Shown here one piece after another: positions 1 through 64,000 of a stretch of DNA of 64,000 bases; position 1 is the first letter of the stretch, and the number at the start of each line of letters is the position of its first letter. The notes beneath the pieces were generated by a model. That model was not told the DNA's origin. It saw only the letters and a program-made list of their open reading frames with translations, and made no database searches. This stretch comes from Myxococcales bacterium (GTDB lineage Bacteria; Myxococcota_A; UBA9160; SZUA-336), in contig JABSQV010000029.1 of the NCBI GenBank assembly GCA_013215565.1, positions 29,219-93,218 of the forward strand, in the 5' to 3' direction. The position numbers and the translations under genes were made by a program.

Positions 1-628
1 TGTCGATGTGGCCGTCGAGGACCGCGAAGCGCCCGTTCTCGAGCCGGACCAGGGGGTTGATCTCGGCCAAGGTAAGATCGTAGGCGAGAAAGATCTCGAC
101 CAGGGTCGAGACGATCGGGGTCAGTCGGTTCAGTGCGCTCCCGCTGACGCCGGTGGCGCCGATCGCTTCCTTGGCGAGGCGCGGCGTAAACGGGAGGATG
201 GTGGAGACGTGGGTCTGGCTCATGTGATCCGGGTACTTCTCCGCAACCTGTTCGATGTCGATCCCGCCCATGTCGCTGAAGACCAGGACCGGGAGCTTGC
301 GGCGTCCGTCCCAGGTCACTGCCACGTAGTACTCCTGCGAGATGGGACTCTTCTCTTCGACGAGGACCGAGCGCGCGGTCTGCCCGTTGACCACGATCGG
401 CATGATCTCGTCGAAGAGCGCGGCGGCCTCGTCGGGCGTGTCGGCGAACTTCACGGCGCCCGCCTTCATGCGGCCGCCCGAGAGCACCTGGCTCTTGAGG
501 ACCACCGGGGCTCCGATCTCGCGAGCGCGGGCGCGGGCTTCGTCGCGCGAGGTCGCGATGCCGCGCTTCCCGAGCGGCAGCCCGTGGCGCGCGAACAGTT
601 CCTTGGATTCGTATTCGTAGAAGCGCAT
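1..628 (-). CDS. Succinate--CoA ligase beta-subunit-like ATP-grasp protein (5' part; runs off the window)
   Basis: Not in the ORF track (no stop in window). Manual translation from ATG 628: MRFYEYESKELFARHGLPLG...PVVLKSQVLSGGRMKAGAVKFA...VLVEEK..EYYVAVTWD..DMGGIDIE...LAEINPL, typical SucC/ATP-grasp motifs. Could be a SucC paralogue. Confidence 0.85.
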   Translation of the reverse strand, partial: MRFYEYESKELFARHGLPLGKRGIATSRDEARARAREIGAPVVLKSQVLSGGRMKAGAVKFADTPDEAAALFDEIMPIVVNGQTARSVLVEEKSPISQEYYVAVTWDGRRKLPVLVFSDMGGIDIEQVAEKYPDHMSQTHVSTILPFTPRLAKEAIGATGVSGSALNRLTPIVSTLVEIFLAYDLTLAEINPLVRLENGRFAVLDGHID

Positions 629-760
629 CGGGCTCTTTCTGACGAAGCGTTGCGACCCCTGTCCCCTGCGGACGGGGCCGGGCCGGGCGGGATTATTGCA
701 CAGGCGCGGCTTCCCGGACTACGTGGGCCCGGGGGTGCTTGCGGCTTCCCTCCCGCGCTT

Positions 761-1255
761 CTACGACTCGCGTCCGCGGCGAAGGGCGATCTCCGAGACC
801 TTCGGGTTGCCGCGGCTCCAGGTCAGCGTGAGCGTGACCTTCCGGAGCTTCCAACCCGCGGGCGTTCGGACCAACTCGTTGGTGTAGTAGCCGCCGATCG
901 TCCAGCGATCGCGCTCGCCGTCGCCCACGAAGTGTTCGGCCTGCATGTTCGAAACACAGCTGGCCTGGTCCCCGCGAATGTCGTGAACGTGGTTCGAACT
1001 GGTGTGCTGCGTCGCCGTGAAGCCCGCAAACAGTTCCCGGGCGCGCTTCACCCAGTCATCGGCCCGGCGAATCCCCGCGCGGATTCCGACGGACTCGAAG
1101 TCGAGCTCGATCTCGTCGGTGAAAATCGAGCGGTAGAGTTCCCAGTCCTGGCGATCGAGCCCGGTCGCGTAGCGGTGGAGCACATCGCTGATCTCGGCGC
1201 GGTCCAGCAGTTCCCGGAGACCTGGATCCACGACGGGGGCGTCTGCGTCAGTCAC
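761..1255 (-). CDS. SnoaL-like / NTF2-family protein
   Basis: LRELLDRAEISDVLHRYATGLDRQDW...TQHTSSNH...GGYYTNELVRTPAGWKL is a SnoaL_4 pattern. GTG start at 1255 overlaps the upstream stop. Confidence 0.85.
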   Translation of the reverse strand: MTDADAPVVDPGLRELLDRAEISDVLHRYATGLDRQDWELYRSIFTDEIELDFESVGIRAGIRRADDWVKRARELFAGFTATQHTSSNHVHDIRGDQASCVSNMQAEHFVGDGERDRWTIGGYYTNELVRTPAGWKLRKVTLTLTWSRGNPKVSEIALRRGRES

Positions 1256-2141
1256 TCCGGGCTCTGCCTTCGCTCCGGGCTCGCTGCTGCTCTGCCCGGC
1301 GACGCTCGCCGGCTCGGCGCAGCCTGTCCGCCTGCTCGGGATCGACGCGCGCGTAGCGCTCCTTCCAGGAGGCATCATCGCTCCAGCGCGCCGGGTTCTG
1401 GACGGTCGTTCGAGGCAGGGTTGCGGTCTCGAACAAGTCGAGCGCGAAGCCCAGGCTGCGGCGCTGCATCTCGACGCCCCAGGGTCGCCCGAGGGGATTG
1501 CCGAGCGGGAAGTCGCTGAACAGGAAGCGCGGTACCCCGCACTCCTCGACGATGTCGCGCGCGGAACCCGCGATCACGGTCGGAATCCCGTGGGCCTCGA
1601 GGTGGCGTGCGACCAGACTCACGGTCTGGTGGCAGACCGGTCAGAGCGGAACCAGCAGCGCCAGATCGGCCGCGTCCTCGCGGCAGCGCCTGAGAATCTC
1701 GGGTGCATCGAGATCGGTCGTCCGGCGCTGGCTGTAGTCGGTCGGAACGCCGTGAAAGCGCCCGGCCAGGCCGCCGATCCGGCCGGCGATCGCGCACTCG
1801 CGCAGGTGGGAGAGCGGGAGGAAGGAGGCCACGTCGTCGGTGTGGGTCGCTTGCTTATCCCAGGCCAGGTCGTCGGTGTAGAGCCGGTCGGGGAGTTCCG
1901 AACTCGCGCCGGACCAGACCTTCTTGCTCCCCCGAAGCGAGCCGGGATCGTGTCCCGCTTCGTGCCAGGGGCTGGCGGTGGTGATCAGCGACAGGCGCGA
2001 ATCCGCGAGCGGTTTCTGGAGCCGCGCGAACGGAACCTCTTCGAAGTGGGCCCACTGGTAGGGGCGCTCGTAGCCCTGGGCGCGGTAGAACTCGCGCGTC
2101 CGGTCGATGTAACTCACGAAGGTGCGGTGCGACGTGGTCAA
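1248..2141 (-). CDS. Glycine/sarcosine/betaine reductase selenoprotein B-like protein (Sec at UGA 1641-1643, UxxC motif)
   Basis: ORFs 1641..2141 and 1248..1622 share a frame. Read-through gives LALLVPL-U-PVCHQTVSLVARHLEAHGIPTV...PRFLFSDFPLGNPLG (GrdB-like). GGAGG RBS before the TTG start; hairpin just 3' of the UGA. Confidence 0.85.
1608..1634 (-). promoter_or_regulatory. Bacterial SECIS-like hairpin
   Basis: On the minus strand after UGA: TGC-C-ACCAGAC-(CGTGA loop)-GTCTGGT-C-GCA. The apical loop starts 17 nt after the UGA and contains G, matching bacterial SECIS geometry. Confidence 0.7.
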
Positions 2142-2234
2142 CGCCTGCCCTCCAGTTCTCCTCGAAGTTCGCCGCGAGGATACCGCGTTTCCGAAGTGGA
2201 ATCTGCCTCCCGTCAGGTACGATTCCCGAGCGGC

Positions 2235-2900
2235 TCAAGCCAGGAGCAGCTGCTCTGTCGCGATCACGAAGCGGATCCGGTCGGGCTCCAGGAAGTGGGC
2301 TTCGTCCGCCCGCGTGCGCGCGTAGGCCTCGGAAGGCTCGGAGGCTCGCAGCGCGTCGGTATCTTCGAACCACGCGATCGGAATCCCGTCGTAGAGCGGC
2401 GCTCCGAACCGCGCGTCGTCCCGGGCGTGGTATTGCAGATAACGCCGCATTCCGGGGATCCCGGCCGCGATCGGTCCGTGGCGATCGTGCCAGTGGCTGC
2501 TGAAGCGCTCGCGCGAGAGGTCGTGCCGCCGGGTCAGGAACGAGATCAGCTTCACCCCGTCGGCGGGTGCGGGGCCGTCGACGATGGTGTGCGGCTCGAC
2601 GCGCAGGATGCGGACGCCTTCGGGCGCAAGCAGTTCGGCCTGGTCCGCCTGTGCGGCCGCCATCTCGGAGGACGCGCCGGCGCGCTCGAAGTCCTCCGCA
2701 TCGTCGAAGCAGAGTTCCGCCACACCGTCGTAGATCGGGCTGCGCGCGCGGTAGCCCGAGAGCAGCGTGTGGTTTTGGACGTAGCGGCGAAGTCCCGGGA
2801 TCTTGCACGCGAGTTCCGCGTGCCGCCCGCGCCAGTGCTCCTGAAAGGCTTCCGGCGAAAGCCCATCACGCCGCTTGAGCACCGCCAGGATCTGGAACAT
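2235..2900 (-). CDS. EthD-family protein (two tandem EthD domains)
   Basis: Two copies of (K/T)RRxxLSxExFxxHWxxRH...IPG(L/M)RRY.Q.H...YDG(V/I). Confidence 0.85.
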   Translation of the reverse strand: MFQILAVLKRRDGLSPEAFQEHWRGRHAELACKIPGLRRYVQNHTLLSGYRARSPIYDGVAELCFDDAEDFERAGASSEMAAAQADQAELLAPEGVRILRVEPHTIVDGPAPADGVKLISFLTRRHDLSRERFSSHWHDRHGPIAAGIPGMRRYLQYHARDDARFGAPLYDGIPIAWFEDTDALRASEPSEAYARTRADEAHFLEPDRIRFVIATEQLLLA

Positions 2901-2930
2901 CGCTTCCCCCTTTGGAAACCGGCTCCCGAA

Positions 2931-3635
2931 TCAGCCGGATGCCGTGTCGTCTTCGACCCGTCCATCGACGATTCGAATCACGCGCCGTGCGCGTTCCATC
3001 ACGCGCGGGTCGTGCGTCGAGAACAGGAAGGTCTCGCCGCGCTCGCGATTGAGCTTCTCCATGATCTCGAGCAGCCGGTCCGCGGTCTCGGAGTCGACGT
3101 TCGCGGTCGGCTCGTCGGCGAGCACGACTGCCGGGTTCGAGGCGATCGCGCGCGCGATTGCGACCCGCTGCTGCTGCCCGCCCGAGAGCTGGTCGGGCCG
3201 GCGGTCCTGGAGGCCCTCGAGCCCGACGTCCGCGAGCACTCCGAGAACGCGTTCCCGCCGTTCGCGCTCCTCGACCCCCTGGAGCCGGAGCACGATCTCG
3301 GCGTTCTCGTAGGCCGAGAGCACCGGTATCAGGTTGTAGGCCTGGAACACGAAGCCGATGCGATCGCGCCGGAGCCGGCTCAGCGCGCGCCGGCCGAGCG
3401 AGCCCAGTTCCTGACCTCCGAGCGCGATGCTTCCCGAACTGGGCGCATCCAGCGCCCCGATCAGGTTCAGCAGCGTGGTCTTGCCTGACCCCGAGGGTCC
3501 GCAGATCGCGGTGAACTCTCCGGGCCGAATCGTGAGCGAGAGTCCGCGCAGCGCCGCGACCTCGAGCGTTCCCTGCTGGTAGAGCTTGGTTGCGTCCCGG
3601 ACCTCGACACTGGGGCTTCCGTTGGTCTGCGTCAT
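2931..3635 (-). CDS. ABC transporter ATP-binding protein (LolD/MacB-like)
   Basis: Walker A GPSGSGKTT, signature LSGGQQQRVAIARA, Walker B LADEPT, H-loop STHD. Start MTQTNG at 3635. Confidence 0.92.
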   Translation of the reverse strand: MTQTNGSPSVEVRDATKLYQQGTLEVAALRGLSLTIRPGEFTAICGPSGSGKTTLLNLIGALDAPSSGSIALGGQELGSLGRRALSRLRRDRIGFVFQAYNLIPVLSAYENAEIVLRLQGVEERERRERVLGVLADVGLEGLQDRRPDQLSGGQQQRVAIARAIASNPAVVLADEPTANVDSETADRLLEIMEKLNRERGETFLFSTHDPRVMERARRVIRIVDGRVEDDTASG

Positions 3636-3645
3636 CGGCGTTTCC

Positions 3646-4911
3646 TCATACCAGCCGGATCGTCTCGACCGGCTCGACACGTCCCGCCCGCCAGGCGGGA
3701 TAAAGCCCCGACAGCAGCGTGGCCGCGACCACTGCGAGCGCGATGTAGAGCAGATTCTCGGGATAAATGCTGGCGCGCATGATCGAGGTGATCGCGATCC
3801 CGGCGACCTCGGCCGTGCCCCCGCCGGCAATCACCTCGGAGATGTCGATCCCGGTGGTCGCCATGTAGTAGTAGGGGCCGGCTGTGAGTGCGGCCGCGGC
3901 GACCAGCCCGACCAGCGCGAGCCAGAGGCTTTCGAGCATGACGAGCGCAAACAGCCGCGCCGGACTGAAGCCGATCGCGAGCAGGATGCCGAACTCGCGC
4001 AGGCGCTCCATCACGCTCATGAACAGCGTGTTGAAGATTCCGGCCGCGACCAGGATGGCCATCACGATCTCCATGAAGTAGGCCCCGGCGACCTTCATGG
4101 TGATGAAGGCCGCGAGATCGGGCTGGGTCTCGTACCACGGGAGCGCGGAGATCTGTTGGCCGAGCGTAGCGCCCACCCGGGCCGCGACCCCCTCGGCCTG
4201 GCGCTGGTCCGGAAGGAAGAGCCCCACCTGAACCACCTCGTCGGGCGCGAAGCCGATCGTGCCGCGCATCCGATCGAGCGGGAGCAGCGCGATCCCGGCG
4301 TCGACGCTCGGGGATCCCGTGCGCACGATTCCGGTGAGCCGCGCTGCCTCCCGGACGATCTCGCCGTGCTTATCGGTGAGCGTATACACGACCTTGCGGC
4401 CCAGCTTGAGGTCCAGGTTTTCGGCCAGCTTCTTGCCCAGCACAATGCCCGGACTGTCCGCTCGCTCGAACATCTTTCCCTCGCTCAGCGCTTCGAGCAG
4501 CGACAGCGTCGATGCGTCCTCGGTCTCGGGATCGAGCGCGACGAAGCCGGCGCCGTAGCTCTGCCCCGCGGTCGAAAGCATCAGGAAGCCCGTGATCCTG
4601 CCGACCACGCGCTCGACCTCGGGATCCCTCAGGGCTGCCTGGCGCAGGCGCTCGGTCCCGGTCACGCTCCTCGAGAGCGTGGGGGTGTCGAGGTATTCCG
4701 AATGCTGCACGGTGACGTGGCCGCCCCCGAGCCGCGCCGCGAGATCGATCATCTCGCGCCAGTTGGCATCCCCGATGCCGGTCAGCATCACAGCCAGCAT
4801 GCTCCCGAACGCGATCGACGAGAGCGTGAGCAGGGTCCGGCGGCGGTTCCGCCAGACGTTCCTCCACGCCATCGAGGCGAGCTTTGGCCCGCCGAATCCC
4901 GGGCCGCTCAT
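3646..4911 (-). CDS. ABC transporter permease (LolE/FtsX-like)
   Basis: AWRNVWRNRRRTLLT, large periplasmic loop, MSVMERLREFGILLAIG, YPAWRAGRVEPVE. Start overlaps the upstream stop. Confidence 0.9.
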   Translation of the reverse strand: MSGPGFGGPKLASMAWRNVWRNRRRTLLTLSSIAFGSMLAVMLTGIGDANWREMIDLAARLGGGHVTVQHSEYLDTPTLSRSVTGTERLRQAALRDPEVERVVGRITGFLMLSTAGQSYGAGFVALDPETEDASTLSLLEALSEGKMFERADSPGIVLGKKLAENLDLKLGRKVVYTLTDKHGEIVREAARLTGIVRTGSPSVDAGIALLPLDRMRGTIGFAPDEVVQVGLFLPDQRQAEGVAARVGATLGQQISALPWYETQPDLAAFITMKVAGAYFMEIVMAILVAAGIFNTLFMSVMERLREFGILLAIGFSPARLFALVMLESLWLALVGLVAAAALTAGPYYYMATTGIDISEVIAGGGTAEVAGIAITSIMRASIYPENLLYIALAVVAATLLSGLYPAWRAGRVEPVETIRLV

Positions 4912-6122
4912 TGGTGCCGCATCGCTTCGACCGGCCGGATCAGCGCCGCCTTGAAGGCCGGGAAGAGCACCGCGACCGCTACGATCAACACCAGCAGTCC
5001 CACCGGGCCCGTGAAGGTCTCGGGACTCACGACGCCGCGCCAGATCGGGTTCATCGCAACGCCCATGACGGTTACCCCCGCGAGGCTCGCGATGTTGAAG
5101 CCCTCGGTCGAAAAGTAGTAGAGCGCCGGGAGGCTGAGAGCCAGGCCGCACGCAATCGCGATCCCCGCCTGGATTGCACTCTCGAGTAGAATCAGGACCA
5201 GCACCTCGAGCGGGCTCGCGCCCAGCGCCTTGAGCACCCCGAACTCTCGGACGCGCTCGAACACGGCCATCAGCATCGCGTTCAGGATCAGGATCGCGAT
5301 TGCGATGTAGACGATCAAAAAGATGGCCAGGATCGCGGCGCGCGCCGATTCCAGCATCGAAGCCAGGGTGGGCATCAACTGCTTCCAGGTCCGGACGTCG
5401 AGTGTACTTGCCACGCCGCTCACCTTTAGGGCCGCGGCCGGAAGCGACAGGCCCACCGGACGTCGCACGATGATCTGGTGTGCGCCGGCCGGGACCACCA
5501 TCAGCTCGCGAAAACTCTCCTCGGTCATGAACACGCCGGTGCGATCGACCGCGGCGCTCATGCTTCGCAGCGTGCCTCGCACCTCGTAGAGGTCGTAGGC
5601 CATGCTCCCGTCCGCGCCCTGGCTGAGGACGAGAAGTTCGTCTCCGACTTTGACCGCGAGCGTCCGGGCCAGGCGTTTCCCGAGCACGACGCCGCGCGGA
5701 TCGGCGGGATCGAGCCAGCGGCCCTCGGCGATCTCCTCGTGAATGCGGCTCACGCGCGCGTCGCGTTCAATGTCGATCCCGCGAAACGAGGCCCCGGCCG
5801 ATGCTTCGTCGGCCGCCGCCAACCCGAAGCCGAGCAGGCGCGCGCTTGCGGGAAAGCCCGCCTGCGCGAGCGGCTCGAGCAGCGCCTCGGGATCCTCGAT
5901 CCGCGTGTAGAGCGAGGGATTCTCGCGGTAATCGCCCGCGAAGATCTGAATGTCGCCGACCTCGAGGTCGACGATGTTCCGCTCCATGTCGCGCAGGTAG
6001 CCCTGGAGCAGGCTCGAGTAGAGGATCATCACGAAGAGTGCGAAGGTCATGGCCGCGATCGTGACGAGCGTCCGGCGCCGGTTCCGCCAGACGTTCCGCC
6101 AGGCCAGCTTGAACACGTCCAT
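4908..6122 (-). CDS. ABC transporter permease (LolC/FtsX-like)
   Basis: LAWRNVWRNRRRTLVT...MAVFERVREFGVLKALG...PAFKAALIRPVEAMR. Confidence 0.9.
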   Translation of the reverse strand: MDVFKLAWRNVWRNRRRTLVTIAAMTFALFVMILYSSLLQGYLRDMERNIVDLEVGDIQIFAGDYRENPSLYTRIEDPEALLEPLAQAGFPASARLLGFGLAAADEASAGASFRGIDIERDARVSRIHEEIAEGRWLDPADPRGVVLGKRLARTLAVKVGDELLVLSQGADGSMAYDLYEVRGTLRSMSAAVDRTGVFMTEESFRELMVVPAGAHQIIVRRPVGLSLPAAALKVSGVASTLDVRTWKQLMPTLASMLESARAAILAIFLIVYIAIAILILNAMLMAVFERVREFGVLKALGASPLEVLVLILLESAIQAGIAIACGLALSLPALYYFSTEGFNIASLAGVTVMGVAMNPIWRGVVSPETFTGPVGLLVLIVAVAVLFPAFKAALIRPVEAMRHQ

Positions 6123-6230
6123 CCGAGCTTTCCTCTTCCATCGCACCGAACGCTGAATCCGAGCCGCATCCTATCTCAATGGGCCGCGCGCGCGTGCCGG
6201 TCGCTGGGCGAGTCCGAGCTGAGGAGCAGG

Positions 6231-6815
6231 ATGGGGTATTCTGGAATCCTGGTGAGACACGAGATCGGTCGCGCATTCGGAGCCGGTTCCCGTCCGCTCC
6301 CGGCGAGCGGGCTGGTACGGGGCGCGCTCGCCGCGCTGCTCGGCCTGTTCTTGCTCGGAGCCGACGCGCAGCTTGAACGCTTCCCTGCTCGACTGATCGA
6401 CATCGACGGGAGCCCGATCGACGTGTCCGCGCTCGCGAGCGAGCGACGCCTGATCGTGGTCACGCTCAAGGCCCCCTGGTGTCCCGTGTGTGCGCGTCAA
6501 CTCGCGCGTCTCGAAGGGCTGAGTGCGGCGCTCGAGAACTGTGGCGCGACCTTTCTGGTCCTCTCACCGGGGCCGGCCGATCGCATCCGCGCCGTGCGCG
6601 AGGCGACCGGCTTCCAGGCGCGCTACGTAGAGGATCGCGACCTCGCGATTGCGCGTTCGCTCGGGCTCGAGCTCGCGCCGGACCAGATCGTACCGTCTCT
6701 GCTCGCGATCGATTCCGAGCGCGCCATCATCTGGCAGCAGCGAGGTCGAAGCGGAGTTTCCTACGGAGACGGAAGGCTCCAGCGTTACCTCGGCTGTGAG
6801 ACCGCCCGCACCTAG
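6231..6815 (+). CDS. Exported redoxin / AhpC-TSA thioredoxin-fold protein
   Basis: GAGGAG RBS before ATG 6231; hydrophobic N-terminal segment; KAPWCPVC CxxC motif. C-terminal part of ORF 5478..6815. Confidence 0.7.
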   Translation: MGYSGILVRHEIGRAFGAGSRPLPASGLVRGALAALLGLFLLGADAQLERFPARLIDIDGSPIDVSALASERRLIVVTLKAPWCPVCARQLARLEGLSAALENCGATFLVLSPGPADRIRAVREATGFQARYVEDRDLAIARSLGLELAPDQIVPSLLAIDSERAIIWQQRGRSGVSYGDGRLQRYLGCETART

Positions 6816-6851
6816 GGCCTGGCAGCGGCCCGATCCCGAAGGACTCCGAGA

Positions 6852-7394
6852 CTACAGGCGGTGCAACTGCGAGAGCGGCGGGCTGCCGAAGTAGATGTCT
6901 TCTCCGACGAGCCGGCCGTCCGCTCCCGCGGGCCAGAGCGTGAGGATCTGCATTTCCGACAGGTAGTTCGCGGCCGGGTCCACGGCTTCGCTCTCGACCG
7001 TTTCGATCTGCGAGGCGACGAGTGCGCTGCCGGGCACGACCTGTCGAAGCTGTCCTTCTGTGACGACGGCTCCCTCGTCAACCACGACGCGGTGCATTTC
7101 AAACTCGAAGCGGTTCCCGCCGCTGGCCAACATCTGCTTGTAGAAGGCTTCGACGGCCGCGCGTCCCTTCGGTCCCGCGTCCGGGCCCATCCCGAAGAAG
7201 TGGTACTGCGGTTCGTCGATGAGCGTCGCCATCAGGCTCTCGAGGTCGCCGAGGATCTCGCTGCGCACGTGGTCACGGACCCACTCGAGCAGTTGCCGCC
7301 GGCGCGGATCGCTCTCCTGCTCGAGGCGTGCCTCGAGGACGCGCCAGGATCGCTCCGGATCGAAGTCCCTCGGGCTCGACTCAGGCTGGCTCAC
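6852..7394 (-). CDS. SnoaL-like / NTF2-family protein
   Basis: HVRSEILGDLESLMATL..EPQY...GRAAVEAFY...GRLVGEDIYF; last gene of the acyl-CoA dehydrogenase operon. Confidence 0.75.
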   Translation of the reverse strand: MSQPESSPRDFDPERSWRVLEARLEQESDPRRRQLLEWVRDHVRSEILGDLESLMATLIDEPQYHFFGMGPDAGPKGRAAVEAFYKQMLASGGNRFEFEMHRVVVDEGAVVTEGQLRQVVPGSALVASQIETVESEAVDPAANYLSEMQILTLWPAGADGRLVGEDIYFGSPPLSQLHRL

Positions 7395-7407
7395 CGAAAC
7401 TTTTCCC

Positions 7408-8535
7408 TCAGTCCTTCGGCAGGCCGAGGATGCGCTCCCCGATGATGTTGCGCTGGATGTTGGGCGTCCCGCCTCCGATCACGGTCCCGTGAAAGCTGAG
7501 GGCCGCGTTCTGCCAGGGACCTTCGAGTTGACTCGCGCTTCCCAGGACCTCGAGCGAGAGTTCGGCCATGCGGATTTCGAGGGCGCCGCGCAACAGCTTG
7601 TTGATGGAGGTTTCGCTCGAGGGCGGATCGCCCTTGAGTTGCCGGCTGAGGTTGCGCATACCGTTCAGGCGCATGGCCTCGATTCGGGTGTCGAACGCGG
7701 CCAGTTCGCGGCGCACGCTCGTGTCCTCGAGCGCGGGCCGCCCGGCCTTCCGGGAATTCCGGGCGAGTTCGATCAGCGAGTCGAGTTTGCGTGTCATCTC
7801 GGTGGATTCCGAGATTCCCGAGCGTTCGTTGGCGAGCGCTCCCATCACGACGCGCCAGCCCTCGCCTTCCTTTCCGAGCCGATTCTCGACCGGTACCCGC
7901 ACGTCGGTGAAGAAGACCTCGTTGAACCCAGGCCGGCCCGAGAGGTTGTCGATCGGGTGGATCTCGATTCCCGGAGTGTCCATGGGGATCAACAGACACG
8001 TGATCCCGCCGTAGCGCGAACTCGATTCCGTACGAACCAGGTTGAAGATCCACTTCGCCTGCTTTGCGGCCGAGGTCCAGATCTTCTGTCCGTTGACCAC
8101 GTACTCGTCTCCATCCCGGACCGCGCGCGTCTTGAGCGAGGCCAGATCGCTGCCGGAGTCCGGCTCCGAGTAGCCCGTGCACCAGAGCGAGCTGCTGTCG
8201 AGGATGTCGGACAGGAAGCGCTTCTTCTGCGCTTCGCTCCCGTGCCGAATCAGCGCGGGCCCGACCCATGCGAGCCCCATGAAGTCGCTGCCGAGCGGCG
8301 GGGCTCTGCGCAGCGACATCTCCTCCTTGAGGATGTACTGCTCGATCAGGCTACCCCCGCCGCCGCCTTCTTCCTTCGGCCAGGCGAAGCCGACCCAACG
8401 CTTCGCACGCAGCTTTGCGTTCCACTCCCGCAGGAACTCGGGCGTCGTCGGAACTGGATCGGGCAGGTTCTCTTCCAGAAAACCTCGCACCTCCTGGCGG
8501 AATGCTTCTTCTTCGGTCGAAAAACTGAAATCCAT
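7408..8535 (-). CDS. Acyl-CoA dehydrogenase (FadE29/FadE26-like catalytic subunit)
   Basis: MDFSFSTEEEAFRQEVR...WCTGYSEPDSGSDLASLKTRA...NGQKIWTS...FNEVFFTDV...LANER...GGGTPNIQRNIIGERILGLP. Start at 8535 within ORF 7408..9594. Confidence 0.92.
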   Translation of the reverse strand: MDFSFSTEEEAFRQEVRGFLEENLPDPVPTTPEFLREWNAKLRAKRWVGFAWPKEEGGGGGSLIEQYILKEEMSLRRAPPLGSDFMGLAWVGPALIRHGSEAQKKRFLSDILDSSSLWCTGYSEPDSGSDLASLKTRAVRDGDEYVVNGQKIWTSAAKQAKWIFNLVRTESSSRYGGITCLLIPMDTPGIEIHPIDNLSGRPGFNEVFFTDVRVPVENRLGKEGEGWRVVMGALANERSGISESTEMTRKLDSLIELARNSRKAGRPALEDTSVRRELAAFDTRIEAMRLNGMRNLSRQLKGDPPSSETSINKLLRGALEIRMAELSLEVLGSASQLEGPWQNAALSFHGTVIGGGTPNIQRNIIGERILGLPKD

Positions 8536-9662
8536 CAGAGGCCCCTCGCTCGTGCGACGCGGTCGTAGTGGTAGTCGGCGTCGCCGTACATCGAGCGCGC
8601 CCATTTCGAGCGCTTGAGATAGAGCTGAATGTCGTACTCGAGCGTGTAACCCACGCCGCCGTGGAGCTGAATGCCGTCGATTCCGATCCGGGTGAAGGCA
8701 TCGGCCGCGTAGGCCTTGGCCCGCGAGATCGCGGCTGGAGCGACTTCGGGGTCTTCGTCGATCGCCCAGGCTGCGTAGTAGAGCAGCGACTTGAGCGACT
8801 CGACCTCGACGTACATTTCGGCCAGTGGGTGCTTGACGCCCTGGAAGTGTCCGATCGGATGACCGAACTGCTCGCGCTGCTTCGCGAACTCCACCGTGAT
8901 CCGGAGCGCAGCCTCGGCGGCGCCGATGACTTCGGCGCAGAGGGCCAGCGCACCGCGATCGAGCACTCGCGAGAGGCCGAGAGAGGCCCCCGCGGGCGGA
9001 CCCAGCAGCGCGTCGGGGCCGACCGGGACTTCGTCGAGCTGCAGCGTGCCTGTGCGCTTGGTCCGGTCGATCGAGGGCAGCGGCCGGCCCGAGGCCCCGT
9101 CTGCATCCCGCTCCACAACCGCGATCGCAATCGCGTCCTCCGGGTCTCCGACCCGGAACGGCACCAGCCACAGGTCGGCCTGCTCCACGTCGGCCACCAG
9201 GCGCTTCTCTCCCGAGAGCAGGAACGCGTCGCCTCTGGGTCGGCCGCGGAGCTGGATGCCCGCGGGTCCCAACACGTCGTTGTCCTCGAGGAATGCGATC
9301 GTACCGATCCGCGAGCCGTCCGCGAGTCCGGGGAGCCAGCGACCCTTCTGGTCCTCGCTTCCGAGATCCGCGATGGCCGATCCCGCGAGTGTGGTCGAAA
9401 TCAGGGGCGACGGAAACAGGCTCCGGCCGGTCTCCTCCAGCAGCACCACCGCGTCTACCCAGGTCAGTTCCGCACCGCCGTAAGCCTCGGGCAGCATCAG
9501 GCCGAGCCAACCGAGCTCGGCGAGCTGCTTCCATTGCTCGCGCGAGTACCCGTCGGAACTCTGCGCGAGCCGCCGGACTTCCTCCATCGGGCACTGCTCG
9601 TCCAGAAACTTCCGGATCTCGCGACGCAGCAGCTCCTGCTCTTCTTCGAATCCGAAGTTCAT
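8535..9662 (-). CDS. Acyl-CoA dehydrogenase (FadE28/FadE27-like partner subunit)
   Basis: MNFGFEEEQELLR...FAKQREQFGHPIGHFQGVKH...IQLHGGVGYT. Lacks the SEPxxGSD motif, as partner subunits of heteromeric ACADs do. Confidence 0.9.
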   Translation of the reverse strand: MNFGFEEEQELLRREIRKFLDEQCPMEEVRRLAQSSDGYSREQWKQLAELGWLGLMLPEAYGGAELTWVDAVVLLEETGRSLFPSPLISTTLAGSAIADLGSEDQKGRWLPGLADGSRIGTIAFLEDNDVLGPAGIQLRGRPRGDAFLLSGEKRLVADVEQADLWLVPFRVGDPEDAIAIAVVERDADGASGRPLPSIDRTKRTGTLQLDEVPVGPDALLGPPAGASLGLSRVLDRGALALCAEVIGAAEAALRITVEFAKQREQFGHPIGHFQGVKHPLAEMYVEVESLKSLLYYAAWAIDEDPEVAPAAISRAKAYAADAFTRIGIDGIQLHGGVGYTLEYDIQLYLKRSKWARSMYGDADYHYDRVARARGL

Positions 9663-9693
9663 TCGCGGCTTCTCCCCGGCGCCATCCTACAAG

Positions 9694-12138
9694 CTATCCG
9701 GAGCCCCCGGGGTTCCAGCGCTCCCCGATCACGCCGTCTGCGCGGAGCTGCTCGATCTCCGCCGCCTCGAGGCCGAGTTCGCGGCCCAGGATCTCTTCGT
9801 TGTGCTGTCCGAGGGTCGGGGTCGGCCCCGGGTAGACCGGGCCCTCGCTGAACGAGAAGCGCATCGGCCAGACGGGGTAACGGCGATCGCCCGAGAGCGG
9901 GTGCGTGAGGCGCTGGTAGTAGTCGCGTGCGGCGAGTTGTGGCTCGTCGTACATACGCGCATTCACGAGAAGTTCGGCGGCCGGGATCTCCCGCTCGAGC
10001 AGAAGTTCGGCGACTTCGCGCGCTGCCCGCTCGCGTGTCCAGGCAGCGATCCCCTCGTCGATCTCGTCGTGCCGCTTGCGGCGTCCCGCGGCAGTTCCGA
10101 AGTCGGGATCCTGGCTCCAGCCGGGCTTCCCGAGCAGCTCGACCAGGCGTTCCCAGTCAGCGCTATCGCGGACCGAGATGGCCACGAACTCCCCATCGCG
10201 ACCGGCGTAGACGCCTTCGGGGGCGAAGCGCTCGCTGCGGTTTCCTTCGCGACCCTGGACCCGGCCGTTCAGCGAATAGTCGATGACCGGTTCGGGACAG
10301 ATGCAGAGCGCGGTTTCGAACTGGGCGACCTCGATGAGTTGGCCTTCGCCGGTGCGGCGACGGTGCGCGAGCGCGGCCTGGAGTGCGACCCCGGCGTGCA
10401 TGCCGATCGCGCAGTCGAGGAACGCGCCCGAGTTCCGCGGCTCCCCGGAGGGGGTTCCCGTGAGCCACGAGATTCCGGCCGCCTGTGCGATCGCGAGCGC
10501 CCAGCCGACGTAGTCGCGCCAGGGACCTTCGAGGCCGTAGGCGGGCATTCGCAGCATGACGATGTCGGCCCGCAATTCGCGCACGTTTGCGTAGTCGAAG
10601 CCGAAGCGCTCCATCACGCGGGGTGCGAAATTCTCGATCAACACATCGGCCCCGGAGATCAGGCGCCGGAGCAGATCGCGCCCCTGCTCCCCGGTCAGAT
10701 CGAGCGTGAGATTCCGCTTTCCGAGGTTGGTCGCCTGGAACAGCACGCCGCGTTCGTACCAGCGGTCACTCAAGGTGTCGGAGACGCCCACGAAGCGAAA
10801 GCCGTCGGGGCGTCCGGTCGATTCGACCTTGATCACGTCGGCGCCGAGCGAAGCCAGGTACATGCCGAGGTAGGGCCCGGCCCAAAAGGTCCCGAGATCG
10901 AGTACGCGCAGGCCCCGGAAGGGAAGCGCGGGATCCGCGGACGCGTCCGGGGTTGCGAGGGGATCCCCGGTGCGTTCGTACCAGCGCGGCACCACGGAGG
11001 CTTCGCCGAGGCGCGGAGCCGGGCCGCGCGAGACTGCAGGCGTCCTGGAGAGCCGGTACGGGACGCCGGGCTGCAGAAGTTCCTCGGGCGGGCCTTCGCT
11101 CTGCGCAAATCGCGCGTCGCGCACGAAGAACGCGCGGGCTTGTGCCTGTACGCAGGTCGCAAGCCGGTCGCCGCTCTGCACGATCGCGGCCGGGATCCGC
11201 GCGGCCTGGGCGGCCGCCAGAATCTCGTCCGCCGGGTGTGCATCCAGGTAGGGCCGAATCGCCTTCGTGAAGGCCTCGAAGCCCGCCGCAGTACGGGTGA
11301 CGTCGGTGCGGCGATCTGCGAATTCGGGCACACCCACGAGTTCGCACGCAGTTTGCCAATGCGCTTGCGTGAGCACGTTGATGCCGATGAAGCCGTCCTT
11401 GCAGGCCAGGATCCCGAACGGCGCACGCCCGCTGCCCTCCGAGCGAATGCCCGCTTGCGTGAGTGCCTCGTGCATCAGCATCGGGTATGGGAGCGTGCCC
11501 ACCAGGCACTCGAGCATCGAGAGGTCGACCGAGACCGCCTCTCGCCCGAGCCGAGCTGCCTGCGCGGCCGTGATCGCAGAGCAGGCCGCGAAGGTACCGG
11601 CCAGGTACTCGGGGATCCGACCTCCTACCCGCACCGGTTCCTGTCCGACCGCGTTGTAGAGCCCGACCCAGGCTCCGGCCGCCTGCAGCGTGAGGTCCGT
11701 GACCTCGCGATCGCGGTAGGGGCCCGTCTGTCCGAACGGCGAGATTCGGACCAGCGCAATCTCGGAATTCGCGGCGCGCAGGGACGCAAAGTCGAGGCCG
11801 CGCGCTTCGAGCGTTCCAGGTCTCAGGTTTTCGACCAGCAGGTCGGCCCCTGTCGTCAGTTCCAGTATGCGGCCCACGTCCGCGGAGCTTGCGAGGTCGA
11901 GCGCGACGCTGCGCTTTCCGGCGTTGAGATAGGCGAATAGCCCGGAGGCTTCGGGATCGGGTCGGTCGTCCGGGAACGGACCCCATGCGCGAAGCTCGTC
12001 GCCCTGCCCGGACGACTCCACCTTGATCACGTCGGCGCCGAGATCCGCCAGTAGCTTGGTGCAGTAAGGGGCCGCGATCTCCCCGCCCAATTCCAGGACG
12101 CGCAGCCCGTCCAGCGCTCCGGGCCCGGGCTCAGGCAC
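9694..12138 (-). CDS. Family III (CaiB/BaiF) CoA transferase with two fused domains
   Basis: Two repeats of (L/F)xGLRVL(E/D)L...LGADVIKVE...GKR..ADxL(V/I)EN..P; 814 aa. Confidence 0.9.
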   Translation of the reverse strand: MPEPGPGALDGLRVLELGGEIAAPYCTKLLADLGADVIKVESSGQGDELRAWGPFPDDRPDPEASGLFAYLNAGKRSVALDLASSADVGRILELTTGADLLVENLRPGTLEARGLDFASLRAANSEIALVRISPFGQTGPYRDREVTDLTLQAAGAWVGLYNAVGQEPVRVGGRIPEYLAGTFAACSAITAAQAARLGREAVSVDLSMLECLVGTLPYPMLMHEALTQAGIRSEGSGRAPFGILACKDGFIGINVLTQAHWQTACELVGVPEFADRRTDVTRTAAGFEAFTKAIRPYLDAHPADEILAAAQAARIPAAIVQSGDRLATCVQAQARAFFVRDARFAQSEGPPEELLQPGVPYRLSRTPAVSRGPAPRLGEASVVPRWYERTGDPLATPDASADPALPFRGLRVLDLGTFWAGPYLGMYLASLGADVIKVESTGRPDGFRFVGVSDTLSDRWYERGVLFQATNLGKRNLTLDLTGEQGRDLLRRLISGADVLIENFAPRVMERFGFDYANVRELRADIVMLRMPAYGLEGPWRDYVGWALAIAQAAGISWLTGTPSGEPRNSGAFLDCAIGMHAGVALQAALAHRRRTGEGQLIEVAQFETALCICPEPVIDYSLNGRVQGREGNRSERFAPEGVYAGRDGEFVAISVRDSADWERLVELLGKPGWSQDPDFGTAAGRRKRHDEIDEGIAAWTRERAAREVAELLLEREIPAAELLVNARMYDEPQLAARDYYQRLTHPLSGDRRYPVWPMRFSFSEGPVYPGPTPTLGQHNEEILGRELGLEAAEIEQLRADGVIGERWNPGGSG

Positions 12139-13303
12139 GGCCCAGAATCAGGCCGCTCGTCGGCACACCCGTTCCGGCCGTGACGAGCACGTTTTCGACG
12201 GCGTCGACCTGGTTGACGGCGCTGCCCCGGACCTGCCGGACGCCCTCGGCGATGCCGTTCATGCCGTGGATGTAGGCCTCGCCGAGCTGGCCGCCGTGGG
12301 TGTTGAGAGGAAGCTCTCCGTCGAGTTCGATACGGCCGTCGGCGATGAAGTGGCGAGCTTCGCCGCGCTTGCAAAACCCGAGTTCTTCGAGCTGGGTCAG
12401 CACGAAAGGTGTGAAGTGGTCGTAGATCACGGCCGTGCGGATGTCGTCCGGCCGCAGTCCCGACATCTCCCAGAGTTGGTCCCCGACCAGGCCCATCTCG
12501 TCCAGGCCTGAGATGTCGTCGCGGTAGTAGCTGGTCATCATTTCCTGCTCGAAACTCGAGCCCTGCGCACTGGCGCGGATGATCGCCGGCGGCTGCCGCA
12601 AGTCCCGCGCGCGCTCGCTACTCGTGACCAGGAGTGCGACGGCCCCGTCGCTCTCCTGGCAGCAGTCGAGCAGGTGTAATGGCTCGACGATCCAGCGGGA
12701 CTTCTGGTGATCCTCGAGGGAGATGGGCCTATCGTAAAACCACGCCTTCGGATTCGTGGCCGCGTGTCGGCGGTCTGCGACCGCGACCCGCCCGAAGTCT
12801 TCGCTGGTCGCGCCGTACTCGTGCATGTAGCGGCGAGCGAACATGGCCACCCAGGCGGCGGGCGTGACCAGGCCGAACGGTGCATACCAGTCGGTCGGAA
12901 GCGCGGCCGGGATATCGGGTGTACGGCCCTGGCGTCCGGCGCCGAAGCGGCGGCCCGAGCGTTCGTTGAAGCCGCGGTAGCAGATCACGGCCTTCGAGAC
13001 ACCCGTTGCGACTGCCATGGCCGCCTGCTGTACCGTGCCGCAGGCGGCACCGCCGCCGAAATGGACGCGGCTGAAGTGCGTGAGCTTCGGGATTCCGAGC
13101 CCACGCGCCACCGCGATCTCTTCGCTCGACTCCATCGTGAAGGTCACCATGCCGTCGACGTCCGCCGGCTCGAGGCCAGCGTCGTCGATCGCCGCCTTCG
13201 CGGCTTCGAGCGCGAGTTGGAGTTCGCTCCGGCCCGAAGCCTTGGAGAATTCCGTGGCCCCGATGCCAACGATGGCCGCGCGCTCCGAGAGCGAGTTGCT
13301 CAT
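12131..13303 (-). CDS. Lipid-transfer protein / thiolase-like aldolase (Ltp2-like)
   Basis: AAIVGIGATEFSKASGRSELQLA...LLDCCQESDG...YDHFTPFVL...NTHGGQLGEAYIHGMNGIAEGVRQVRG...TAGTGVPTSGLIL. Confidence 0.88.
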   Translation of the reverse strand: MSNSLSERAAIVGIGATEFSKASGRSELQLALEAAKAAIDDAGLEPADVDGMVTFTMESSEEIAVARGLGIPKLTHFSRVHFGGGAACGTVQQAAMAVATGVSKAVICYRGFNERSGRRFGAGRQGRTPDIPAALPTDWYAPFGLVTPAAWVAMFARRYMHEYGATSEDFGRVAVADRRHAATNPKAWFYDRPISLEDHQKSRWIVEPLHLLDCCQESDGAVALLVTSSERARDLRQPPAIIRASAQGSSFEQEMMTSYYRDDISGLDEMGLVGDQLWEMSGLRPDDIRTAVIYDHFTPFVLTQLEELGFCKRGEARHFIADGRIELDGELPLNTHGGQLGEAYIHGMNGIAEGVRQVRGSAVNQVDAVENVLVTAGTGVPTSGLILGRA

Positions 13304-13743
13304 CTCGCGTTCTGCAACGGAAGGCTCAGCCGAACTGTGCCCTTCACGTGGTCCCCGAGCGCGTTCTCGCCGCGGATCGAGACCACGATGCGGCCCCGGT
13401 CTCCGGCGACCTGCTTGCTCTCGACCACGCCCGTCATGCGCATCGAGTCATACGGGTAGTTCGGTACACCGAGTCGGATCGCCACGTGCTCGAGCAGCGC
13501 CTCGGGCCCGGTCCAATCGGTCACGAAGCGGCCGACGAGGCCGTTCGTGGACAGGATGTTCATGAAGATGTCCTTCGAGCCCTTCTTCTGTGCCAGGTCG
13601 CGGTCGTGGTGCACGTCCTGGTAGTCGCGCGACGCGATCGCGGTAGAGATGATCCGCGTTGGCGTGAGCTCGATCACGAGTTCCGGCAATTGCTCTCCCA
13701 GCCTGACCTCTTCGAAGCTGCGCGTCGGTCGCAGTGCCGTCAT
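13300..13743 (-). CDS. MaoC-family dehydratase (ChsH1-like)
   Basis: TRIISTAIASRDYQDVHHDRDLAQKKGSKDIFMNILST...LGVPNYPYD. ATG at 13743 overlaps the upstream stop. Confidence 0.88.
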   Translation of the reverse strand: MTALRPTRSFEEVRLGEQLPELVIELTPTRIISTAIASRDYQDVHHDRDLAQKKGSKDIFMNILSTNGLVGRFVTDWTGPEALLEHVAIRLGVPNYPYDSMRMTGVVESKQVAGDRGRIVVSIRGENALGDHVKGTVRLSLPLQNAR

Positions 13744-14180
13744 GCCTCTGCCTCCGTAGCCTCCGTAGCCTCCGAGTCCCGGGCGCCGGCCGCCGGCCGC
13801 CAAGCCGGGAGCGTCCAGCTGTCGTCGATGCGCACGAACTCGACCTCGACGGGCATGCCGACGTACAGCGCCGTCGGGTCGCCGCTCACGTTGCCCACGA
13901 TCCGCGTGCCTTCGGGGAGTTCGATCAACGCCACCGCGAACGGCGCCTCGAAGCCGTAGACGGGCGGATGGTGGTGCACCACGTAGCTGTAGATCTCGCC
14001 CTGCCCGGAAGCCACGATCGAGTCCCAGTCGAGCGAGGTGCAGGCCGGACACATTGGCCGCGGGGGGTGGCGCAGGCGTTTGCAGCCGGCGCAGCGTTGG
14101 ATCCGGAGTTCGTGCTTCTCGACGCCCTCCCAGAAGAAGCTCGAGTCCAGATTCATCGTCGGGCGCGGAGGTCGGGCCAT
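13740..14180 (-). CDS. DUF35 Zn-ribbon/OB-fold protein (ChsH2 C-terminal-like)
   Basis: FFWEG...LRIQRCAGC..RHPPRPMCPAC...GEIYSYVVHHHP...VALIELPEGTRIVGN. Confidence 0.9.
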   Translation of the reverse strand: MARPPRPTMNLDSSFFWEGVEKHELRIQRCAGCKRLRHPPRPMCPACTSLDWDSIVASGQGEIYSYVVHHHPPVYGFEAPFAVALIELPEGTRIVGNVSGDPTALYVGMPVEVEFVRIDDSWTLPAWRPAAGARDSEATEATEAEA

Positions 14181-14182
14181 CG

Positions 14183-14743
14183 TCAACTCCCGGAGACTTT
14201 GCGCGGTTTGAACCAGAGGATGCGAAAGCGCATCTCGGCCACGATTTCGCCGGTCTGGTCGCGGTAGCTGGTCTTGGTCGTGACGAAATAGCCGTCCCCG
14301 AGCGCGGTGCGCTTCTCGCCCGAAACCGACTCGAGTTCGCTCTCGGTCGTCACGAGGTCGCCGGGCCGCAGATAGCGCTTGTACTCCTGCTCGCAGTCCG
14401 TGGCCACCACCGAGGTGTAGCCCGCCCGGTGCAGCAGCGAGGTCGGGCCCGCGTTGCGGGCCACGGGCGTTGCCGCCGTGGGCGGCCTGCGCTCCAGACC
14501 GCGCATGCTCCAGGCCTGGAGCATCGTGGGCGGCGCCACGATTCCCGCGTGGATGGACGCGCTGGCTGCGACTGGGTCGGTATAGACCGGGTTCATGTCC
14601 TCGATCGCATCACACCAGTGGCGGATCATCGGAAGGTTGACGGGATCGCGCGCGGGCGGCCCGAGCGTCGGCCGGCTCTCGGAGACGAGCTGCTGAAGCG
14701 CTTCGTCGAGCGTCTGCTGGTCGCGGGTCACGGGGCTGGCCAT
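14183..14743 (-). CDS. MaoC N-terminal dehydratase domain protein (ChsH2 N-terminal-like)
   Basis: ARDPVNLPMIRHWCDAIEDMNPVY...VAPPTMLQAWSM...VVATDCEQEYKRYLRPGD...MRFRILWFKP. Confidence 0.88.
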   Translation of the reverse strand: MASPVTRDQQTLDEALQQLVSESRPTLGPPARDPVNLPMIRHWCDAIEDMNPVYTDPVAASASIHAGIVAPPTMLQAWSMRGLERRPPTAATPVARNAGPTSLLHRAGYTSVVATDCEQEYKRYLRPGDLVTTESELESVSGEKRTALGDGYFVTTKTSYRDQTGEIVAEMRFRILWFKPRKVSGS

Positions 14744-14774
14744 GTTACCCCAGGTCTCGGGTGGCGCGGAGCGC

Positions 14775-15209
14775 TCACTCGATTGCGATCAGTTCCACGT
14801 CGAAGTGCAGGGTCGCGTTGGGCGGGATCGTCGCCCCGGCCCCCTCCGTGCCGTACGCCATTTCGGGCGGGCAGATGAGGCGGACTCTACTGCCCACCTT
14901 GACGCGCTGGAGCGCGTGCGTCCAGCAGGGAATCACGCGGTTCAGCGCGAAGGACGCGGGTTGACCGCGCTGAACGCTCGAGTCGAAGACCCGGCCGTCG
15001 GGGAAGGTCCCGTGATAGTGGACTCGGACCGTATCCGTCACCGCTGGTTTCGGTCCCGTCCCTTCCTCGACAATCGCGATCTGGAAGTGCGGCGGGCTGG
15101 CAGCGGCCGCCGGGTCCGGCGCCTGCGGTGGCGGGGACTCCGAGCACGCCAGGCAGAGCGCGGTGACGAATACGATCGGGGCAGTCCCAGAATGGGTGAA
15201 CCAAGTCAC
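14775..15209 (-). CDS. FKBP-type peptidyl-prolyl isomerase, lipoprotein
   Basis: GAGGAGG RBS then GTG 15209; lipobox LCLAC; VRVHYHGTFPDGRVFDSS...VIPCW...AYG...IPPNATLHFDVELI. Confidence 0.9.
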   Translation of the reverse strand: MTWFTHSGTAPIVFVTALCLACSESPPPQAPDPAAAASPPHFQIAIVEEGTGPKPAVTDTVRVHYHGTFPDGRVFDSSVQRGQPASFALNRVIPCWTHALQRVKVGSRVRLICPPEMAYGTEGAGATIPPNATLHFDVELIAIE

Positions 15210-15332
15210 GCGGGATCCTCCTCGAATAGGCACCGGGAAGCGGCCGGTCCCTCGAACGGGCGTAGTAGGACCGCGAGACTCCGCGGCGTCAAGTGAGGTA
15301 CGCTCCGGGTTGCGCTCGGCGGGAGGAACTGA

Positions 15333-17516
15333 GTGGCGAATTGCGGGCGGAGCGCTTCTCGAAGTATCGGGGTCTTCCTGGTGGCTGCGGCCGCTATCCT
15401 GACCGCCGCTCCCGGCCGGGCTCAGCCCGGCCAGGTCGTGACCACCGAGGGTCCGGTGCAGGGGATTCTGGCCGAGGGCGGGGAGGCGTGGGAGTTTCGG
15501 GGCCTTCCGTATGCGGCGCCCCCGCGCGGAGCGTTGCGCTTCGCGCGCCCGAGAGTTCCCGCACCTCGTTCGTCGATCCTGGATGCGCACAGCTTTGCCC
15601 CGGCGTGTCCCCAGCAGCTTTCTGGATTTCAGCTGGCGTGCGGCGATGGCGAGGCTGCGAACCAGCTCGCCGGGGACGAGGACTGTCTGGCCCTGAACGT
15701 GCTGACCCCGGCGGGGGCCTGGCCCCCGATTCCGGAGCTGCCCGTCATGGTCTTCATTCACGGGGGGGCGTTCCAGACCGGCTGTGCCAGGGACCCGAAC
15801 CCGGCGCTCGCACTCGCGGGCCCGGTGGTGCTGGTTTCGATTCAGTACCGACTCGGCCAGCTCGGCTTCATGGCCACCGAGGAGATGGCGGAGGAGGACC
15901 CGGACGGCTCCGCCGGGAACTGGGCGCTGCTCGACATGCTGCGTTCGCTCGAGTGGGTGCGAGACAACATCGCGGGCTTCGGTGGCGACCCCGGCAACGT
16001 CACCATTTTCGGAGAGTCTGCGGGGGGCCTGGCGGTCTGCGCGCTGCTGGCGTCTCCGCTCGCCGACGGTCTGTTCGATCGTGCGATCATCCAGAGCGGC
16101 AACTGCCAGGCCGCGACCCCGCTTCGCACCACGCCGGGGTCGCCGATCGCGGGCACCACCAAGGTCGAGGTCGGCTCGCGGGTGGCGGTCGCGCTGGGCT
16201 GCCCGCCGTCGGGGTCCGGGTCACTGGAGTGTCTGCGCGCGCTGCCCTTCGGCAGCCTGATCGCGGCCAACGATTCTCACTTTGCCGCAATCGACGGCCA
16301 TGTGCTCTCCGAGCGGCCGCTGGTGGTGTTCGAGCGCGAAGGGGCCGGTGGGCGGGCGGTGATCGTCGGCACCAACCGCGACGAGCAGACGGTGTTCACC
16401 AACTTCGATGCGGCGCTCGTCGCGCGGATCGAGGGAGACTACGAAGGCGTGGTCCGCGAACAGCTCGGCGAGCGGCTCGCGGACCAGTTGCTGCCGCTCT
16501 ATCCCACGCCCCAGCTTCCGTCGGAAAGACTCGCGCAGTACAACCGCCTGTTCGGAGAACTCAGCTTCAACTGCCCGGCCGTTGACACCGTAGATGCGCT
16601 GGCCCGGACCGGGAGCAGCGCATACCTGTATCACTTCACCCAGACCATTCGGAATTTCTTTCTCTTCGGCGAAGAGCTCGGTTCCTTCCACGCGCTGGAA
16701 CTCTTCTACGTCTTCGGAAATCTGAATCAGCTCGGGGCGCTTTTCTTTTTTCCGGCCCCGGGCGATTTTGCGCTCGCCAGCGTCATGCAGGCGTCGTGGA
16801 CTTCCTTTGCGCGGACGGGAAGTCCCGACATCTTGTTTCTCGGCTGGCCGCTCTACGACCCGGTCGAACCCCGCCATCTGGAGCTCAAGGTTCCGTTTAG
16901 CTCGCTCTCGGTACGTGACGTCTATCGGGACGGGAGCTGTGACGCGCAGATTGCGGCGATCGAGGAGGTCGACTCGGATCGCGACTTCGTGCTGGACGAA
17001 TTCGACAACTGTCCGGGTTTCGCGAATTCGGACCAGTTCGACCGCGATGGCGACACCGCCGGGGACAGCTGCGATCTGTGTCCAGACTCGCTGCTGTCGC
17101 CCACGTTGGTTTTCGGCCGCTGCGACTCGGAAGTCGCAAACCGCGCCGTGGCCGACGGTTGCACGCTCGAGGACGTGTTTGCGCGGTGCCAGCAGCGACC
17201 CGCCCCGGATCGCTGCTGGCGCGGACACGACCGCGAGAAACGCTCCGGCCACGGGCACGATCGGCACGATCGGTACGATCGACACGACCGACACGATCGG
17301 TACGACCGGTACGACCGGTACGACCGGTACGACCGGGATGACCGGGATGACCGGGATGACCGGGACGACAGATGTGACCGAGAGGATGACGATTGGGGCC
17401 ACCGGAACCCCAAGCGTTGTGTGAAGAAACTCGCGAAAAGGCTCGAACGACAGGGGATCCTCGATCGGGCGGAACGGCGGGCGATCAAGCGCTGCGCGGG
17501 CCGCGGGCGGCGCTAA
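15333..17516 (+). CDS. Secreted type-B carboxylesterase with thrombospondin type-3 repeat and Cys-rich C-terminal domain
   Basis: Signal peptide; EDCLALNV, FIHGGAF, FGESAGG nucleophile, GTNRDE, FHALEL; DFVLDEFDNCP..NSDQFDRDGDTAGDSCDLCP. Confidence 0.9.
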   Translation: MANCGRSASRSIGVFLVAAAAILTAAPGRAQPGQVVTTEGPVQGILAEGGEAWEFRGLPYAAPPRGALRFARPRVPAPRSSILDAHSFAPACPQQLSGFQLACGDGEAANQLAGDEDCLALNVLTPAGAWPPIPELPVMVFIHGGAFQTGCARDPNPALALAGPVVLVSIQYRLGQLGFMATEEMAEEDPDGSAGNWALLDMLRSLEWVRDNIAGFGGDPGNVTIFGESAGGLAVCALLASPLADGLFDRAIIQSGNCQAATPLRTTPGSPIAGTTKVEVGSRVAVALGCPPSGSGSLECLRALPFGSLIAANDSHFAAIDGHVLSERPLVVFEREGAGGRAVIVGTNRDEQTVFTNFDAALVARIEGDYEGVVREQLGERLADQLLPLYPTPQLPSERLAQYNRLFGELSFNCPAVDTVDALARTGSSAYLYHFTQTIRNFFLFGEELGSFHALELFYVFGNLNQLGALFFFPAPGDFALASVMQASWTSFARTGSPDILFLGWPLYDPVEPRHLELKVPFSSLSVRDVYRDGSCDAQIAAIEEVDSDRDFVLDEFDNCPGFANSDQFDRDGDTAGDSCDLCPDSLLSPTLVFGRCDSEVANRAVADGCTLEDVFARCQQRPAPDRCWRGHDREKRSGHGHDRHDRYDRHDRHDRYDRYDRYDRYDRDDRDDRDDRDDRCDREDDDWGHRNPKRCVKKLAKRLERQGILDRAERRAIKRCAGRGRR
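17256..17381 (+). repeat. In-frame 9-bp tandem repeat, 14 units (x-Asp-Arg)
   Basis: CACGATCGG/TACGACCGG/GATGACCGG-type units encode HDR-HDR-YDR-HDR-HDR-YDR x4-DDR x4-CDR. Confidence 0.95.
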
Positions 17517-17677
17517 GCCCGAGGCTTCGCGCGCAGCCCGGGCCCCCGCTTCGAGACGCCCCGAGCCCGGAGCCGGTCCGGCCGAGTGTGCGAGGCGCGT
17601 GGCCGACGGGGCCGCAGGTGGATCCCGGCGGCTTGAATCCTCGCAGGCGTTCGCGCTAACTAGGGGTGCTTCAGCTG

Positions 17678-18472
17678 ATGAGACTCGAAGGCAAGGTCGC
17701 GATCGTGGTTGGTGCCGGGCAAACCCCCGGAGACACCATCGGCAACGGCCGCGCGGCCGCGATCCTGTTTGCGCGGGAAGGCGCACGGGTTCTGCTTGCC
17801 GACCGGGACCTGGAGTCGGCCCGCGAAACCGAACGCATGATCGCGCAGGAAGGCGGCCGCGCAGCGTGCGTCGAGGCCGATATCGTTCGGGAAGACGACT
17901 GTCGGGCGATCGCCAGAAGCTGTCTCGAGCGCTTCGGACGGATCGACGTACTGCACAACAACGTCGGGATCGCCTCCGGCGACGCGAGCGTGGCCCGGGT
18001 CTCGGAAGCCGCATGGAACCACATCTTTGACGTGAACGTGAAGGGTCCCTTTCTCACGACCAAGCACGTGCTGCCCGTCATGCGCGAGCAGGGCTCGGGC
18101 AGCATCACCTTCGTGTCTTCGGCCGCCGCCGTCGCCTCGACGCCGCTGGCCGCCTACAAGTCTTCGAAGGCTGCACTGCACGCGCTCACCCAGTCCGTCG
18201 CGAACGGGGGCGCCCGCTACGGGATTCGCGCCAACGCGATCATGCCGGGTCTGATGGATACGCCGATGGCGATCGAGGGTATCTCGGCGGCGCGCGGAAT
18301 CGACAAGCAGGCGCTGCGTCGCGAACGCGACAGCCTGGTTCCGCTCGGAGGCAAGATGGGCAGCGCCTGGGACGTCGCCTACGCGGCGCTGTTCCTGAAC
18401 TCCGAAGAGGCCCGGTTCATTACCGGGGTGATTCTGCCCGTCGACGGCGGCCAGAGCGCGCGCGTCGGCTGA
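17678..18472 (+). CDS. Short-chain dehydrogenase/reductase
   Basis: LEGKVAIVVGAG...IGNG, NNVG, YKSSK (YxxxK), ITGVILPVDGG. Confidence 0.92.
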   Translation: MRLEGKVAIVVGAGQTPGDTIGNGRAAAILFAREGARVLLADRDLESARETERMIAQEGGRAACVEADIVREDDCRAIARSCLERFGRIDVLHNNVGIASGDASVARVSEAAWNHIFDVNVKGPFLTTKHVLPVMREQGSGSITFVSSAAAVASTPLAAYKSSKAALHALTQSVANGGARYGIRANAIMPGLMDTPMAIEGISAARGIDKQALRRERDSLVPLGGKMGSAWDVAYAALFLNSEEARFITGVILPVDGGQSARVG

Positions 18473-19038
18473 TGGGGCTCGCGCGGGAAGCGGCCTGGAC
18501 GAAGCTCTGCGCCTGGACCGAGAGCGAGTCGCTCCGCAAGCATGCGCGAGCGGTCGAAATCGTGATGCGCGCCGCCGCCGAGCGCTACGGCCCCGGGGCG
18601 AGCGACGTGGAGCGCTGGGGCATCGCCGGGCTGCTCCACGATGCCGATTACGAGCGCTGGCCCGAGGACCACCCGAAGCGGATCGTGGCCTGGCTCGAGG
18701 CCGAGGGTGAGCCCGAGATCGCGCATGCGGTTTCGGCCCACTACACGAAGTGGCAGGTGCCGCATGAGACCGCGCTCGACCGTGCCTTGCTCGCCTGCGA
18801 CGAACTCACGGGATTCATCGTGGCGTGTGCGTTGGTGCGGCCCGAGGGCGTTCGTACCCTGGCCTCGAAGAGCGTCCTCAAGAAACTCAAGGATCGAGCC
18901 TTCGCGGCCAAGGTCGAGCGCGCCGAGGTGCATGCGGGAGCCGAGGGGCTCGGCGTCGAACTGGCCGACCATGTCCAGTTCGTGATTGACGCGCTCCGGC
19001 CTCACGCGCGCGAACTCGGCCTCGAGGGCCGCGGCTGA
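18472..19038 (+). CDS. HD-domain (HDIG-like) putative hydrolase
   Basis: SLRKHARAVE...GLLHDADYE...H...LLACDELTGFIVACALVRP...KKLKDRAFAAKV. Confidence 0.85.
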   Translation: MGLAREAAWTKLCAWTESESLRKHARAVEIVMRAAAERYGPGASDVERWGIAGLLHDADYERWPEDHPKRIVAWLEAEGEPEIAHAVSAHYTKWQVPHETALDRALLACDELTGFIVACALVRPEGVRTLASKSVLKKLKDRAFAAKVERAEVHAGAEGLGVELADHVQFVIDALRPHARELGLEGRG

Positions 19039-19048
19039 GTCCGGCCCG

Positions 19049-19774
19049 CTAGTCCCGGGCGGAAAGCAGACGCGCCCCGAGTTTGCTGGGCGCCGCCGCG
19101 CCCAGAACCGGGATCTCGCGCTGGCTCTCGAACTCGAGGCCGACCGGGCCCTCGGGCGCGCCTGCGTCGATGCTTGCGGCGACGCGCAGCGGGGACTCGG
19201 GCCAGTGAAAGGCGAGTCCGCGCTCGATTTCGCGCGCCTCGCCGCCGAGCGTATGCTCGAACAGCCGCCGCGCCGCGGCCTCGCTCGCGACGGTCATTCG
19301 CAGACCCACGAAGCGGACCGGGTCGGGCGTCGCGCCCCGGGCCGCGGGTACATCCCAGCCGTAGCCCTCGGACTCGTGTTCGGGGCTCGAACTCGCGAGC
19401 TGCACGACGATTCCGAGCGCCTCTTTCGGAAACAGGAAAGCCTCCTGCCAGCCCGGATGCGAGTCGTCGTAGCCGACGACCCGGTAGCCCTGATCCTCTG
19501 CAAGATCACAGGCTTTTCGGAGATTCGGCAGGTAGAAGGTCAGGTGGTGGATGCCCGGTCCGCGCGCCTTCAGAAAGCGCCGCAGGAAACCCTCGGGCGG
19601 ACCGCTCGGCGTCAGAATCTCGAGGTTCCCGCCTCCCAGGAAGGACCAGGTGTACCAGTCGAAGCCCTCACCCGGGCCCGCCCTGCCCGGCTGTCCGCCG
19701 AGCGTCGAGACGACGACCGGCAGCGCGTCCTCGAGACGCGCTACCGCGACGGCGACGTGATCGAGTTGGACCAT
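19049..19774 (-). CDS. VOC-family protein (methylmalonyl-CoA epimerase-like)
   Basis: LDHVAVAV...LEILTP...FLKARGPGIHHLTF...EAFLFPKEALGIVVQL. Confidence 0.8.
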   Translation of the reverse strand: MVQLDHVAVAVARLEDALPVVVSTLGGQPGRAGPGEGFDWYTWSFLGGGNLEILTPSGPPEGFLRRFLKARGPGIHHLTFYLPNLRKACDLAEDQGYRVVGYDDSHPGWQEAFLFPKEALGIVVQLASSSPEHESEGYGWDVPAARGATPDPVRFVGLRMTVASEAAARRLFEHTLGGEAREIERGLAFHWPESPLRVAASIDAGAPEGPVGLEFESQREIPVLGAAAPSKLGARLLSARD

Positions 19775-19917
19775 GCTTCTGCGACTCCTGATGCTGACCG
19801 ATGCGCGCGCCAGCCTACACTGCCGCGACCGCGCGAGGTACGGTGTCCGCGGAGCCGGAGTCCTTCGTCCGGAAGCGTGGAGGCGGTCCGGCGCGGCGGA
19901 CGGCCGGGAGCGGGAAA

Positions 19918-20796
19918 TTGAGTCTCGACAGAATCGCGATCCTCAGTCCGGGCGACATGGGTCACGCGGTGGGGCGCGTCCTCGTCGAGCGAGGCGCGCG
20001 CGTCGTGACGGCGCTCGCCGGGCGCAGCGCGCAGACCCGCGAGCGGGCCCGGCGCGCCGGGATCGAGGATCTGAACTCGCTTGCAGCCGCCATCGAAGCC
20101 GCCGATCTGGTGCTCTCGATCCTGCCCCCGGCTGCGGCGCTCGAGCTCGCACGCGCGGCGGTGCCCGCGCTCGAGCAGGCGGGCCATGAGGTCCTGTACG
20201 CCGACTGCAATGCGGTCTCGCCGGCAACCGCCGGGTCCATCGCCGCGGTCGTGCAGGATGCCGGGGCGAAGTTCATCGACGTCGGAATCGTCGGTCCCGC
20301 TCCCGGGCGCGGCCCCGACACGCGCTTCTACGCGAGCGGTCCCGCCGCGGAGCGCTTCCGGGCACTCGACGCGCCCGGCGTCGAGGTGCGCGTGATCGGC
20401 TCCGAGGTTGGACGCGCCTCTGCGCTCAAGATGGTCTATGCGGGCCTGACCAAGGGCACGCTTACGCTCTACACGGCGGTGCTCGTTGCCGCCGAGCGCC
20501 TCGGTCTCTCTCAGGAACTCGCACGCGAGTTGAGCGAGAGCCAGGCCACCGCGTTCGATCGCATGCGCGCGGTGCCGTTCCTTCCCGCCGATGCCGGCCG
20601 CTGGATCGGCGAGATGGAAGAGATTGCGGCCACCTTCGACCAGGCTGGCGTCACGCCCGCGTTTCACGAGGCCGCCGCCTGGATCTTCCGGCTGTTGGAG
20701 CGAACGCCTTACGCGAGCGAGACGCGCGAAACCCTCGACCGGACGCGGACGCTCGAGCAGGCGGTCAGGACCTTCGCGCGCGAACTCGGGCGCTGA
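19918..20796 (+). CDS. NAD(P)-dependent oxidoreductase (3-hydroxyisobutyrate/6PGD-like, DUF1932)
   Basis: IAILSPGDMG Rossmann motif, YADCNAVSP, ASALKMVYAGLTKG, AGRWIGEMEEIAATF. TTG start estimated. Confidence 0.85.
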   Translation: MSLDRIAILSPGDMGHAVGRVLVERGARVVTALAGRSAQTRERARRAGIEDLNSLAAAIEAADLVLSILPPAAALELARAAVPALEQAGHEVLYADCNAVSPATAGSIAAVVQDAGAKFIDVGIVGPAPGRGPDTRFYASGPAAERFRALDAPGVEVRVIGSEVGRASALKMVYAGLTKGTLTLYTAVLVAAERLGLSQELARELSESQATAFDRMRAVPFLPADAGRWIGEMEEIAATFDQAGVTPAFHEAAAWIFRLLERTPYASETRETLDRTRTLEQAVRTFARELGR

Positions 20797-22708
20797 CGCG
20801 CGCCGCAGCGGCCAGCAGAGCCAGCGCCGCCAGCCCGACGCCCCAGGCAGGCAGTGCGGGAAGCGCGCTCGACGCGAAGCTGCAGCTCGGGGTCGCCGGG
20901 AAGTTGCCCTCGGTACAAAGCTGGCTGCCGGTGTCCGAGCAGACGAAGCCCGGCTCGGCGGCCCAGATGCAGTCGGTGCCGCTGGCCGTAGTCCCGCCCT
21001 CCGTGCAGCCCGTGACCGAGGCGCCGGGAACGATCGGGACGGCGCAGTCGGCCAGGCAGGTCCCGCCGCTGGTGGACTGTCCGGGCGAGGCGTTGGCCGG
21101 ACAGCTGACGTTGAGGTTGCCGGCGCTGAAGCCGGCCCCGCACGCGATATTGCAGGCGGGGTCACTCACGGGCTGGAGCACGATGCCGTCGCTGCACGGG
21201 TCGCTCGCGCCCGGCAGCGCGCCGGGCGGGAACGGGTAGGCGGCACAACTGTTCTCGGTACAGGAGACAGGCTGGTCGAAGGCGCCGTCGCTGCAGCTTC
21301 GGACGCCGGTATTCGAGCAGGTGTACCCGTCTTCGGTTGCCCAGGTGCAGTTGGTGCCGCTGGCCGTAGTCCCGCCCTCCGCGCAGTCGCTGGACGAAGC
21401 GCCGGTGACGACCGGGACAGCGCAATCTGCGGCCAGGGCCCAGACGAAGAGACCTTTTTCGATGTCGCTTCCGATGATCGTGCCGCTCGGGAAGTACGGA
21501 TAGACACTCCAGAGACCGTTGTAGTGCGCGTCGTCGTTGGGGGGATAGGTGTCGAAGAACGCCACCTCGGTGGGAGCGACGGGGTTGGTCGCGTCGAAGA
21601 CGCGCAGGCCGCTCCGGTAGTTGGCCTCGAAGATCAGGTCCCCGAGCGTGTACAGGTTGTGGTCGCGCGCGGTGCCGCCGTTCGTGAAGGTGGCCACCTG
21701 CGTGGGATTCGTGAGGTCGGACACGTCGATCACGCGGGTCAGCGTCGGGTTCGCCAGGACCCCCTCGTCCGCCTCGTCGTTCACGTAGACGTACTGCCGG
21801 TCCGGCGAGAGCCAACCCTGGTGGGAGTACACGGCCGCGTGCGAAAAGATCGGCGGCGCCGTCAGATCGATCGAACCGATCACCGAGATGCTGGCCGGGT
21901 TGCTCACGTTCAGGATCTCGACTCCCGGATTGCCGCCTTGGGAGGTGTTGTTCGCGAAGCAAAACGCCACCTCGACACCGGCAAACGGAGCCTGCGTCCA
22001 GGTGACGACCTGCGCGTCGTGGCAGTAGCGGGTGTTCCACTGGCCCTCGGAAACGGGCAGGCCCGGGGCGGAGAGGTCGAAACTCCGCAAGCCGAAGCTG
22101 ACCCCCCCCACAGTGTAAAGGTGGCCGCTCTGCTCGTTGATGGCGAGGTTGTGGGCCCGGTTATTGCCCGCGATCGGCACGGTGGCGACGAGGGTGACGG
22201 TGCCGCTGTCGACCGCGTCGAGGTCGATCACCTGGATGCCCCCGCCCGTGCCTTCGGTCCCGGCGTAGGCGAAGTGGTCGTAGGTCTTGATGTCGCGCCA
22301 GGAGCTGATCGGGCCGGCGACCGTCGCGATGAGCTGCGCGTTGCTCGGATCCGTCACCTCCACGACCGCCGTGCCGGTCTGGATGCCGATCAGCGCGTAC
22401 TCGCGCCCGGACGGCGCCGTGTAGCCCCAGCAGTCGTTGGCCGACGTGGCGGCGGGGTCGAGGTCCGCGATCGTGAGCCAGCTGCGGAGTTCGACGGCCT
22501 GGCTCGCGAAAACCAGCGACGGCTGGCCGCCCTCGGCCTGCCGGAACGCCGCTCCGACGTAGGCCCCTTCCGCGTCGGCCTCGAACTCGTCATCGGGGTG
22601 ACGCAGCGTCTCAAACTGCGCGATCGCGGCGTCCCTGCCCGGCATCAGGAGCAGTGCGAGTCCCACGACGGCGGCCCCTGCCCGCGCCCACATCCCTGCA
22701 GCATACAC
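20765..22708 (-). CDS. Choice-of-anchor B (LVIVD-repeat) surface protein with Cys-rich repeats and IPTL-CTERM-like tail
   Basis: ANDCWGY, SSWRDIKTY, YCHDAQV, YSHQGWL, DHNLY, ANYRSGLRV, NGLWSVYPYFPSG..IGSDIEKGLF; C-terminal LPALPAWG + TM + Arg tail. Confidence 0.85.
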   Translation of the reverse strand: MYAAGMWARAGAAVVGLALLLMPGRDAAIAQFETLRHPDDEFEADAEGAYVGAAFRQAEGGQPSLVFASQAVELRSWLTIADLDPAATSANDCWGYTAPSGREYALIGIQTGTAVVEVTDPSNAQLIATVAGPISSWRDIKTYDHFAYAGTEGTGGGIQVIDLDAVDSGTVTLVATVPIAGNNRAHNLAINEQSGHLYTVGGVSFGLRSFDLSAPGLPVSEGQWNTRYCHDAQVVTWTQAPFAGVEVAFCFANNTSQGGNPGVEILNVSNPASISVIGSIDLTAPPIFSHAAVYSHQGWLSPDRQYVYVNDEADEGVLANPTLTRVIDVSDLTNPTQVATFTNGGTARDHNLYTLGDLIFEANYRSGLRVFDATNPVAPTEVAFFDTYPPNDDAHYNGLWSVYPYFPSGTIIGSDIEKGLFVWALAADCAVPVVTGASSSDCAEGGTTASGTNCTWATEDGYTCSNTGVRSCSDGAFDQPVSCTENSCAAYPFPPGALPGASDPCSDGIVLQPVSDPACNIACGAGFSAGNLNVSCPANASPGQSTSGGTCLADCAVPIVPGASVTGCTEGGTTASGTDCIWAAEPGFVCSDTGSQLCTEGNFPATPSCSFASSALPALPAWGVGLAALALLAAAARVSARVRARRS

Positions 22709-22890
22709 CCGGAGTGGGGTGTTTTGCGCCCGAATTCGGGCGGAGCTCGATCAGGCGGGCTGCGGAGCTGCGGACCCCGGGGCGGTGCCTGCGCCGGGCG
22801 GGCTCGGCCCCGGCGTCCGGCGTTCTCGAGCGCGCATCGGAAAGCTCGAGACTGCTCGAGAGATCATGCCCAAGCCCCTGAGTAAGCAGG

Positions 22891-23535
22891 CTAAACGATC
22901 TCTCGGCGGCGCAGGAGGCTGCGGATTTCGGCGAGCGCGGCCGGGGCTCCGTCCTCGCAGTCGCCGGCAATGACCAGGTCCGCGAAGCGGCGGCTCGGCT
23001 CGACGTACTTCTGGTGCATGGGCTGCACCGTGTCGCGGAACTGCCGGGCGACCGAGTCGGGGCTTCGGCCGCGCTCACGGACGTCCCGCTGTAGCCGACG
23101 TTCGAAGCGCGTGGCCTCGTCGGCGTCGACGAAGACGGCGAGGTCGATCCGCTTCCGGAGTTCGGGCTCGGTCAGGCACAGGATTCCGTCGAGCAGAATC
23201 ACGGGGCGCGGTTCCGCGCGCCTCGTCACGGCGCACCTGGCGTGGGCGAGAAAATCGTAGACCGGGACCTCGACCGCGCGGCCCCCGGCGAGCTGGTCGA
23301 GCTGTTCGATCAAGAGCTCGGTGTCGAGGGCCGCGGGCTGGTCATAATTTCTGGCACGCCGAGCCTCGCGGTTCCAATCGGGGGGGTCCCGGTAATAGGA
23401 ATCGTGCGCGAGGACGAGTGCGCGGTCGGGCCCGAGTTCGGCGACCAACTGCCAGACGAGCGTCGACTTTCCGGCTCCGCTGCCGCCCGCGATGCCGACC
23501 ACGACGGGATTTCTGGCTGCCAGCGTTGCGCGCAT
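22891..23535 (-). CDS. udk: Uridine kinase
   Basis: VVGIAGGSGAGKST, HDSYY, NYDQPAA, PVYDF, RRLQRDVRERGR, VQPMHQKYVEPSRRFAD. Confidence 0.9.
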   Translation of the reverse strand: MRATLAARNPVVVGIAGGSGAGKSTLVWQLVAELGPDRALVLAHDSYYRDPPDWNREARRARNYDQPAALDTELLIEQLDQLAGGRAVEVPVYDFLAHARCAVTRRAEPRPVILLDGILCLTEPELRKRIDLAVFVDADEATRFERRLQRDVRERGRSPDSVARQFRDTVQPMHQKYVEPSRRFADLVIAGDCEDGAPAALAEIRSLLRRREIV

Positions 23536-23598
23536 GCGGCAGGCCTGGGTTCCTCCCCGAATCCGCTCTCGGAACCCGGAGGGTACACTCCGTCAGCA

Positions 23599-25683
23599 AT
23601 GACCGAGGTCTTGGATCGCGCTCAGCCCCGAATTGGAGGCGTCGTCGGCGGGTTGCTCTGGGCGCTCGCGGGCGCCGGCGTCTGCGCCCTCGCGATTCCG
23701 CTCGAGCCGAACCTGCTCGAGGAGGGCCTCACGCTGCACATCGCCCAGCGGATTGCGGCGGGCGAGTTCCTGTACCGGGACATGCTCGTGTTCACGGGTC
23801 CGGTCCCGTTCGAGTTGCTGGGCTTGATCTTCCGAATCCTGGGTCCGGACCTGATGCTCGGGCGCTGGGTCGACGTGGTCCTGCACGGAAGCGCCTGCGC
23901 GGCCAGCTTCGGGATCGCGCGCCGCGCGGGCGCCGGGCCACTCGCGCACGCCGCCGCGGCATCGCTGGCGGCAGCTCCGGTACTGCTCTTCCCGCTCTTC
24001 GCGATCTTCTTCTACACGACCGTGGCGGTGCATCTCTGCATCCTGACGGCGTACGCGGCGGTTCGCGGCCTGCGCTCGCCCGGCTGGGCGGTGGCGGCGG
24101 GCTGCGGCGCCGCGCTCGCAGTCCTCTCGAAACAGACGATCGGACTCGTGCTGGTGCTGGGACTCTTCGTGAGCCTGCCGCTCTTGCTGCCGCGTGACCA
24201 GCGCCTTCGCGTGCTCGGCGCCTACGTTGCCGGGGGCATCGCGGTGGTGCTTGTGACGCTCGCTGTGTACGGAGCCCGGGGCGATCTCTCCGCGCTGCTG
24301 CGCGGGCTCGTGGTGCTCCCGCTTCTGCTCGGCGACAGCTTTGCGGCGCCCTACCTGAACCTCTGGCCGATCGGGGATTTTTCGGAGGCGGTGCGGCCCA
24401 GTTCGCGCCTCTACCTTCCGCCGCTCTACGCGCACACCCACGGCATCCTCGATCCGATCGACGGCTGGATCGTGCTGGTCGCACAGGCGCTCTACGCGCT
24501 CCCGATCGTGGCCCTGGTTGCGACGCTGCTGGCCCGGTGGCGTCGTCCCCTGCACGCGGCGGTCTGGATCCATGCGGTGCTCTTGCTCGCACTCTTCTCG
24601 AACCTGTTTCCACGCGGAGACTGGGGCCACCTGGTGTTCGTGTTGCCGTCGTCGCTCGCGCAGCTCGTGTTGCTGGTTCCCGCTCACTGGAGACGGGCCG
24701 CCTGGAGCCTGACCGGAACGCTCGTGATCGTGCTCGCGGCAGGGGTCGGACTCGCGACCGATCTGCTCTACGGACTTGCGGGGAAGGCGACCTACGGGGC
24801 CCGGATTTCGCCGCGGCCCGTGAGCGCGCTGCTGAAGACGCCGGGCGTGCCGATGGTGATCTATTTTCTGGAGAAGTGGGCCCGCCCGGGCGAGCCGATC
24901 TTCGTCGCACGCTCCGAGCCGCTGATCTACTTTGCGACCGGCCGGACGAACCCCACGCCCTACAGCGGGGTCGTGCCCGGGATTCGCGAGGAGCAGGAGC
25001 GGACCATCCTGGAAGCGCTCCGGAGCGTGCGCTTCGTGGTGATGAGCGACATCGATCAGCCGGTCTACACCTACTACCGGAAAGAGTTGCCGGCGGTTCA
25101 GAAGTACCTGGAGCGTTACTACCGCCCGATCGGCCGGCAGGGCGGGAACTGGATCCTGCTCCTGTCGCGCGGCCCCGACCGGGGTCCGACCGCGATCGAT
25201 CTGTTCGACCAGCAGGCCTCGGCGCGCGCCTGGATACGCGACGCGAACGGCATCGAGATTCCGCCGCCCCGGGAACTCCCCACGCTCGCCACGCGGCTCA
25301 ATCGACGTCCGCTTCCGATGTTGCTCGGACCCCGCGGGGGCGGCATCGACTTCGAGATCGAGCTCCCGGAGCGCGCGATGTTTCAGGCCGACGTCGGGCT
25401 CGAGGGGCTCGTGGGTCTCGACAATCTGTACCGGCACCCGCGGAACAGCACGCTGGTGGTTTCGGTTCGGTCGCAGGGCGAGTTCGAAGAGGCGGCACGC
25501 TTCCGGCCACTCGAGGCAAAGAAGCGTCAGCTCTTCTGGATCCCGGTCCAGGTCGACCTCTCTCGTTGGGGCGGGTCACGCGTGACACTCCGGCTGGAGC
25601 TGGTTCCGGAGCGCGAAATCGATCCCGAGGAACTCTCCTGGTGGGGCAGCCCGCGGATCGTCGTGGCTCCGCGGGCGAACTGA
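23599..25683 (+). CDS. Multi-pass membrane GT-C/ArnT-like glycosyltransferase with periplasmic C-terminal domain
   Basis: Acidic EEG after TM1, AQRIAAGEFLYRD..FTGP, LSKQTIG, about 11 TM segments; start at ATG 23599. Confidence 0.65.
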   Translation: MTEVLDRAQPRIGGVVGGLLWALAGAGVCALAIPLEPNLLEEGLTLHIAQRIAAGEFLYRDMLVFTGPVPFELLGLIFRILGPDLMLGRWVDVVLHGSACAASFGIARRAGAGPLAHAAAASLAAAPVLLFPLFAIFFYTTVAVHLCILTAYAAVRGLRSPGWAVAAGCGAALAVLSKQTIGLVLVLGLFVSLPLLLPRDQRLRVLGAYVAGGIAVVLVTLAVYGARGDLSALLRGLVVLPLLLGDSFAAPYLNLWPIGDFSEAVRPSSRLYLPPLYAHTHGILDPIDGWIVLVAQALYALPIVALVATLLARWRRPLHAAVWIHAVLLLALFSNLFPRGDWGHLVFVLPSSLAQLVLLVPAHWRRAAWSLTGTLVIVLAAGVGLATDLLYGLAGKATYGARISPRPVSALLKTPGVPMVIYFLEKWARPGEPIFVARSEPLIYFATGRTNPTPYSGVVPGIREEQERTILEALRSVRFVVMSDIDQPVYTYYRKELPAVQKYLERYYRPIGRQGGNWILLLSRGPDRGPTAIDLFDQQASARAWIRDANGIEIPPPRELPTLATRLNRRPLPMLLGPRGGGIDFEIELPERAMFQADVGLEGLVGLDNLYRHPRNSTLVVSVRSQGEFEEAARFRPLEAKKRQLFWIPVQVDLSRWGGSRVTLRLELVPEREIDPEELSWWGSPRIVVAPRAN

Positions 25684-25791
25684 GTTCCCGTGGGGGTGCT
25701 CCGGCCGGGTCGAGATCTGGTGCGCGGAGAATCCGCGCGCCGCGGGCGAGCGGACGGAGTTCTTGCAACTTCCTACCTTCGCCCGCGCTGG

Positions 25792-27096
25792 ATGCGTTTT
25801 CCGGGAGCGAGCTGGGCGAGAGCGTTTCTTGTCGGGGTCGTCGGCGTGTTGGCCGGGTGCGCGCCGCAGGCGCCGCCGGGGCGCGTGCTCGTGGTCGGCA
25901 TCGACGGAGCGGATCCAGGACTCGTGGAACGCTGGACCGAGGCGGGTGAGCTTCCGAACCTGGCGGCGCTCGCGCAGACGGGGGGCCGTGGACTGCTGCA
26001 GTCGCACCATCCGTTGCTCTCGCCGCGGGTCTGGACCTCGATGGCGACGGGCAAGATTCCGCTCCGCCACGGGATCCACCGCTGGGTGCGCGTCGGGCGC
26101 GACCATGCGTTTCACCTGTACCGGAGCGTGGACCGTCGCGGACACGCGCTCTGGAACATCGCCTCCGAGGCCGGGCTCAGCGTCGCGGTCGTGAACTGGC
26201 TGATCACGCATCCGCCCGAGAAGCTGCGCGGGGTGATGATCTCGGACTTCGCGATTCCGGGGGAACGTCAGGCGCGGCAGGATCTCGGTCGCAGCATGGT
26301 CGGAGGCCACGGGCCCGTGCGGCCCCCCGCCGGGACCGCGGTCACCGTCTACCCCGCCGAGTGGGCCGTGCGCTTCAAACGCCTCGCCGCGCAAGCGCTC
26401 GTTCCAGAAGGCGTGACCGACACCAGCAGCTTCTTCGGGCCCGGACTCGTGAAGGACGAGGTCGAGAAGTCGTTCCGGGCCGACGTACTGGCGGCGCGCG
26501 CGGCGTTCGAGATCGAACGCGAACTGCGTCCGGACCTGATGATGGTCTACTGGCATGGCGTCGACCGCATCTCGCACTTCCTGTGGTCGGCCATGGAGCC
26601 GCCAGAGGCCTACCCGGAGGCGCTGCAGTTGACGCCGGATCAGCGCGAGCGCCACGCGGCCGCCCTGCTCTCTCACTATCGTGCGGTCGATCTACTGCTC
26701 GGCCGATTGCTCGAGGGATACGGGCCTCGGGACCTCGTGCTCGTGGTCTCGGATCACGGCTTCGAGGCGCTCACCCAGAGCCGCTTCGGCATCACGGGAG
26801 GGCACGAAACTGCGCTGGCCGAGAACGGCATCGTGTACGCGCGCGGACCCGGAATCGAGCCCGGCAGCCTGATCGAGGACATGTCCGTGAACGACGTGAC
26901 CCCCACGGTGCTCGCGTGGCTGGGCCTGCCGCTCGGGGCCGATATGGATGGCCGGCCGGCCGGGTTCGTCGAGCTCGAAGCCATCGAGACGATCGCGACC
27001 TACGACACGACCGAGATCGAGCACGTGGGTGAAGGCGGAGACACCGTGGAGGCGCAGATTCTCGATCAACTCCGAACGCTCGGGTACGTGGACTAG
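25792..27096 (+). CDS. Alkaline-phosphatase-superfamily phosphodiesterase/nucleotide pyrophosphatase, lipoprotein
   Basis: Lipobox LAGC; VVGIDG, SPRVWTSMATG..P..HGI, GVDRISH, VVSDHGF, DVTPTVL, QLRTLGYVD. Confidence 0.85.
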   Translation: MRFPGASWARAFLVGVVGVLAGCAPQAPPGRVLVVGIDGADPGLVERWTEAGELPNLAALAQTGGRGLLQSHHPLLSPRVWTSMATGKIPLRHGIHRWVRVGRDHAFHLYRSVDRRGHALWNIASEAGLSVAVVNWLITHPPEKLRGVMISDFAIPGERQARQDLGRSMVGGHGPVRPPAGTAVTVYPAEWAVRFKRLAAQALVPEGVTDTSSFFGPGLVKDEVEKSFRADVLAARAAFEIERELRPDLMMVYWHGVDRISHFLWSAMEPPEAYPEALQLTPDQRERHAAALLSHYRAVDLLLGRLLEGYGPRDLVLVVSDHGFEALTQSRFGITGGHETALAENGIVYARGPGIEPGSLIEDMSVNDVTPTVLAWLGLPLGADMDGRPAGFVELEAIETIATYDTTEIEHVGEGGDTVEAQILDQLRTLGYVD

Positions 27097-27142
27097 CAGC
27101 CCGGGACCCGGGACCCTGTTCAGGCCTGCCCCCGCGCTGCGC

Positions 27143-28156
27143 TCACGCCCCGATCCAGTCGCGGGAGCGACGGCCGAGCAGAACGCGCCCGAGCCCGATG
27201 ATGGCCAGCGAGCCTCCCATGCCCGCCAGCCAGGGAAGCAGGATCGGGACCAGCGCGATGCTCCCGGGCGGCGCCGGAAACGCGTACTGCACACGCACCA
27301 CGAAGAACAGATGGAACAGGTAGATCGCGTAGGTCGCGTCGCTCAGCGCGCGGACGGGCGCGGACGCCGGCGCGCGGCCGCAGCAAAGGACGAAGAGCAG
27401 GCACACGATCGCCCAGATTTCGAGCCAGCTCGCGGTCGGGCGCGCGGCCGGCCAGAGCTCGGAGGCGAGGAAGGCCGCGAGTCCCGCCGCCGGGACCCCG
27501 AACGCGAGCGCCCACCGCGTGCGCTTCCGGACGACCTGGGCGGCGACCTCCGCGTAGTGCAGGCGCACCCACCAGCCGGCCAGGAAGTACGCGGCCCAGC
27601 GCAGCGGGTTCCGGACCGCCCAGAGCAGGTCCGGCGGATTCCCGATCCCGTTTTCGAGCAGCCCCTGCGCGGCGAAGCTCAGTGCGAACAGCACCGGCAG
27701 CGCACGTCGCGGGAGCAGCGGCAGGCTCGGCGAGAGGATCACCAGGACCACGATCAGAAACACGTAGTAGTACGGGCCGAACGCGGCTCCGACGAGCAGG
27801 TCCTTGACGACCGAGCCGGTCTGGGGCTCCCCGCCGAGCTCGTGCCAGAAGATCTCGGCTGCGACCGAGGCGAGCAGGTACGGGATCAGGATCCGCCGCA
27901 GTCGTCGGAGCGTCTGCGCGAAGGGCACCGGTTCCCGGGTCGCGTAGAGAAATCCGGAAACCGCGAGGAAGCCGGGCACCGCGAAGCGCAGGAGTTCGAG
28001 CAGCCAGGCTTCCTGCGATGAGAGCTGCGGATGGAAATGCGCGCGCAGGGAGTGGATCAGAACCACGCCCAGAATGCCCGCGGCCTTGAGGACGTCGACC
28101 TCGGGGAAGCGCCGCGTCTCGGATTTCCCGGCCGGGCTCGGGTTCGCGTCCGTCAC
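27143..28156 (-). CDS. Acyltransferase family 3 (membrane O-acyltransferase)
   Basis: DVLKAAGILGVVLIH, FAVPGFLAVSGF, RRLRRILIPY, SDATYAIYLFH. Confidence 0.88.
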   Translation of the reverse strand: MTDANPSPAGKSETRRFPEVDVLKAAGILGVVLIHSLRAHFHPQLSSQEAWLLELLRFAVPGFLAVSGFLYATREPVPFAQTLRRLRRILIPYLLASVAAEIFWHELGGEPQTGSVVKDLLVGAAFGPYYYVFLIVVLVILSPSLPLLPRRALPVLFALSFAAQGLLENGIGNPPDLLWAVRNPLRWAAYFLAGWWVRLHYAEVAAQVVRKRTRWALAFGVPAAGLAAFLASELWPAARPTASWLEIWAIVCLLFVLCCGRAPASAPVRALSDATYAIYLFHLFFVVRVQYAFPAPPGSIALVPILLPWLAGMGGSLAIIGLGRVLLGRRSRDWIGA

Positions 28157-28276
28157 GCAGTCAGCATGCGGTCGTCGGGGGGCCCAGGCAACCGGGTGCG
28201 TGCCAGGCCGCCGTGCCGGCGACGCGCCAGAGGCGTAGAATTTCCCCGGGCGTGCCTGCCCTGGCAGGAGAACGGG

Positions 28277-29113
28277 ATGCGGCGCATGGCGAGCTGGAGC
28301 GGGAGGTTGGGGCTACTGGCCACGCTGGCGGTCGGGGCCGCGCTGGGCTTCGGGCTGGCGTTCTGGCTCCAGTCCGGCGCGCTCGAGACCGGCCGCGCCC
28401 GGGTCCAGGATCTGCCCGGTGCGGGCGCGGCCGGAGATTCCGCCCGGGAGCGGCTCGAAGCGCGCGTCAGACAGCTCGAGGAAGACCTGAACAATCTTTT
28501 GGATCTAACTGCGATCGAAGAGTTCGCGGATCTTGCTTCGAGTGACACGGTAGCCCCGGCGCCGGACCCCGCGCCCAGGCGGACGCCGACCCGGAAAGGG
28601 CCCGCGCAGGGGCCGAGTTTCGACGAGCGCGCGCTGGCCGCAGCCGGACTGGATCCCGACGCGACGGGGCGCATCAAGGCGCACTGGGAGCGCCTGCTGC
28701 TCTCGCGGCTCGGCCTCGCGAACCGCGCTCTGCGCGAGGGCTGGGCTCGTTCCAAGCGCTACACGCGCGAGTCGCGGGAACTCGAATGGGAACTGCGCGA
28801 GGCCTTCGGCGAGCGAGACTATGAGTTTCTGCTCTACGCCACCGGCCGGCCGACGCGCCTGATCGCGCGGGACGTGCTCGTGGGGGCGGCCGCCAGTGCG
28901 GACGGGATCGAGGTCGGCGACACGATTTTGCGTTACGACGGCGAGCGCATGTTCCAGCCCCGCGACCTCCGCTGGGCCACCTTGACCGGGGACCCGGGAA
29001 CCAGCGTCTGGATCGAGGTGCTGCGCGATGGAGAGGTGCGCCGATTCTCCGTCCGCCGCGGTCCGCTCGGGATCATCCTCGACACCGCGTCCCTGCCCCC
29101 GTTCGAAGACTGA
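28277..29113 (+). CDS. Membrane-anchored protein with C-terminal PDZ domain
   Basis: N-terminal TM, coiled coil, helical middle; DVLVGAAASADGIEVGDTILRYDGER...VLRDGE PDZ pattern. Confidence 0.7.
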   Translation: MRRMASWSGRLGLLATLAVGAALGFGLAFWLQSGALETGRARVQDLPGAGAAGDSARERLEARVRQLEEDLNNLLDLTAIEEFADLASSDTVAPAPDPAPRRTPTRKGPAQGPSFDERALAAAGLDPDATGRIKAHWERLLLSRLGLANRALREGWARSKRYTRESRELEWELREAFGERDYEFLLYATGRPTRLIARDVLVGAAASADGIEVGDTILRYDGERMFQPRDLRWATLTGDPGTSVWIEVLRDGEVRRFSVRRGPLGIILDTASLPPFED

Positions 29114-29152
29114 ACCCGGGCGGACCGGGGGCTCGGGAACTGCAGCTCCGGT

Positions 29153-29941
29153 TCAGGATGCGGAGCGCTTGTGGCAGATCGCGAGCAGGTCGACGCACGT
29201 GGGGTCGGCCGGCCCGATCGGGAAATCCTCGACCCCGACCTCGGGCAGTCCGTCCCCGCGTTGGATGCCGCGCCGAACCCGAATCGCGAACTGTGCAAAC
29301 AGCCATTCGATCAGGGGCCGCGGGAGCCGTTCCCTCAGGCGCAGCGGGTCGAGCCTCAGGATCTTTCGAATGCGTCGCAAGCGGTCGTCCAGGTAGCGCG
29401 CGACCGCGGGGCTCGCGCCCACGCCCCGCATCTCCACCTCTGCGAAGTGCGGCAGCAGAATTCCGCGCAGTTCCTGGGCCTCGTACTCGTGCAGGTGGTA
29501 CGGGTTGACGCCGTCGGAGGTCAGGCGGTTCGGGGTCGTGATCAGCGCCGTTCCTCCAGGGCGGACCAGGCGCTGGATCGCTTCGAGGTAGGGTCCCGGA
29601 TTGTCGAGGTGCTCGATCACCTGAAAGCTCACGACCAGGTCGAAGGCGTCGGCAGCGAGCGGAATTCCGTGCAGGTCGGCGAGCAGGTAACGGGCGCCCG
29701 GCACGCGCGCCTCGGGGTCGGGCCAGACGCGATCGACCCCGACCACGAACGGGCGCCGCCCGGCCAGTTCAGCAGTTCCGTAACCGGAGCCGCAGCCCAG
29801 ATCGAGCACGCGCGGCGCCTCCGCGCCCAACTCGAGCGCGAACTGGTACGCGGCTCGGTGGCGCGCCAGGTCGACGCCGAACAGTTCGCTGCCGGCATGC
29901 AGTCGCTCTCCCGTGAACAGTACGTCGTCATGCCGACTCAC
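29153..29941 (-). CDS. Class I SAM-dependent methyltransferase
   Basis: FTGER, RHRAAY, VLDLGCGSGYG, FDLVVSFQVIEH, ITTPN, NPYHLHEY. Confidence 0.9.
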   Translation of the reverse strand: MSRHDDVLFTGERLHAGSELFGVDLARHRAAYQFALELGAEAPRVLDLGCGSGYGTAELAGRRPFVVGVDRVWPDPEARVPGARYLLADLHGIPLAADAFDLVVSFQVIEHLDNPGPYLEAIQRLVRPGGTALITTPNRLTSDGVNPYHLHEYEAQELRGILLPHFAEVEMRGVGASPAVARYLDDRLRRIRKILRLDPLRLRERLPRPLIEWLFAQFAIRVRRGIQRGDGLPEVGVEDFPIGPADPTCVDLLAICHKRSAS

Positions 29942-30873
29942 GAACTTCCCTCCCGGGTCGAGGCCAGTGCCTCGCGCGTCAGCTCCCGCGCAAACACGAG
30001 GCCGATGCCGGCGCGCAGCAGGATCAGCCCGAGCGAGAGCGTGAGACTGTAGGCCAGCAGCGCGGCGGGCTCCGCCCAGTGCTGGAAGATTTCGACGAAC
30101 GCCAGCTGGCCGGTGCCGAGGCCCGAGACCGCGATCGGAAGCGCCGCGATCAGGGCCACGGCTGCGAAGCCGACCACGAAATCGCCCAGCGGAATCCGGA
30201 TCTCAAACGCGGCGAGCAGGGTCCAGCCGAGCCCGATGAAGCTCGTCACGAACGCGAGCCGCAGTCCCCCGACGGCGAGCAGCGTCCGCCAGGGGGTCGT
30301 CCGCAGCGCGCGGAAGAAGGACAGAGAGCGGATGCGTTCGAACGGCCCGAGCGAGACCGGGGCGCGCAGCAGCGCCCCACCGCCCACGATTCCGATGCAG
30401 ACCACGCCGATCACGCCGGCCCGGAGCGCCGGCGCCTGCGTGGCGAGCAGTGCCGCGCCCGCGCCCGCGAGCAGCAGCAGCATCGCGAGATCCAGCATCG
30501 CGATCGTGACCACGACACCGGCCGCGTCCGACAGGGCCAGGCCGGATCTGCGTCGGATCAGCACCGCGAGTGCGGCGCCCCCGAGGCCGTAGTGAATCAG
30601 CTGGAGCGGATAGCTCGCCGCCTTGATCCGGGCGCAGGTCCAGCGGCCGAGCCCCGCGTGGCTTCCGCCCACGAGCCGGGTCAGCGACAGGGCCTCGATC
30701 CACAGGCTCACGGCGCCGTAGATGGCGAGCGCTGGGAGCCCGACCCGGGCCGCGCTTCCCGGGACGCTCTCGAGCACCGCGCGCGCGTCGACCTTCGTGA
30801 GCAGGAACGCGAAGGCGCCCCCGCTGATCACGAACGGCGCGATCCAACCGAGCCAGCGACGCAGCCCGCTCAC
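29938..30873 (-). CDS. Lysylphosphatidylglycerol-synthase TM-domain / flippase-like protein
   Basis: About 8 TM segments; LPIAVSGLGTGQ motif; GTG start at 30873 overlaps the upstream stop (3' part of ORF 29938..32457). Confidence 0.75.
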   Translation of the reverse strand: MSGLRRWLGWIAPFVISGGAFAFLLTKVDARAVLESVPGSAARVGLPALAIYGAVSLWIEALSLTRLVGGSHAGLGRWTCARIKAASYPLQLIHYGLGGAALAVLIRRRSGLALSDAAGVVVTIAMLDLAMLLLLAGAGAALLATQAPALRAGVIGVVCIGIVGGGALLRAPVSLGPFERIRSLSFFRALRTTPWRTLLAVGGLRLAFVTSFIGLGWTLLAAFEIRIPLGDFVVGFAAVALIAALPIAVSGLGTGQLAFVEIFQHWAEPAALLAYSLTLSLGLILLRAGIGLVFARELTREALASTREGSS

Positions 30874-32225
30874 GGAGTGACCGGCTTCCAGTCGATGCCC
30901 GGGAGCTCCAGCGGCTTCTCGAATACCGGACCGAAGGTGAAGGTCACCGCCACGGCGGCCACGAGCAGCGCGAGCCAGGCCCAGATCGCCAGCGAGCCAA
31001 TTCCCCCCGGCTGTGTCCAGCGATCGAGCGTTTCGCTGGCGTAATACGCGAACGGCACCGAGATCCCGAGCAGGTAGCTGCCCTTCACGGTCGCGAACCA
31101 GGGATTGCGCCAGGTGAAGAACGCGTAGCCGCCGAGCGTCGCCGCCACCAGCAGCAACTGCGGGAGATCCGGCCCGAGTTCGCCGCGCAGGACGCGCGCG
31201 GCGCCGCGCGCGAGCCCCCACAGGAAGGCCGCCGTTGGCAGCAGGGCGAGCGTCAGGATCGCGATCGCGGCGCGCGTGACCGCCGGGTCCTGCTTGGCCA
31301 TGAAGTGCCGGTATCCGTCGAACCAGACCGTGTGGTAGGTACTGCCCCAGACCGAGTGGAGCAGGTCGGCCGAAAGCAGATTCGGGTTCGTGAAGGTCGA
31401 GAACGGCAGGTACACGTAGTCGAACAGGCCGCGGCTTCCGGGCGGCATCGAGAACATGACCTCGTGCGCCTGGAGTGCATAGGGGTACAGGTAGCCGTAC
31501 TCCACCCAGTTTCGGATGAAGTACCAGCCCCCGCTGGCGAGCGCGACGCTGAGCAGCAGGCCGATCCGGGCGGCCCCGATTCCGGGCCTGCGGCCGCGCC
31601 AACTCGCGATCGCGAAGCTGAGGGCGGCGACGCCGATCACGAGGGCGCCGGTGAGCTTGGTCAGCAGCGCGAGCCCGGCCACCAGTCCGATTCCGGCGGC
31701 CGACAGCAGGGGCCGCCGGGGCGGCCCGCTGCGCGAGAGTTCCAGCGCAAGCGCGGTGACCACAATCGAGGTAAAGCCCGAGACGACGATTTCTTCGTTG
31801 AGCATCGCGCTCATGTAGATGTGGACCGGCAGAAACAGCAGCAGCGCGCCCGCGAGCAGCGCCCGCCGGAAGTTGCCCGGATCTACCCGCAGCACCAGGG
31901 TCACTGCGAGCGCGACCGAAACGATCCCGAGGGCGCTCCCGAAGAGCCGCGTCGCTGCGATCTGGACCGCCCCCGGCGGACGTCCGAGCGCGTGCCCGAT
32001 CGCGGCGGATGCGTAGTAGTAGAACGGGGGATGCGCGGTGGACCAGCCGGCGTCCGGGGCCGGGAGCGCCCAGGATTTCATCAGCCCGAGGATGTAGGTC
32101 CAGTTGAACGAGGCGTCGTAGCCCATGTTGAGTCCGTACGCGAGGGCGTTGTGGATCCGGATCGCGATCCCGGCGCCCCCGAGGACGAGGCCCGCGAGCA
32201 GCCAGGGGTTCAGGAGCCGGCGCAT
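30870..32225 (-). CDS. GT-C (PMT/ArnT-like) glycosyltransferase
   Basis: GYD after TM1, HPPFYY, LNEE, LALLTK, GWYFIRNW; multi-TM. Confidence 0.8.
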   Translation of the reverse strand: MRRLLNPWLLAGLVLGGAGIAIRIHNALAYGLNMGYDASFNWTYILGLMKSWALPAPDAGWSTAHPPFYYYASAAIGHALGRPPGAVQIAATRLFGSALGIVSVALAVTLVLRVDPGNFRRALLAGALLLFLPVHIYMSAMLNEEIVVSGFTSIVVTALALELSRSGPPRRPLLSAAGIGLVAGLALLTKLTGALVIGVAALSFAIASWRGRRPGIGAARIGLLLSVALASGGWYFIRNWVEYGYLYPYALQAHEVMFSMPPGSRGLFDYVYLPFSTFTNPNLLSADLLHSVWGSTYHTVWFDGYRHFMAKQDPAVTRAAIAILTLALLPTAAFLWGLARGAARVLRGELGPDLPQLLLVAATLGGYAFFTWRNPWFATVKGSYLLGISVPFAYYASETLDRWTQPGGIGSLAIWAWLALLVAAVAVTFTFGPVFEKPLELPGIDWKPVTP

Positions 32226-33343
32226 CAGGTACCGGCCCGAGCCGCGTCGAGGGCCTCGGCCATTTCGCTCGCGCACCGGTCCCAGCTGAATCTGCCGGAC
32301 CAGGCCAGGGCCGCGGCGGACATGCGCGTGGCCAGGACGTCGTCGTCCAACAGTTCAGCGATCCGCGTCGAAAAAGCCTCGACGTCTCCTTCCGGCACCA
32401 GGAAGCCGGTCTCGCCCGGGCGCACCGAATCGCGCAGTCCAGGCGCGTCGGTTGCAACCACCGGGGTCGCCACGGCGTTCGACTCGATCACCGTGAGGCC
32501 CCAGCCCTCCTTGGCCGAGGGACACACGCAGACCCGGGTCTCGGCCAGCAGCCGATTGCGCTCGGCGTTGGAGACGAAGCCCATGAAGCGCGTGCGCTCC
32601 GCAATGCCGAGTTCGCGCGCGAGCGCCTCGAGTTCGGACTGTGCCGAGCCGCGCCCGATCACCACGATCTCGGTCCGGGGAAAGCGCTCGGCCAGCCGCG
32701 CCATCGCGCGCAGCAGCAGGTCGACGTTCTTGTAGGGCTCCAGGCGCCCGAGGTACGCGACCCGGTCGGGCGCCGGCCGCGCCGGATCGACCTCGAGCTT
32801 CGGCGCCTCGATCCCGCAGTGGATGACGCGGATCCGCTCCCGCGGGATGCCGCGGCGCGCGAGGTCGTCGCGGGAACTCTCCGAGATTGCGACGAAAGGC
32901 CGGCGCCGGTAAAGCGCTGGAATCGCGCGCTCGGCGAGCCAGACGGCCGCCGCGATCGGCCACGCCACCTGCATGAAGGCGGTCTCGCCGAACAGGTGAT
33001 GGCACAGCGCCAGGACCGGAGCGGCCGAGTAGACGGGCGAGTAGAACGGGACCTTGTTCAGGCACTCGACCACCAGGTCGAACCGGCCGCGGCGAGTCTC
33101 GAGCGCACACAAGCCGGCGACCCGGGGATAGTAGAGCGGCAGCGCGCCGAGCCGGCGCACCTCGATCCCGGCGATCGTCTCGCGCGGGGCGCAGCCCGCG
33201 AAGCTCGAGGCGGCCAGCGTGACCTCGTAGCCCCGGGCCGCGAGCCGGCCGAAGGTCTCGGCCACGTGGATCTCGGCGCCTCCCGCCTTCGGATGTGCCG
33301 GGTCGCGCTCGTTCAGAACCAGTACGCGGGAGCCGCGGCTCAT
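32225..33343 (-). CDS. Glycosyltransferase family 4
   Basis: HPKAGGAE, YLGRLEPYKN, PSAKEGWGLTVIESNA..TPVVATDAPGLRDSV. Confidence 0.92.
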   Translation of the reverse strand: MSRGSRVLVLNERDPAHPKAGGAEIHVAETFGRLAARGYEVTLAASSFAGCAPRETIAGIEVRRLGALPLYYPRVAGLCALETRRGRFDLVVECLNKVPFYSPVYSAAPVLALCHHLFGETAFMQVAWPIAAAVWLAERAIPALYRRRPFVAISESSRDDLARRGIPRERIRVIHCGIEAPKLEVDPARPAPDRVAYLGRLEPYKNVDLLLRAMARLAERFPRTEIVVIGRGSAQSELEALARELGIAERTRFMGFVSNAERNRLLAETRVCVCPSAKEGWGLTVIESNAVATPVVATDAPGLRDSVRPGETGFLVPEGDVEAFSTRIAELLDDDVLATRMSAAALAWSGRFSWDRCASEMAEALDAARAGT

Positions 33344-33347
33344 TCCC

Positions 33348-34064
33348 TCAGAGCCGTCCGAGGGCGTCCGCGATCCGCAGCCACCAGACGACCCAGAGGG
33401 CCTCGACGCCGATGCGCAGGTTCATCTTGGAGGTGCCTCTGGTGCGGTCGACGAAGAAGAAGGGGATCTCTTTGATGCGGGCGCCCTGCTTGACGAACCG
33501 ATAGTTGAGCTCGATCTGGAACGCGTAGCCGTCCGACGTGATGTGCTCGAAGCCGACGCGCTCGGCCAGTTCGCGCCGTATGCAGCGGAAGCCCCCGGTG
33601 GTGTCCGTGATCGGGAGTCCCGTGATCTTGCGCGCGTACCAGTTGCCGAAATAGCTGATCAGGATCCGCTCGATCGGCCAGTTGACGACCGTGATCCCCT
33701 TCAGGTAGCGGGACCCCAGCACCACGTCGTGGTTCTCGATCTCGCGCAGCATCGTCTGCAACTCGGCCGGTGGGTGCGAGAAGTCGCAGTCCATCTGAAA
33801 GATCAGCTCGGGGTTCAACTCGAGGGCCCGCGTGAGCCCGGCCCGGTAGGCGGCTCCGAGTCCCCGCTTCTCCGGACGGTGGAGCACGTGAACCCGGCCC
33901 GTCTGTTCCACCAGATCATCCGCGATCTTCCCGGTATGGTCCGGGGAGTTGTCATCGACCACCAGCACCTCGAGCCCCGGGTCCTGGGCGAGCACCTCGG
34001 GTACGATGCGAGCCAGATTCTCGGCCTCGTTGTAGGTCGGGATGATCACGATCCCGCGTGGCAT
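33348..34064 (-). CDS. Polyprenol-monophosphomannose synthase-like GT2
   Basis: IIPTYNEAEN, VVDDNSPD, GLGAAY, QMDCDFSHPP, DTTGGFR, GYAFQIE, FVDRTRGTSKM. Confidence 0.92.
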   Translation of the reverse strand: MPRGIVIIPTYNEAENLARIVPEVLAQDPGLEVLVVDDNSPDHTGKIADDLVEQTGRVHVLHRPEKRGLGAAYRAGLTRALELNPELIFQMDCDFSHPPAELQTMLREIENHDVVLGSRYLKGITVVNWPIERILISYFGNWYARKITGLPITDTTGGFRCIRRELAERVGFEHITSDGYAFQIELNYRFVKQGARIKEIPFFFVDRTRGTSKMNLRIGVEALWVVWWLRIADALGRL

Positions 34065-34199
34065 TGTGGCGACTCCCTGGGTTCCCGAGAGCGTAACGGT
34101 CGCAGGGACCCAGTAACAGGTGGCGGGTAGAGGTGTCTCGGTGGCGGGCTGCCGCCCGGCTGCTGCTTCCAAGCGCCGCGGTCCGGGCGCGTGCCGGCC

Positions 34200-34289
34200 T
34201 CAGGCGGCCGCGCGCTGCGCGGCGAGGACCCACCGACCGCGCTCGGCCAGGGCCTTGAAGAGATCCAGGAACGCTTCGAGTCCTGGCAT
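34200..34289 (-). CDS. Possible small protein (29 aa)
   Basis: MPGLEAFLDLFKALAERGRWVLAAQRAAA*, preceded by GGGGAGGGGG; amphipathic helix; below the ORF track cutoff. Confidence 0.35.
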   Translation of the reverse strand: MPGLEAFLDLFKALAERGRWVLAAQRAAA

Positions 34290-34307
34290 GCCGCCGCCCC
34301 CTCCCCC

Positions 34308-34337
34308 GCCCGGGCCCGAGCCCGGGCCCGGGCCCGG
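34308..34337. repeat. GCCCGG hexamer x5
   Basis: GCCCGG GCCCGA GCCCGG GCCCGG GCCCGG in intergenic DNA. Confidence 0.8.
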
Positions 34338-34454
34338 GGCATGAAGGATTCGTAATCCCGCAGACAGGCTCCTGTCAGAAGCCGGGAGCAGCCTGGACGT
34401 CTACGCAAAAGACGCCGGGCCCGGTGGCCCGGCCCGAACCAAAGGAGTATCGGG

Positions 34455-35507
34455 ATGCGAACCAAACGAAGCAGTGTGGCGGTGGCGGCCGGTCTGGCCG
34501 TGGTGCTCGGACTCTGGTCCGGGTGGAGCGTGTACGCGGACTCCGGGCGCAAGCCGGACGCCGCGCCGGGAACGCTCTACGCGCTCGCGACGCGCGTTCC
34601 GCAGGAAGTGCTGGTGGAGGTGAATGGCGAACCCCTGACCCGGAGCGAGGTCGACGCCGCGGTCGAGGCGCTTTTCGGCGCGGAACTGAGTCGGCTGCCG
34701 AACGCCGAGCGGGCGGTGGTGCGCGGCCAACTCGAGGCCCGGGTTCTGGATGACCTGATCTCGCGGACGCTGCTCTTCCAGGATGCCCGGGTCCAGAAGA
34801 TCGCGATTGCCGGGGACGAGGTCGACGCGTCGCTCGCGCGGCTGGCGGCGAGCCTGCCTGTGGGTGCGACGGTTTCAGACTACGCGGCGGCGGTCGGGAT
34901 CACGCCCGAGGATCTGCGCGAAAATATCGAGCTGGGCCTGCGCGTGGAGGCCTTGCTCGCGCGGGAACTCGACGCGGTCGAGGTTCCGAGCGAGGGCGAG
35001 GTGGCGGCCTTCTACGCCGAGAACCGCGAACAGTTCGAGTTGCCCGAGCGTGCCGAGGTGCGCCACGTGCTGATCGCGGTCGGCCCCGATGACGCTCCGG
35101 CCGTACGCGAAACGAAGCGGGCCGAAGCCGAGCGGATTCGCGAGCAGCTCTCGGGCGACCCGGATGCGAACTTCGCGAGGGTGGCGGCCGAGGACTCCGA
35201 CTGTGGCAGTGCGGCCGATGGCGGCCGGCTCGGCGCCATCGCACGCGGCGACCTGGTCGCGGCCCTGGAGCAGGCGATCTTCGCGCAGGAAGTCGGCGAG
35301 ATCGGACCCGTGGTGGAGACTGAGTTCGGCTTCCACGTGATCCGAGTCGACGCCCGCAGCGAGCCCTCCAGCACGCCGCTCTCCGCGGTCGCGGACGCCA
35401 TCGCACAGAGCCTGACCGAGCAGCGGCGCGAGGGTGCGCTTGCGAACTACATCGCGGCCCTCGAGGCTGCTGCCTCGATCGTGTTTCCGGCGCAGGCGCC
35501 CGCCTGA
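34455..35507 (+). CDS. PpiC/parvulin-type peptidyl-prolyl isomerase (SurA/PrsA-like)
   Basis: AAGGAG RBS; N-terminal TM; VNGEPLT, VRHVLI, FARVAAEDSDC.SAADGGRLG, VETEFGFHVI. Confidence 0.9.
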   Translation: MRTKRSSVAVAAGLAVVLGLWSGWSVYADSGRKPDAAPGTLYALATRVPQEVLVEVNGEPLTRSEVDAAVEALFGAELSRLPNAERAVVRGQLEARVLDDLISRTLLFQDARVQKIAIAGDEVDASLARLAASLPVGATVSDYAAAVGITPEDLRENIELGLRVEALLARELDAVEVPSEGEVAAFYAENREQFELPERAEVRHVLIAVGPDDAPAVRETKRAEAERIREQLSGDPDANFARVAAEDSDCGSAADGGRLGAIARGDLVAALEQAIFAQEVGEIGPVVETEFGFHVIRVDARSEPSSTPLSAVADAIAQSLTEQRREGALANYIAALEAAASIVFPAQAPA

Positions 35508-35576
35508 GCCCGGCCCGGCCCGGCCCGCGCGCTGCGCTAGCGGTCCGGGTTCCGGGCGGCGTATGCTCCCGCTTCG

Positions 35577-36749
35577 ATGCTTGCGCTCGGAGTCTCGTTC
35601 CTGGTCGCGTGTGGGCTGATCCTACTGCTCAAGCGTGTCGGCCAGTCATCGATTGTCGCCTGCCTGGTTGCCGGGCTGCTGCTCCAACTGCTTTCGGGCG
35701 CGGTCGGAGGCGCGCACGCCGCCACGCGCGACGACATGCAGGAGATGGGCATTCTGCTTCTGCTGTTCATGGCGGGTCTCGAAACCGACCTCGGCCTGCT
35801 GCGGCGAGACTGGAAGCTCGTCGGGATTACGGGACTCGGACAGATCGCGGTGAACCTCGCCGTGGCCTCCGCGCTCGGCCTGGGCCTTGCGCAGCTCGGC
35901 TGGATCGAACTCGGCGACCGCACCGCAGTGCTCGTCTTCGGGCTCTGCCTCACGCTCTCATCGACGGTGGTGGTGCTCGGCCTGCTGCGAACCCACCGCG
36001 CGACCGGGACCCGCTACGGGCAGGCGATCGTCGGGCTGATGGTTCTCCAGGACCTGGTGGCCGTCGTCGCCCTCTCCCTGCTCGGGCTCGAGGAGGGGTC
36101 GCACTCGCTGGGTCCCCGCCCGCTGATGCGGCTTTCGGTCGAGCTGGTTCTGCTCTCGGGCCTGATGCTGCTGGCCGGGCGCACGCTGCTTCCGTGGATC
36201 CTGGTCCGGATCGAGCACGACGAGAGCATGCTCTTGATCGGCGCAATCGGCTGGTGCACGGCGATCGCCGGGACCTCGCACTTTACCGGGTTCCCGCCCA
36301 CGATCGCCGCGTTCCTGGCCGGGGTCGCACTCTCCGAGACGCCCCAGAAGCACGCGATCGTGCCCCGGATCGAACCGCTGAAGACCTTCGGCCTCACGAT
36401 CTACTTTATCTATCTGGGCTTTTCCCTCGATCTCACATCGTTCGAACCATCCATGTTCGGCCCGATCCTGCTCGGCGTGGGATTGATCGTGGCGGGCAGA
36501 CCCGCGTTGATGCGCGTTCTCGGTCGTTGGGGCGGGCTCGACTCGCACGGGGCGCAACGCTTCGGGAAGACCATCAATCAGGGTTCGGAGTTCGCGATGA
36601 TCCTGGCCGCGGGCGCGCTCGCGGCGGGGGTGTTTACGCGCGACACGTTCCTGGTCGTGGTGCTGATCAGCGTCGCGAGCCTGGTGATCGGGGCCTGGAC
36701 GCACGACCATCCGCCGCACCGTACAGCTGCCCGGGACCCCGCGGGCTGA
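35577..36749 (+). CDS. Cation:proton antiporter (CPA2, Kef-like membrane domain only)
   Basis: EMGILLLLFMAGLE, LSSTVVV, VLQDLVAV, AFLAGVAL, QGSEFAMI. Confidence 0.88.
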   Translation: MLALGVSFLVACGLILLLKRVGQSSIVACLVAGLLLQLLSGAVGGAHAATRDDMQEMGILLLLFMAGLETDLGLLRRDWKLVGITGLGQIAVNLAVASALGLGLAQLGWIELGDRTAVLVFGLCLTLSSTVVVLGLLRTHRATGTRYGQAIVGLMVLQDLVAVVALSLLGLEEGSHSLGPRPLMRLSVELVLLSGLMLLAGRTLLPWILVRIEHDESMLLIGAIGWCTAIAGTSHFTGFPPTIAAFLAGVALSETPQKHAIVPRIEPLKTFGLTIYFIYLGFSLDLTSFEPSMFGPILLGVGLIVAGRPALMRVLGRWGGLDSHGAQRFGKTINQGSEFAMILAAGALAAGVFTRDTFLVVVLISVASLVIGAWTHDHPPHRTAARDPAG

Positions 36750-36809
36750 ACGGCTGCCGGCGCTGCGTCGAGCTGGCTTTCGCGCGGCTGCCGCTGCTAG
36801 CCTGTGGCG

Positions 36810-37379
36810 ATGAGCGACGGCGAAGCGCCCGGCGCAAATCCGGCCGTGTCCGGTGCCGCGCGACGCGCGGGCGCGTCTCCCGGGCGCCGAATCGAGTTTC
36901 TGATCGTCGGGCTCGTGATTCTGGGGGCGCTCGGCGTGGGCGTCACGAACTACTCGCCGCTCTGGGGATTCAGGTACTGGGTTGCGATGGTGCCGGTCTT
37001 CGGCGCCGTGTGCGGCACCGTCAGTTGGGCTCGGGTTCGCGCCCGCGGCGAGACGCTGACCGGCCCGGTGCGACGCCAGGCCCTGCACTGGCTCGGACTG
37101 CTGGCCGCCGTCGGTTTGATCTACCTGCTCACCGAGGCCGGACGCATGGCCGACACAGCCGCGGGACCCGTGGCGCTGCTCTGCCTCGCACTCACGACCT
37201 TCCTGGCGGGTGTCCACACGGATTGGCGCATCAGCCTGGTGGGCGGGCTGCTGGGCGGCGTGGTGCTCGCGCTCGCGCTGGTCGAATACTTCGCCTGGAT
37301 CCTGCTGTCGCTGGCCGCGGCCGCGGCGCTGCTGGCCGTGTGGGTGTGGCGCCGGAGCGCGGGTGCGAAAGCTCAGTAG
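36810..37379 (+). CDS. Hypothetical membrane protein (about 6 TM)
   Basis: Hydrophobic helices, QALHW and FLAGVH motifs; high-GC3 codon pattern. Confidence 0.7.
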   Translation: MSDGEAPGANPAVSGAARRAGASPGRRIEFLIVGLVILGALGVGVTNYSPLWGFRYWVAMVPVFGAVCGTVSWARVRARGETLTGPVRRQALHWLGLLAAVGLIYLLTEAGRMADTAAGPVALLCLALTTFLAGVHTDWRISLVGGLLGGVVLALALVEYFAWILLSLAAAAALLAVWVWRRSAGAKAQ

Positions 37380-38146
37380 AGGGTCGCGGACCGGCCCCCA
37401 TCACACGTGATCAAGCAGCCGGTGGTGTAGGCGCTGGCGCGCGAGGCCAGGAAGATCGAGACCCCGGCGATGTCCTCGGGCGTGCCGATCCGGCGCCGCG
37501 GATTCTGGGCGATGATCTGGTCGCGGAAGTTCTCGAGCGTCCACTCCATCATCTTGCTTTCGAACGGACCGGGTGCGATCGAGTTCACCAGGATGTCGTC
37601 TTTTGCGAGGTGCTTGGCGAGATGCCGCGTGAGGTGGATCAAGCCCGCCTTGCTGGCCGAGTACGAATAGGTCCCGAACTCGGGCGTGGTGAAGCCGTCG
37701 ACCGAGGCGATGTTGATCACGCGCGCCGGTTCCTCAAAGGTCGCCGCGGCCCGCAGCAGCGGCAGCAGCTTCTGCGTGAGAAAGAACGGGGACTTCAGGT
37801 TCAAGCTGAGCACCTTGTCCCAGCCCGACTCCGGAAACTCGTCGAGGTCGGCCCCCCAGCTCGCGCCCGCGTTGTTCACCAGGACGTCGAGCTGCGGCTC
37901 GCGTTCTCCGAGTTCGTCGACCAGGCCCTGGATTCCGGCGCGGCTCGAGAGATCGAACGGGAGGGCGATGCAATCTCCGAGCTTGGAGAGTTCGTGCGCG
38001 ACGCGCTCGCAGGCCTGGGCTTTGCGCGAACTCACGTACACGCGCGCTCCGTGGTGGACGAAGCCGGTCGCGATCATCTCTCCGATGCCGCGAGAACCGC
38101 CCGTCACGACGACCACTTTTCCTTCGACCGAGAACAGGTTCTTCAA
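37373..38146 (-). CDS. Short-chain dehydrogenase/reductase
   Basis: GGAGG RBS + TTG 38146; VVTGGSRGIG, NNAGASWG, YSYSASK, IAPGPFESKM. Confidence 0.92.
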   Translation of the reverse strand: MKNLFSVEGKVVVVTGGSRGIGEMIATGFVHHGARVYVSSRKAQACERVAHELSKLGDCIALPFDLSSRAGIQGLVDELGEREPQLDVLVNNAGASWGADLDEFPESGWDKVLSLNLKSPFFLTQKLLPLLRAAATFEEPARVINIASVDGFTTPEFGTYSYSASKAGLIHLTRHLAKHLAKDDILVNSIAPGPFESKMMEWTLENFRDQIIAQNPRRRIGTPEDIAGVSIFLASRASAYTTGCLITCDGGRSATLY

Positions 38147-38363
38147 GTCCGCCTCCCTCGCCGGCGCTTCGGAGCGCGCTCGCTCCGGGGCTTCGATGCG
38201 CCGCGCAGTTGTTCTACCGCATCGGGCGGGCACTGCGCGAGCCGCCCGTGGGGACCCGGGCCGGGGGCTTCGGCTGGGGCCGGCCCTGGTATTGTGGGCT
38301 GGATCGAATCCGGGCGCCGGCGCGACGCCGGCGGGCCGGGCGGTCGCGGAAGCGGAGGACCCG

Positions 38364-39536
38364 ATGTCGCAGGCGCTCCAGACTCCGACCGACGCGGCGG
38401 CGATCCTGGCCAACGCCCGAAGCATCGCGCCCGGAATCCGCGCCCGCGCGGACGCGATCGAGGCCGCCCGGCAGATCCCGGACGACGTCTACCGGGAGCT
38501 GGTCCGCGCTGGGGTGGTGCGCATGGCGATGCCGCGCCGCTGGGGCGGCCCGGAACTCGCGCCGCTCGAGCAGATCGAAGTGATCGAGGTGTTGTCTCAC
38601 GCCGACGCTTCCACGGGCTGGTGCTCGAGCATCCTCTCGGACTGCGGCTTCTACGCGGCTTTTCTCGAGGAGAGCGTGGCCCGCAAGCTGTTCGTGACGC
38701 TCGACGAAGCCTGCGCCGGGATGCTGCTTCCGGTCGGAAGGGCCGAACTGGTGGAGGGCGGCTTCCGGGCCAGCGGCCACTGGCGCTTCGGGAGCGGCTG
38801 TCGGAATGCCTCGTTCATCACCGGGGGCTGCCAGCTCTGCGTGGACGGCGTGCCGCAGTTCCGGAGCGACGGCGGCCCCGACTGGCGCGTGCTGATCTTC
38901 TCGCCCGCAGACGTCGAGATTCTCGACACCTGGCAGGTCACCGGGCTCGCCGGGACCGGGAGCCACGACTACCGCGTGCGCGAGCTGTTCGTTCCGCACG
39001 AGCACAGCTTCGACCTCGCGGAACTCCCGGCCAGGCCGGAGGCGCTCTACGGCTATCACGGGCTCTTCTTTGCGAACGTACCGGGCGTTCCGCTCGGGCT
39101 CGCGCGCCGCGCGCTCGACGAGTTGCGCGTGCTCGTCGAGACCAAGCCGATCGGCCCGGAACGGGGCCCGATCCGGACCCTGGCTTCGGTCCAGGGCGCG
39201 ATCGCCGAGGCGGAAGGAATCCTGGGATCCGCGCGCAGCTATTGTTTCGAGGTCATGGGCGAACTCTGGCAGGAACTCCAGGCGGGGCGTGTGCTGTCGC
39301 TCGAGCAGCGAGCAAAGCTCGCGCTCATGATCCTGCACTGCTCGCGCTCGGCGGAGCGCGTGGTCCGCCAGGTCTGCGAGGTCGCGGGCAGCTCGGCCCT
39401 CTACCGCAGTTCGCCGCTCGAGCGCTTGCGCCGGGACATGCTCGCGGTGGCGTCGCACCTCGTACACCAGCCGCGGAGCTACGGCGCGATCGGCCGGACC
39501 CTGCTCGGCCTGGATCCGGGCGGCACCTACTTCTGA
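38364..39536 (+). CDS. Flavin-dependent monooxygenase of the acyl-CoA dehydrogenase fold (HsaA/HpaB-like)
   Basis: GGAGG RBS; ADASTGW, SGHWRFGSG, DTWQVTGLAGTGSHD, LERLRRDM...H. Confidence 0.85.
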   Translation: MSQALQTPTDAAAILANARSIAPGIRARADAIEAARQIPDDVYRELVRAGVVRMAMPRRWGGPELAPLEQIEVIEVLSHADASTGWCSSILSDCGFYAAFLEESVARKLFVTLDEACAGMLLPVGRAELVEGGFRASGHWRFGSGCRNASFITGGCQLCVDGVPQFRSDGGPDWRVLIFSPADVEILDTWQVTGLAGTGSHDYRVRELFVPHEHSFDLAELPARPEALYGYHGLFFANVPGVPLGLARRALDELRVLVETKPIGPERGPIRTLASVQGAIAEAEGILGSARSYCFEVMGELWQELQAGRVLSLEQRAKLALMILHCSRSAERVVRQVCEVAGSSALYRSSPLERLRRDMLAVASHLVHQPRSYGAIGRTLLGLDPGGTYF

Positions 39537-39555
39537 GGGCGCGGGGCTCGCGACG

Positions 39556-40374
39556 CTAGAAGGGCCGGTCACCCGCGATAGTCACGCGGTAGCCGTGCCT
39601 CACCTGCGGGTAGTAGTCGAACGTGGCGTGGTGCTGGGCGCAGCGGTTGTCCCAGAACGCGATCGAGTTCGGCTGCCAGCTGAAGCGGCAGTGGAAGTCC
39701 GGATGCTGGATGTGGTGGTACAGGAACGCCAGGGTCGCCCGACTCTCGGCCGGGCGCATGCCGCGGATCCGGGTCGTGAAGCCCGAGTTCACATAGAGGG
39801 CCTTGCGGCCGGTTTCGGGATGCGTGCGAATGACCGGGTGTTCGTTCTTGCGGAACTCGCGACCCTCCATGGCGCCGTAGCCCGGCCTGCCGTGCACGTG
39901 TTCGTTCTCGTGGACCGCGCTCAGGCTCGACAGGAACCCCTGCCAGTGATCCGAGAGTGCCTCGTAGGCCGCGTACATGCTCGCGAACAGCGTGTCTCCG
40001 CCCGACACCGGCACCTGTTCCAGCCGCAGGATGCTGCCCGAGGGCGGTTCCGCCTCACAGCTCACGTCCGTGTGCCAGCCGTATCCGGCGGCCCGCTTCG
40101 AGTTCTCGTCGGTGCGGATGAGCAGGACTTCGGGGTGTCCTTCGAGGGACGGCACCGAGGGGTGAACGTGCAGTTCGCCAAACAGCCGGCCGAAGGCCTT
40201 GTGCTGCTCGAGGGTGAGTACCTGGTCCCGGAAGAACAGCACCAGGTGCTCGAGCCAGGCGGCGTGCACGCTTTTGAAAGTCTCGGGGCTGAGTGGCACT
40301 GAGAGATCCAGGCCCGTCAGCTCCGCACCGATCACGGGGTTGAGCGGTGAAATCGAGAGCTCGGGTTCCGTCAT
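39556..40374 (-). CDS. TauD-family Fe(II)/2-oxoglutarate dioxygenase
   Basis: WHTDVS, GGDTLFASM, HPVIRTHPETGRKALYVN, WDNRCAQH. Confidence 0.92.
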   Translation of the reverse strand: MTEPELSISPLNPVIGAELTGLDLSVPLSPETFKSVHAAWLEHLVLFFRDQVLTLEQHKAFGRLFGELHVHPSVPSLEGHPEVLLIRTDENSKRAAGYGWHTDVSCEAEPPSGSILRLEQVPVSGGDTLFASMYAAYEALSDHWQGFLSSLSAVHENEHVHGRPGYGAMEGREFRKNEHPVIRTHPETGRKALYVNSGFTTRIRGMRPAESRATLAFLYHHIQHPDFHCRFSWQPNSIAFWDNRCAQHHATFDYYPQVRHGYRVTIAGDRPF

Positions 40375-40422
40375 CGCCTGGGACTCCCCGCGGCCCGGAC
40401 CTCGCGGCCCGGGATCGCCCGC

Positions 40423-41277
40423 CTACTGCTTCGCGATCACCTCGCTGCCGAGCTTGTCCAGCGCCTCGACCGGGTTGCCTCCCAGGGCCGGTACCGGAAT
40501 CACCAGCCGGTCTACCCCGATGTCGGCGTAGCCCGGCAGTGAGTCCACGCCCTCGGCGAGACCCATCCACATCGCCGTGACCTCGATCTCGTCGGGGTCG
40601 CGCCCCTCTTCCCTGCAGGCGTCGGCGAGCTGGCCGAGCAGCGGCTTCAGTTGATCGACGCCGGCCCCGGGCGCGAAGTAGCCGTCGCCGTAACGGGCCG
40701 CGCGCTGGAAGGCCTTGCCCTTGGAGCCCCCGATCACCACCGGAAGGTTCGTCGGAATCGGGTAGCTCTTGAATCCCTGCCAGTTCAAGAACTCGCTCTG
40801 ATGGCTGAATTCGGCGCCTCCCCAGAGCTTGCGCATCGCTTGAATGTAGTCGTCGAAACGCGCGCCACGGCGCTCGAAGGAGACCCCCATCGCGTCGAAC
40901 TCCTCGCGCAGCCAGCCGATCCCGAGCCCGAGCATGAAGCGCCCGTTCGAGACGAAGTCCAGGCTCGCCGCCTGCTTGGCGAGCAGCAGCGGATTGACCT
41001 GGGGCAGGATGTTGACGCCGGTTCCGAGGCGCACGCGCTCGGTGTGGGCCGCGACGACGCTGAGCGCGATCAGCGGGTCGACGAAATTGGTGTCCGGCGT
41101 AGTGCCCATCTTGCCGCTCGGGCTGTAGGGATAGCGCGACTCGTAGGTCTCGGGGACGAGCACGTGCTCGAAGGTCCAGAGTGACTCGACGCCGACCTGT
41201 TCCGCCTTCCGGGCCAGGCCCACGATGTTCTCGACACTGTTCACGCCAACGTTGACGGGAATGATTCCGATTTTCAT
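40423..41277 (-). CDS. LLM-class (putative F420-dependent) oxidoreductase
   Basis: SLWTFEHVLVP..YPY...DPLIAL...LAKQAASLD..SNGRFMLGLGIGWLREEF...RAARYGDG. Confidence 0.88.
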   Translation of the reverse strand: MKIGIIPVNVGVNSVENIVGLARKAEQVGVESLWTFEHVLVPETYESRYPYSPSGKMGTTPDTNFVDPLIALSVVAAHTERVRLGTGVNILPQVNPLLLAKQAASLDFVSNGRFMLGLGIGWLREEFDAMGVSFERRGARFDDYIQAMRKLWGGAEFSHQSEFLNWQGFKSYPIPTNLPVVIGGSKGKAFQRAARYGDGYFAPGAGVDQLKPLLGQLADACREEGRDPDEIEVTAMWMGLAEGVDSLPGYADIGVDRLVIPVPALGGNPVEALDKLGSEVIAKQ

Positions 41278-41428
41278 CTGCGGCCTCCCTCGCTCAGCGC
41301 CCGCAGCCTACCCGATCCGGTCGCAGCGCGTACCTCGGCCGTGCGCTCGCCCGCAGCTCGGCGCCCGTAGCGCGCAGCCCCCGGCGTGGCTCGGTTTCCC
41401 GCCAGAATCAGACGGAGCGTGCGCCCGG

Positions 41429-42094
41429 CTAGGTGCTCGCGGCCGACGACCGGCTGGCGACCAGCATGCAGAGCATGCGCCAGAACGCGGTCGGTGTGGG
41501 TCGGAAGTTCAGCTGCAGCCAGCGGACCCGCCGAAAGTGGTGGGGCGGCAGCGTCCGTCCGAGTTCCTCGAGCAATTGCTGCGCCCCACGCCGGTCACCG
41601 GTCCGGTGAAGCAGCCGGGCCAGATCGAACGAGGGCTCGACCAGATTCGGGTCGAGCGTCCGCGCCGCGTTGAGCAGCCGGATTGCGGCGCCGCGGTCGG
41701 GCCGTCGGCGCAGCTTCGCGCGGCCTTCGAGCAGCGCCTGCAGCGCGTCGTTCGGGCGGCCCCGGGCGGCCTCGGATTGGGCAACCCCGAGCCAGAGTTC
41801 GGCCCTGCGCGGCAGGTAGTGAAGGGCTTCGCGGTACACCCCGATCGCCTGCTGATGCTGGTCCGAACGCGCGAACGCGCGCGCGACCTGCTCGAAGCTC
41901 TTGCGCGCCTGCTCGATTCTTCCGACCCGGGCAAGCAGCGGCGCGGCCTTGCGGTGGAGGTCCAGATTGCCGCTCTCCAGCGACAGCAGCTGTTCGTAGA
42001 GCTTGGCCGCCTTGCGCAGCCGCCCACGGCCGTGCGCGCGTCCGGCCTGCTCGATCAGCTTTGAGCGGTTGAAGCCTCTGTTGCGCCGAAGCAT
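41429..42094 (-). CDS. TPR-repeat protein
   Basis: Repeated helical pairs (AAKLYEQLL, AIGVYREAL, LNAARTLDP); GGAGG before ATG 42094. Confidence 0.7.
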   Translation of the reverse strand: MLRRNRGFNRSKLIEQAGRAHGRGRLRKAAKLYEQLLSLESGNLDLHRKAAPLLARVGRIEQARKSFEQVARAFARSDQHQQAIGVYREALHYLPRRAELWLGVAQSEAARGRPNDALQALLEGRAKLRRRPDRGAAIRLLNAARTLDPNLVEPSFDLARLLHRTGDRRGAQQLLEELGRTLPPHHFRRVRWLQLNFRPTPTAFWRMLCMLVASRSSAAST

Positions 42095-42144
42095 GCAGCC
42101 TCCCTGTCTGCGCTCCTGGCAAGCTTGAGCGCCGCAGGGTTCGG

Positions 42145-42172
42145 ATGTCGGCATGCGTCGCGCCTAGCTTGA
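42145..42172 (-). promoter_or_regulatory. sigma28-like promoter
   Basis: TCAAG-N15-GCCGACAT about 50 nt upstream of the TPR gene. Confidence 0.5.
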
Positions 42173-42301
42173 GCCGGGCCACCGAATACCGGCCCACCCG
42201 CAGGCGGGGTGCCTACCGGGGGAAACCGGAGGACATCAGAGGGTTAGAATGCGGGCCCGACGAAACCGGGGCCCGTCCCGGGCCCATCAGGAGGACCCCC
42301 G

Positions 42302-42958
42302 ATGAAGTTCTACAACGCACTCGGACCCAACCCGCGGCTGGTGCGCATGTTTATGGCTGAGAAAGGGATGGAGGTCCCGGATCCAATCGAGATCGACATC
42401 CTGGGCGGCGAGAACCGCCGGGCGCCCTACACCGATCTAAATCCCGGCGGGCAACTGCCGACGCTGCTGCTGGACGATGGGACCGCGCTCGCCGAGACCG
42501 TGGCGATCTGCGAGTACCTGGAAGAGATCCGGCCCGAGCCCCCGCTGATCGGCGCCACGCCCGAGCAGCGTGCCGTGACCCGCATGTGGACGCGCCGGAT
42601 CGAACTCAACATCACCGAGCCGCTCGCGAACGGCTTCCGCTATGCGGAAGGGCTCGCGATGTTCAAGGACCGCATGCGCGTGATTCCCGAGGCCGCCGAC
42701 GGTCTGAAAGCGATCGCGAGAGAGAAGCTCGAGTGGCTCGACGCGCAACTCAGCGACGGCCGGCCCTTCATCGCGGGCAAGCGCCTCAGCCTTGCCGACC
42801 TCGTGCTCTACGCGTTTCTGGACTTCGCCACCGGCGTGGGGCAGGCGCGCGATCCGGCCAACAAGCACGTGGCCGCCTGGTTCGAGCGCGTGAATTCGCG
42901 CCCGAGCGCCACGGCCAGCCTGCATCCGGCGGCCCAGGCGGGCGGGATGCGCGCCTGA
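42302..42958 (+). CDS. Glutathione S-transferase family protein
   Basis: AGGAGG RBS; GPNPRLVRMFMAEK, NPGGQLPTL..DDG..LAETVAICEYL, SLADL. Confidence 0.92.
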   Translation: MKFYNALGPNPRLVRMFMAEKGMEVPDPIEIDILGGENRRAPYTDLNPGGQLPTLLLDDGTALAETVAICEYLEEIRPEPPLIGATPEQRAVTRMWTRRIELNITEPLANGFRYAEGLAMFKDRMRVIPEAADGLKAIAREKLEWLDAQLSDGRPFIAGKRLSLADLVLYAFLDFATGVGQARDPANKHVAAWFERVNSRPSATASLHPAAQAGGMRA

Positions 42959-43108
42959 ACCCGGCTCCAGCGACGGAGCGTCCGCGCCGCGGCGATTGAC
43001 ATCGTCGCCAGCCGGGCTCAGGACGCGCCTGCGCGCGCCTCATCCGGCGGCGACTGCTGCTCCAACCCGGCGTTCGCGAGGGACTTCTGCGTCCTTTCGG
43101 CCCAGCAC

Positions 43109-43135
43109 TCAAGCTGGCGCGACAGCGACCGATCG
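43109..43135 (+). promoter_or_regulatory. sigma28-like promoter
   Basis: TCAAG-N14-ACCGATCG upstream of the membrane protein/vWA pair. Confidence 0.4.
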
Positions 43136-43215
43136 TAGTGCCCCGGGACGTCGTCCCGCGTCCACGCCGTTCCAGGGGGGACGGCAATGCGGCGACGCCC
43201 GACAAGGAGCACGTG

Positions 43216-44664
43216 ATGGAGACCGCCGGAACGACACTGTGGTGGCCGCAGACACCCCTCGCCCTTCTGGGCGTAGTGCTTGGAGCGATGGTGCTGATGT
43301 ACTGCGGCCGTCAGGCCGCGCACGGCGCAATCCGGGCGCTCACGAGCGCGCTGCGAGACCTATTCGAGCGATGCGGGGCTGCGCTGATGGGCGCGCAGGA
43401 GCGGCTGGTACAGCGCAACCAGGAGGTGCTGCTCGAGTTCGGAAACCAGCAGACCGAGCGCCTGATCGAGCGCGAGTTTCACCGCGTGAACTCCGTGGTC
43501 TCGCGGGATCTCGCGGGCTATCCGAGTCTCAACCGCCGACTCGCGGACCAGATTCAGCGGATCGACGAGGACTACCGGGAGTCGACGGACGTTCCTCCGG
43601 CGCCGCCGGAATGGACGCGCGCGGTCGAGACGATCGCGAGCCTTCCCCAGAACGGCGACCCCGTCGTCGGACGCATCCTGGGGGACATCCACCGGACGCT
43701 CACCAGGGCCGAGAAGGGTGCCATCGATTCCTACCGGAAGGCGAGCGGCGAGCGGCACCTGTTGCTCAAGCGCATGCTCCCCTTCTGGCGCAGGCTGACC
43801 CAGATCCTGGAGCAGGTGGACGGGACCATCAGCGGCCTGGCCGAGCGGGCCCAGGTGATCGACCGGCACATGGACACCTACGAGCAGATCCGGGACAAGT
43901 CGGATCGCGCGCTTCGGGTGCTCTCGGCTTCGTCGATGACGCACTTCATCGCGTCGGGCCTCGTGCTCGTGATCGCGCTGCTTGGCGGGTTCATCAACTT
44001 CCACCTGATCGCCCTGCCCATGTCGGAAATGGTCGGTGCTACGAGTTACGTGGGCCCGGTGGCCACCTCGGACATCGCGGCGCTCGTGATCATCCTGACC
44101 GAGATCGCCATGGGCCTGTTCCTGATGGAGTCGCTCCGGATCACCCGGCTGTTTCCGACGATTCACATGATGGACGACCAGATGCGGCGGCGCATGATCT
44201 GGGTCTCGGGCGGGATTCTGTTCACGCTCGCCTCCGTCGAGGCTTCGCTCGCCTACATGCGCGACATCCTCGCGGCCGATCGTGAGGCGCTCACACAGTC
44301 GCTGGCCGGCGTGCAGGTCGCGCAGGCGACGCTGCGCTGGATTCCGTCGATCGGCCAGATGGTGATGGGATTCATGCTGCCCTTCGCGCTCGCGTTTGCG
44401 GCGATTCCGCTGGAGTCGTTCATCCACACCTCGCGCGTCGTCGTCGGAAACGTCGTGGCCTTCGGCATGCGCGTGGTCGGGACGAGTTTCGACTTGATCG
44501 GGAACTTCCTGGGCTCGGTGGGAAAGCTGCTCGTGCATTTGTACGACTTCATGATCGTGGTTCCGCTCTGGCTCGAGCAGAGCCTCGGACACCGCGGTGG
44601 GCGGAAGGCCGTCCCGGTGAAGAGCCAGTCCGGCGGGCCCAATAAGCAGCCGGCGGGGGGATAG
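43216..44664 (+). CDS. Uncharacterised membrane protein (N-terminal TM, long helical region, 4-5 C-terminal TMs)
   Basis: AAGGAG RBS; strong coding bias; hydropathy pattern. Confidence 0.8.
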   Translation: METAGTTLWWPQTPLALLGVVLGAMVLMYCGRQAAHGAIRALTSALRDLFERCGAALMGAQERLVQRNQEVLLEFGNQQTERLIEREFHRVNSVVSRDLAGYPSLNRRLADQIQRIDEDYRESTDVPPAPPEWTRAVETIASLPQNGDPVVGRILGDIHRTLTRAEKGAIDSYRKASGERHLLLKRMLPFWRRLTQILEQVDGTISGLAERAQVIDRHMDTYEQIRDKSDRALRVLSASSMTHFIASGLVLVIALLGGFINFHLIALPMSEMVGATSYVGPVATSDIAALVIILTEIAMGLFLMESLRITRLFPTIHMMDDQMRRRMIWVSGGILFTLASVEASLAYMRDILAADREALTQSLAGVQVAQATLRWIPSIGQMVMGFMLPFALAFAAIPLESFIHTSRVVVGNVVAFGMRVVGTSFDLIGNFLGSVGKLLVHLYDFMIVVPLWLEQSLGHRGGRKAVPVKSQSGGPNKQPAGG

Positions 44665-44668
44665 GGCC

Positions 44669-45349
44669 ATGAGACACGCCGAACCGGACAACCAGAGAAA
44701 CCTGCTTGCGCTGGCGGTGCTGGCCCTCGTGGTCGGCTGGGCCGCGCTGGGTTGCGGCGAGTCGCGCCCGCACACCCGGGCCGTCTATCTGCTGCTCGAT
44801 ACTTCGGGAACCTACTCGCAGGAGATCAAGAAGGCCCAGGGCATCGCCAACTACCTGCTCGGGACGCTCCACAGTGGCGACTCCCTCGGCCTGGCCCGCA
44901 TCGATAGCGCGAGCTTCAGCGAGAAGGACATCATCGCCAAGGTCACGTTCGACTCCCGGCCGTCCTACACCAACCAGCAGAAGCGTGCGTTCCGCAAGAA
45001 CCTCGACCGCTTCGTGGGTCGGGTCCGGGGCAGCACGCACACCGACATCACAGGCGGAATGCTGCAGGCCGCGGAGTGGCTGAGGGAGACCGGGGCCGGA
45101 TACCAGTACATCCTGATCTTCTCCGATCTCGAAGAGGATCTGCGGGCCGGGCACATCCGGGACTTCACGGTCGATCTCTCCGGGATCGGCGTGGTCGCCT
45201 TGAACGTGACGAAGCTCAGAAGCGACCAGATCGATCCGCGCGAGTACCTGAAGCGGCTCGATCACTGGGAGGGACGTGTGCAGGACGGCAGCGGCACCTG
45301 GAGCGTGATCAACGATCTCGACCGGCTCGACCACCTGCTCAGGAACTGA
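44669..45349 (+). CDS. vWA-domain lipoprotein
   Basis: Lipobox ALGC; MIDAS-like LLDTSGT...TDI...IFSD; starts 4 nt after the upstream stop. Confidence 0.82.
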   Translation: MRHAEPDNQRNLLALAVLALVVGWAALGCGESRPHTRAVYLLLDTSGTYSQEIKKAQGIANYLLGTLHSGDSLGLARIDSASFSEKDIIAKVTFDSRPSYTNQQKRAFRKNLDRFVGRVRGSTHTDITGGMLQAAEWLRETGAGYQYILIFSDLEEDLRAGHIRDFTVDLSGIGVVALNVTKLRSDQIDPREYLKRLDHWEGRVQDGSGTWSVINDLDRLDHLLRN

Positions 45350-45379
45350 GCCGCGACCGGGCCTCCGCCCGGGCATTCC

Positions 45380-45421
45380 AAAGCAAACCGCCCCCGGGAA
45401 CCGGCTGGTTCCCGGGGGCGG
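45380..45421 (-). terminator. Intrinsic terminator of the giant peroxidase gene (may also serve the convergent vWA gene)
   Basis: 15-bp perfect stem CCGCCCCCGGGAACC-GGCT-GGTTCCCGGGGGCGG followed by TTTGCTTT on the minus strand. Confidence 0.75.
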
Positions 45422-45493
45422 CGGATTCCCCCCCGGGGACCTGGGGGTCCCCGGGGCGGGCCAGAGCCGGGGGCTCTGGCTCTCAGTTTCTAT

Positions 45494-48400
45494 TTACTGA
45501 CAGGTGATGTGCACCTCCGCGCCGGGCTCGAAGCCGCGTCCACGACAGCGGTAACCGCCGTTGCGGCGCGTGGAGCAATTGAGATCGCTCGCACTGGCCT
45601 CGCCTGTACTACAGGTCCCGAAGAAGTGAATCCGTCCGCGGCTGTCCGCGGTGGCGGTTGCTTCAGTGTCGGTCGGAGCCGGCGCTGCCGCCGGAGTCTC
45701 AGCCGGAGTCTCAGCCGGGGTCTCCGTTGCGGCCGGAGCCGTGCTCGCCGCAGCTGCGGTGCCACCACTGCAGGTCACGTGGACCAGAGTGCGTGGCTCG
45801 AGGCCTCGGCCTCGGCAGCTGAAGGAGCCCCTGTCCGCCGTGTTGCAGCGCAGGCCGAGTGCCGAAGCCTCGGCGCCCGCGTCGCAGATCCCGCGGATGC
45901 GAAGGCGTCCGCGCAGATCCACGAAGCCGCTGCCTGCCGCCGTCTCGACCGTAACGACCGGATCGGCACTGCCGAGATCGATGTCGAAGCCGGTCACGTC
46001 CTGTGCGTCGTTCAGGCTGGAGTCTCCCACGAGAATCCGCGTCGCCACAGCCGCGTCGCCAACGAGGACGGTCACGATCGTGCTTCCGCTCACCAGCGGT
46101 GCCACGTCGGCACCCCGGATCGAGAACAGCACGTTGACCGCATCCTGCTCGGCCACTCCGCTCGGAAGCGCGGTGATCGGATCCAGGATCTCAATGGCCA
46201 CGATCTCGGCAGCGAACACGCCCGTCACCTGAGTGCCGGCCATGAATCCGACCGAGAAAGCGTCCACCGCGATCTCGTCACCAGGACAGACCTGGGGCAG
46301 CGGGCCGCAGCCCAGAGTCTCGCCCGCGGAGAATGCCGCGTCGAGCCCATTGACGCCTCCGAAGAGGTCGATGTCGACATTCGGGATGGTGACGTCGAAG
46401 CGAGCTAGACCGGGCCGCGAGACATTGAGCACGGTGATCGTGTCGCCGTCGATGTCGCCCGCGTCGCCGTTGAAGTTCGCCACCGGGACCAGTACGTCCA
46501 CGACCGGCGGTGCCGCTGCGATTGCATCGGCCACAGCGGCCTCCGCTGCAGCGACAACGGCCGCGGGAGCACCCGTAGCCTGAGCCACCACCAACGCTGC
46601 AGCCGCGTCGATCTCGGCCACCGTCAGCAGGATCGCCACGTCCTGAGCGTCGTTCACGCTCGAGTCACCGAAGAAGCCCACGCCGTCCGCGACCGGTACG
46701 CCGTCGAGGCTCACGACCGCACGCGTCAGTCCGGTCACCAGCGGTGCCACGTCGGCACCCCGGATCGAGAACAGCACGTTGACCGCGCCCTGGTCGACTT
46801 CGAGCGTCACGGGGTCCGTGATCGCCACGATCTCAGGTCCGAACACGCCGGTCACCTCGGTGGTGACGGAGTCCACGAACATGAGCGTGATGCGATCGAC
46901 CGCGATCTCGTCTTCTCCCAGGATCATCACACCGAAGCCGGTGTTCGTGAACAGGTCCAGATCCACGGCCGGGATGGTCACGTCGAAACGTGCCAGCCCG
47001 GGCCGGGATGCGTTCACGAAGTTGATCGGCGCGAGGTCTGCCGCGACACCATTGAAGTTGGCGTTCGGTACGAGCGCCAGCTCTGCTGCAAGTGCCGCCG
47101 CCGTGTTCGCCGCCGCCGCCGCGTCGTTCGCCGCCGTGAGCGCCGCCGTCGCGGCTGCGATTGCACCCGCGTCGCCGGTGGCCTGTGCGATGAACAGCGT
47201 AGCCGCTGCAGCGATCTGGTCGTCGCTCAGCATGATCAGCACGTCCTGTGCGTCGTTCACGCTCGAGTCCCCGAAGAAGGACTCGGACGCGACTTCCACA
47301 CCGTCCACGGTGAGCGATGCCCGCGTGAGGCCCCGGATCAGGGGTGCCACATCCGCGCCCCGGATCGAGAACAGCACGTTGACCGCGTCCTGGATCACCT
47401 CACCGGTCGGATTACCGGCCGCGTCCAGAACCTGGATCGCCACGATCTCCGAGGTAAAGACCCCGAGGATGGCCGGGCCATTTAGAGTGACGTTCGCGAA
47501 CGTCAGCAGGAAGCTGTCCACCGCGATTTCGTCCTCTGCCACGATCGTCTGGCCGAAGCCCGTGTTCGCGAACAGTGCCAGGGGCACATTCGGAATCGTC
47601 GCATCGATCCGAGCCAGGCCGAGCCGCGAGAGGCTCTCGAAGGTCACGGTGCCGCCGTCGATGTCGGCTGCCGTGCCAAGGAACATGGCCGTCGGGACCG
47701 GCTCGACGAAGGGTGCATTGTTCACGAGTGCGACCGTCACGCCCGTTGCTGAGCCGATGCTCGAGTCACCGAGGAAGAGTGCATTGGCCACCTCTTCGCC
47801 CGTCGAGTTCACCGTCACGCTGACCGTGGTCGGGCCACTCACGAGCGGTAGCACGTCGAAGTCTCGGATCGAGAACAACACGTCTACAATGGTCGCGTCG
47901 AGGAGCACCGGCGGGAAGACCAGTGCATCGCAGACCGCCACGATCTCGGGCGAGAAGGTTCCGGTCACGTTACCGGACGCGTTGTTGGTGAAGGTGACCG
48001 TGATGCCCGTCGTCGCGAGTTCCGCGCCGCAGCCGAAGCCGGCTGCAAAGGGCTCGTCGACGTTCTGACCCGCAACCTGCGGGAAGTCAGCGAGGAGCGC
48101 TGCTGGAATCACGATGTCGAAGCGCGGACCACCGGGAACCGAAGCGTTCTCGAAGGTCGTGCCTGCGCCATCCAGGTCTGCCGCGGTGCCAATGAAGTTG
48201 GCCAGTGGGAGTCCATCGGGGTTGGCGGCCACGGCCCCGTCGGCACCGACCACCGTGACGGGCGCGGAGCGCACCGTCTCGAGGACACCTGCCTCATCCT
48301 GGAAGGTCACCACGACGCGAACCCGGAGGCCGGCCTCTGCCACGGTGACGTCCATGCTCTGGCCGGTGACCCCGATCGGGTCGCCAGTACCGTTGATGCC

Positions 48401-51400
48401 GCCCAGCCGGATGATGTCTTCGAAGACACCGCTTCCAGCCTCGAGCTCGGACTGCCAGACGAAGCTCGCACCGGCGGGATCGACCCCACCCAGCAAGCTC
48501 ACGTTGTCGGCATCCATCACGGCCGAGAGGTCGGCCGTCGCCATACCGTCCACCTGGGGCAGCAGGGGCGAGATGGTGGGCTGGCCCGTTGCCAGGCTGT
48601 TGCCACCGGCCGCGCCGTCGCCGCCAATCTCGAGCGTCACGTCGTCGAACGCCAAGCGCTCGATGTTCTTGACCAGGTCTCGACCGGTGCTTCCGAGTAC
48701 GCGATTGTCGAGAACCTCGATGTAGCCATCGGGGCCAGCGAGCGCATCCGGACCGCCGAACACGTCGTCGACCGTGAGGACGCCCATGGCATCAACCACG
48801 CCCTCGATCGAGTAGTCGGCGAGGTTGCCCGCGAAGGTCGCGGTATCCGTGTCCACGTTCATTGGATCCCGATCGCTGATCGCGCGTGAGATCGAGAGCT
48901 CACCCGGGTTGATCGCACCGGCGAAGATCGCCTGGGCGACGTCCTGCATGCTGTCGACAACGATGATCATCTCGGCTGCATCGAGGGCCGCCTGGGCCGC
49001 TGCGAGGCCCGCGCTTGCATCTGTCACGGCCTGAGCCGCTACGCCTGCATCCACGAGTGCCGCCGCTGCCGCCGCATCCGCCACGACCGAAGCCGCCGCC
49101 GAGGCCACCGCCGCCGCCGCTGAGGCATCTGCCGTCGCTTGGGCTGCCTGTGCATTGTCCGCCGCCGCCTGGGTGGTCAGCGTGGCCGCAGCCAGCGCTG
49201 CCGCCGCATCCGCTGCCGCCTGGGCCGCTCCGGCCGCAGTCGCGTTCGCTGCCGCAAGCGCGGTCTCTGCCGCGACCTCGGCCGCAATCGCATCCGCCGC
49301 CACCTGCGCTGCCGCAAGCTCTGCCGCCGCCGCGGTCGCTGCATCGGCAGCCGCTGCGTCGGAAGCTGTCGCCGCCGCCGCCGAAGCTGCCGCTGCGGCA
49401 TCGGCCATCGCCTGCGCGTCAGCCGCGTTGGCTGCTGCTGCGTCCGAAGTCGCCTGCGCTGCCGCTGCCGCATCCGCTGCCGCCTGGGTCGTCAGAGTGG
49501 CTGCCGCCAGCTCTGCTGCCGCGTCCAATGCGGCCTGTGCCGCCGCTACCGAAGCCGCGTTCGCTGCCGCGAGCGCGGTCTCTGCCGCGACCTCGGCCGC
49601 AATCGCGTCCGCTGCCGCCTGGGCTGCTGCGAGACGTGCTGAATCTGCGTCCGCCGCGGCTGCCTGTGCCGTTGCGAGATCCGCTGCCGCCGCGGCCGAA
49701 ACCACCGCCGCCGCATCCGCAATCGCCTGCGCTGCAGCCGAAGCCGTCGCCGCATCATCGGCCATCGCCTGCTCGGACGCCGCCGCATTCGCCGCTGCAA
49801 CTGCTGCGGCCGAAGCCGCTGCCGCATCCACGATGGCCTGCGCCTCCGCGGCCTGGGCCGCAGCCGAAGCCGCCGCCGCTGCATCTGCAGCCGTCATGGC
49901 GTTCGCTGCCGTTGCTGCGGCCGCGCCCGAAGCCGCTGCCGCCGCATCCGCAGTCACCTGCGCCGCAGCTGCAGCCGCCTGGGTCGCTGCCGCCGCCGTG
50001 GCTGCTGCATCCGCCGCCGCCTGTGCCGTATTGACCTGGGCCTGGGCCGCGTTCGCAGCCGACTGGGCCGCGATCGCGTTCGTGAGGGCCGTCACGAAGT
50101 CACCCTCGCCGCTCGCGATGAACGCGAGCAGGGCTGCCTGCGCTGCGTCGCGCGCATCGAGGGCCGCCTGAAGCGCCGCCTCTGCGCCCGCGAGCACGCC
50201 ATCCGCGTTCGTCTGTGCCGCTGCCGCTGCCGCCGCGTCCGTCGCTGCAGTCGCTGCCGCCGCTGCCGCATTGGCCGCATCGGCCGCGGCCTGATCGGCT
50301 GCCGCCTGGGCTGCACCTGCTGCCGCAGCATCGGCCGCCGCCGCCGTCGCGGCCGCGCTGGCCGCTGCGGTGGTGGCCGCCATCGCGGCATCCGCTGCCG
50401 CCGCTGCGTCAAGGGCTGCCGTCATGGCATTCAGGGCCGCAGCCGCTGCTGGCGCTGCCTGAGCCGCCTCCGCCGCTGCTGCATCGGCCGCCGCCTGTGC
50501 CGCCGCTGCATCGGCCGCTGCCGCGTTCGCGGCTGCCATGGCTGCGCCATCGGCCACTGCCTGCGCTGCGCTGGCGGCATCGAACGCCGTCTGCGCGTCG
50601 AGCGCCGCTTGCGTGGCTGCATCGGTGGCCGCCATCGCCGCGGCCTCTGCCGCGACCGCGTCTGCTGCCGCCGCTGTGGCCGCGGCTGCCGCCGCATCGG
50701 CGTCAGTAGAGTCTACGCCAGCCGCGATGTTCGCATCGGCCGCATTCTGAGCCGCCGCCGTCGCCGCATCGGCCGCTGCCGAAGCGATCGCCTGTGCTGC
50801 GGCCGCGTTCACTGCCGCTGCCGCATCGACGGCCGCTGCCGTTGCCGCGTCTGCCGCCGCTGCTGCCGCCGTAGCTGCCGCTGCGGCTGCCGCATTCTCG
50901 GCCGCAGCCGCGTCAATCGCTGCCAGTGAAGCCGCCTCGGTGGCCGCCATCGCCGCGGACTCTGCCGCGGCCGCTGCTGCTGCCGCCGCATTCGCCACGT
51001 CTTCGGCCGCCATCGCCGCCGCGTCCGTCACGCCGGCAGCGATCTGGGCATCGGCTGCATTTAGCGCGGCCGTCGTGTTTGCAGCCGCTGCTGCCGCATC
51101 AGTCGCGGCCTGCGCCGCGTCCGCGGTCTCCTGAGCGTCCGCCGCTGCCGCTGCCGCCGCCGTCGCGATGACGTTGGCGTCGGCCGCTGCCGAAGCAGCG
51201 GTCGCGTTGTCAAGGTTCTGCTGCGCCGCTGCAGCCTCGATTGCGAGGGGACCGCCAAACCGGACCATGGGGTTCGGGGTCGAGATCCCGACCGCGAGCG
51301 CCGCGTCGCCATCGATGATGTCGTCGCCGAGGTCGCCCTCGATCACGTCGCTGCCGGCGCCGCCGAGCATGAGCTCGCCGCCGGTCCAGCCGAACTGGGT

Positions 51401-54400
51401 CCAGCCGTTCACGGGATCGACCGGAAGGACACGGCGCTCGGTGACGGGGATCATGTCATCCAGGCCATCGATCAGCGAGAAGCCGTCGTGCATGATGGTG
51501 CCACCCGCATTGGTGGCCACCACCAGTTCGTTGCCACCCAGGCCGGCTTCGGTCAGGGCCGCGCCGTTCAGGATGTCGGCATGCGGCGAACCGCTCACGC
51601 CCTCGACCCGGTCGTACCGGTCGGCCACGGTAGCGCTCGAGGGAGGCAGGGTCGGCCGCAGGAAGATGGTCAGGTCGAGATCGATGTCCACGCCTTCGGG
51701 ATTGTTCGCGAAGCTCACCCAGTCGAAACCGAGCTGGCCTTCGACGCGATCGATGCCGGGACCGGCCACGATGATGTCATCGCCGTTTTCCATGTCGGCA
51801 TCGTTGTTGCCGTTGCGGCTGATGAAGACGTCGTTGCCCTTGTGTCCGGGCTCGCCTGCCTCGGCAGCAACACCGAAGTCGCCCTGGAAGAGGTCCTCAC
51901 CGCCGCCCAGGTTCTCCATCCAGTCGTTGCCCTGGCCACCGCGAATGTGACCGAGGAACAGGCCGTCCAGGATGTAGTCGTCGCCGGGTCCAGCGAAGAT
52001 CTCGCCGAGTTCGCTCGGGTTCACGATGAAGTCGTTGCCGTTGTCACCGAAGATCACGTCCTCTTCGTTACCACTGTTGATGGCGTCGTTGCCATCGCCA
52101 CCTTCGATCACGTCCGGACCGCCGAGGTCCGTAATGATGTCATCGCCGGGACCGCCCTCGATCAGGTCGGCGCCGTCGCCGCCCTCGAGCCGGTCGTTAC
52201 CTGCGCGACCCCAGATCGAGTCGTCGCCGATGCCACCGATGATGGTGTCGTTCCCGGACGTGCCGCCGATGGTGTAGTGATCTCCACCGGTCGTCTGCAG
52301 GAACCGCGTCGGATCCGGCACGTTGATGTTGGTCGTGCTCGACGCTGGATCGCGGATCCAGAACGGGAACAGTTCCGACTCGCCCTCGGGATCTACACTC
52401 CCGAGACCATCGTTGAACTGAAGGGTCTGGTCGACCTCCATGATGAAGTTCGGAACCGAGAACACGTTGAGCGAGAGGCTGCCATGGCCTGCCATACCGA
52501 TGTCGGTATTCCGCATGACCAGCGCCGTGAACGAGTTGGACTCGAGTTCATTGAAGAAGTGCGTGTTCGCGGTCCGAGCTACGTAGTAGAAGCGGTCCCC
52601 GATCTCCATGCGCTCGATCTGGTTCTCGAACACGAAGTTGTGCGTCGAGCCCAGGTAGCCACCGAAGGGCTGTCGCTCCTCCGCGAGGCCACCGTTCCAG
52701 AAGTCCACATCTTCGATACCCGTGGTGGGCGTCCCGCCGATGGGGGTTGCATATGCGCCGCGGCTGAAGAGGAAGTCCCGCGCATCGGCCGGAACCGCCG
52801 CAGTGCCGTCACTCCAGCCATTGTTCACGCAGTAGGTCGCCGCGTCAGCCGTGAGCGAACCCACGATCGCGCAGGCCGCCGCACGCTTTCCAGCGTAGGT
52901 CGTGGCTGTCGTGATCGAGTCATGCGTGCCGTAGGCCGCGATGAAGTTCACGAGGCTCGCCTCGTGGCGCAGGTTGTCGCCGTAGTCCATCCAGTGGATG
53001 TAGGGCTTGAGCTGCTCACTCGCGGTGGCCTTGAAGAAGCGCCGCCGGGCCGCGTTCAACGAGGGATTTCCCACGTCACGACCACGCGCGATGTTAATGG
53101 CGCCGAGGTCGAGGGGAAGCCCCACGAGGTTATTCTGCATCGACCCGGTCACGAACTCGTCGATCTCGTTCGCGACAGTCCGGGTGAGACCGCGGATGAC
53201 CGCGCCCGCTGCCACTTCCGGCGAGAGCGTCGGGTTTCCGGCTGCGTCCGAGTTCTGGAACGCGAGCGGGTTCAGGAAGGCCTCGAACAGGCCCAACTGC
53301 TCGCCCGCCCCGGCCGCATTGACTGCGCCCGCATCCACGATCGTATTGAAGTCCGAGTCGAGACGATCGACCGTCTCGGTGAGCATCGAGTGCCCGAAGC
53401 GGTACACGGACTGAGAGAACTCCGCCGTGATCGAGACGTCCACGTTGGTGTGGTGGCCCTCGAAGGCGTCCTTGAGTCCCGAAAGCGTCGGCGCGAACTC
53501 GTCGAACACGATCCGGTTGTACTGCATCTCCGTACCGAAACGTGCGGCCTGGAAGACGCGCTCGCCGTGCCAGTCGAGACCGAGATCATCGATCGCCATC
53601 TTTGCGGTCATCTGGTTCATCAGCGAAGCATCCGTGACCGGGAACGCGAGGTTCAAGGCCGGAATCGCGTCGACGTCCACGTCGAGCCATTCGTTCAGGA
53701 AGGCCAGATCGTTGTCTGCCGCCGCGGAGTCCAGGACCACGCGCTTGACCACGTCCACGAGCCGGTTGTGCTCGGAGTGGAAGATGTGGTGGACCGTGGT
53801 GAGTGCGATGTTCTCGTTGCAGCGCCCGTCTCCACACATGAAGTGGCGTCCGAGCAACTCGTCATCGTACTCGCCCGGGGCCGCCGACTCGCGGATCCCG
53901 CGCGTGACCTGACCGCTGAGCATGTCGGTCCGCGCATTGACCACGGTGTCGGCATCGGGCGTGCCATTCGGGGCCGCCGAGTGGGCCACGTCGAGGAAGA
54001 AGCTGTGCCCGCTGCGAAGCGCGAGGCTCGCATCCACGGGATTGTCCAGGCTGCCCTCGAGCAGCGTCGGCGTGCCGTCCGGGTTGGTGCCGGTCACGAT
54101 CTGCGCAAAGCCGCCCGCACCCTTGATGATGCGACCGTAGATGTCGGTATGGATGTGCGGAATGTTGGCGCCATCCTGGTCATCGAGGTCGATGCCGAGC
54201 ACGGTGCGGGCCTGGTTGCGGATGTCCGCCCAGGTCGACATTCCCATCGGACCGCCCGCCATTCCCGGGGTACCGCCGTTGAGCAAGCGACCGCTGTTCT
54301 CCGGGCTGCCGTTCACCAGTTCGTAGTGGCGGAGCAGCGCGTTCTGGCCGCCGTGCGACCCGTAGGTCTGCTGCTGGTCGACGTGGGGGGTGGTGCGGTT

Positions 54401-55156
54401 CAGGAACTGGCGATTGCCGTCGGCGTCCGTGAACTGCGTGGCCCGAGTCATCGCCATCGAGGCGCCTTCGCCCGGTGCGAAGAGCGGGTCGTCTCCGGGG
54501 ACCGCCATCACCACCGTACCGTTGCCGCCCTTTTCGATCAGGTCGAGACCGTGATCGAAGAACTGCGCGAAGAAGGTCATGTAGGCGTTGGTGGGTGCCG
54601 ACAGACCCTCGTCCGGTGCGGTGTTGGGGATGAAGAACTGGTTGGCGCCGGCGATGTCCGGGCCGATGTCCTCTCCCTCTTCAGCCGCTGCGGTCGCCAC
54701 CGCCGCCGGGTTCTCGGTCGACTGGTTGACGATCAGGTGGCTGATTTGCCGCGGGCTGTTGTCCAGGACGTCGGCGTCGCTGGCGTAAGTCGTCCCTCCG
54801 TCAGCCGCGGGGAACACCTTGTCACCGCTGTCGCTGAAGAACTCGTCGGCCCGGCCGTTGTTTTCCTGGCCGGGGATCAGACTGTTGCAGCTACCGTCCA
54901 CGGTGCGCAGGCCCCAGGGGACGCTTGCGTTCGGGAGGATGCTGAGCAGCGCGTCGCACGATTCGCCTGCCGCGACGTGCGCCTCTGAAAATTCAATTTG
55001 CTTGAGTATGAAATTGAGGTCCGAGCGGTCGAATGCCAGGTCCCCTGAGGCGGACTGGGCAACTGCCATCCCGGACAGCATCGCGGTGGCCAGGAAGGCC
55101 ACCAGGATGGTGAGTCGGGAGAGCAGGCTGAGCGCTCTACTTCTGTCACCGGTCAT
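45494..55156 (-). CDS. Giant (3220 aa) secreted heme peroxidase of the peroxidase-cyclooxygenase superfamily (MopA/peroxicin-like) with RTX Ca-binding repeats, Ala-rich coiled-coil insert and C-terminal repeats
   Basis: GAGGAG RBS + ATG 55156; signal peptide; GLRTVDGSCN, AQFFDHGLD (distal His), DGRCNEN..HSEHNRL, YRFGHSML (proximal His), LDLGAINIARGRD; GGxGxD nonapeptides at about 52270-51700. Confidence 0.92.
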   Translation of the reverse strand: MTGDRSRALSLLSRLTILVAFLATAMLSGMAVAQSASGDLAFDRSDLNFILKQIEFSEAHVAAGESCDALLSILPNASVPWGLRTVDGSCNSLIPGQENNGRADEFFSDSGDKVFPAADGGTTYASDADVLDNSPRQISHLIVNQSTENPAAVATAAAEEGEDIGPDIAGANQFFIPNTAPDEGLSAPTNAYMTFFAQFFDHGLDLIEKGGNGTVVMAVPGDDPLFAPGEGASMAMTRATQFTDADGNRQFLNRTTPHVDQQQTYGSHGGQNALLRHYELVNGSPENSGRLLNGGTPGMAGGPMGMSTWADIRNQARTVLGIDLDDQDGANIPHIHTDIYGRIIKGAGGFAQIVTGTNPDGTPTLLEGSLDNPVDASLALRSGHSFFLDVAHSAAPNGTPDADTVVNARTDMLSGQVTRGIRESAAPGEYDDELLGRHFMCGDGRCNENIALTTVHHIFHSEHNRLVDVVKRVVLDSAAADNDLAFLNEWLDVDVDAIPALNLAFPVTDASLMNQMTAKMAIDDLGLDWHGERVFQAARFGTEMQYNRIVFDEFAPTLSGLKDAFEGHHTNVDVSITAEFSQSVYRFGHSMLTETVDRLDSDFNTIVDAGAVNAAGAGEQLGLFEAFLNPLAFQNSDAAGNPTLSPEVAAGAVIRGLTRTVANEIDEFVTGSMQNNLVGLPLDLGAINIARGRDVGNPSLNAARRRFFKATASEQLKPYIHWMDYGDNLRHEASLVNFIAAYGTHDSITTATTYAGKRAAACAIVGSLTADAATYCVNNGWSDGTAAVPADARDFLFSRGAYATPIGGTPTTGIEDVDFWNGGLAEERQPFGGYLGSTHNFVFENQIERMEIGDRFYYVARTANTHFFNELESNSFTALVMRNTDIGMAGHGSLSLNVFSVPNFIMEVDQTLQFNDGLGSVDPEGESELFPFWIRDPASSTTNINVPDPTRFLQTTGGDHYTIGGTSGNDTIIGGIGDDSIWGRAGNDRLEGGDGADLIEGGPGDDIITDLGGPDVIEGGDGNDAINSGNEEDVIFGDNGNDFIVNPSELGEIFAGPGDDYILDGLFLGHIRGGQGNDWMENLGGGEDLFQGDFGVAAEAGEPGHKGNDVFISRNGNNDADMENGDDIIVAGPGIDRVEGQLGFDWVSFANNPEGVDIDLDLTIFLRPTLPPSSATVADRYDRVEGVSGSPHADILNGAALTEAGLGGNELVVATNAGGTIMHDGFSLIDGLDDMIPVTERRVLPVDPVNGWTQFGWTGGELMLGGAGSDVIEGDLGDDIIDGDAALAVGISTPNPMVRFGGPLAIEAAAAQQNLDNATAASAAADANVIATAAAAAAADAQETADAAQAATDAAAAAANTTAALNAADAQIAAGVTDAAAMAAEDVANAAAAAAAAAESAAMAATEAASLAAIDAAAAENAAAAAAATAAAAAADAATAAAVDAAAAVNAAAAQAIASAAADAATAAAQNAADANIAAGVDSTDADAAAAAATAAAADAVAAEAAAMAATDAATQAALDAQTAFDAASAAQAVADGAAMAAANAAAADAAAAQAAADAAAAEAAQAAPAAAAALNAMTAALDAAAAADAAMAATTAAASAAATAAAADAAAAGAAQAAADQAAADAANAAAAAATAATDAAAAAAAQTNADGVLAGAEAALQAALDARDAAQAALLAFIASGEGDFVTALTNAIAAQSAANAAQAQVNTAQAAADAAATAAAATQAAAAAAQVTADAAAAASGAAAATAANAMTAADAAAAASAAAQAAEAQAIVDAAAASAAAVAAANAAASEQAMADDAATASAAAQAIADAAAVVSAAAAADLATAQAAAADADSARLAAAQAAADAIAAEVAAETALAAANAASVAAAQAALDAAAELAAATLTTQAAADAAAAAQATSDAAAANAADAQAMADAAAAASAAAATASDAAAADAATAAAAELAAAQVAADAIAAEVAAETALAAANATAAGAAQAAADAAAALAAATLTTQAAADNAQAAQATADASAAAAVASAAASVVADAAAAAALVDAGVAAQAVTDASAGLAAAQAALDAAEMIIVVDSMQDVAQAIFAGAINPGELSISRAISDRDPMNVDTDTATFAGNLADYSIEGVVDAMGVLTVDDVFGGPDALAGPDGYIEVLDNRVLGSTGRDLVKNIERLAFDDVTLEIGGDGAAGGNSLATGQPTISPLLPQVDGMATADLSAVMDADNVSLLGGVDPAGASFVWQSELEAGSGVFEDIIRLGGINGTGDPIGVTGQSMDVTVAEAGLRVRVVVTFQDEAGVLETVRSAPVTVVGADGAVAANPDGLPLANFIGTAADLDGAGTTFENASVPGGPRFDIVIPAALLADFPQVAGQNVDEPFAAGFGCGAELATTGITVTFTNNASGNVTGTFSPEIVAVCDALVFPPVLLDATIVDVLFSIRDFDVLPLVSGPTTVSVTVNSTGEEVANALFLGDSSIGSATGVTVALVNNAPFVEPVPTAMFLGTAADIDGGTVTFESLSRLGLARIDATIPNVPLALFANTGFGQTIVAEDEIAVDSFLLTFANVTLNGPAILGVFTSEIVAIQVLDAAGNPTGEVIQDAVNVLFSIRGADVAPLIRGLTRASLTVDGVEVASESFFGDSSVNDAQDVLIMLSDDQIAAAATLFIAQATGDAGAIAAATAALTAANDAAAAANTAAALAAELALVPNANFNGVAADLAPINFVNASRPGLARFDVTIPAVDLDLFTNTGFGVMILGEDEIAVDRITLMFVDSVTTEVTGVFGPEIVAITDPVTLEVDQGAVNVLFSIRGADVAPLVTGLTRAVVSLDGVPVADGVGFFGDSSVNDAQDVAILLTVAEIDAAAALVVAQATGAPAAVVAAAEAAVADAIAAAPPVVDVLVPVANFNGDAGDIDGDTITVLNVSRPGLARFDVTIPNVDIDLFGGVNGLDAAFSAGETLGCGPLPQVCPGDEIAVDAFSVGFMAGTQVTGVFAAEIVAIEILDPITALPSGVAEQDAVNVLFSIRGADVAPLVSGSTIVTVLVGDAAVATRILVGDSSLNDAQDVTGFDIDLGSADPVVTVETAAGSGFVDLRGRLRIRGICDAGAEASALGLRCNTADRGSFSCRGRGLEPRTLVHVTCSGGTAAAASTAPAATETPAETPAETPAAAPAPTDTEATATADSRGRIHFFGTCSTGEASASDLNCSTRRNGGYRCRGRGFEPGAEVHITCQ
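48968..51250 (-). repeat. Ala-rich low-complexity coiled-coil region with internal 315-nt duplications
   Basis: 760 codons, mostly Ala; duplicated segments offset by 315 nt at 49261/49576 and 50626/50941. Confidence 0.9.
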
Positions 55157-55552
55157 ATTCTTCTCCTCGGCTGGGTCGTTCGCCCGTTTCGGGCGGGCCA
55201 TTGGGTTTCGGTTGCTTGCGAATTCACGGAATCTCCACTGGGGTCGAATGGCCCCAGTTCTGAAAACCGCGGGTATATGGCCATAGTGCACCATCAAAGT
55301 CAAGCATTCCTGGTGAATTACCCCCATTTTATTTCTTGATGCACATCTCCGTTGGATTTATTGGGATGTTTTGCGCGCAGCTTGCGGAGATCGTGTCTAA
55401 AACACCACAAATCTCGAACCGGCAACCGCTGGCCGAGGCGCCTCCAGAGAGCTCGTGGCGCGCGGATTCCCGGGTCGAGGGGGGGCCCGGACCCGAGCTC
55501 CGCCAGGCGGCGGTCGCGTGGCCCCGGGTCCGTCCTCTAAGCTCCGCTTCGC

Positions 55553-57913
55553 ATGCGGATCCGCGTGTTCGGGTGGGGGGTGGCCGGGACCGTCGCGCTG
55601 GCACTGGTCGCGTGCGGTGTGTTCATGCTGCGGGCGGAGCGCGCGGTCGAAGCGCGCTTCCAGCGGGGTCTGTTCCAGACGCCTTCGCGGATGCTCGCGC
55701 GGCCGCTCGTGCTCGAGCGCGGAGACGACCTCGATCGCCTGGATCTGCTGGCACGCCTGGAGCGGCTGGGGTTTCGCCCCGCGCGTGCGAGCAGGCGCCC
55801 GCCGGAGCGCGCTGAGGACCCGCCGGTGCGCCCGGAGCGCGGCGAATACCTGCGGACCCCGGACGCGCTCCATCTGGGACTTCGCGGCGGCGAGCCGGGC
55901 GCGGTCGACCGGGTTCAACTCCGCCTGGACGAACGCGGACGCATCTCGCGGATCGCAAACGCAGATGGATCCGCCCTGCCCCGGCTCACGCTCGAGGGCG
56001 AGCTGATCGGAGAGATTCAGCCAGCCGTACAGGCGCGACGCAAGCTGGTGGCGTTTCGGGACCTGCCGCGCACGCTGGTCGAGGCGGTGATCGAGATGGA
56101 GGACCGCCACTTCCTGGAACACCCGGGACTCGACGCCTGGCGCATCCTGGGCGCGAGCCTCGCGAACCTGCGCGCGGGACGCATCGTGCAGGGAGGCAGC
56201 ACCATCACCCAGCAGCTGGTCAAGAACTTCTGGCTCTCGCCGGAGCGCTCCTTGGGCCGCAAGCTACGTGAAGCGTCGATGGCCCTGGTGCTGGAGTGGC
56301 GCCACCCGAAGCAGGAGATCCTCGAGGCCTACCTGAACGAGATCTACCTGGGCCAGAGCGGCAGCGTCGCCATCCATGGCGTGGGCCAGGCGGCCCAGCA
56401 CTACTTCGGGCGAGAAGTCTTCGACCTGAGTCTGGCGCAGGCGGCGCTGCTGGCCGGGATCATTCCGGCACCCGGACGCTATTCGCCGTTCCAGGATCCG
56501 GATGCAGCGCTCGCACGCCGGGCGCTGGTGCTCGGCGTGCTCGCGGAGCGTGGACGGATCTCGGAGGAAGCCCACCGCGCGGCTCGGGCCGAGCCCTTGC
56601 TGCTGCACCGGAGCCGCGCAGCGTCAGAGCCGGCCCCCCACTTCGTGGCACAGGTTCGGCAGGAACTCGCCGAGCACTGGGACGAGGCGCTGCTGGCCAC
56701 CCGCGGACTCTCGATCACCACAACGCTCGACTCGGAGCTTCAATCGTTCGCGCGACGCGCCGTGGCGCGGGGGCTCGGCCGCCTGGAGTCGACCTACCCC
56801 GGCCTGCGCCGATCGGAGCAGCCGCTGGAAGCGGCCCTGGTCGCGCTCGACCCGACGACGGGCGAGATCCTGGCGCTGGTGGGAGGCCGCGACTTCGCGC
56901 GCAGCCAGTTCAACCGCGCGACCCAGGCGAAGCGACAGCCGGGCAGCGTCTTCAAGCCGATCGTGGCCCTGGCCGCGCTCTCGCGTGGCGAGGGCGGGCT
57001 GCCCGCGTTCACGCTGATCTCGGAGCTCGACGACTCTCAGCTGGTCGTGACCACCGGGAAGGGCGACTGGATCCCGGTCAACTTCGACCGTGAGTTCCGC
57101 GGCCCGGTGACGCTCCGCGACGCGCTCGAGCGCTCGCTGAACGTGCCGATGGCGCGGCTGGGGCTCGAGGTCGGGCCCGCCCGCGTGGTCGAAACTGCGC
57201 GCAGGCTGGGGCTCGAGGGCGAACTCCGCCCGATCCCGAGCCTCGCACTGGGCCCCTTCGAAATGAGCCTGCTCGAGATGACGCGCGCCTACGGAGTGTT
57301 GGCGGCGCGCGGGCTTCGCGCCGAGTCGCGCAGCTACCTCGCGGTGACCGCGCCGGACGGGGAAGCGCTGGAGCAGAGCGTGCTGCGCGCCGAACAGGTC
57401 TTCGACCCGTCGGAAACCTGGCTGGTGACCGAGGCGCTGCGGGCTGCCGTCGAGCGCGGCACAGGCCGCTCGCTCGCGCGCTTTGGGCTCGCGGGCCGCG
57501 TGGCCGGCAAGACCGGGACCACCAACGACTTCCGCGACGCCTGGTTCATCGGCTACACGCCGGATCTCGTGGTCGGGGTCTGGGTCGGATTCGACGCCGG
57601 GGACAGCCTGGGCCTGCCAGCCTCGGCGGTGGCGCTCCCGATCTTCGGCCGCTTCATGCAGGCCGTGTTCGAGCAGGCCGAGCCGCCGCGCTTCCGGGCT
57701 CCGGCCGGGCTCGAGTTCGTGCGAATTCACCCCGAGAGCGGCCTTCGCGCCGGGCCCGGCTGCCCGGGACCCCGCCAGCCGTTCCTGCGCGGGACGGCGC
57801 CCGATCGCCAGTGCACGGTCGCGGTGTGGAAGACCGCGATGCGGGGCCTGCGCTGGCTGCGCGAGCAGCTTCCCGGAGGCCGGTCTCAGGCCGACGGAGC
57901 GCGCTCGGAGTAA
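55553..57913 (+). CDS. mrcB: Class A penicillin-binding protein (PBP1b-like)
   Basis: EDRHFLEH, GGSTITQQL, RKLRE, KQEILEAYLN, GSVFKP (SxxK), SLN, KTGT; UB2H-like N-terminal segment. Confidence 0.88.
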   Translation: MRIRVFGWGVAGTVALALVACGVFMLRAERAVEARFQRGLFQTPSRMLARPLVLERGDDLDRLDLLARLERLGFRPARASRRPPERAEDPPVRPERGEYLRTPDALHLGLRGGEPGAVDRVQLRLDERGRISRIANADGSALPRLTLEGELIGEIQPAVQARRKLVAFRDLPRTLVEAVIEMEDRHFLEHPGLDAWRILGASLANLRAGRIVQGGSTITQQLVKNFWLSPERSLGRKLREASMALVLEWRHPKQEILEAYLNEIYLGQSGSVAIHGVGQAAQHYFGREVFDLSLAQAALLAGIIPAPGRYSPFQDPDAALARRALVLGVLAERGRISEEAHRAARAEPLLLHRSRAASEPAPHFVAQVRQELAEHWDEALLATRGLSITTTLDSELQSFARRAVARGLGRLESTYPGLRRSEQPLEAALVALDPTTGEILALVGGRDFARSQFNRATQAKRQPGSVFKPIVALAALSRGEGGLPAFTLISELDDSQLVVTTGKGDWIPVNFDREFRGPVTLRDALERSLNVPMARLGLEVGPARVVETARRLGLEGELRPIPSLALGPFEMSLLEMTRAYGVLAARGLRAESRSYLAVTAPDGEALEQSVLRAEQVFDPSETWLVTEALRAAVERGTGRSLARFGLAGRVAGKTGTTNDFRDAWFIGYTPDLVVGVWVGFDAGDSLGLPASAVALPIFGRFMQAVFEQAEPPRFRAPAGLEFVRIHPESGLRAGPGCPGPRQPFLRGTAPDRQCTVAVWKTAMRGLRWLREQLPGGRSQADGARSE

Positions 57914-57962
57914 ACCCGGGCTCGCCCGGGCGCCCGGGGGCCGCCAGCGCCGCTCCCGCGCC

Positions 57963-57990
57963 TCAAGCGACTCGAAGCCGGAACCGATTT
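57963..57990 (+). promoter_or_regulatory. sigma28-like promoter
   Basis: TCAAG-N15-ACCGATTT upstream of the 643-aa hypothetical gene. Confidence 0.45.
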
Positions 57991-58108
57991 GCCAGTGGGT
58001 GAGCCTTCGCCCAGGAAGCGCCCCGCGGGGATTCCGCGCTGACACTCTCGCCAGCGAGGCTCGGCTCAGCCACTGAGAAGGCGGGCGCGGCTGGCCCGGG
58101 AGCGACAC

Positions 58109-60040
58109 ATGCCGGATCCGGAAGCGAAACGCGAAGACTCGACGGTCGCAGCGGCCCGGGCGCGGCGCTACGGCGAGCTGCGTGCCGCGCAACGCGCGCT
58201 CTGCAGTTCGGCGCTTCCGAACCGTGCGAGCCCGGCCGAGACGCTGCTCAGGGAGGCGCGGGCGCGGCTGCGCAAGGTCGCCGAACTGCGGCGCGAAGGG
58301 CCCCGGGGCAGCGACGCGGGTGCTTCCGCGTCTGAGATCGACCGGTTGCTGGATCTCGCCGCCGACGAACTGCGCGGTCTGGCGCTGGCTACGAGCTTCT
58401 CCCAGTTCCGGGCCACCCTGCCCCACCTGCGCGATTCCCACCCCGACGAGGTGGCGGCGTTGCTCGACCTCTGCCTGCCCGAAGCCGAGCGCGCTTCTCA
58501 GGCCCGGAACCTGTGCGAGTACATGATCACGCTGCTGGCGACCGAGAAGCCCGCCGGCAAGGTGCTGATCCGCTGCGATCCCGCCGTGATCACGCCCGGG
58601 GTTCGCGAACTCTGTGGGCGCGCCGTCGAGAGATCCGACGCGGTCCTCGATCACCTCGACGCGCTGCGGGAAGCGATCGCCGAGATCAGCAACCCGCTCG
58701 AGCTCGAAGAAGTGCGCGAACAGTTGCGCGGCTACAAGGACAAGATGGGTCCGGAGTTCTGGGTCCCCGAAGTGCTGTACGCGCTCATCGAGTACAACGT
58801 CGCGATGCAGAACCGGATGGAGGACGCCGTCGAGGCCGACCGCACGCTCGATTCGCTCGACACGCTGACCACGCCGTCGTGCTCGAGCGAGTACACGTTT
58901 ACGCTGCCCGGAGTCGGCGAGGTTCCGCGGATCACGGCGCTCGGTCTGCGCCCGCGGAGTGCCGCACCCGCAGGGCCGGCGCGGGAGCGGCTCCCGGCGG
59001 GCGAGCGTGGCCGGCTTCCGCCGGCCGCCCCGCGGCTGCCGGCCCGGCGACCGGCGCCGTGGCGCGCTCCGCGGCCGGTTCGCGATGCGCCGCTTCCCGA
59101 GCTTCTGGCTCCCGCACCCGCCGATCCGGGTCCGCAGAATTTCGAGGGGCGCTGCCGCGAGGCGATCACGGAACTCGAGGCGGGACTCGCGGCGCGCATC
59201 ACGCAGGGAGCCCCCGGACCCGGACCGGTCGGGGACCTGGTCATGCGGCTGGATCTGGCCCCGCTGAGCCGCTGGGAGCGGCTCGCGTTCGCGGCCGGGA
59301 GCGATGCGGCGGATGCGCCTGAGCTGCGGGCGGCAGTGCTGGCCGGGCTGCTCGTGCGCCACATCGACCAGATCGAGGAGCCGCTCGCACGACTCGGCCT
59401 CTCGCGCGCGCAGCTCGAAACGCGCTGGTTCGACGAGGTCGGGGACGGCATCCAGCAGGCGATCGCTCACGCACTGGTCGACGATGCCTACGCGCGGGCG
59501 CGGGAACTGGCCGAGACAAAATCCAAGTTCTTGCACCCGTCTCGGGGGGCTCAGACCCGGGCCCGCCTACCGTCTGCCCTGAGCGGCCCCTTCGTACAGC
59601 CCCGGCCCGAGGCCCCGCCCGTGCGGCGTGCTGCGCGCGCCCGGCCCGCATGGAGATCCTGGCGCCGGACCGCGGTACTCGCGGCGCTTCTCGCGGCCGT
59701 TCTGGGGGTGATCGCAGTTCGGGCGCTTGCGCCCGAGGCCGGGGGCTCGGCCCAGATGCTGGCGCCGGGCGCGCTGCGCGTAATCTCTCCGCACCTGGCG
59801 TCGGCCTACCGCGATGGGTTCGGCTACGGACCGCGCTTCTTCGGGACGCTGTCCGAGAGCTGGGACGCCCAGGCGCCGGATCGGCGGCGTGCCGCGGCGC
59901 TGGCCCTGGGAGCGCGCCTGCAGCGCTTCGGCGTCGTCGAGGCGCTGCTCTTCGACGCCCGCCGGCAGCTGCGCGTGCACTACCGCGACGGTGCGTTACT
60001 GGTTCCGGCCGCTCCGGCCGGCGCACCCGAAAGCGACTAG
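58109..60040 (+). CDS. Hypothetical protein (helical domains, Pro/Arg linker, single TM, small C-terminal domain)
   Basis: GGAG RBS; 643-aa ORF with coding bias; TM AVLAALLAAVLGVIAV. Confidence 0.75.
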   Translation: MPDPEAKREDSTVAAARARRYGELRAAQRALCSSALPNRASPAETLLREARARLRKVAELRREGPRGSDAGASASEIDRLLDLAADELRGLALATSFSQFRATLPHLRDSHPDEVAALLDLCLPEAERASQARNLCEYMITLLATEKPAGKVLIRCDPAVITPGVRELCGRAVERSDAVLDHLDALREAIAEISNPLELEEVREQLRGYKDKMGPEFWVPEVLYALIEYNVAMQNRMEDAVEADRTLDSLDTLTTPSCSSEYTFTLPGVGEVPRITALGLRPRSAAPAGPARERLPAGERGRLPPAAPRLPARRPAPWRAPRPVRDAPLPELLAPAPADPGPQNFEGRCREAITELEAGLAARITQGAPGPGPVGDLVMRLDLAPLSRWERLAFAAGSDAADAPELRAAVLAGLLVRHIDQIEEPLARLGLSRAQLETRWFDEVGDGIQQAIAHALVDDAYARARELAETKSKFLHPSRGAQTRARLPSALSGPFVQPRPEAPPVRRAARARPAWRSWRRTAVLAALLAAVLGVIAVRALAPEAGGSAQMLAPGALRVISPHLASAYRDGFGYGPRFFGTLSESWDAQAPDRRRAAALALGARLQRFGVVEALLFDARRQLRVHYRDGALLVPAAPAGAPESD

Positions 60041-61296
60041 AGCCCCGGCACCGGGAAGCCGGAGCATAGCTGCTCGACCTCTCGCCGGATCCGCTCGAGT
60101 GCCGCCGCGTCCTGGTGCGCGGCGAGTGCCTCCACGATCCAGTGGCCCAGCCGTTCCATCTCGACCTCCCGGAAACCGCGTGTGGTCGCGGCCGGCGTGC
60201 CGATGCGAATCCCGCTCGGGCGGAGCGGCGGGTTGGGATCGTCGGGGATGATCTGCTTGTTCGTCGTGATCGCGACCTGGTCGAGGGTCTCCTCTGCCAC
60301 GCGTCCGTTGATGCCGAAGCTTTGCACGCTGTCGAGCACCAGCATGTGGTTGTCGGTGCCACCGGTCACGAGCGAGGCGCCCTGCGAGATCAGAGTCCGG
60401 GCCAGGGCCCGGGCGTTGCTCACGCAGGTCATCGCGTACTCTGAAAACTCCGGTGCCTGGGCCTTGCCGAGCGCGATCGCGATGGCGGCGATGGTGTTCA
60501 TGTGGGGCCCTCCCTGGAGGCCCGGAAACACCGACTGATCGATCGTCTTCGCGAACTTCTTCTTGCAGAGCACCATGCCGCCTCGGGGTCCGCGCAGGCT
60601 CTTGTGGGTGGTGGTGGTCACGATGTCGAAGCCGTAATCGAATGGGTTGCGCAGTGCGCCCCCCGCGATGAGTCCGCCGATGTGGGAGACGTCGGCCATC
60701 GTGATGGCGTCGATCTCGTCCGCGATCTTCTTGAACTCCGCGTAATCGTAGTCGCGCGGATACGAGGTGTAGCCGGCGAGCACGATCTTGGGCCGCGCCG
60801 CCAGCGCGAGTTCACGCACCTCGCCGAAGTCGATCCGGCCCTCCTCCTCGGGGTGGGTCCGGTAGCGGACGAAGTTGAAGATCTTGCCCATGTGCGAGAC
60901 CGGAGCGCCGTGCGTCAGGTGCCCGCCGTGGGAGAGATCCATGCTCAGGATCGGGTCGCCGGGCTTGAGGAAGGCCAGGTAGACCGCCTGGTTCATCGGG
61001 GATCCGGACAGAGGCTGCACGTTTGCGTGCTCGCAGCGAAACAGCGCGCAGGCGCGCTCGCGCGCGAGATTCTCGATCTGGTCCGTGAACTCCTGGCCGC
61101 CGTAGTAGCGGCGGCCCGGATAGCCCTCCGAGTACTTGTTGGTGAAGACCGAGCCGAGGGCGGCCAGCACCTCGGGATAGGTGTAGTTCTCGGACGGGAT
61201 CAGCTCGATCCCGCGCCGCTGGCGGTCCTCTTCGCCGACGAGTGCGGAGAAGACGTCCGGATCGTTCTGGGCCAGCCGTTCGCGATTTCGATCCAT
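60037..61296 (-). CDS. glyA: Serine hydroxymethyltransferase
   Basis: ELIPSEN, NKYSEGYPGRRYYGG, LSHGGHLTHG, TTTTHKSLRGPRGG, FPGLQGGP, SGIRIGTPA. Confidence 0.96.
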   Translation of the reverse strand: MDRNRERLAQNDPDVFSALVGEEDRQRRGIELIPSENYTYPEVLAALGSVFTNKYSEGYPGRRYYGGQEFTDQIENLARERACALFRCEHANVQPLSGSPMNQAVYLAFLKPGDPILSMDLSHGGHLTHGAPVSHMGKIFNFVRYRTHPEEEGRIDFGEVRELALAARPKIVLAGYTSYPRDYDYAEFKKIADEIDAITMADVSHIGGLIAGGALRNPFDYGFDIVTTTTHKSLRGPRGGMVLCKKKFAKTIDQSVFPGLQGGPHMNTIAAIAIALGKAQAPEFSEYAMTCVSNARALARTLISQGASLVTGGTDNHMLVLDSVQSFGINGRVAEETLDQVAITTNKQIIPDDPNPPLRPSGIRIGTPAATTRGFREVEMERLGHWIVEALAAHQDAAALERIRREVEQLCSGFPVPGL

Positions 61297-61362
61297 CGTC
61301 CCTCCCCCCTCCCTCACGAGTGGACGCGAGCGGACACGCCCGGACCGACTCGACCCCGGATG

Positions 61363-61611
61363 CTACACGTCTTCGTCCTCCCTCACCTCTCGAAGCAGGA
61401 TCGGGTGGCGAGCGTGGGGGGGACCTCCGTTCCAGCCCGGCAACAGCGCGGCCTCCAGCATCCAGGATCGCGCCAGCGAGGCGTCCAGCACCACGGAGCC
61501 CGCGTCGAAGCCCTCCGCGATGCTATCCCAGAGTTCCTGACCGCCGCTTTCCCACCAGGTGCGTGCGTCGTGTTCGAAGTCGATCGCGATCCGGACCACG
61601 CGCCCAAGCAT
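61363..61611 (-). CDS. Small hypothetical protein (82 aa)
   Basis: GGAG RBS + ATG 61611; MLGRVVRIAIDFEHDARTWWESGG...; protein-like composition, co-oriented with glyA. Confidence 0.6.
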   Translation of the reverse strand: MLGRVVRIAIDFEHDARTWWESGGQELWDSIAEGFDAGSVVLDASLARSWMLEAALLPGWNGGPPHARHPILLREVREDEDV

Positions 61612-61870
61612 GCAGCTCCGAGTGGAGCTTCGCCAGCCTGCAAAGCGGATTGGGGCGGGTTCTGCACACGCTGGCTTTCCACTCACCCCGCGGGGTACTA
61701 TCTCCGGGGTAGCCCCCGGCGCCGGTCCCTCGGGGCCCGGCCTCGCTCGCTGGCCCGGAAGCCCCGGTCCCCGTGGCTTCAGATTGGGCCGGGAGCCGCC
61801 GGATCCGGCGGTTTGCAGCAGGCGGCGCACAATCCGGAGTGGCAGTAGCGTTCGGATAGGGAGGAATTCG

Positions 61871-63256
61871 ATGTACGGCATGAGGATGTTGCCGCTGGCG
61901 CTGGCCTGGCTGCTGTCGGCCGCGGTGCTTGCTCAGGATCCAGCCCCCGTAGCAATGCCGCTGGGCTCGGAGGACGTGGTGCCCGGTGTCCCGTTCCAGG
62001 CAGGGGACGTCCTGACCTTCGAGCAGCTCGACAAGCTCAAGGACTATCTGCCTCCCCCGTTCTGGGAGAACCGCGAGTACTTCTTCTACGAGGGGATGGA
62101 ACTCACGATCGGCCCGTTCCATCGCAAGTACGGCGAAGCCGATGCCTACACCAGGGTCACCAAAGAGAACCGCGGCAAGACGTCGCTCGGCCGGGACGGC
62201 TCGCTCGAGGGCTACTCGGGTGGAATGCCCTTCCCGAACGATGAGATCGACTGCGAGAAGGATCCGGATGCAGCGACCAAGATCATCTGGAACTTTACCA
62301 AGGCCTGGAATGGCGACGGCGCGATGTCGAACTGGTCCTACACCTACTGGGACCGCGGCGAGCAGCTCCCGCTGTACTACGAGGGGACGTCGAAGATCAT
62401 CCTGATGACGGACCGGGTGGAGCCCAAGTACCGCCAGGATCCCGACTCAACCGGGAAGATCTTCAGGCACGAAAAGCGTCAGACCGTGTTCGGGATCGAG
62501 GTCGAGGCCCCGTTCGATGCCCGGGGCATCCTGCTGCTGACCTATCGCTACAATTCCGCGGACGGTCCCCTGGAAGAGGCCAAGAACGACGACACCTGGG
62601 TCTACCTGCCAGATCTCCGGCGGGTGCGCCGGATCTCGACCGCGCAGCGGACGGACTCGGTGCAGGGCACCGACTTCACGCTGGACGACCTGCGGAGCTT
62701 CGCGGGCGTCCCACCCCAGTACCACTGGAAGTGCCTGGGCGAGGCGGAGATCCTGTCGCCCTTCAACACGCAGGATCTCGCGTATCCCTACACGGACGAC
62801 TACAACTTCGGCCCATACGGCTTCAGCTTTGCGAACGACCGCTGGGAAATGCGCAAGGCATGGGTCATCCGTTTCGATCCCAAGAACGACGATCACCCCT
62901 ATTCCCGCAAAGACATCTACATCGACCAGGAAACCAACGAGCCGCTTTACAGCTTTGCGTATGACCGCAAGAAGGAACTCTGGAAGATCATCTGGCACAA
63001 CCACCGCTACAGCGAGGACTGGGACGGAACGACGCCGGAGCGTACCGACACGAAGGCCAAGGACGGCGTCTGGTACAAGGGCTGGGAAGGCGTGGAGAAG
63101 CCAAACGATCTGCGGATCGTGGCCGACATCATCGTGAACGTGCAGACCGGGACCGGAAACCGAATCGAGTTCTGGGACGGTCACGGCATGCCGCTACGGA
63201 CCAAGGGCAAGATTCGCAGGTACATCGATATCGGACGCCTGAACAAGGGCCGCTGA
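61871..63256 (+). CDS. DUF1329-family exported protein (LolA-like fold)
   Basis: GGAGG RBS; signal peptide; GMPFP, DDTWVYLPDLRRVRRIS, YDRKKELWK. Confidence 0.85.
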   Translation: MYGMRMLPLALAWLLSAAVLAQDPAPVAMPLGSEDVVPGVPFQAGDVLTFEQLDKLKDYLPPPFWENREYFFYEGMELTIGPFHRKYGEADAYTRVTKENRGKTSLGRDGSLEGYSGGMPFPNDEIDCEKDPDAATKIIWNFTKAWNGDGAMSNWSYTYWDRGEQLPLYYEGTSKIILMTDRVEPKYRQDPDSTGKIFRHEKRQTVFGIEVEAPFDARGILLLTYRYNSADGPLEEAKNDDTWVYLPDLRRVRRISTAQRTDSVQGTDFTLDDLRSFAGVPPQYHWKCLGEAEILSPFNTQDLAYPYTDDYNFGPYGFSFANDRWEMRKAWVIRFDPKNDDHPYSRKDIYIDQETNEPLYSFAYDRKKELWKIIWHNHRYSEDWDGTTPERTDTKAKDGVWYKGWEGVEKPNDLRIVADIIVNVQTGTGNRIEFWDGHGMPLRTKGKIRRYIDIGRLNKGR

Positions 63257-63262
63257 GCCGGC

Positions 63263-63288
63263 GGCCGAGCCCGGTTTCGGGCTCGGTC
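63263..63288 (+). terminator. Hairpin after the DUF1329 gene
   Basis: GGCCGAGCCCG-GTTT-CGGGCTCGGTC; no clear U-tract. Confidence 0.45.
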
Positions 63289-63505
63289 TGGCCCCCCCCC
63301 GCAAGCGCGGCCGACGCACTGGCGGGCGTCCGAATGCAGGCCGAGATGTGTTCCTCTCCGCGCCGGCTGCCTCATTATGCGAATCCGGTTCCTCCCGGTT
63401 CCGGTTCGCTTCGCAAGTGGGTCGCAGGCGGTACGCAGATGCGCGTGTAATCTGCCCGGAACCGCCCGGAGGTCCTAGGGTCCAGGGCTTGCATCGCAGC
63501 CGGGC

Positions 63506-64000
63506 ATGGATTTTCGTGCCTCCGCTCCGGCGCTCCTGGGCGCGCTCCTGATTGGGGCTGGGGCGCCTGCCGCTGCCGAGACTCTGGCCGGCCTGTGCCC
63601 GGATGGAAGCGCCTTCGTCGTGCAAGATCGGGCGGCCGTTCCGTGCAGGTACGCGCGCTTCGTCGAGCCTGAAGACATGCCGCCGTTGCGGCCGAAGTTC
63701 CTGCCCCGGCCCTACGCATGGCAGCTCGATCGGGAGGCCCGTGATCCCGACAATCCATACAACCTCGTCGAGCGCGCGCGCAAGATCCGCGAGCTGAGAG
63801 CCCGGAGAAGCGGTCCCTCCGGGCCGTCCCTGGTCGGCTCCGGTGCATCTGCTGCGAACCCCACGGGGGGGTCTTCCGTTATTCCACGGACCGCAAGCGG
63901 CGCGGCCAACGGGCGCGTGGACCGGGTGTTCGGATTGGCGCTGCGCGAGCCGGAGCTCGCCGATCTGCTGGAACTCGTGGAACTTCGGCAGCAACTGGCC
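63506..64000 (+). CDS. Exported hypothetical protein (5' part; runs off the window)
   Basis: Manual translation: MDFRASAPALLGALLIGAGAPAAAETLAGLCPDGSAFVV...NPYNLVERARKIREL..., open to the window end. Confidence 0.7.
   Translation, partial: MDFRASAPALLGALLIGAGAPAAAETLAGLCPDGSAFVVQDRAAVPCRYARFVEPEDMPPLRPKFLPRPYAWQLDREARDPDNPYNLVERARKIRELRARRSGPSGPSLVGSGASAANPTGGSSVIPRTASGAANGRVDRVFGLALREPELADLLELVELRQQLA

Follow-up and report, generated by a model that had tools for sequence, protein, structure and literature searches.

A PrdB-like selenoprotein gene with an in-frame UGA and a conserved SECIS-type hairpin in a Myxococcales bacterium

The window analysed in this study is a stretch of 64,000 nucleotides from a Myxococcales bacterium (assembly GCA_013215565.1, contig JABSQV010000029.1, positions 29,219 to 93,218 of the forward strand), and all coordinates given below are those of the window. 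Two open reading frames, 1641..2141 (166 codons) and 1248..1622 (124 codons), lie on the minus strand in a common frame. They are joined by a TGA (1643-1641), which appears on the plus strand as TCA at 1641-1643. When this codon is read through, the two frames form one gene on the minus strand at 1248..2141, with 297 codons plus a stop and one in-frame UGA. The translated product of 297 residues runs ...LLVPL-U-PVCHQTVSLVARHLE..., where U is residue 167 and the motif around it is U-P-V-C-H-Q-T. A sequence-only reading of this DNA had joined the same two frames through the UGA to give L-U-P-V-C, and the frame, the position of the TGA and the translation all agree with that claim. The ends of the gene were read from the sequence. 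A ribosome binding site, GGAGG (2153-2149), stands 7 nt before the start codon TTG (2141-2139), so that the initiation region occupies 2139..2153 on the minus strand. This TTG is the first possible start after the upstream in-frame stop, and the N-terminus that it predicts aligns with the starts of homologues. The true stop is the TGA at 1248..1250 (minus strand), which is overlapped by the GTG start of the next gene (1255-1253); this GTG is in frame with the SnoaL_4 open reading frame at 761..1378.

The gene is flanked by co-directional neighbours on both sides. Upstream, at 2235..2900 on the minus strand, is a gene for an EthD-domain protein (Pfam PF07110, 2.4e-30); downstream, at 761..1255 on the minus strand, is a gene for a SnoaL_4-domain protein (Pfam PF13577, 4.3e-29). 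These two neighbours recur only in a genome of the same genus, the EthD gene being found at 1 of the 91 loci searched. Another flanking gene encodes a MacB-type ABC transporter. Farther downstream are genes for SucCD-like CoA ligase subunits, a luciferase-like monooxygenase, a BKACE enzyme, a 3-hydroxyacyl-CoA dehydrogenase and a P450, among which the SucCD-like, BKACE and 3-hydroxyacyl-CoA dehydrogenase genes form a co-directional cluster with the selenoprotein gene. When all open reading frames were clustered, no neighbour was conserved across 82 loci, and the most frequent neighbour family was present in 13 of them. As no gene travels with it across these 82 loci, the protein looks, from its genomic setting, like a stand-alone enzyme.

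The best match of the read-through protein among the NCBIfam models was PrdB (TIGR04483, E = 2e-18), in an alignment of residues 38-238 with positions 20-219 of the 238 in the model. The score of 66.7 bits falls far short of the cut-off of 300. Further matches were to GrdH, GrdF, the umbrella model TIGR01918 (15.2 versus a cut-off of 65.45 bits) and GrdB (TIGR01917, 13.2 versus 602.2 bits). Pfam assigned the read-through protein to no family, and PF07355 (GRDB) gave no match at E <= 1; a match to Prok-RING_2 of 12 bits was rejected as chance. Judged by these profiles, the protein is a member of the selenoprotein-B superfamily that stands nearer to PrdB than to GrdB and belongs to no curated family. 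The sequence-only reading had called it GrdB-like, which places it in the right superfamily but names the more distant relative, and the protein scores below the cut-offs of both.

With PrdB of Clostridium sticklandii and Clostridioides difficile the protein has homology over most of its length, and U-x-x-C is common to both. It differs from PrdB in its low score, in the lack of a prdA, prdH or prdC context, and in additional N-terminal residues and a long helix at the C-terminus, both seen in the predicted model; moreover, the host genomes are not those of amino-acid fermenters. GrdB, GrdF and GrdH (TIGR01917, NF040794, NF040795, PF07355) belong to the same superfamily, and the C-terminal third of GrdB (about positions 275-417 of the 431 in the model) aligns with about residues 94-234 of the window protein. 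Scores against these proteins, however, are just 13-20 bits, and the first 270 or so residues of GrdB have no counterpart here.

These likenesses raise the question of whether the gene product is a true B subunit of a Stickland-type D-proline or glycine reductase, working with a pyruvoyl proprotein (PrdA or GrdE) and, for glycine, with GrdA as well. The best curated matches are indeed PrdB, GrdH, GrdF and GrdB, the names 'glycine reductase' and 'D-proline reductase (dithiol) PrdB' are given to homologues in public records, and the U-x-x-C motif is common to the window protein and the reductases (PMC13188914). The scores, however, are far under every cut-off (PrdB, GrdB and TIGR01918 alike), Pfam GRDB is unmatched, and the U-x-x-C-x-x-C of GrdB (PMC13188914) is replaced by U-P-V-C-H-Q-T. 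No PrdA-like gene is present among the annotated neighbours, and no other neighbour is conserved. Searches of the 91%-complete genome with PF09338 and TIGR04480 (PrdA/GrdE) and with PF04723 (GrdA) gave no match; since the control genomes gave none either, these searches had no positive control and the partners are reported as 'not found' rather than 'absent', a qualification that applies equally to GrdA as a point of difference from glycine reductase. Taken with the scores, this makes a role as a Stickland reductase subunit very unlikely.

A word-indexed protein search found 5845 relatives among 8000 candidates scored. The best 120, which were listed, are nearly all about 281-377 aa long and 55-61% identical to the query over more than 90% of its length; some of these listed matches carry one of the two reductase names quoted above, and several come from Bradyrhizobium. 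In an alignment of the query with 14 of the 120 listed homologues, residue 167 was Cys in all 14 full-length homologues, within an invariant L-C-P-V-C-H-Q-T block. The sequence-only reading had proposed looking for Cys at the aligned position of homologues, and Cys was found there in each of these 14. A larger alignment, with 25 sequences, showed Cys167 to be at least 90% conserved, yet not invariant. Leu217, which had seemed odd beside a near-invariant Cys217 in the smaller alignment, was dropped as a candidate because that position is occupied by Thr or by a hydrophobic residue in 22 of 84 Sec forms.

At the nucleotide level the same position is occupied by TGA in the nearest relatives. When the window's own genome and those of 40 relatives were searched in six frames, 29 of the 41 gave matches, and 75 of the 78 match rows contained at least one TGA; the three rows that had none were partial and left residue 167 uncovered. 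Codon 167 was TGA in 12/12 of the best kin loci, that is, in the window's copy and 11 orthologues of 67-84% identity. Single tblastn alignments of the orthologues span the TGA unbroken, and the Cys homologues are full-length at about 290 aa. The search was widened to GTDB, with one genome per species and 585 relatives, and the best 80 loci were kept; among these codon 167 was TGA in 78 and TGT in 2. The carriers among these best 80 include Myxococcota or 'Deltaproteobacteria' MAGs (the closest, at up to 73% identity), Burkholderiales, Pseudomonadales, Chloroflexota, Syntrophales and Reyranella, the last represented by a cultured strain, Reyranella aquatilis KCTC 52223 (locus L111). In the Cys-form loci (L086, L101 and L116-L136) codon 167 was TGT or TGC. 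On the basis of the Cys in homologues and the TGA conserved in relatives, the UGA at 1641..1643 (minus strand) was assigned as the selenocysteine codon for residue 167 of the U-P-V-C motif. The window's genome also contains a second paralogue, 31% identical, which has a TGA at the same aligned position and the motif U-P-Q-C.

Immediately 3' of the UGA, at 1612..1630 on the minus strand, is a SECIS-type hairpin in which ACCAGAC (1630-1624) pairs with GUCUGGU (1618-1612) around the loop CGUGA (1623-1619). The same stem and loop had been noticed in the sequence-only reading, which placed the hairpin 17 nt downstream; that figure measures the interval between the UGA and the apical loop, whereas only 10 nt separate the UGA from the 7-bp stem. 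Folded as a single sequence of 71 nt, the region is not unusually stable (z = -0.76; 41/200 shuffles were as stable). Because the hairpin by itself is no better than shuffled sequence, the case for its function rests on comparison with other genomes.

In that comparison the hairpin was a feature of the Sec forms. The complete stem of 7 pairs is possible in 73 of the 83 distinct Sec-form sequences as against 2 of 23 Cys-form sequences, and the mean hairpin energy is -8.7 kcal/mol in the Sec forms versus -3.3 in the Cys forms; the Cys-form genes were fetched from the family to which a Bradyrhizobium MAG belongs and are mostly one paralogous subfamily in that one family, so that their rows are not independent, and related sequences inflate shuffle statistics. 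The 19 nt of the hairpin are near-invariant in the Sec forms even at synonymous sites, with His as CAC in 81/83, Thr as ACC in 82/83 and Val as GTG in 82/83. The Ser codon of the 3' arm is AGT in 80/83, and the remaining three sequences have Gly GGT, which lengthens the stem. The Cys forms encode a near-identical peptide, H-Q-T-V-S-L-V, in which the codons drift: Ser is most often AGC (10/23) and is AGT in only 3/23.

Covariation was seen at the pair formed by columns 21 and 31, which in 79 aligned Sec forms is G-C in 73, A-U in 5 and G-U in 1. Among the rows with A-U are those of Reyranella, R. aquatilis KCTC 52223 included, and of related alphaproteobacteria, in which Gln CAG has become CAA and Leu CTG has become TTG, so that both codons are changed. 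Overall, 83.1% of cells are paired in the tested structure, and shifting the partners by 1-3 columns lowers this to 27-46%. The single-sequence fold also predicts lower helices, but some 40-60% of sequences leave these unpaired and they are not conserved; our claim is therefore restricted to the 7-bp stem. Within that limit, conservation and covariation across genomes bear out the earlier suggestion of a SECIS-type hairpin just 3' of the UGA.

The type bacterial SECIS element is that of E. coli fdhF. The apical loop of bacterial elements is small and includes a guanosine (PMC1088965), and it lies 16-37 nt from the UGA (PMC10778597). In these respects the hairpin described here, a putative SECIS element, resembles them: it follows the UGA directly, is part of the coding sequence and has a small, G-containing loop whose distance of 17 nt falls within the range of 16-37 (PMC1088965, PMC10778597). 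It is unlike them in that its sequence resembles no curated RNA family: a search of 1450-1800 against Rfam at E <= 10 gave three chance matches and no SECIS family.

The machinery for selenocysteine insertion is encoded in the window's own assembly, which comprises 3.8 Mb in 154 contigs and is 91.1% complete. Matches above the curated cut-offs were obtained for selA (516.8 bits), selB (284 bits), selD (334.6 bits) and tRNA-Sec (71.4 bits). ARAGORN identified the last as tRNA-SeC with anticodon TCA, and selD itself contains one in-frame TGA. The presence of selA, selB, selC and selD in this genome had been predicted from the UGA-containing gene, and all four are there.

If the TGA were a real stop, the locus would be a pseudogene or a pair of small genes, the second starting at the GTG at 1622. 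Gene callers have in fact split the locus in this way. The protein collection contains the window's own N-terminal piece of 166 aa (P0003), which indicates that the caller stopped at the TGA, and such pieces are common: of the 150 representatives in the library, 23 have their last residue at exactly 166 and 18 start at 169 or 175. A pseudogene, however, would not keep a TGA at the catalytic Cys position in 12/12 and 78/80 loci across phyla, nor would its two halves stay conserved in a common frame. Nor is a second start needed to explain the conserved GTG, as it is the loop codon of the hairpin (82/83), and a full set of Sec machinery is present in the same genome. We consider a real stop even less probable than a Stickland subunit. 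The locus should accordingly be annotated as one gene, neither as two hypothetical ORFs nor as a pseudogene. The mis-annotation foreseen in the sequence-only reading is on record in the 166-aa piece, and the same error is repeated across public protein collections.

An equally slight chance attaches to the idea that the UGA is read as Trp, Cys or Gly through near-cognate suppression or an altered code: sequence cannot tell plain read-through from Sec insertion, but nothing specific points to another amino acid, the gene ends with a TGA stop of its own and TGA is therefore not generally reassigned, tRNA-Sec, selA, selB and selD are all present, and the hairpin accompanies TGA but is eroded in the Cys forms.

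The locus thus holds one gene with Sec/Cys pairing at codon 167 and a conserved hairpin, in a genome with the Sec machinery. We are highly confident in the reading that joins these observations, namely an intact gene for a selenoprotein of the PrdB/GrdB superfamily in which UGA 167 specifies Sec, a SECIS-type hairpin follows and the product would have a stand-alone, PrdB-like chemistry. Under this reading, the UGA at codon 167 would be decoded as selenocysteine, with the 7-bp hairpin recruiting SelB that carries Sec-tRNA(Sec), as known bacterial SECIS elements do. In D-proline reductase, D-proline is bound by the pyruvoyl group of PrdA, and its alpha-carbon is the point attacked by the Sec of PrdB (PMC11229817). 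By analogy, the selenolate of Sec167 may be the nucleophile of the window protein. Cys170 would then resolve the adduct to a Se-S bond and a thiol reductant would re-reduce that bond, both steps being modelled on PrdB. The enzyme would differ from PrdB in acting without a pyruvoyl partner such as PrdA or GrdE.

The predicted structure is compatible with such a redox pair. An AlphaFold model built with 25 sequences (pLDDT 88.1, pTM 0.89) has a Rossmann-like alpha/beta domain in which strand 160-164 runs directly into helix 168-183, and this would place U167 and C170 at the start of the helix. A helix start is the usual setting of redox-active C-x-x-C or U-x-x-C pairs. A profile search of solved structures gave 0 matches at E <= 1, and a Foldseek search of the PDB gave nothing at E <= 0.001. 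A wide search with VIA-align returned generic Rossmann-like or LacI-type alpha/beta folds, the best with Z = 9.2 and an rmsd of 4.3 over 141 residues; as this Z lies within the range that the tool calls 'common', no function was drawn from it.

Selenoproteins of this description have been catalogued since 2005. In the 2005 survey of the Sargasso Sea, 'Proline reductase (PrdB)' with U-x-x-C was the third most abundant known family, with 42 genes and 1 Cys homologue (PMC1088965). In the GOS survey of 2008 the family numbered 235 Sec forms and 110 Cys forms in 38 samples (PMC2398784), and a 2006 survey of genomes credited both Anaeromyxobacter dehalogenans and Geobacter uraniumreducens with a 'proline reductase' selenoprotein (PMC1794560). 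A review of 2026 files the family under D-proline reductase, TIGR04483, with U-x-x-C (PMC13188914). Our literature search found no paper under the name of a 'PrdB-like' selenoprotein, the printed name being 'proline reductase PrdB'.

The family described in the surveys resembles the window protein in its homology to PrdB, its Sec within U-x-x-C, its SECIS element after the UGA and the existence of Cys homologues, and it is abundant outside the clostridia (PMC1088965, PMC1794560, PMC2398784). Anaeromyxobacter and Geobacter, the carriers named there, were Deltaproteobacteria in the classification of that time, and the closest relatives of the window gene are Myxococcota MAGs. On this match, which was made by description and not by alignment, the window gene is an ordinary member of a family catalogued since 2005. 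The gene had been described earlier as a hidden selenoprotein; hidden it is from gene callers, but not from the surveys. It adds nothing new to selenocysteine recoding. What does not fit is the label 'proline reductase' that these sources use, as PrdA was not found here and the curated PrdB cut-off is widely missed. One of the commonest environmental selenoprotein families continues to be labelled 'proline reductase', although it occurs in the absence of PrdA and its hosts are not amino-acid fermenters.

Some indication of what these proteins may act on came from fused forms. A search among longer proteins gave 17 long matches (42-51% identity), all Cys-form relatives. In 11 of the 17 an AMP-forming acyl-CoA synthetase is N-terminal to the PrdB-like domain, in 4 an APH/fructosamine-kinase domain is C-terminal to it, and the other 2 are fusions with a family III CoA-transferase; all aligned fusions retain N-C-P-V-C-H-Q-T. 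These partners suggest activated carboxylates as substrates, and the SucCD-like CoA ligase, BKACE and 3-hydroxyacyl-CoA dehydrogenase genes clustered with the selenoprotein gene are a further hint. On that basis the PrdB-like stand-alone selenoproteins might form a separate class of enzymes acting on carboxylates activated as acyl-CoA, acyl-AMP or acyl-phosphate in place of a pyruvoyl-bound amine, in which the selenolate would attack the carbon beside the activated carbonyl. CoA-related genes were found within 4 kb at only 18 of 80 loci, in a count that leaves out the P0274 'kinase' query, which included the PrdB-like domain itself and matched all 80. Given this low count and the lack of a conserved neighbour, we regard the activated-carboxylate proposal as speculative and rather unlikely. 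The fusions, together with the cultured carrier Reyranella aquatilis KCTC 52223, nevertheless provide a starting point for finding the substrate.

The division of Sec-form genes at the UGA codon is a recurrent feature of public data. Among the 150 best representatives in the representative library, 23 have their own C-terminus exactly at query residue 166, immediately before Sec167, and 18 start at query residue 169 or 175. These representatives are Sec-form genes that gene callers have split in two.

The PrdB-like family is expanded in the lineage of the window genome, reaching a maximum of seven matches per genome (in G007) among the 40 relatives searched. A TGA was present in 75 of the 78 match rows from this search, its exact position being established for 12 loci and for a second PrdB-like paralogue in the window's own assembly (locus L137, G000:C8:1285-2082). 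This paralogue is 31% identical to the gene product and carries TGA at the same aligned position, within the motif U-P-Q-C. The selD gene of the same genome (selenophosphate synthetase; locus L001, G000:C71:168828-169751) also contains one in-frame TGA, so the synthetase is itself probably another selenoprotein.

Orthologues with Cys at codon 167 were found in the genus Bradyrhizobium, in only 3 of 101 genomes searched. One of these (L086, the same as L115) uses TGT and retains the complete SECIS-type hairpin, including the AGT serine codon, while the other two (L139 and L140) use TGC and have a partly decayed hairpin. Judged from these sequences, a Sec-to-Cys conversion of recent date looks likely.

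Residue 217 of the window protein is leucine (codon ~1493-1491, minus strand). The Cys-form homologues in alignment A1 have a near-invariant cysteine at this position, in the motif G-N-P-C-G. Among 84 Sec forms, cysteine was present in 62; on this comparison Cys217 is not essential, because the other 22 have a hydrophobic residue or threonine there.

The PrdB-like domain also occurs in fusions (proteins P0271-P0287, P0123, P0124 and P0126). Among 17 long hits, the partner was an AMP-forming acyl-CoA synthetase in 11, an APH/fructosamine-kinase domain in four and a family III CoA-transferase in two, one of which (P0287) looks frameshifted.

In the window genome, a co-directional catabolic cluster lies downstream of the PrdB-like gene (1248..2141, minus strand) in locus L138 (G000:C77:21219-32218), which spans 8 kb before the window through window position 3000. 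Its members include SucC-like and SucD-like CoA ligase subunits, a luciferase-like monooxygenase and a beta-keto acid cleavage enzyme, together with a 3-hydroxyacyl-CoA dehydrogenase and a cytochrome P450. Elsewhere in the window, a long ORF at 5478-6815 (plus strand), which overlaps a MacB-like gene on the opposite strand, carries an AhpC/TSA (redoxin) domain in its final third alone, at residues 308-418; the true gene there is probably much shorter.

Follow-up and report, generated by a model that had tools for sequence, protein, structure and literature searches.

Animal-type haem peroxidases of the MopA kind make up one of two enzyme classes known to oxidise Mn(II) in bacteria (PMC6247904), and the long-peroxicin/MopA family is already on record from many phyla (10.1101/2022.11.10.515945). 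As described for MopA-hp, activity requires NAD+ and PQQ and no H2O2; the mechanism is not understood, in part because purification of such giants secreted by type I systems is difficult (PMC6247904, where PERCAL Ca-binding motifs are named as well). MopA-hp oxidises Mn(II) with a sub-millimolar Km. The MopA of Pseudomonas putida GB-1 (3608 aa) 'lacks a signal peptide' in the wording of its description, yet occurs in the supernatant (PMC13689576). For the wider superfamily, roles have been assigned to the haem-pocket residues, which include the distal signature G-Q-x-x-D-H-D, the R-x-x-E motif and a proximal His hydrogen-bonded to an Asn (PMC4420034). In a full-text literature search, no paper turned up that connects the Myxococcota with haem peroxidases of the MopA or animal type. 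A preliminary description of the present locus had proposed an oxidative activity new to its lineage, which stands in so far as the Myxococcota are without such a paper, and does not stand for the family, given its presence in many phyla. To our knowledge, which Mn-oxidising microbes and enzymes are at work in marine water, sediment, vent and seep settings is still an open question.

The locus lies in a 64,000-nt stretch of DNA from a Myxococcales bacterium, which we refer to as the window. The coding sequence was delimited by ORF scan and translation (3220 aa plus stop, 45494..55156 on the reverse strand, as are all features of the gene and its product given below), and the mature protein has a computed mass of ~316 kDa and a net charge of -304. 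The open frame itself covers 45494..55327 (3277 open codons), and the ATG at 55156 is a better start than this farther-upstream limit: a Shine-Dalgarno-like GAGGAG (55163..55168, read directly) is spaced 6 nt 5' of it, GC3 is 0.63 in the 57 codons upstream versus 0.80 in the gene, and contigs from two other sequencing runs (X2 and X5) agree with the window exactly as far as 55156 and diverge beyond. Upstream lies a divergent PBP1A-type gene, and the 396-nt intergenic region holds an AT-rich core (55289..55420, no strand assigned; 42-47% GC versus 68.5% for the window overall) that we presume to be the promoter region; a scan for sigma-70 consensus promoters gave 0 sites with 0.7 expected. The downstream neighbour is convergent, and 72 nt past the stop codon begins a terminator-like hairpin (45387..45422; 16 pairs, 13 of them G-C, then a T-rich tail; TTGCTTTGG). 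The preliminary description of one intact, monocistronic 3220-aa gene with its own terminator thus agrees with the open frame, the orientation of both neighbours and the hairpin, while its claim of an own AT-rich promoter region holds for the base composition and not for a sigma-70 consensus. The gene had also been called stand-alone, which is true of the locus and not of the genome, where a paralogue of 2039 aa is encoded on contig C112. The ORFs beside the gene and those beside the paralogue share zero similarity and match no Pfam family except for one sub-threshold VWA match, and no conserved partner gene was found among them. An Rfam search of the window found no RNA family, and no RNA data set holding the sequence was found among the sequencing runs listed.

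The N-terminal part of the protein is a haem peroxidase domain of the MopA-hp type (residues 42-940, 52337..55033, from Pfam and alignments), which matches An_peroxidase with 170.3 bits against a cut-off of 25 (E 8e-50). Its haem motifs comprise the distal Q198/D201/H202 and R445/E448, the proximal H589 and N688, so that both the intact peroxidase-cyclooxygenase domain and the distal and proximal His motifs of the preliminary description are found again. Across the long-peroxicin alignment, QFFDH occurs in 39 of the 39 rows that cover the motif, and GDGRxNEN, YRFGHS and LDLxxxNxxRxR(D/E) each in 40 of 40. The protein and its paralogue are the only ones in which A-Q replaces G-Q beside the halide-binding Gln, G-Q being present in all 37 other rows that cover the motif. 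The protein is a homologue of MopA and the long peroxicins, and its haem pocket is intact.

A homologue search gave at least 2437 matches, the best of them 45-49% identical over residues 30-1000, named 'peroxidase family protein' and mostly from Pseudomonas; this first search scored the 7999 candidates sharing most words and missed closer clade members that a later search with the C-terminal tail recovered. In GTDB genomes 215 relatives were found. Residues 1-899 are 41-49% identical to both domains of proteins from P. putida, Bosea, Methylomirabilis and others, and the N-terminal ~1270 aa together with the Ig-like module described below are homologous to MopA-type long peroxicins, the canonical forms of which consist of a tandem of two [peroxidase + RTX + module] units where the window protein has one. 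The phylogeny proposed in the preliminary description places the protein in the MopA/long-peroxicin family and outside the clade of canonical MopA: 27 rows of type I-type domains form one clade (support 98) to which it does not belong, and it groups with proteins bearing signal peptides (SH-aLRT 100 with 9 rows, 94 with 13 rows). This clade is separate and rare. Its members are only 50-59% identical overall, the few that are named are uncultured Myxococcota, and the names of three relatives' proteins make uncultured marine Myxococcota the probable lineage here too. Near-identical DNA of the organism turns up in the metagenomes of 10 studies, which sampled seawater, sediment, vents and seeps.

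The clade differs from the canonical proteins in its presumed route of export. Residues 1-33 (55058..55156) form a putative Sec-type signal peptide, called by eye and by comparison with homologues; its n-region is basic, its hydrophobic core reads LTILVAFLATAMLSGM and AVA precedes Q34. Similar leaders are found in the paralogue, in the related genome G001, in four database members with complete N-termini and in three genome copies, while canonical homologues begin at the equivalent of residue ~42 and have no leader. Tat export and lipoprotein anchoring were both ruled out, as the leader has neither a twin-Arg motif nor a lipobox Cys near the cleavage site. In all three canonical loci checked (Vreelandella, Chelativorans and Desulforhopalus, none being from Pseudomonas or Rhizobiales) a PrtD-type ABC transporter (661-689 bits, cut-off 510) and an HlyD adaptor (323-381 bits, cut-off 209) are encoded 3' of the gene. 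In the protein's own genome (G000; 91% complete, 154 contigs), the best matches to PrtD (244 bits), HlyB (352) and HlyD (39) each fall below the cut-off, and the type II secretin GspD is present with 513 bits against a cut-off of 351. The cysteines follow the same division, with 4-8 in the peroxidase domain of each of the 9 clade rows and none in 26 of the 27 type I-type domains (one in the remaining domain). The whole protein has 18, an even number in each domain, and the candidate pairs of the catalytic domain, 67/90, 441/446 and 762/776, are kept in 6, 9 and 8 of the 9 clade rows, respectively; conservation and parity suggest three disulfides here. On account of the Sec-type signal peptide, the paired cysteines and the separate clade, we judge from the sequence that the protein does not belong with the canonical RTX substrates of type I secretion.

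The peroxidase domain is followed by RTX (hemolysin-type Ca-binding) repeats at residues 941-1304 (51245..52336), where HemolysinCabind matches in five stretches with E 3.7e-21. The next 758 residues (1305-2062, 48971..51244) are an acidic block delimited by its composition, with 60% Ala, 78 D+E versus 2 K+R and no Cys, which the alignment identifies as an insertion relative to the canonical homologues; the paralogue and relatives have shorter Ala-rich linkers. Its DNA is of low complexity, with 75% GC, a 315-nt near-tandem duplication and repeats spaced by multiples of 21 nt. The block shows periodicity peaks at 3.5 and 7.0 residues with a power of 8.5, and since the 95th percentile of shuffle maxima is 8.4-9.0 this is suggestive only, and no claim of a heptad coiled coil is made. 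A family-conserved module follows by homology (residues 2063-2310, 48227..48970), in which Pfam recognises no family (search of residues 2062-2310) and the second half of which is Ig-like: the AlphaFold model of residues 2185-2307 (48236-48604; mean pLDDT 79) is a beta-sandwich that matches Ig domains with a best Z of 10.3 (rmsd 2.0 A over 88 residues) and 469 chains at Z >= 5.

Four new repeats of ~170 aa occupy most of the C-terminal region, namely residues 2317-2487 (47696..48208), 2488-2660 (47177..47695, followed by a 36-aa Ala-rich linker), 2697-2860 (46577..47068, followed by a 30-aa Ala-rich linker) and 2891-3075 (45932..46486); the first three are 45-56% identical to the fourth, which is modelled as a beta-sandwich with a mean pLDDT of 88. 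Two basic modules with four Cys each come last (residues 3082-3129, 45770..45913, net +5, pI 10.3; and residues 3172-3220 at the extreme C-terminus, 45497..45643, net +3, pI 9.0), separated by a Thr/Pro/Ala/Glu-rich linker (residues 3130-3171, 45644..45769), and they are the sole positively charged parts of the protein. Pfam gave only sub-threshold matches in this Cys-module region, all on the low-complexity linker, Foldseek found nothing in the PDB at E <= 1e-3 for the model of repeat 4 plus Cys modules, and the ESM Atlas held no usable match for it or for the Ala block. A wide VIA-align search with the same model returned only generic FN3/filamin-type matches (best Z 6.2, rmsd 3.0 A, 92 aligned) that barely cover the Cys module, and repeat 4 thus seems to be a common beta-sandwich without a specific relative. 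Only 48 of 1.84 billion representatives match the tail at E <= 1e-3, and the long ones among them bear peroxidase and RTX regions as well as signal peptides. Some clade relatives end in TSP3 or dockerin-like modules instead of Cys modules (in P0254, Dockerin_1 scores 23.3 bits against a cut-off of 22.9), which fits a docking role for the C-terminus. The RTX repeats, Ala spike, Ig-like module and novel C-terminal repeats noted in the preliminary description are accordingly all present.

The account that we favour, with somewhat better than even confidence, is that of a catalytically competent MopA/long-peroxicin haem peroxidase rebuilt for a different export route. The unfolded protein would cross the inner membrane via Sec, the signal peptide being cut after A33, and three disulfides would lock the catalytic domain in the oxidising periplasm, with C441-C446 bracketing the distal Arg445; haem and Ca2+ would be acquired outside the cytoplasm. 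Exit from the cell would then be a two-step process that most likely uses the type II secretion system, a proposal based on one secretin gene. An extracellular or surface location is plausible, and alternatively the protein could remain periplasmic. Outside the cell, an N-terminal peroxidase head with its RTX beta-roll would be followed by a long acidic Ala-rich spacer, presumably helical, and five Ig-like beta-sandwich domains, and the two basic disulfide modules would probably bind an anionic surface such as cell envelope, matrix or mineral. The head would oxidise a small extracellular reductant. By analogy with the characterised MopA enzymes this may be Mn(II), oxidised to Mn(III), a tentative assignment that we hold well short of even confidence, the enzymes with demonstrated Mn(II) oxidation all belonging to the other clade and being 41-49% identical to the window protein; a halide is a less likely substrate, and other reactions, matrix cross-linking or superoxide chemistry among them, together take the remaining and largest share of the odds.

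The most serious challenge to Mn(II) concerns the chemistry of the head, which may be that of a cyanobacterial- or animal-like halogenating or cross-linking peroxidase; such an enzyme would serve in defence or predation through hypohalous acid made from the bromide or chloride of seawater, or would cross-link an extracellular matrix. Asp201, Glu448 (ester-linked haem) and Gln198 (halide) are all present, halide oxidation dominates among those superfamily members that have been studied (PMC4420034), the habitat is marine, the Ig-like stalk and docking-type C-termini recall adhesive peroxidases, and the closest solved structures are lactoperoxidase-type chains (8s6c_A, E 3.8e-23). The latter are local matches only, as are all those to halogenating enzymes, whereas MopA-type proteins are far closer (41-59% identity over ~900 aa), and all 39 long-peroxicin rows that cover the DHD calcium signature have Gly in place of its second Asp (DHG); we regard the halogenating or cross-linking reading as doubtful, if deserving of attention. 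A role mainly as giant adhesin or surface fibre, with an enzymatically dead peroxidase fold, would suit the ~70% of the length made up of spacer, Ig-like and repeat sequence and the docking-type modules of the relatives, but we think it very improbable, since all haem-pocket motifs are kept in a clade of such low overall identity, which points to selection on catalysis.

Two further readings, to which we give just as little credence, question the export route and the gene itself. The protein could be a MopA of the ordinary RTX kind, secreted by a type I system, with an N-terminal extension that is no signal peptide or a true start farther downstream; substrates of type I systems typically bear RTX repeats, and the genome is incomplete. 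The leader is, however, conserved in all the relatives listed above, the C-terminus consists of Cys modules in place of RTX repeats or a secretion region, the 18 cysteines stand against none in nearly all type I-type domains, and type I genes adjoin every canonical locus checked while scoring below the cut-off here. The giant ORF or its Ala block could also be an artefact of assembling a metagenome bin of high GC: the block is of low complexity and holds an internal duplication, 49286-49577 is unbridged among the contigs listed, and weak alternative joints are present. Against this, contigs from four runs in four studies match the gene with 0-12 differences and no gaps (the matched segments include 48420-49286, 49577-50092 and 50204-51129), the frame is open through 3220 codons, and the paralogue and relatives have Ala-rich linkers too, if shorter ones. 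A length variant of the Ala block, a 546-nt in-frame joint (50267 to 50814) in X1 and X2, was set aside as too weak, with 26 flanking letters and a depth of 4-5.

A broader reading of the proposed export-route change, which we offer as speculation, is that the leader- and disulfide-bearing clade is an extracellular oxidase of widespread uncultured marine Myxococcota, with a Mn(II)- or halide-oxidising head held ~100 nm out on the Ala-rich rod, and that Sec-exported, Cys-containing long peroxicins came first and type I-secreted MopA later, with cysteines lost. Both leader-bearing clades (Myxococcota-type and Actinomycetota-type) lie outside the single type I-type clade, and the Sec-exported forms may therefore be the earlier ones. 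If true, the catalytic domain itself would document a switch of secretion route. The branch would also be a clean natural example of a protein reshaped as its way out of the cell changed, by the gain of a leader, the presence of cysteines, the absence of a secretion operon and the exchange of its tail. A branch that folds in the periplasm and bears disulfides would offer a different handle on MopA-type enzymes, and structural study may pay off for two unexplained elements, the 758-residue Ala block and the pair of basic 4-Cys modules at the end.

Compared with the Pseudomonas and Rhizobiales proteins, the window protein shows 43-49% identity over the peroxidase and RTX unit, 30-37% over the Ig-like module and identical haem-pocket motifs; unlike it, these proteins have the unit duplicated in tandem, C-terminal RTX repeats, no signal peptide and no Cys. 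The window protein has a single unit, begins with a Sec leader and contains 18 Cys, and no type I system was detected beside its gene or elsewhere in its genome. The peroxidockerins and cyanobacterial LspPOX (Family 6, PMC4420034) are likewise bacterial secreted peroxidases of the same superfamily, but the head of the window protein has the ~900 aa and the large insertions of the long-peroxicin type and DHG in place of DHD, and a Pfam search for dockerin in it gave no match. The homologues from Actinomycetota bins (L057, L071 and L072) share the single peroxidase unit, a signal peptide and few Cys, and an equivalent of C90 occurs in 3 of 4 Actinomycetota-type rows; they differ in forming a separate clade (support 100), in being without the 441/446 and 762/776 pairs and in their C-termini. 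By eye, the ends of L057 and L071 look fibronectin-III-like. The MopA of Erythrobacter sp. SD-21, a long peroxicin of 2138 aa, bears out the MopA-like character first ascribed to the window protein in that it too has a single peroxidase unit, an N-terminal haem peroxidase domain of ~950 aa followed by a hemolysin-type Ca-binding region, a likeness drawn from the published description (PMC6247904). MopA-hp (residues 1-969; PMC6247904) is mirrored by the expression construct of the preliminary description (~30-900). The single-unit proteobacterial forms examined (L039, L018, L074 and L029) start without a leader, their peroxidase domains are free of Cys (0-2 per entire ORF) and, unlike the window protein, they sit in the type I-type clade; it differs from them in its leader, its Cys pairs, its Ala block and its tail.

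The protein encoded at 45494..55156 on the minus strand had been taken in the preliminary description for a MopA/peroxicin-like peroxidase, and this assignment holds. It matches the Pfam family An_peroxidase (E 8e-50) together with RTX repeats, and a word-indexed homologue search gave 2437 matches, the best with 45-49% identity across residues 30-1000; these are titled 'peroxidase family protein' or 'heme peroxidase' and come in the majority from Pseudomonas, with Bosea, Rhizobium, Variovorax, Methylomirabilis and Desulforhopalus as further sources. In GTDB genomes, 215 relatives from many phyla were confirmed by scanning, all at 49% identity or less. The protein belongs to the MopA-type 'long peroxicins', as two papers describe them (PMC6247904, PMC4420034), and its haem pocket is conserved. 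Across 40 aligned peroxidase domains, GDGRxNEN, YRFGHS and LDLxxxNxxRxR(D/E) occur in 40/40 rows and QFFDH in all 39 that cover it; the window protein contributes Q198, D201, H202, R445, E448, H589 and N688, with H202 and H589 lying in the distal and proximal histidine motifs already recognised from the sequence. PMC4420034 has the motif Asp and Glu forming ester bonds to haem, the His and Arg being catalytic, the Gln linked to halide binding and the Asn hydrogen-bonded to the proximal His. Two positions deviate. One has A-Q in the window protein and its paralogue, against G-Q in the 37 other covering rows; at the other, the long-peroxicin set throughout has D-H-G, not D-H-D.

What is new relative to the canonical, leaderless MopA-type proteins is the export signature. 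Canonical proteins start right at the equivalent of window residue ~42 (M-A-x-F-I-K-S-D-L-E-F-I-L), and MopA of P. putida is reported to lack a signal peptide and yet to be secreted (PMC13689576). A PrtD-type ABC transporter and an HlyD adaptor, both above NCBIfam cut-offs, come after the gene in 3/3 canonical loci checked, with TolC additionally in one. Two canonical loci also encode, downstream of the peroxidase gene and between the PrtD-type ABC and HlyD genes, a second RTX protein (L039:17876-19771, 631 aa; L018:18860-21211, 783 aa). The window protein instead has a 33-residue leader that reads as Sec-type, with basic residues, a hydrophobic core and A-V-A before Q34, and with neither a twin-arginine motif nor a lipobox. 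No type I secretion genes lie inside the window, and in the source genome, a 91% complete draft, the best matches to PrtD (244 bits, cut-off 510), HlyB (352, cut-off 726) and HlyD (39, cut-off 209) fall far below threshold. The type II secretin GspD scores 513 bits, above its cut-off of 351.

The leader is shared with a wider group. Searching the tail, the last 921 residues, against 1.84 billion cluster representatives gave 48 matches at E <= 1e-3, 35 at <= 1e-10 and 16 at <= 1e-30. Fifteen were scanned with Pfam: five have An_peroxidase and RTX, two RTX alone, three other families alone (TSP_3, Dicty_CTDC, HYR), and five, mostly fragments, match nothing. Signal peptides are present in all four scanned tail relatives with complete N-termini, and in three GTDB-genome copies from another family of the same class. 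One tail match (L093, G271:C12:74432-75211) was reported with an internal TAA; its frame of 2460 aa has a Cys module at its end, and the alignment probably overran the stop codon. The peroxidase domains of the tail relatives are 50-59% identical to that of the window protein, and in maximum-likelihood trees (quick search, SH-aLRT support only) they form one group with it, with a support of 100 with 9 rows and 94 with 13. All 27 type I-type domains group in a single clade (support 98), and four signal-peptide-bearing Actinomycetota proteins in another (support 100); the outgroup branch is very long, and the tree does not settle the branching order of the three groups. Cysteine content tracks these clades: Cys is absent from 26/27 type I-type domains and occurs once in the remaining one, and the 9 clade rows have 4-8 apiece. 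In window numbering the pair 67/90 recurs in 6/9 clade rows, 762/776 in 8/9 and 441/446 in 9/9, the last flanking the catalytic Arg445 (C-G-D-G-R-C-N-E-N). The 18 cysteines of the window protein fall in even numbers in every domain, and we infer that disulfides may form in the periplasm.

Between the RTX block and the following module (residues 2063-2310), ~794 residues are inserted in the window protein versus 38 in the canonical comparison protein P0004. The Ala-rich block (residues 1305-2062; 758 aa, 60% Ala) has 78 Asp+Glu against 2 Lys+Arg, no Cys and, as read from the printed sequence, one Pro. It is inserted at a domain junction. Residue periods of 3.5 and 7.0 are borderline against shuffles; by its composition the block might be a helical rod as long as ~110 nm. 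Relatives have Ala-rich blocks of 31-116 aa or none, and in the window protein shorter linkers rich in Ala stand between the C-terminal repeats; blocks and linkers are read as expandable spacers. Contigs of two runs from two studies carry a joint within the block DNA (50267-50814) that leaves out 546 nt, an in-frame stretch of 182 codons, at low depth and with flanks of only 26 letters; the block may vary in length here, or its repeats may have produced an artefact. The module has no Pfam family, and the model of its second half (mean pLDDT 79; Z 10.3 against an Ig domain) is an Ig-like sandwich, which confirms the Ig-like module first proposed. The C-terminal repeats, described as novel, are present in four copies (45-56% identity to copy 4) and modelled with confidence as a beta-sandwich (pLDDT 88) with only generic FN3/filamin-type matches (Z <= 6.2). 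The protein ends in two ~48-aa 4-Cys modules joined by a Thr/Pro/Ala/Glu linker; among aligned relatives, eight rows have two such modules and four have one, always at the extreme C-terminus, and other clade members end in TSP3 or dockerin-like modules or a different Cys-containing end. The mature protein (~316 kDa) has a net charge of -304, and its only basic parts are the end modules (+5 and +3), which would be suited to anchoring on an anionic surface.

The minus-strand frame is open from 45494 to 55327 (3277 codons). The start at ATG 55156, giving 3220 aa as originally proposed, is favoured because GAGGAG lies 6 nt before it, GC3 drops to 0.63 in the 57 upstream codons versus 0.80 in the gene, and contigs of two other marine runs match the gene up to precisely 55156 and diverge beyond. 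The gene is transcriptionally isolated. Two convergent plus-strand ORFs lie downstream, at 43138-44664 (508 aa, no Pfam match) and 44669-45349 (226 aa, a sub-threshold VWA match only, 18.6 bits against a cut-off of 27), and a PBP1A-type gene (55553-57913, plus strand) diverges upstream. A hairpin of 16 bp, 13 of them GC, stands 72 nt past the stop codon and precedes a T-rich tail, and the intergenic core (55289-55420) has 42-47% GC against 68.5% for the window. The monocistronic layout and AT-rich upstream region of the preliminary description are thus borne out, but a promoter scan found no sigma-70 consensus. In the 5' leader, 22 nt before the start codon, a 9-bp GC-rich hairpin (55178-55198), which the scan called a terminator-like element of the opposite strand, could have a regulatory or stabilising role. 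Elsewhere in the window, genes for an acyl-CoA-dehydrogenase-like protein, a TauD-family dioxygenase and a luciferase-like monooxygenase cluster at 37686-41277 and resemble an oxygenase set for organosulfonates or the like.

The label 'stand-alone' must be qualified, as the genome (3.8 Mb, 154 contigs, 66.9% GC; gene on contig C77) encodes a 2039-aa paralogue on contig C112 (L090:1138-7257, minus strand). This shares 72% identity over the N-terminal part and peroxidase domain and a leader of the same kind, and it has only one C-terminal repeat and one end module. Unlike the window protein, it has two Ala-rich blocks of ~115 aa at the peroxidase/RTX junction, flanking an extra Cys-containing segment; the two copies therefore differ in how the domains are ordered around the spacers. 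Among 40 related genomes, an N-terminal query found the full-length type only in the same-genus genome G001 (71% identity), whose partial gene the tree makes orthologous to the paralogue rather than to the window gene; the other 39 gave short, weak matches only in G030, which has a short 669-aa peroxidase, and G033. The tail query matched at least 7 of 401 genomes across the phylum, a lower bound after a stricter first look: the source genome and six of one other family. Names come solely from the proteins of relatives, three of which carry the lineage name. Two clade proteins are named 'Myxococcota bacterium' and one, partial, 'Longimicrobiales'. The nearby SHMT is 92% identical to that of a 'Myxococcota bacterium' genome bin, and is adjoined by a DUF1329/LolA-like protein (565 aa; 61559-63256, plus strand). 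Near-identical DNA occurs in 20 runs from 10 studies, labelled as metagenomes of seawater, marine sediment, hydrothermal vents and cold seeps.

Taken from sequence features, the protein is probably, though by no means certainly, a Sec-exported, disulfide-stabilised and catalytically intact long peroxicin that reaches the outside of the cell by a two-step route, as a head on a stalk with a basic anchor. The two-step route would release or display it outside the cell, the peroxidase would be the distal head on the spacer and Ig-like stalk, and the basic end modules would serve as anchor. By analogy, Mn(II) is the favoured candidate substrate, for the sole reason that every characterised family member is tied to Mn oxidation, a link that may reflect ascertainment bias. 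Halide oxidation or matrix chemistry by the same head, which retains the Gln linked to halide binding, is a serious rival with a modest chance of being right.

Export as a type I substrate is very unlikely: the RTX repeats are shared with the canonical proteins, and against this stand the leader and the sub-threshold transporter scores in the 91% complete draft genome. A dead-enzyme adhesin would have the repeats, Ig-like module and end modules to its credit, and is hard to believe of a protein with every haem-pocket motif in place. The DNA of the Ala-rich block is 75% GC; it has imperfect repeats whose spacings are multiples of 21 nt, and within it lies a near-tandem duplication 315 nt long. 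The stretch 49286-49577 is bridged by none of the listed contig pieces. The block DNA is real: four runs from four studies yield contigs that match it piecewise with 0-12 differences and no gaps, and it is most improbable that the gene is an assembly artefact.

MopA-type proteins form a well-known and very widespread family, with 1227 homologues, 47 of them in Actinobacteria, counted in a preprint (10.1101/2022.11.10.515945). A literature search of mostly open main texts, judged in part by title and abstract, found no Sec-leader, Cys-bearing Myxococcota clade, nor its tail domains or giant Ala block. In pairwise BLAST the 3400-4300-aa proteobacterial proteins consist of two units in tandem, each made up of a ~900-aa peroxidase, a ~300-aa RTX block and a ~230-aa module, followed by C-terminal RTX repeats, whereas the window protein has one unit only. 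A single unit is not new: the MopA of Erythrobacter likewise has one (PMC6247904), as do L039, L018, L074 and L029 among several loci examined. Two type I-type proteins, from a Hyphomonadaceae bin (L059) and Bradyrhizobium (L010), have an Ala/Gln/Glu-rich, helical-looking stretch inserted N-terminally in the peroxidase region, so insertions rich in Ala are found in other parts of the family too.

Follow-up and report, generated by a model that had tools for sequence, protein, structure and literature searches.

SMC proteins, chemoreceptors, and dynein all contain long intramolecular antiparallel coiled coils. The arms of SMC, Rad50, and MukB, for example, are coiled coils of this kind of about 50 nm that end in a specialized tip; they have an ordinary coiled-coil composition and belong to cytoplasmic DNA-handling machines. 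The two arms of MCP hairpins reportedly change length together, an observation attributed to Alexander and Zhulin in 2007, and the original definition of the Alacoil is said to be that of Gernert et al. in 1995. The Ala-rich Maxi-type antifreeze hairpin has an 11-residue (3.67) periodicity.

The MopA-type “long peroxicin” combines an animal heme peroxidase domain with hemolysin-type Ca-binding repeats (PMC6247904), and a PERCAL motif, G-x-D-G-x-x-[GN]-[TN]-x-D-D, has been placed inside the peroxidase domain (PMC3396595). Supplements aside, neither article mentions an Ala-rich insert: the word “alanine” has no occurrence in the former, nor do “alanine,” “helix,” or “helical” in the latter. MCP cytoplasmic hairpins are given as 12–32 heptad pairs, or 126–336 Å at about 10.5 Å per pair (PMC6628036, in part). 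Honeybee silk contains an Ala-rich coiled coil of about 210 aa, modeled as a 24.3-nm antiparallel tetramer with most Ala at the core (PMC12284834, in part), and Alacoil faces are described in a section of 10.1101/503698. In antigen I/II, according to an excerpt of PMC3178794, an Ala-rich helical region runs outward and a second region runs back, so that a head domain is projected from the anchor.

The protein analyzed here is encoded in a 64,000-nucleotide stretch of DNA, the window, and has the long-peroxicin architecture of peroxidase and hemolysin-type Ca-binding repeats in one long protein (Pfam). It also carries an Ala-rich insert, which we call the stalk. If the stalk forms the hairpin that we infer, it shares with MCPs an intramolecular antiparallel helical hairpin, a conserved tip, and discrete length classes. 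However, there is no sequence relationship between the two (MCPsignal was unmatched in the whole protein at E ≤ 0.01), and the stalk is a loop insert of a secreted enzyme, whereas the MCP hairpin is a cytoplasmic signaling module. At 60% Ala and some 54 paired heptads, the stalk would also lie far above the quoted MCP range, and the four-helix bundle into which MCP hairpins dimerize is, for the stalk, only a rival reading. With Alacoils and silk it shares Ala at fixed heptad positions, which would allow tight antiparallel helix packing, but those are short motifs or separate chains assembling between molecules. In the stalk, by contrast, both helices would come from one chain within an enzyme, and each would exceed twice the length of the silk coil.

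Antigen I/II of streptococci offers the likeness of an out-and-back stalk in one polypeptide, and the stalk of a paralogue of the window protein, with its 76-aa tip domain, works in the same way on paper. Nevertheless, the return strand of antigen I/II is a polyproline helix, whereas both arms of the stalk are Ala-rich with heptads; antigen I/II is a Gram-positive wall-anchored adhesin and not an RTX peroxidase, and the window stalk has no head domain. The arms of SMC, Rad50, and MukB resemble the proposed stalk in being antiparallel coiled coils that reach about 50 nm and carry a tip, but Pfam finds no ATPase head or hinge in the window protein. Our literature searches returned no prior description of a rod of about 55 nm inserted in a surface loop of a secreted enzyme.

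Some described classes were considered and set aside. A Maxi-type antifreeze hairpin was ruled out by the absence of 3.67- or 11-residue Ala periodicity above shuffles (231 and 391 of 500 shuffles, respectively, were as high). Single alpha-helix (SAH) domains are rich in Glu, Lys, and Arg (PMC5347031, in part), unlike the insert, whose 761 residues include no Lys, 2 Arg, and 19 Glu. An MCP signaling domain was rejected with the MCPsignal profile unmatched in the protein and in 13 inserts of the 365-aa class described below, for which Pfam gave nothing meaningful and no MCPsignal at E ≤ 0.1.

Host protein and borders of the insert

The 3277-aa product is a secreted animal-type heme peroxidase with RTX repeats and an Ala-rich insert (Table 1). 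Pfam assigned An_peroxidase (PF03098; E = 8.1e-50, 170 bits against a cut-off of 25) and HemolysinCabind (E = 3.6e-13) and no families beyond these. In an alignment with the solved, lactoperoxidase-named chain 8s6c_A, the window motifs QFFDHGLDL, GDGRCNEN, and YRFGHSML correspond to QFLDHDLDL, GDVRSNEQ, and YRVGHTML, and we take the former to carry the distal His, catalytic Arg, and proximal His of animal heme peroxidases. Read from the translation, the protein probably starts at M58 with a Sec-type signal peptide; the paralogue has a similar leader at its N-terminus, and the two proteins are 70% identical across residues 68–972. RTX toxin/hemolysin profiles match in the Ca-binding repeats only and stay below their curated cut-offs (NCBIfam NF033943, 23 bits against 1000; NF033203, 29.6 bits against 2000), while the N-flank profile matches homologues. 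Beyond the insert, the protein comprises a conserved C-flank domain, repeated C-terminal modules, and two small Cys-rich domains. The C-flank domain has 309 representatives at E ≤ 0.001, with no Pfam family and no solved relative in a PDB sequence search. The second Cys-rich domain is similar (37% over 59 aa) to the domain at the tip of the paralogue's stalk. A neighbor search found no conserved genes around the peroxidase gene, and the exact protein, under three possible starts, was absent from a collection of 15 billion proteins.

Table 1. Coordinates in the window of the peroxidase gene and the parts of its product
Feature	Position	Strand	Basis
Whole gene	45494..55327	minus	ORF list and translation; one ORF, 3277 aa
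Probable true start (M58) and Sec-type signal peptide, MTGDRSRALSLLSRLTILVAFLATAMLSGMAVAQ	55055..55156	minus	Read from translation; putative
Heme peroxidase region, residues ~100–990	52358..55030	minus	Pfam and alignment to solved chain
RTX (hemolysin-type Ca-binding) repeats and N flank, ending in GDDIIDGDAALAVGIS	51293..52285	minus	Pfam HemolysinCabind
N-side stalk base, TPNPMVRFGG	51251..51280	minus	Conserved motif
Arm 1 (putative outward helix), residues 1360–1732	50132..51250	minus	Heptad frame and 3.5-residue periodicity
Arm-1 duplicated unit, copy A, residues 1413–1475	50903..51091	minus	Offset-105 identities against shuffles
Arm-1 duplicated unit, copy B, residues 1518–1580	50588..50776	minus	Offset-105 identities against shuffles
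Tip, LLAFIASGEGDFVTAL, residues 1733–1748	50084..50131	minus	Translation and class alignment
Arm 2 (putative return helix), residues 1749–2120	48968..50083	minus	Heptad frame
Arm-2 tandem duplication, residues 1863–2057	49158..49740	minus	TRF period 315 nt (105 aa), 1.9 copies
C flank, conserved domain, beginning IIVVDSMQDVAQAIFAGAINPGELSISRAI	48128..48967	minus	Profile search
Two small C-terminal Cys-rich domains with Pro/Thr-rich linker between	45497..45955	minus	Translation

An earlier sequence-only reading had proposed a 760-codon Ala-rich block from a Pro to a Met, and its borders hold, with P1360 at 51250 and M2120 at 48968–48970. The internal positions that it had named also fall on the expected residues (50110 on G1740, 50941 and 50626 on T1463 and T1568, and 49576 and 49261 on A1918 and A2023). 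The 761 residues include 456 Ala (60%), 59 Asp, 19 Glu, no Lys, and 2 Arg, for a net charge near −76, and large hydrophobic residues are almost absent. The insert is not a simple repeat: it draws on all four Ala codons, no codon occurs more than 4 times in a row, and poly-Ala stretches do not exceed 9 residues. Elsewhere in the 3.8-Mb genome (an assembly of 154 contigs), a content of at least 50% Ala over 100 aa is reached only by the paralogue. PDB sequence searches with the insert, the C flank, and a profile of 13 inserts gave nothing below E = 0.38.

The tip aligns with that of the 365-aa class (ALLALIDCGG...C...AAF) and that of homologue P0012, without the Cys pair or the longer loop of either. 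The turn had been said to lie at the exact midpoint of the block. This is the case with P1360 and M2120 as ends, but with the ends set by the flank profiles (1351–2120) the turn is 4.5 residues off center; in the 365-aa class it is likewise off center, by about 3–4 residues.

Heptad pattern and length classes

A heptad periodicity, as anticipated for a coiled coil, was coherent along both arms. Ala power at 3.5 residues was 1.99 against a shuffle mean of 0.24 and was reached by none of 500 shuffles, and the same was true of the LIVMF power at that spacing. Arm 1 keeps one frame for 52 heptads, with two positions three residues apart occupied by Ala in 42 and 40 of them. Arm 2 keeps one frame for 53 heptads, with one position Ala in 49 and an unbroken Ala run of 30 heptads (shuffle maximum, 21 in 1000). 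Similarly, in arm 2 of the 365-aa class all of the conserved Ala with a spacing of multiples of 7, nine in number, keep to a single heptad frame, and in arm 1 of that class 10 of the 14 conserved Ala occupy two frames that differ by 3 or 4 residues. Both the 3.5-residue periodicity and the Ala at fixed heptad position(s) of each arm that characterize Alacoils are present. With a polar-residue indicator, the 3.5-residue periodicity was weak in window arm 1 (27 of 300 shuffles were as high) and absent in the ~175-aa class and in the arms of the paralogue. Arm 1 also has bulky residues at heptad positions other than the Ala seam (11 and 8 of 52, versus 17 polar); these may mark a second interface or merely a loose pattern.

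The flanks of the insert had been suspected to form one contiguous segment in related peroxidases. We started from 158 flank pairs and removed 20 that were duplicates or had a C flank below 200 aa. Among the 138 distinct homologues that remained, unnamed or named by genus, 103 have a linker of 0–40 aa, typically 9–10, between the flanks. These short-linker homologues include Pseudomonas and Erythrobacteraceae genomes, and in most homologues the linker that the window insert replaces is about 1–17 aa. The longer linkers measure 160–210 aa (n = 11), 285–295 aa (n = 2), 350–370 aa (n = 21), and 770 aa (the window alone), giving length classes of approximately 175–200, 290, 365, and 770 aa.

In every length class, a turn or tip lies in the middle of the insert, and the predicted covariation of arm lengths was borne out. 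Arms measure 78/78 in homologue L070 (by eye), 142/138 in the 290-aa class, 181/174 in the 365-aa class, and 388/377 in the window. In the paralogue's own stalk, which sits at another site, arms of 125 and 127 residues flank the tip domain, and across the classes and the paralogue the arm lengths correlate with r = 0.9997. No homologue with asymmetric arms was found among the insert-bearing classes. In the 365-aa class, 14 of 15 sequences have an arm 1 of 181 residues, a Cys-x7-10-Cys loop, and an arm 2 of 172–174 residues. The distance from the PNP motif to the first Cys is exactly 181 residues in 28 sequences (20 distinct), whose median identity is 32% and minimum 17%.

Base and tip motifs align across length classes. 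The TP[ND]PxxRxG motif is kept in every insert class shown and is missing from the insert-less forms shown, and in a quick tree all 35 insert-bearing rows fall in one clade of 49 rows (SH-aLRT 99). By these alignments and the quick tree, the inserts are one homologous stalk family with one origin, of which the window member is the longest and most Ala-rich. For the Ala-rich homologues P0012, P0022, and L060, only fragments starting within the insert are available.

Matched duplications and integrity of the sequence

Duplications of the same 315-nt offset (105 aa, 15 heptads) had been proposed for both arms. That of arm 2 is clear at the nucleotide level, with 102 of 120 nt matching against a maximum of 79–91 in 20 codon shuffles, and at the protein level, with 21 non-Ala identities per 60 aa against a maximum of at most 8 in 300 shuffles. 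TRF gives a match of 78% between its copies, and over 70 codons 35 are identical, 23 differ synonymously, and 12 differ non-synonymously. The arm-1 duplication, assessed on the amino-acid level, is genuine, though weak and old, with 10 non-Ala identities per 60 aa (reached in 0 of 300 shuffles). The duplicated blocks are centered 223 aa (arm 1) and 219.5 aa (arm 2) from the tip, and the chance of block heights agreeing within 3 aa is approximately 0.035. A further copy in arm 1 at an offset of 84 aa, also claimed, did not stand: its 6 identities per 60 aa lie within the shuffle range of 5–9, and the apparent excess is part of a wider enrichment of offsets divisible by 7, which make up 10 of the 15 best. 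An alignment of P0012 to window arm 2, in which a clean 105-aa gap was sought, was fragmentary only.

For a GC-rich repeat in a metagenome-assembled genome, length and duplications could result from misassembly, which we consider highly improbable here. The stretch or part of it occurs in 20 public metagenome runs from 10 studies, and in 4 of 4 runs, from four independent studies, contigs cover all 30 bins and give the window's sequence, so that the concern about an assembly artifact was not upheld. Of 66 contig pieces, 38 match the window at 99% or better and the others at 95–99%, and neither insertions nor deletions are listed. The arm-2 copies are joined across their junction (49262–49601) by contig pieces, and one 1934-nt contig covers 49577–51500 minus 67 nt at 51130–51196, skipped as a repeat. 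In addition, a match of 78% between the arm-2 copies means that short reads can distinguish them. What speaks for misassembly is the 154-contig assembly, the homologues known only as fragments starting in the insert, and the tendency of public-run contigs to break near repeats; no piece crosses the entire insert. A further point on that side is the presence of two weak joints, X5 (49228->49605, side 21) and X3 (50267->50814, side 26, depth 4.4), within the duplicated regions; they could be strain variants of different length.

Structural reading, alternatives, and possible role

Judged from its sequence, the insert is a structured element and not a linker, and it probably forms an intramolecular antiparallel helical hairpin, a reading of structure and not of function. 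From the patterns above we infer helicity, antiparallel contact, and rigidity, as well as the function considered below. The chain would leave the enzyme body after the last RTX repeat, run as a helix of about 375 residues to a short hydrophobic turn, and return as a second helix of equal length to a point a few residues away. The two helices would pack antiparallel through their Ala seams, as an Ala-zipper or “Alacoil”-like coiled coil. At about 1.05 nm for each of some 54 paired heptads, the rod would be about 55–57 nm long, and the family would include rods of about 12, 21, 26, and 57 nm by class. The stalk would have grown through internal duplications matched in both arms, of which one 15-heptad pair is still visible.

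Direct signs of pairing were sought by two approaches. When hydrophobic positions were tested for mirror symmetry, most of 15 inserts showed no significant signal (for the window, 21 of 200 shuffles were as high), and by eye the Gly/Pro positions of the two window arms mirror each other poorly. Covariation in 17 sequences of the 365-aa class gave no antiparallel signal above a parallel control, a sample too small to count against a hairpin.

How the arms are paired could nevertheless differ from a lone hairpin. A lesser but genuine prospect is that hairpins of two molecules form an antiparallel four-helix bundle, like those of chemoreceptor cytoplasmic domains and honeybee silk, making the stalk a dimerization or fiber-forming element instead of a free arm; this would refine the hairpin reading and not exclude it. 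Antiparallel Ala-rich bundles that combine narrow Ala faces with wider ones have been described (10.1101/503698; PMC12284834; both in part), the hairpins of chemoreceptors fall into length classes of paired heptads (PMC6628036, in part), and arm 1 adds to its Ala seam the bulky residues at other heptad positions. Yet these off-seam positions are as often polar as bulky, leaving no consistent second hydrophobic face, and a charge near −76 per insert would oppose self-association unless cations bridge the rods. It is quite improbable that the helical arms pair with those of another chain, domain-swapped or parallel, in an open loop or network. The undetected arm-to-arm covariation leaves room for such an arrangement, in favor of which nothing direct was seen, but the entry and exit points are typically only about 9–10 residues apart in insert-less homologues, and arms that do not pair with each other would not need to be equal in all classes.

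We also consider it improbable that the insert is a flexible low-complexity tether, mostly disordered or transiently helical, with a structurally meaningless symmetry. Its extreme composition, 60% Ala with hardly any large hydrophobics, the absence of a Pfam match or a significant PDB match, and mirror and covariation tests that gave no pairing signal would all suit a tether. A tether does not, however, explain a single heptad frame held through 52 and 53 heptads, an arm length exactly conserved at 17–32% identity, tips central in every class, mirrored duplications, or mostly synonymous changes between the arm-2 duplicates.

For the hairpin, the function that we put forward, with some reserve, is that of a stiff, strongly acidic arm or stand-off that may fix the distance of the enzyme body to whatever the tip contacts, for example, the cell surface, the matrix, or another subunit. 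More doubtful, though possible, is that the stalks are length-quantized rulers (approximately 12, 21, 26, and 57 nm) that set the distance between peroxidase and surface and were lengthened by mirrored whole-heptad duplications. Relatives of these peroxidases oxidize Mn(II), and under the ruler reading the enzyme would possibly be oxidant- or mineral-producing. If so, the mirrored duplications would be a visible record of paired-hairpin growth, the polyanionic 57-nm form with 60% Ala would rank among the longest single-chain antiparallel coiled coils known, and the stalk family would offer a natural scaffold series for protein engineering. Given the length series, the exactly conserved arms, and the matching duplications, arm-lengthening without loss of register is directly testable. 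A core of Ala alone with almost no large hydrophobics would likewise test ideas on coiled-coil cohesion, and the stalk would provide a handle on where and how large marine peroxidases sit outside the cell.

Ala-rich hairpins are also seen at two other loop sites in the family, that of the paralogue and one in Pseudomonas-type homologues, and their recurrence suggests a reusable insert module.

The insertion site and the host protein

The sequence-only reading placed the Ala-rich block in a short loop of the peroxidase, and the homologues agree. We queried 5.8 billion clustered proteins, 1.84 billion cluster representatives, 185,579 species genomes, and the JGI metagenomes with the 286-aa domain directly after the block, and both flanks were placed by small profiles made from the first matches. 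Of the 158 flank pairs obtained, 138 were kept once duplicates and C flanks shorter than 200 aa had been set aside. The same flanks are joined by a linker of 0–40 aa (mostly 9–10) in 103 of these 138 sequences, while the linker is 160–210 aa long in 11, 285–295 aa in two, 350–370 aa in 21, and 770 aa in the window protein alone. Among the homologues lacking the insert are genomes with the labels Pseudomonas, Ectopseudomonas, Halomonas, Paracoccus, and Pontixanthobacter; those bearing it are MAGs labelled as Myxococcota, “Deltaproteobacteria UBA4427,” Gammaproteobacteria, and Pseudomonadales. A quick maximum-likelihood tree built on the C flank groups all 35 insert-bearing rows, together with 14 insert-less rows, in a single 49-row clade (SH-aLRT 99), within which the window protein is a lone branch. 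Since every insert class shares its base motifs (TP[ND]PxxRxG outward, AALPx5[IL][IL]VxxMxD on return) and the window tip can be aligned to those of the 365 class and fragment P0012, the inserts appear to be homologous, forming a single module that varies in length. The gene itself is patchily distributed (1 of 41 genomes among relatives and 5 of 301 from the same phylum, both including the window's own), and no conserved gene neighbours were found. Strong Ala richness among the relatives of the window insert is otherwise seen only in P0012, P0022, and L060, fragments whose contigs start inside the insert. In P0012, approximately 272 aa separate the tip motif from the C flank, suggesting a possible class of inserts of about 550 aa that has no complete example.

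At E ≤ 0.01, the only Pfam matches in the window protein are to animal heme peroxidase (8.1e-50) and to RTX calcium-binding repeats (3.6e-13). Neither the insert nor the two C-terminal Cys-rich domains matches a Pfam family, and the insert matches no solved sequence. NCBIfam returned only RTX-repeat matches, all far below threshold. Alignment of the peroxidase part to solved lactoperoxidase-type chains shows all three catalytic motifs to be present. By eye, a putative Sec-type leader begins at Met58, and the start of the paralogue suggests a shorter form beginning at the Met before the signal-peptide-like stretch. The short C-terminal Ala-rich stretches resemble, by eye, helix-turn-helix linkers (e.g., QIAAAATLFIAQATGDAGAIAAATAALTAAN); comparable short linkers also occur in the homologues P0003 and P0004.

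Coordinates of the features discussed (window positions unless another locus is named)
Feature	Position	Strand	Details
Host ORF	45494..55327	minus	3277 aa; encloses the whole finding
Start of longest ORF	55157-55327	minus	57 codons before the Met of the signal-peptide-like stretch
Ala-rich insert	48968-51250	minus	residues 1360-2120
Arm-2 tandem duplication	49158-49740		315 nt = 105 aa = 15 heptads; clear
Long antisense open frames	49015-50034, 49155-50171, 50215-50709	plus	one itself >50% Ala
Short C-terminal Ala-rich stretches	47078-47227, 46493-46627	minus	~45-50 aa each, between repeated C-terminal modules
TRF flag	47094-47149		within the first short Ala-rich stretch
Two small Cys-rich domains	45497-45955	minus	GRLRIRGICD...C...C...C and GRIHFFGTC..., with TETPAETPAETPAAAPAP linker between
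12-nt repeat (TRF)	45690-45724		C-terminal Cys-rich region
1934-nt contig, public run	49577-51500		except 67 nt (51130-51196) skipped as a repeat
Weak contig joint X5	49228-49605		arm 2; skips 376 nt, 40 other letters between; side 21
Weak contig joint X3	50267-50814		arm 1; skips 546 nt; side 26, depth 4.4
Paralogue	G000:C112, L003 7637..13756	minus	2039 aa; the only one in the window's own genome
Third-site insert	L030 ORF from 7043, residues ~147-324		between NPAAVIAALDYAG and IPNVAPDEGLSAP; also in L029, L038, L086, L088

Composition and sequence support

Each coordinate quoted in the sequence-only reading corresponds to the residue it named. Alanine accounts for 456 of the 761 residues of the insert, with 59 Asp, 19 Glu, 2 Arg, and no Lys, and G+C reaches 75% across it. 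The block is not a simple repeat: all four Ala codons are in use, with a longest single-codon run of 4 and a longest poly-Ala run of 9. The Asp codon preference is flipped, with GAT:GAC at 36:23 within the insert vs. 52:171 elsewhere in the gene. Stretches with at least 50% Ala over 100 aa occur in the 3.8-Mb assembly only in the window gene, in the frame antisense to the insert, and in the paralogue; we take the long antisense frames to be by-products of GC-rich Ala codons rather than genes.

An insert of this kind could be doubted as an assembly artefact. The stretch is contained, whole or in part, in 20 public runs from ten studies of marine sediment, vent, seawater, and cold-seep metagenomes, one of which may be the source sample. 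Contigs of four runs, each from a different study, cover it fully with no insertions or deletions listed, which argues against that doubt. Contig pieces cross the junction of the duplication copies, and no single piece spans the whole insert. Two weak contig joints both lie within the duplicated zones and may stem from noise in the repeats or from shorter-armed strains.

Arm lengths, heptad periodicity, and duplications

The sequence-only reading named asymmetric arms among homologues as a finding that would refute it; we looked for them and found none. In 14 of 15 sequences of the 365 class, arm 1 has 181 residues and arm 2 has 172–174, separated by a Cys-x7-10-Cys loop of 9–12 aa in total; the single exception, P0004 (356 aa), is without the Cys pair but holds a similar motif in its middle. 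Under stricter criteria, the distance from PNP to the first Cys is exactly 181 residues in 28 sequences (20 distinct), and pairwise identity among them has a median of 32% and a minimum of 17%. Arm 1, tip, and arm 2 measure 142, 10, and 138 residues in the 290 class and, by eye, 78, 47, and 78 in L070 (203 aa). The window arms are 388 and 377 residues around a 5-residue tip with profile-defined ends, or 380 each with the ends of the sequence-only reading. Across the classes and the paralogue stalk, the two arm lengths correlate at r = 0.9997 with a maximum difference of 11 residues. The N-side arm is 4–11 residues longer in the three longer classes, which fits a non-helical PNPxVRxG start.

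The Ala/non-Ala pattern of the insert has its top period at exactly 3.5 residues (power 1.99 vs. a shuffle mean of 0.24; none of 500 shuffles equalled it), with no enrichment at 3.6, 3.67, or 11. Large hydrophobic residues share this period, and the top 15 self-match offsets include 10 multiples of seven. When polar residues serve as the indicator, the signal weakens and becomes patchy, and it is absent from the ~175 class and from the paralogue. Written in sevens in one fixed frame, neither arm has a visible frame shift. One heptad position of arm 2 is Ala in 49 of 53 heptads, 30 of them without interruption; such runs reached at most 21 in 1000 shuffles. Arm 1 has Ala at two positions spaced by 3 residues, in 42 and 40 of its 52 heptads. 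This asymmetry recurs in the 365 class, where nine conserved Ala (Ala in at least 80% of 17 sequences) of arm 2 are spaced by multiples of 7 in a single frame and 10 of 14 in arm 1 occupy two frames offset by 3 or 4 residues. One fixed Ala per heptad on antiparallel helices is described as the mark of Alacoil or alanine-zipper packing (10.1101/503698, PMC12284834).

A duplication of the same offset in each arm, as proposed from sequence, holds up. The two arm-2 copies differ over 70 codons by 23 synonymous vs. 12 non-synonymous changes. The arm-1 duplication, also offset by 105 aa, is detectable only by non-Ala identities (10 in 60 residues; none of 300 shuffles as high) and is the older of the two. 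The centres of the duplicated blocks lie 223 and 219.5 residues from the tip; in a simple simulation, about 3.5% of randomly placed block pairs agreed to within 3 residues, and the equal period is a coincidence beyond this. A further copy claimed at an offset of 84 aa was not significant.

A candidate rod and its relatives

Given its adjacent entry and exit, equal arms, unbroken heptad frame, and mirrored duplications, the insert is best read as an intramolecular antiparallel two-helix rod. At approximately 10.5 Å per paired heptad (PMC6628036), such a rod would be about 57 nm long, and it would be strongly acidic (78 D/E vs. 2 K/R). Neither of two sequence-based tests for contact between the arms was informative, and we infer helix pairing, oligomeric state, and function. 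Chemoreceptor hairpins have length classes of paired heptads like those of this family, antigen I/II stalks are likewise out-and-back projections, and SMC arms are of similar length, but the insert is a member of none of these. Literature searches found no prior description of such an insert, and the main texts of two papers on the architecture and insertions of these bacterial peroxidases mention neither alanine nor helices.

The paralogue shares 70% identity with the window protein over its peroxidase and RTX parts and is without an insert at the same site. It instead carries a separate 328-aa Ala-rich insert in another loop, where the peroxidase region ends; its arms of 125 and 127 residues enclose a 76-aa Cys-containing tip domain similar to the C-terminal domain of the window protein. 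The motif ADPAAVA.AQAASDAA occurs in both arms at similar heights, and fragment P0020 has the same arm at this site (site 1). Exact length conservation within classes, a conserved tip, and the binding-type domain on the paralogue's stalk favour, tentatively and with somewhat less than even confidence, a fixed-length stand-off or reach arm. Hairpins might otherwise bundle into four-helix fibres, which we consider less likely, and a rod that binds cations or minerals is an alternative. In Pseudomonas-type homologues, a third Ala-rich insert, about 170 aa long, lies inside the N-terminal part of the peroxidase domain and has a central hydrophobic-turn motif like the window tip. The homologue L034, a 3172-aa ORF in a Hyphomicrobiales MAG, has an Ala-rich stretch of more than 500 aa (residues ~440–1000) that looks like tandem repeats of about 100 aa, with recurring QAEFDAA and QGEYDAA.
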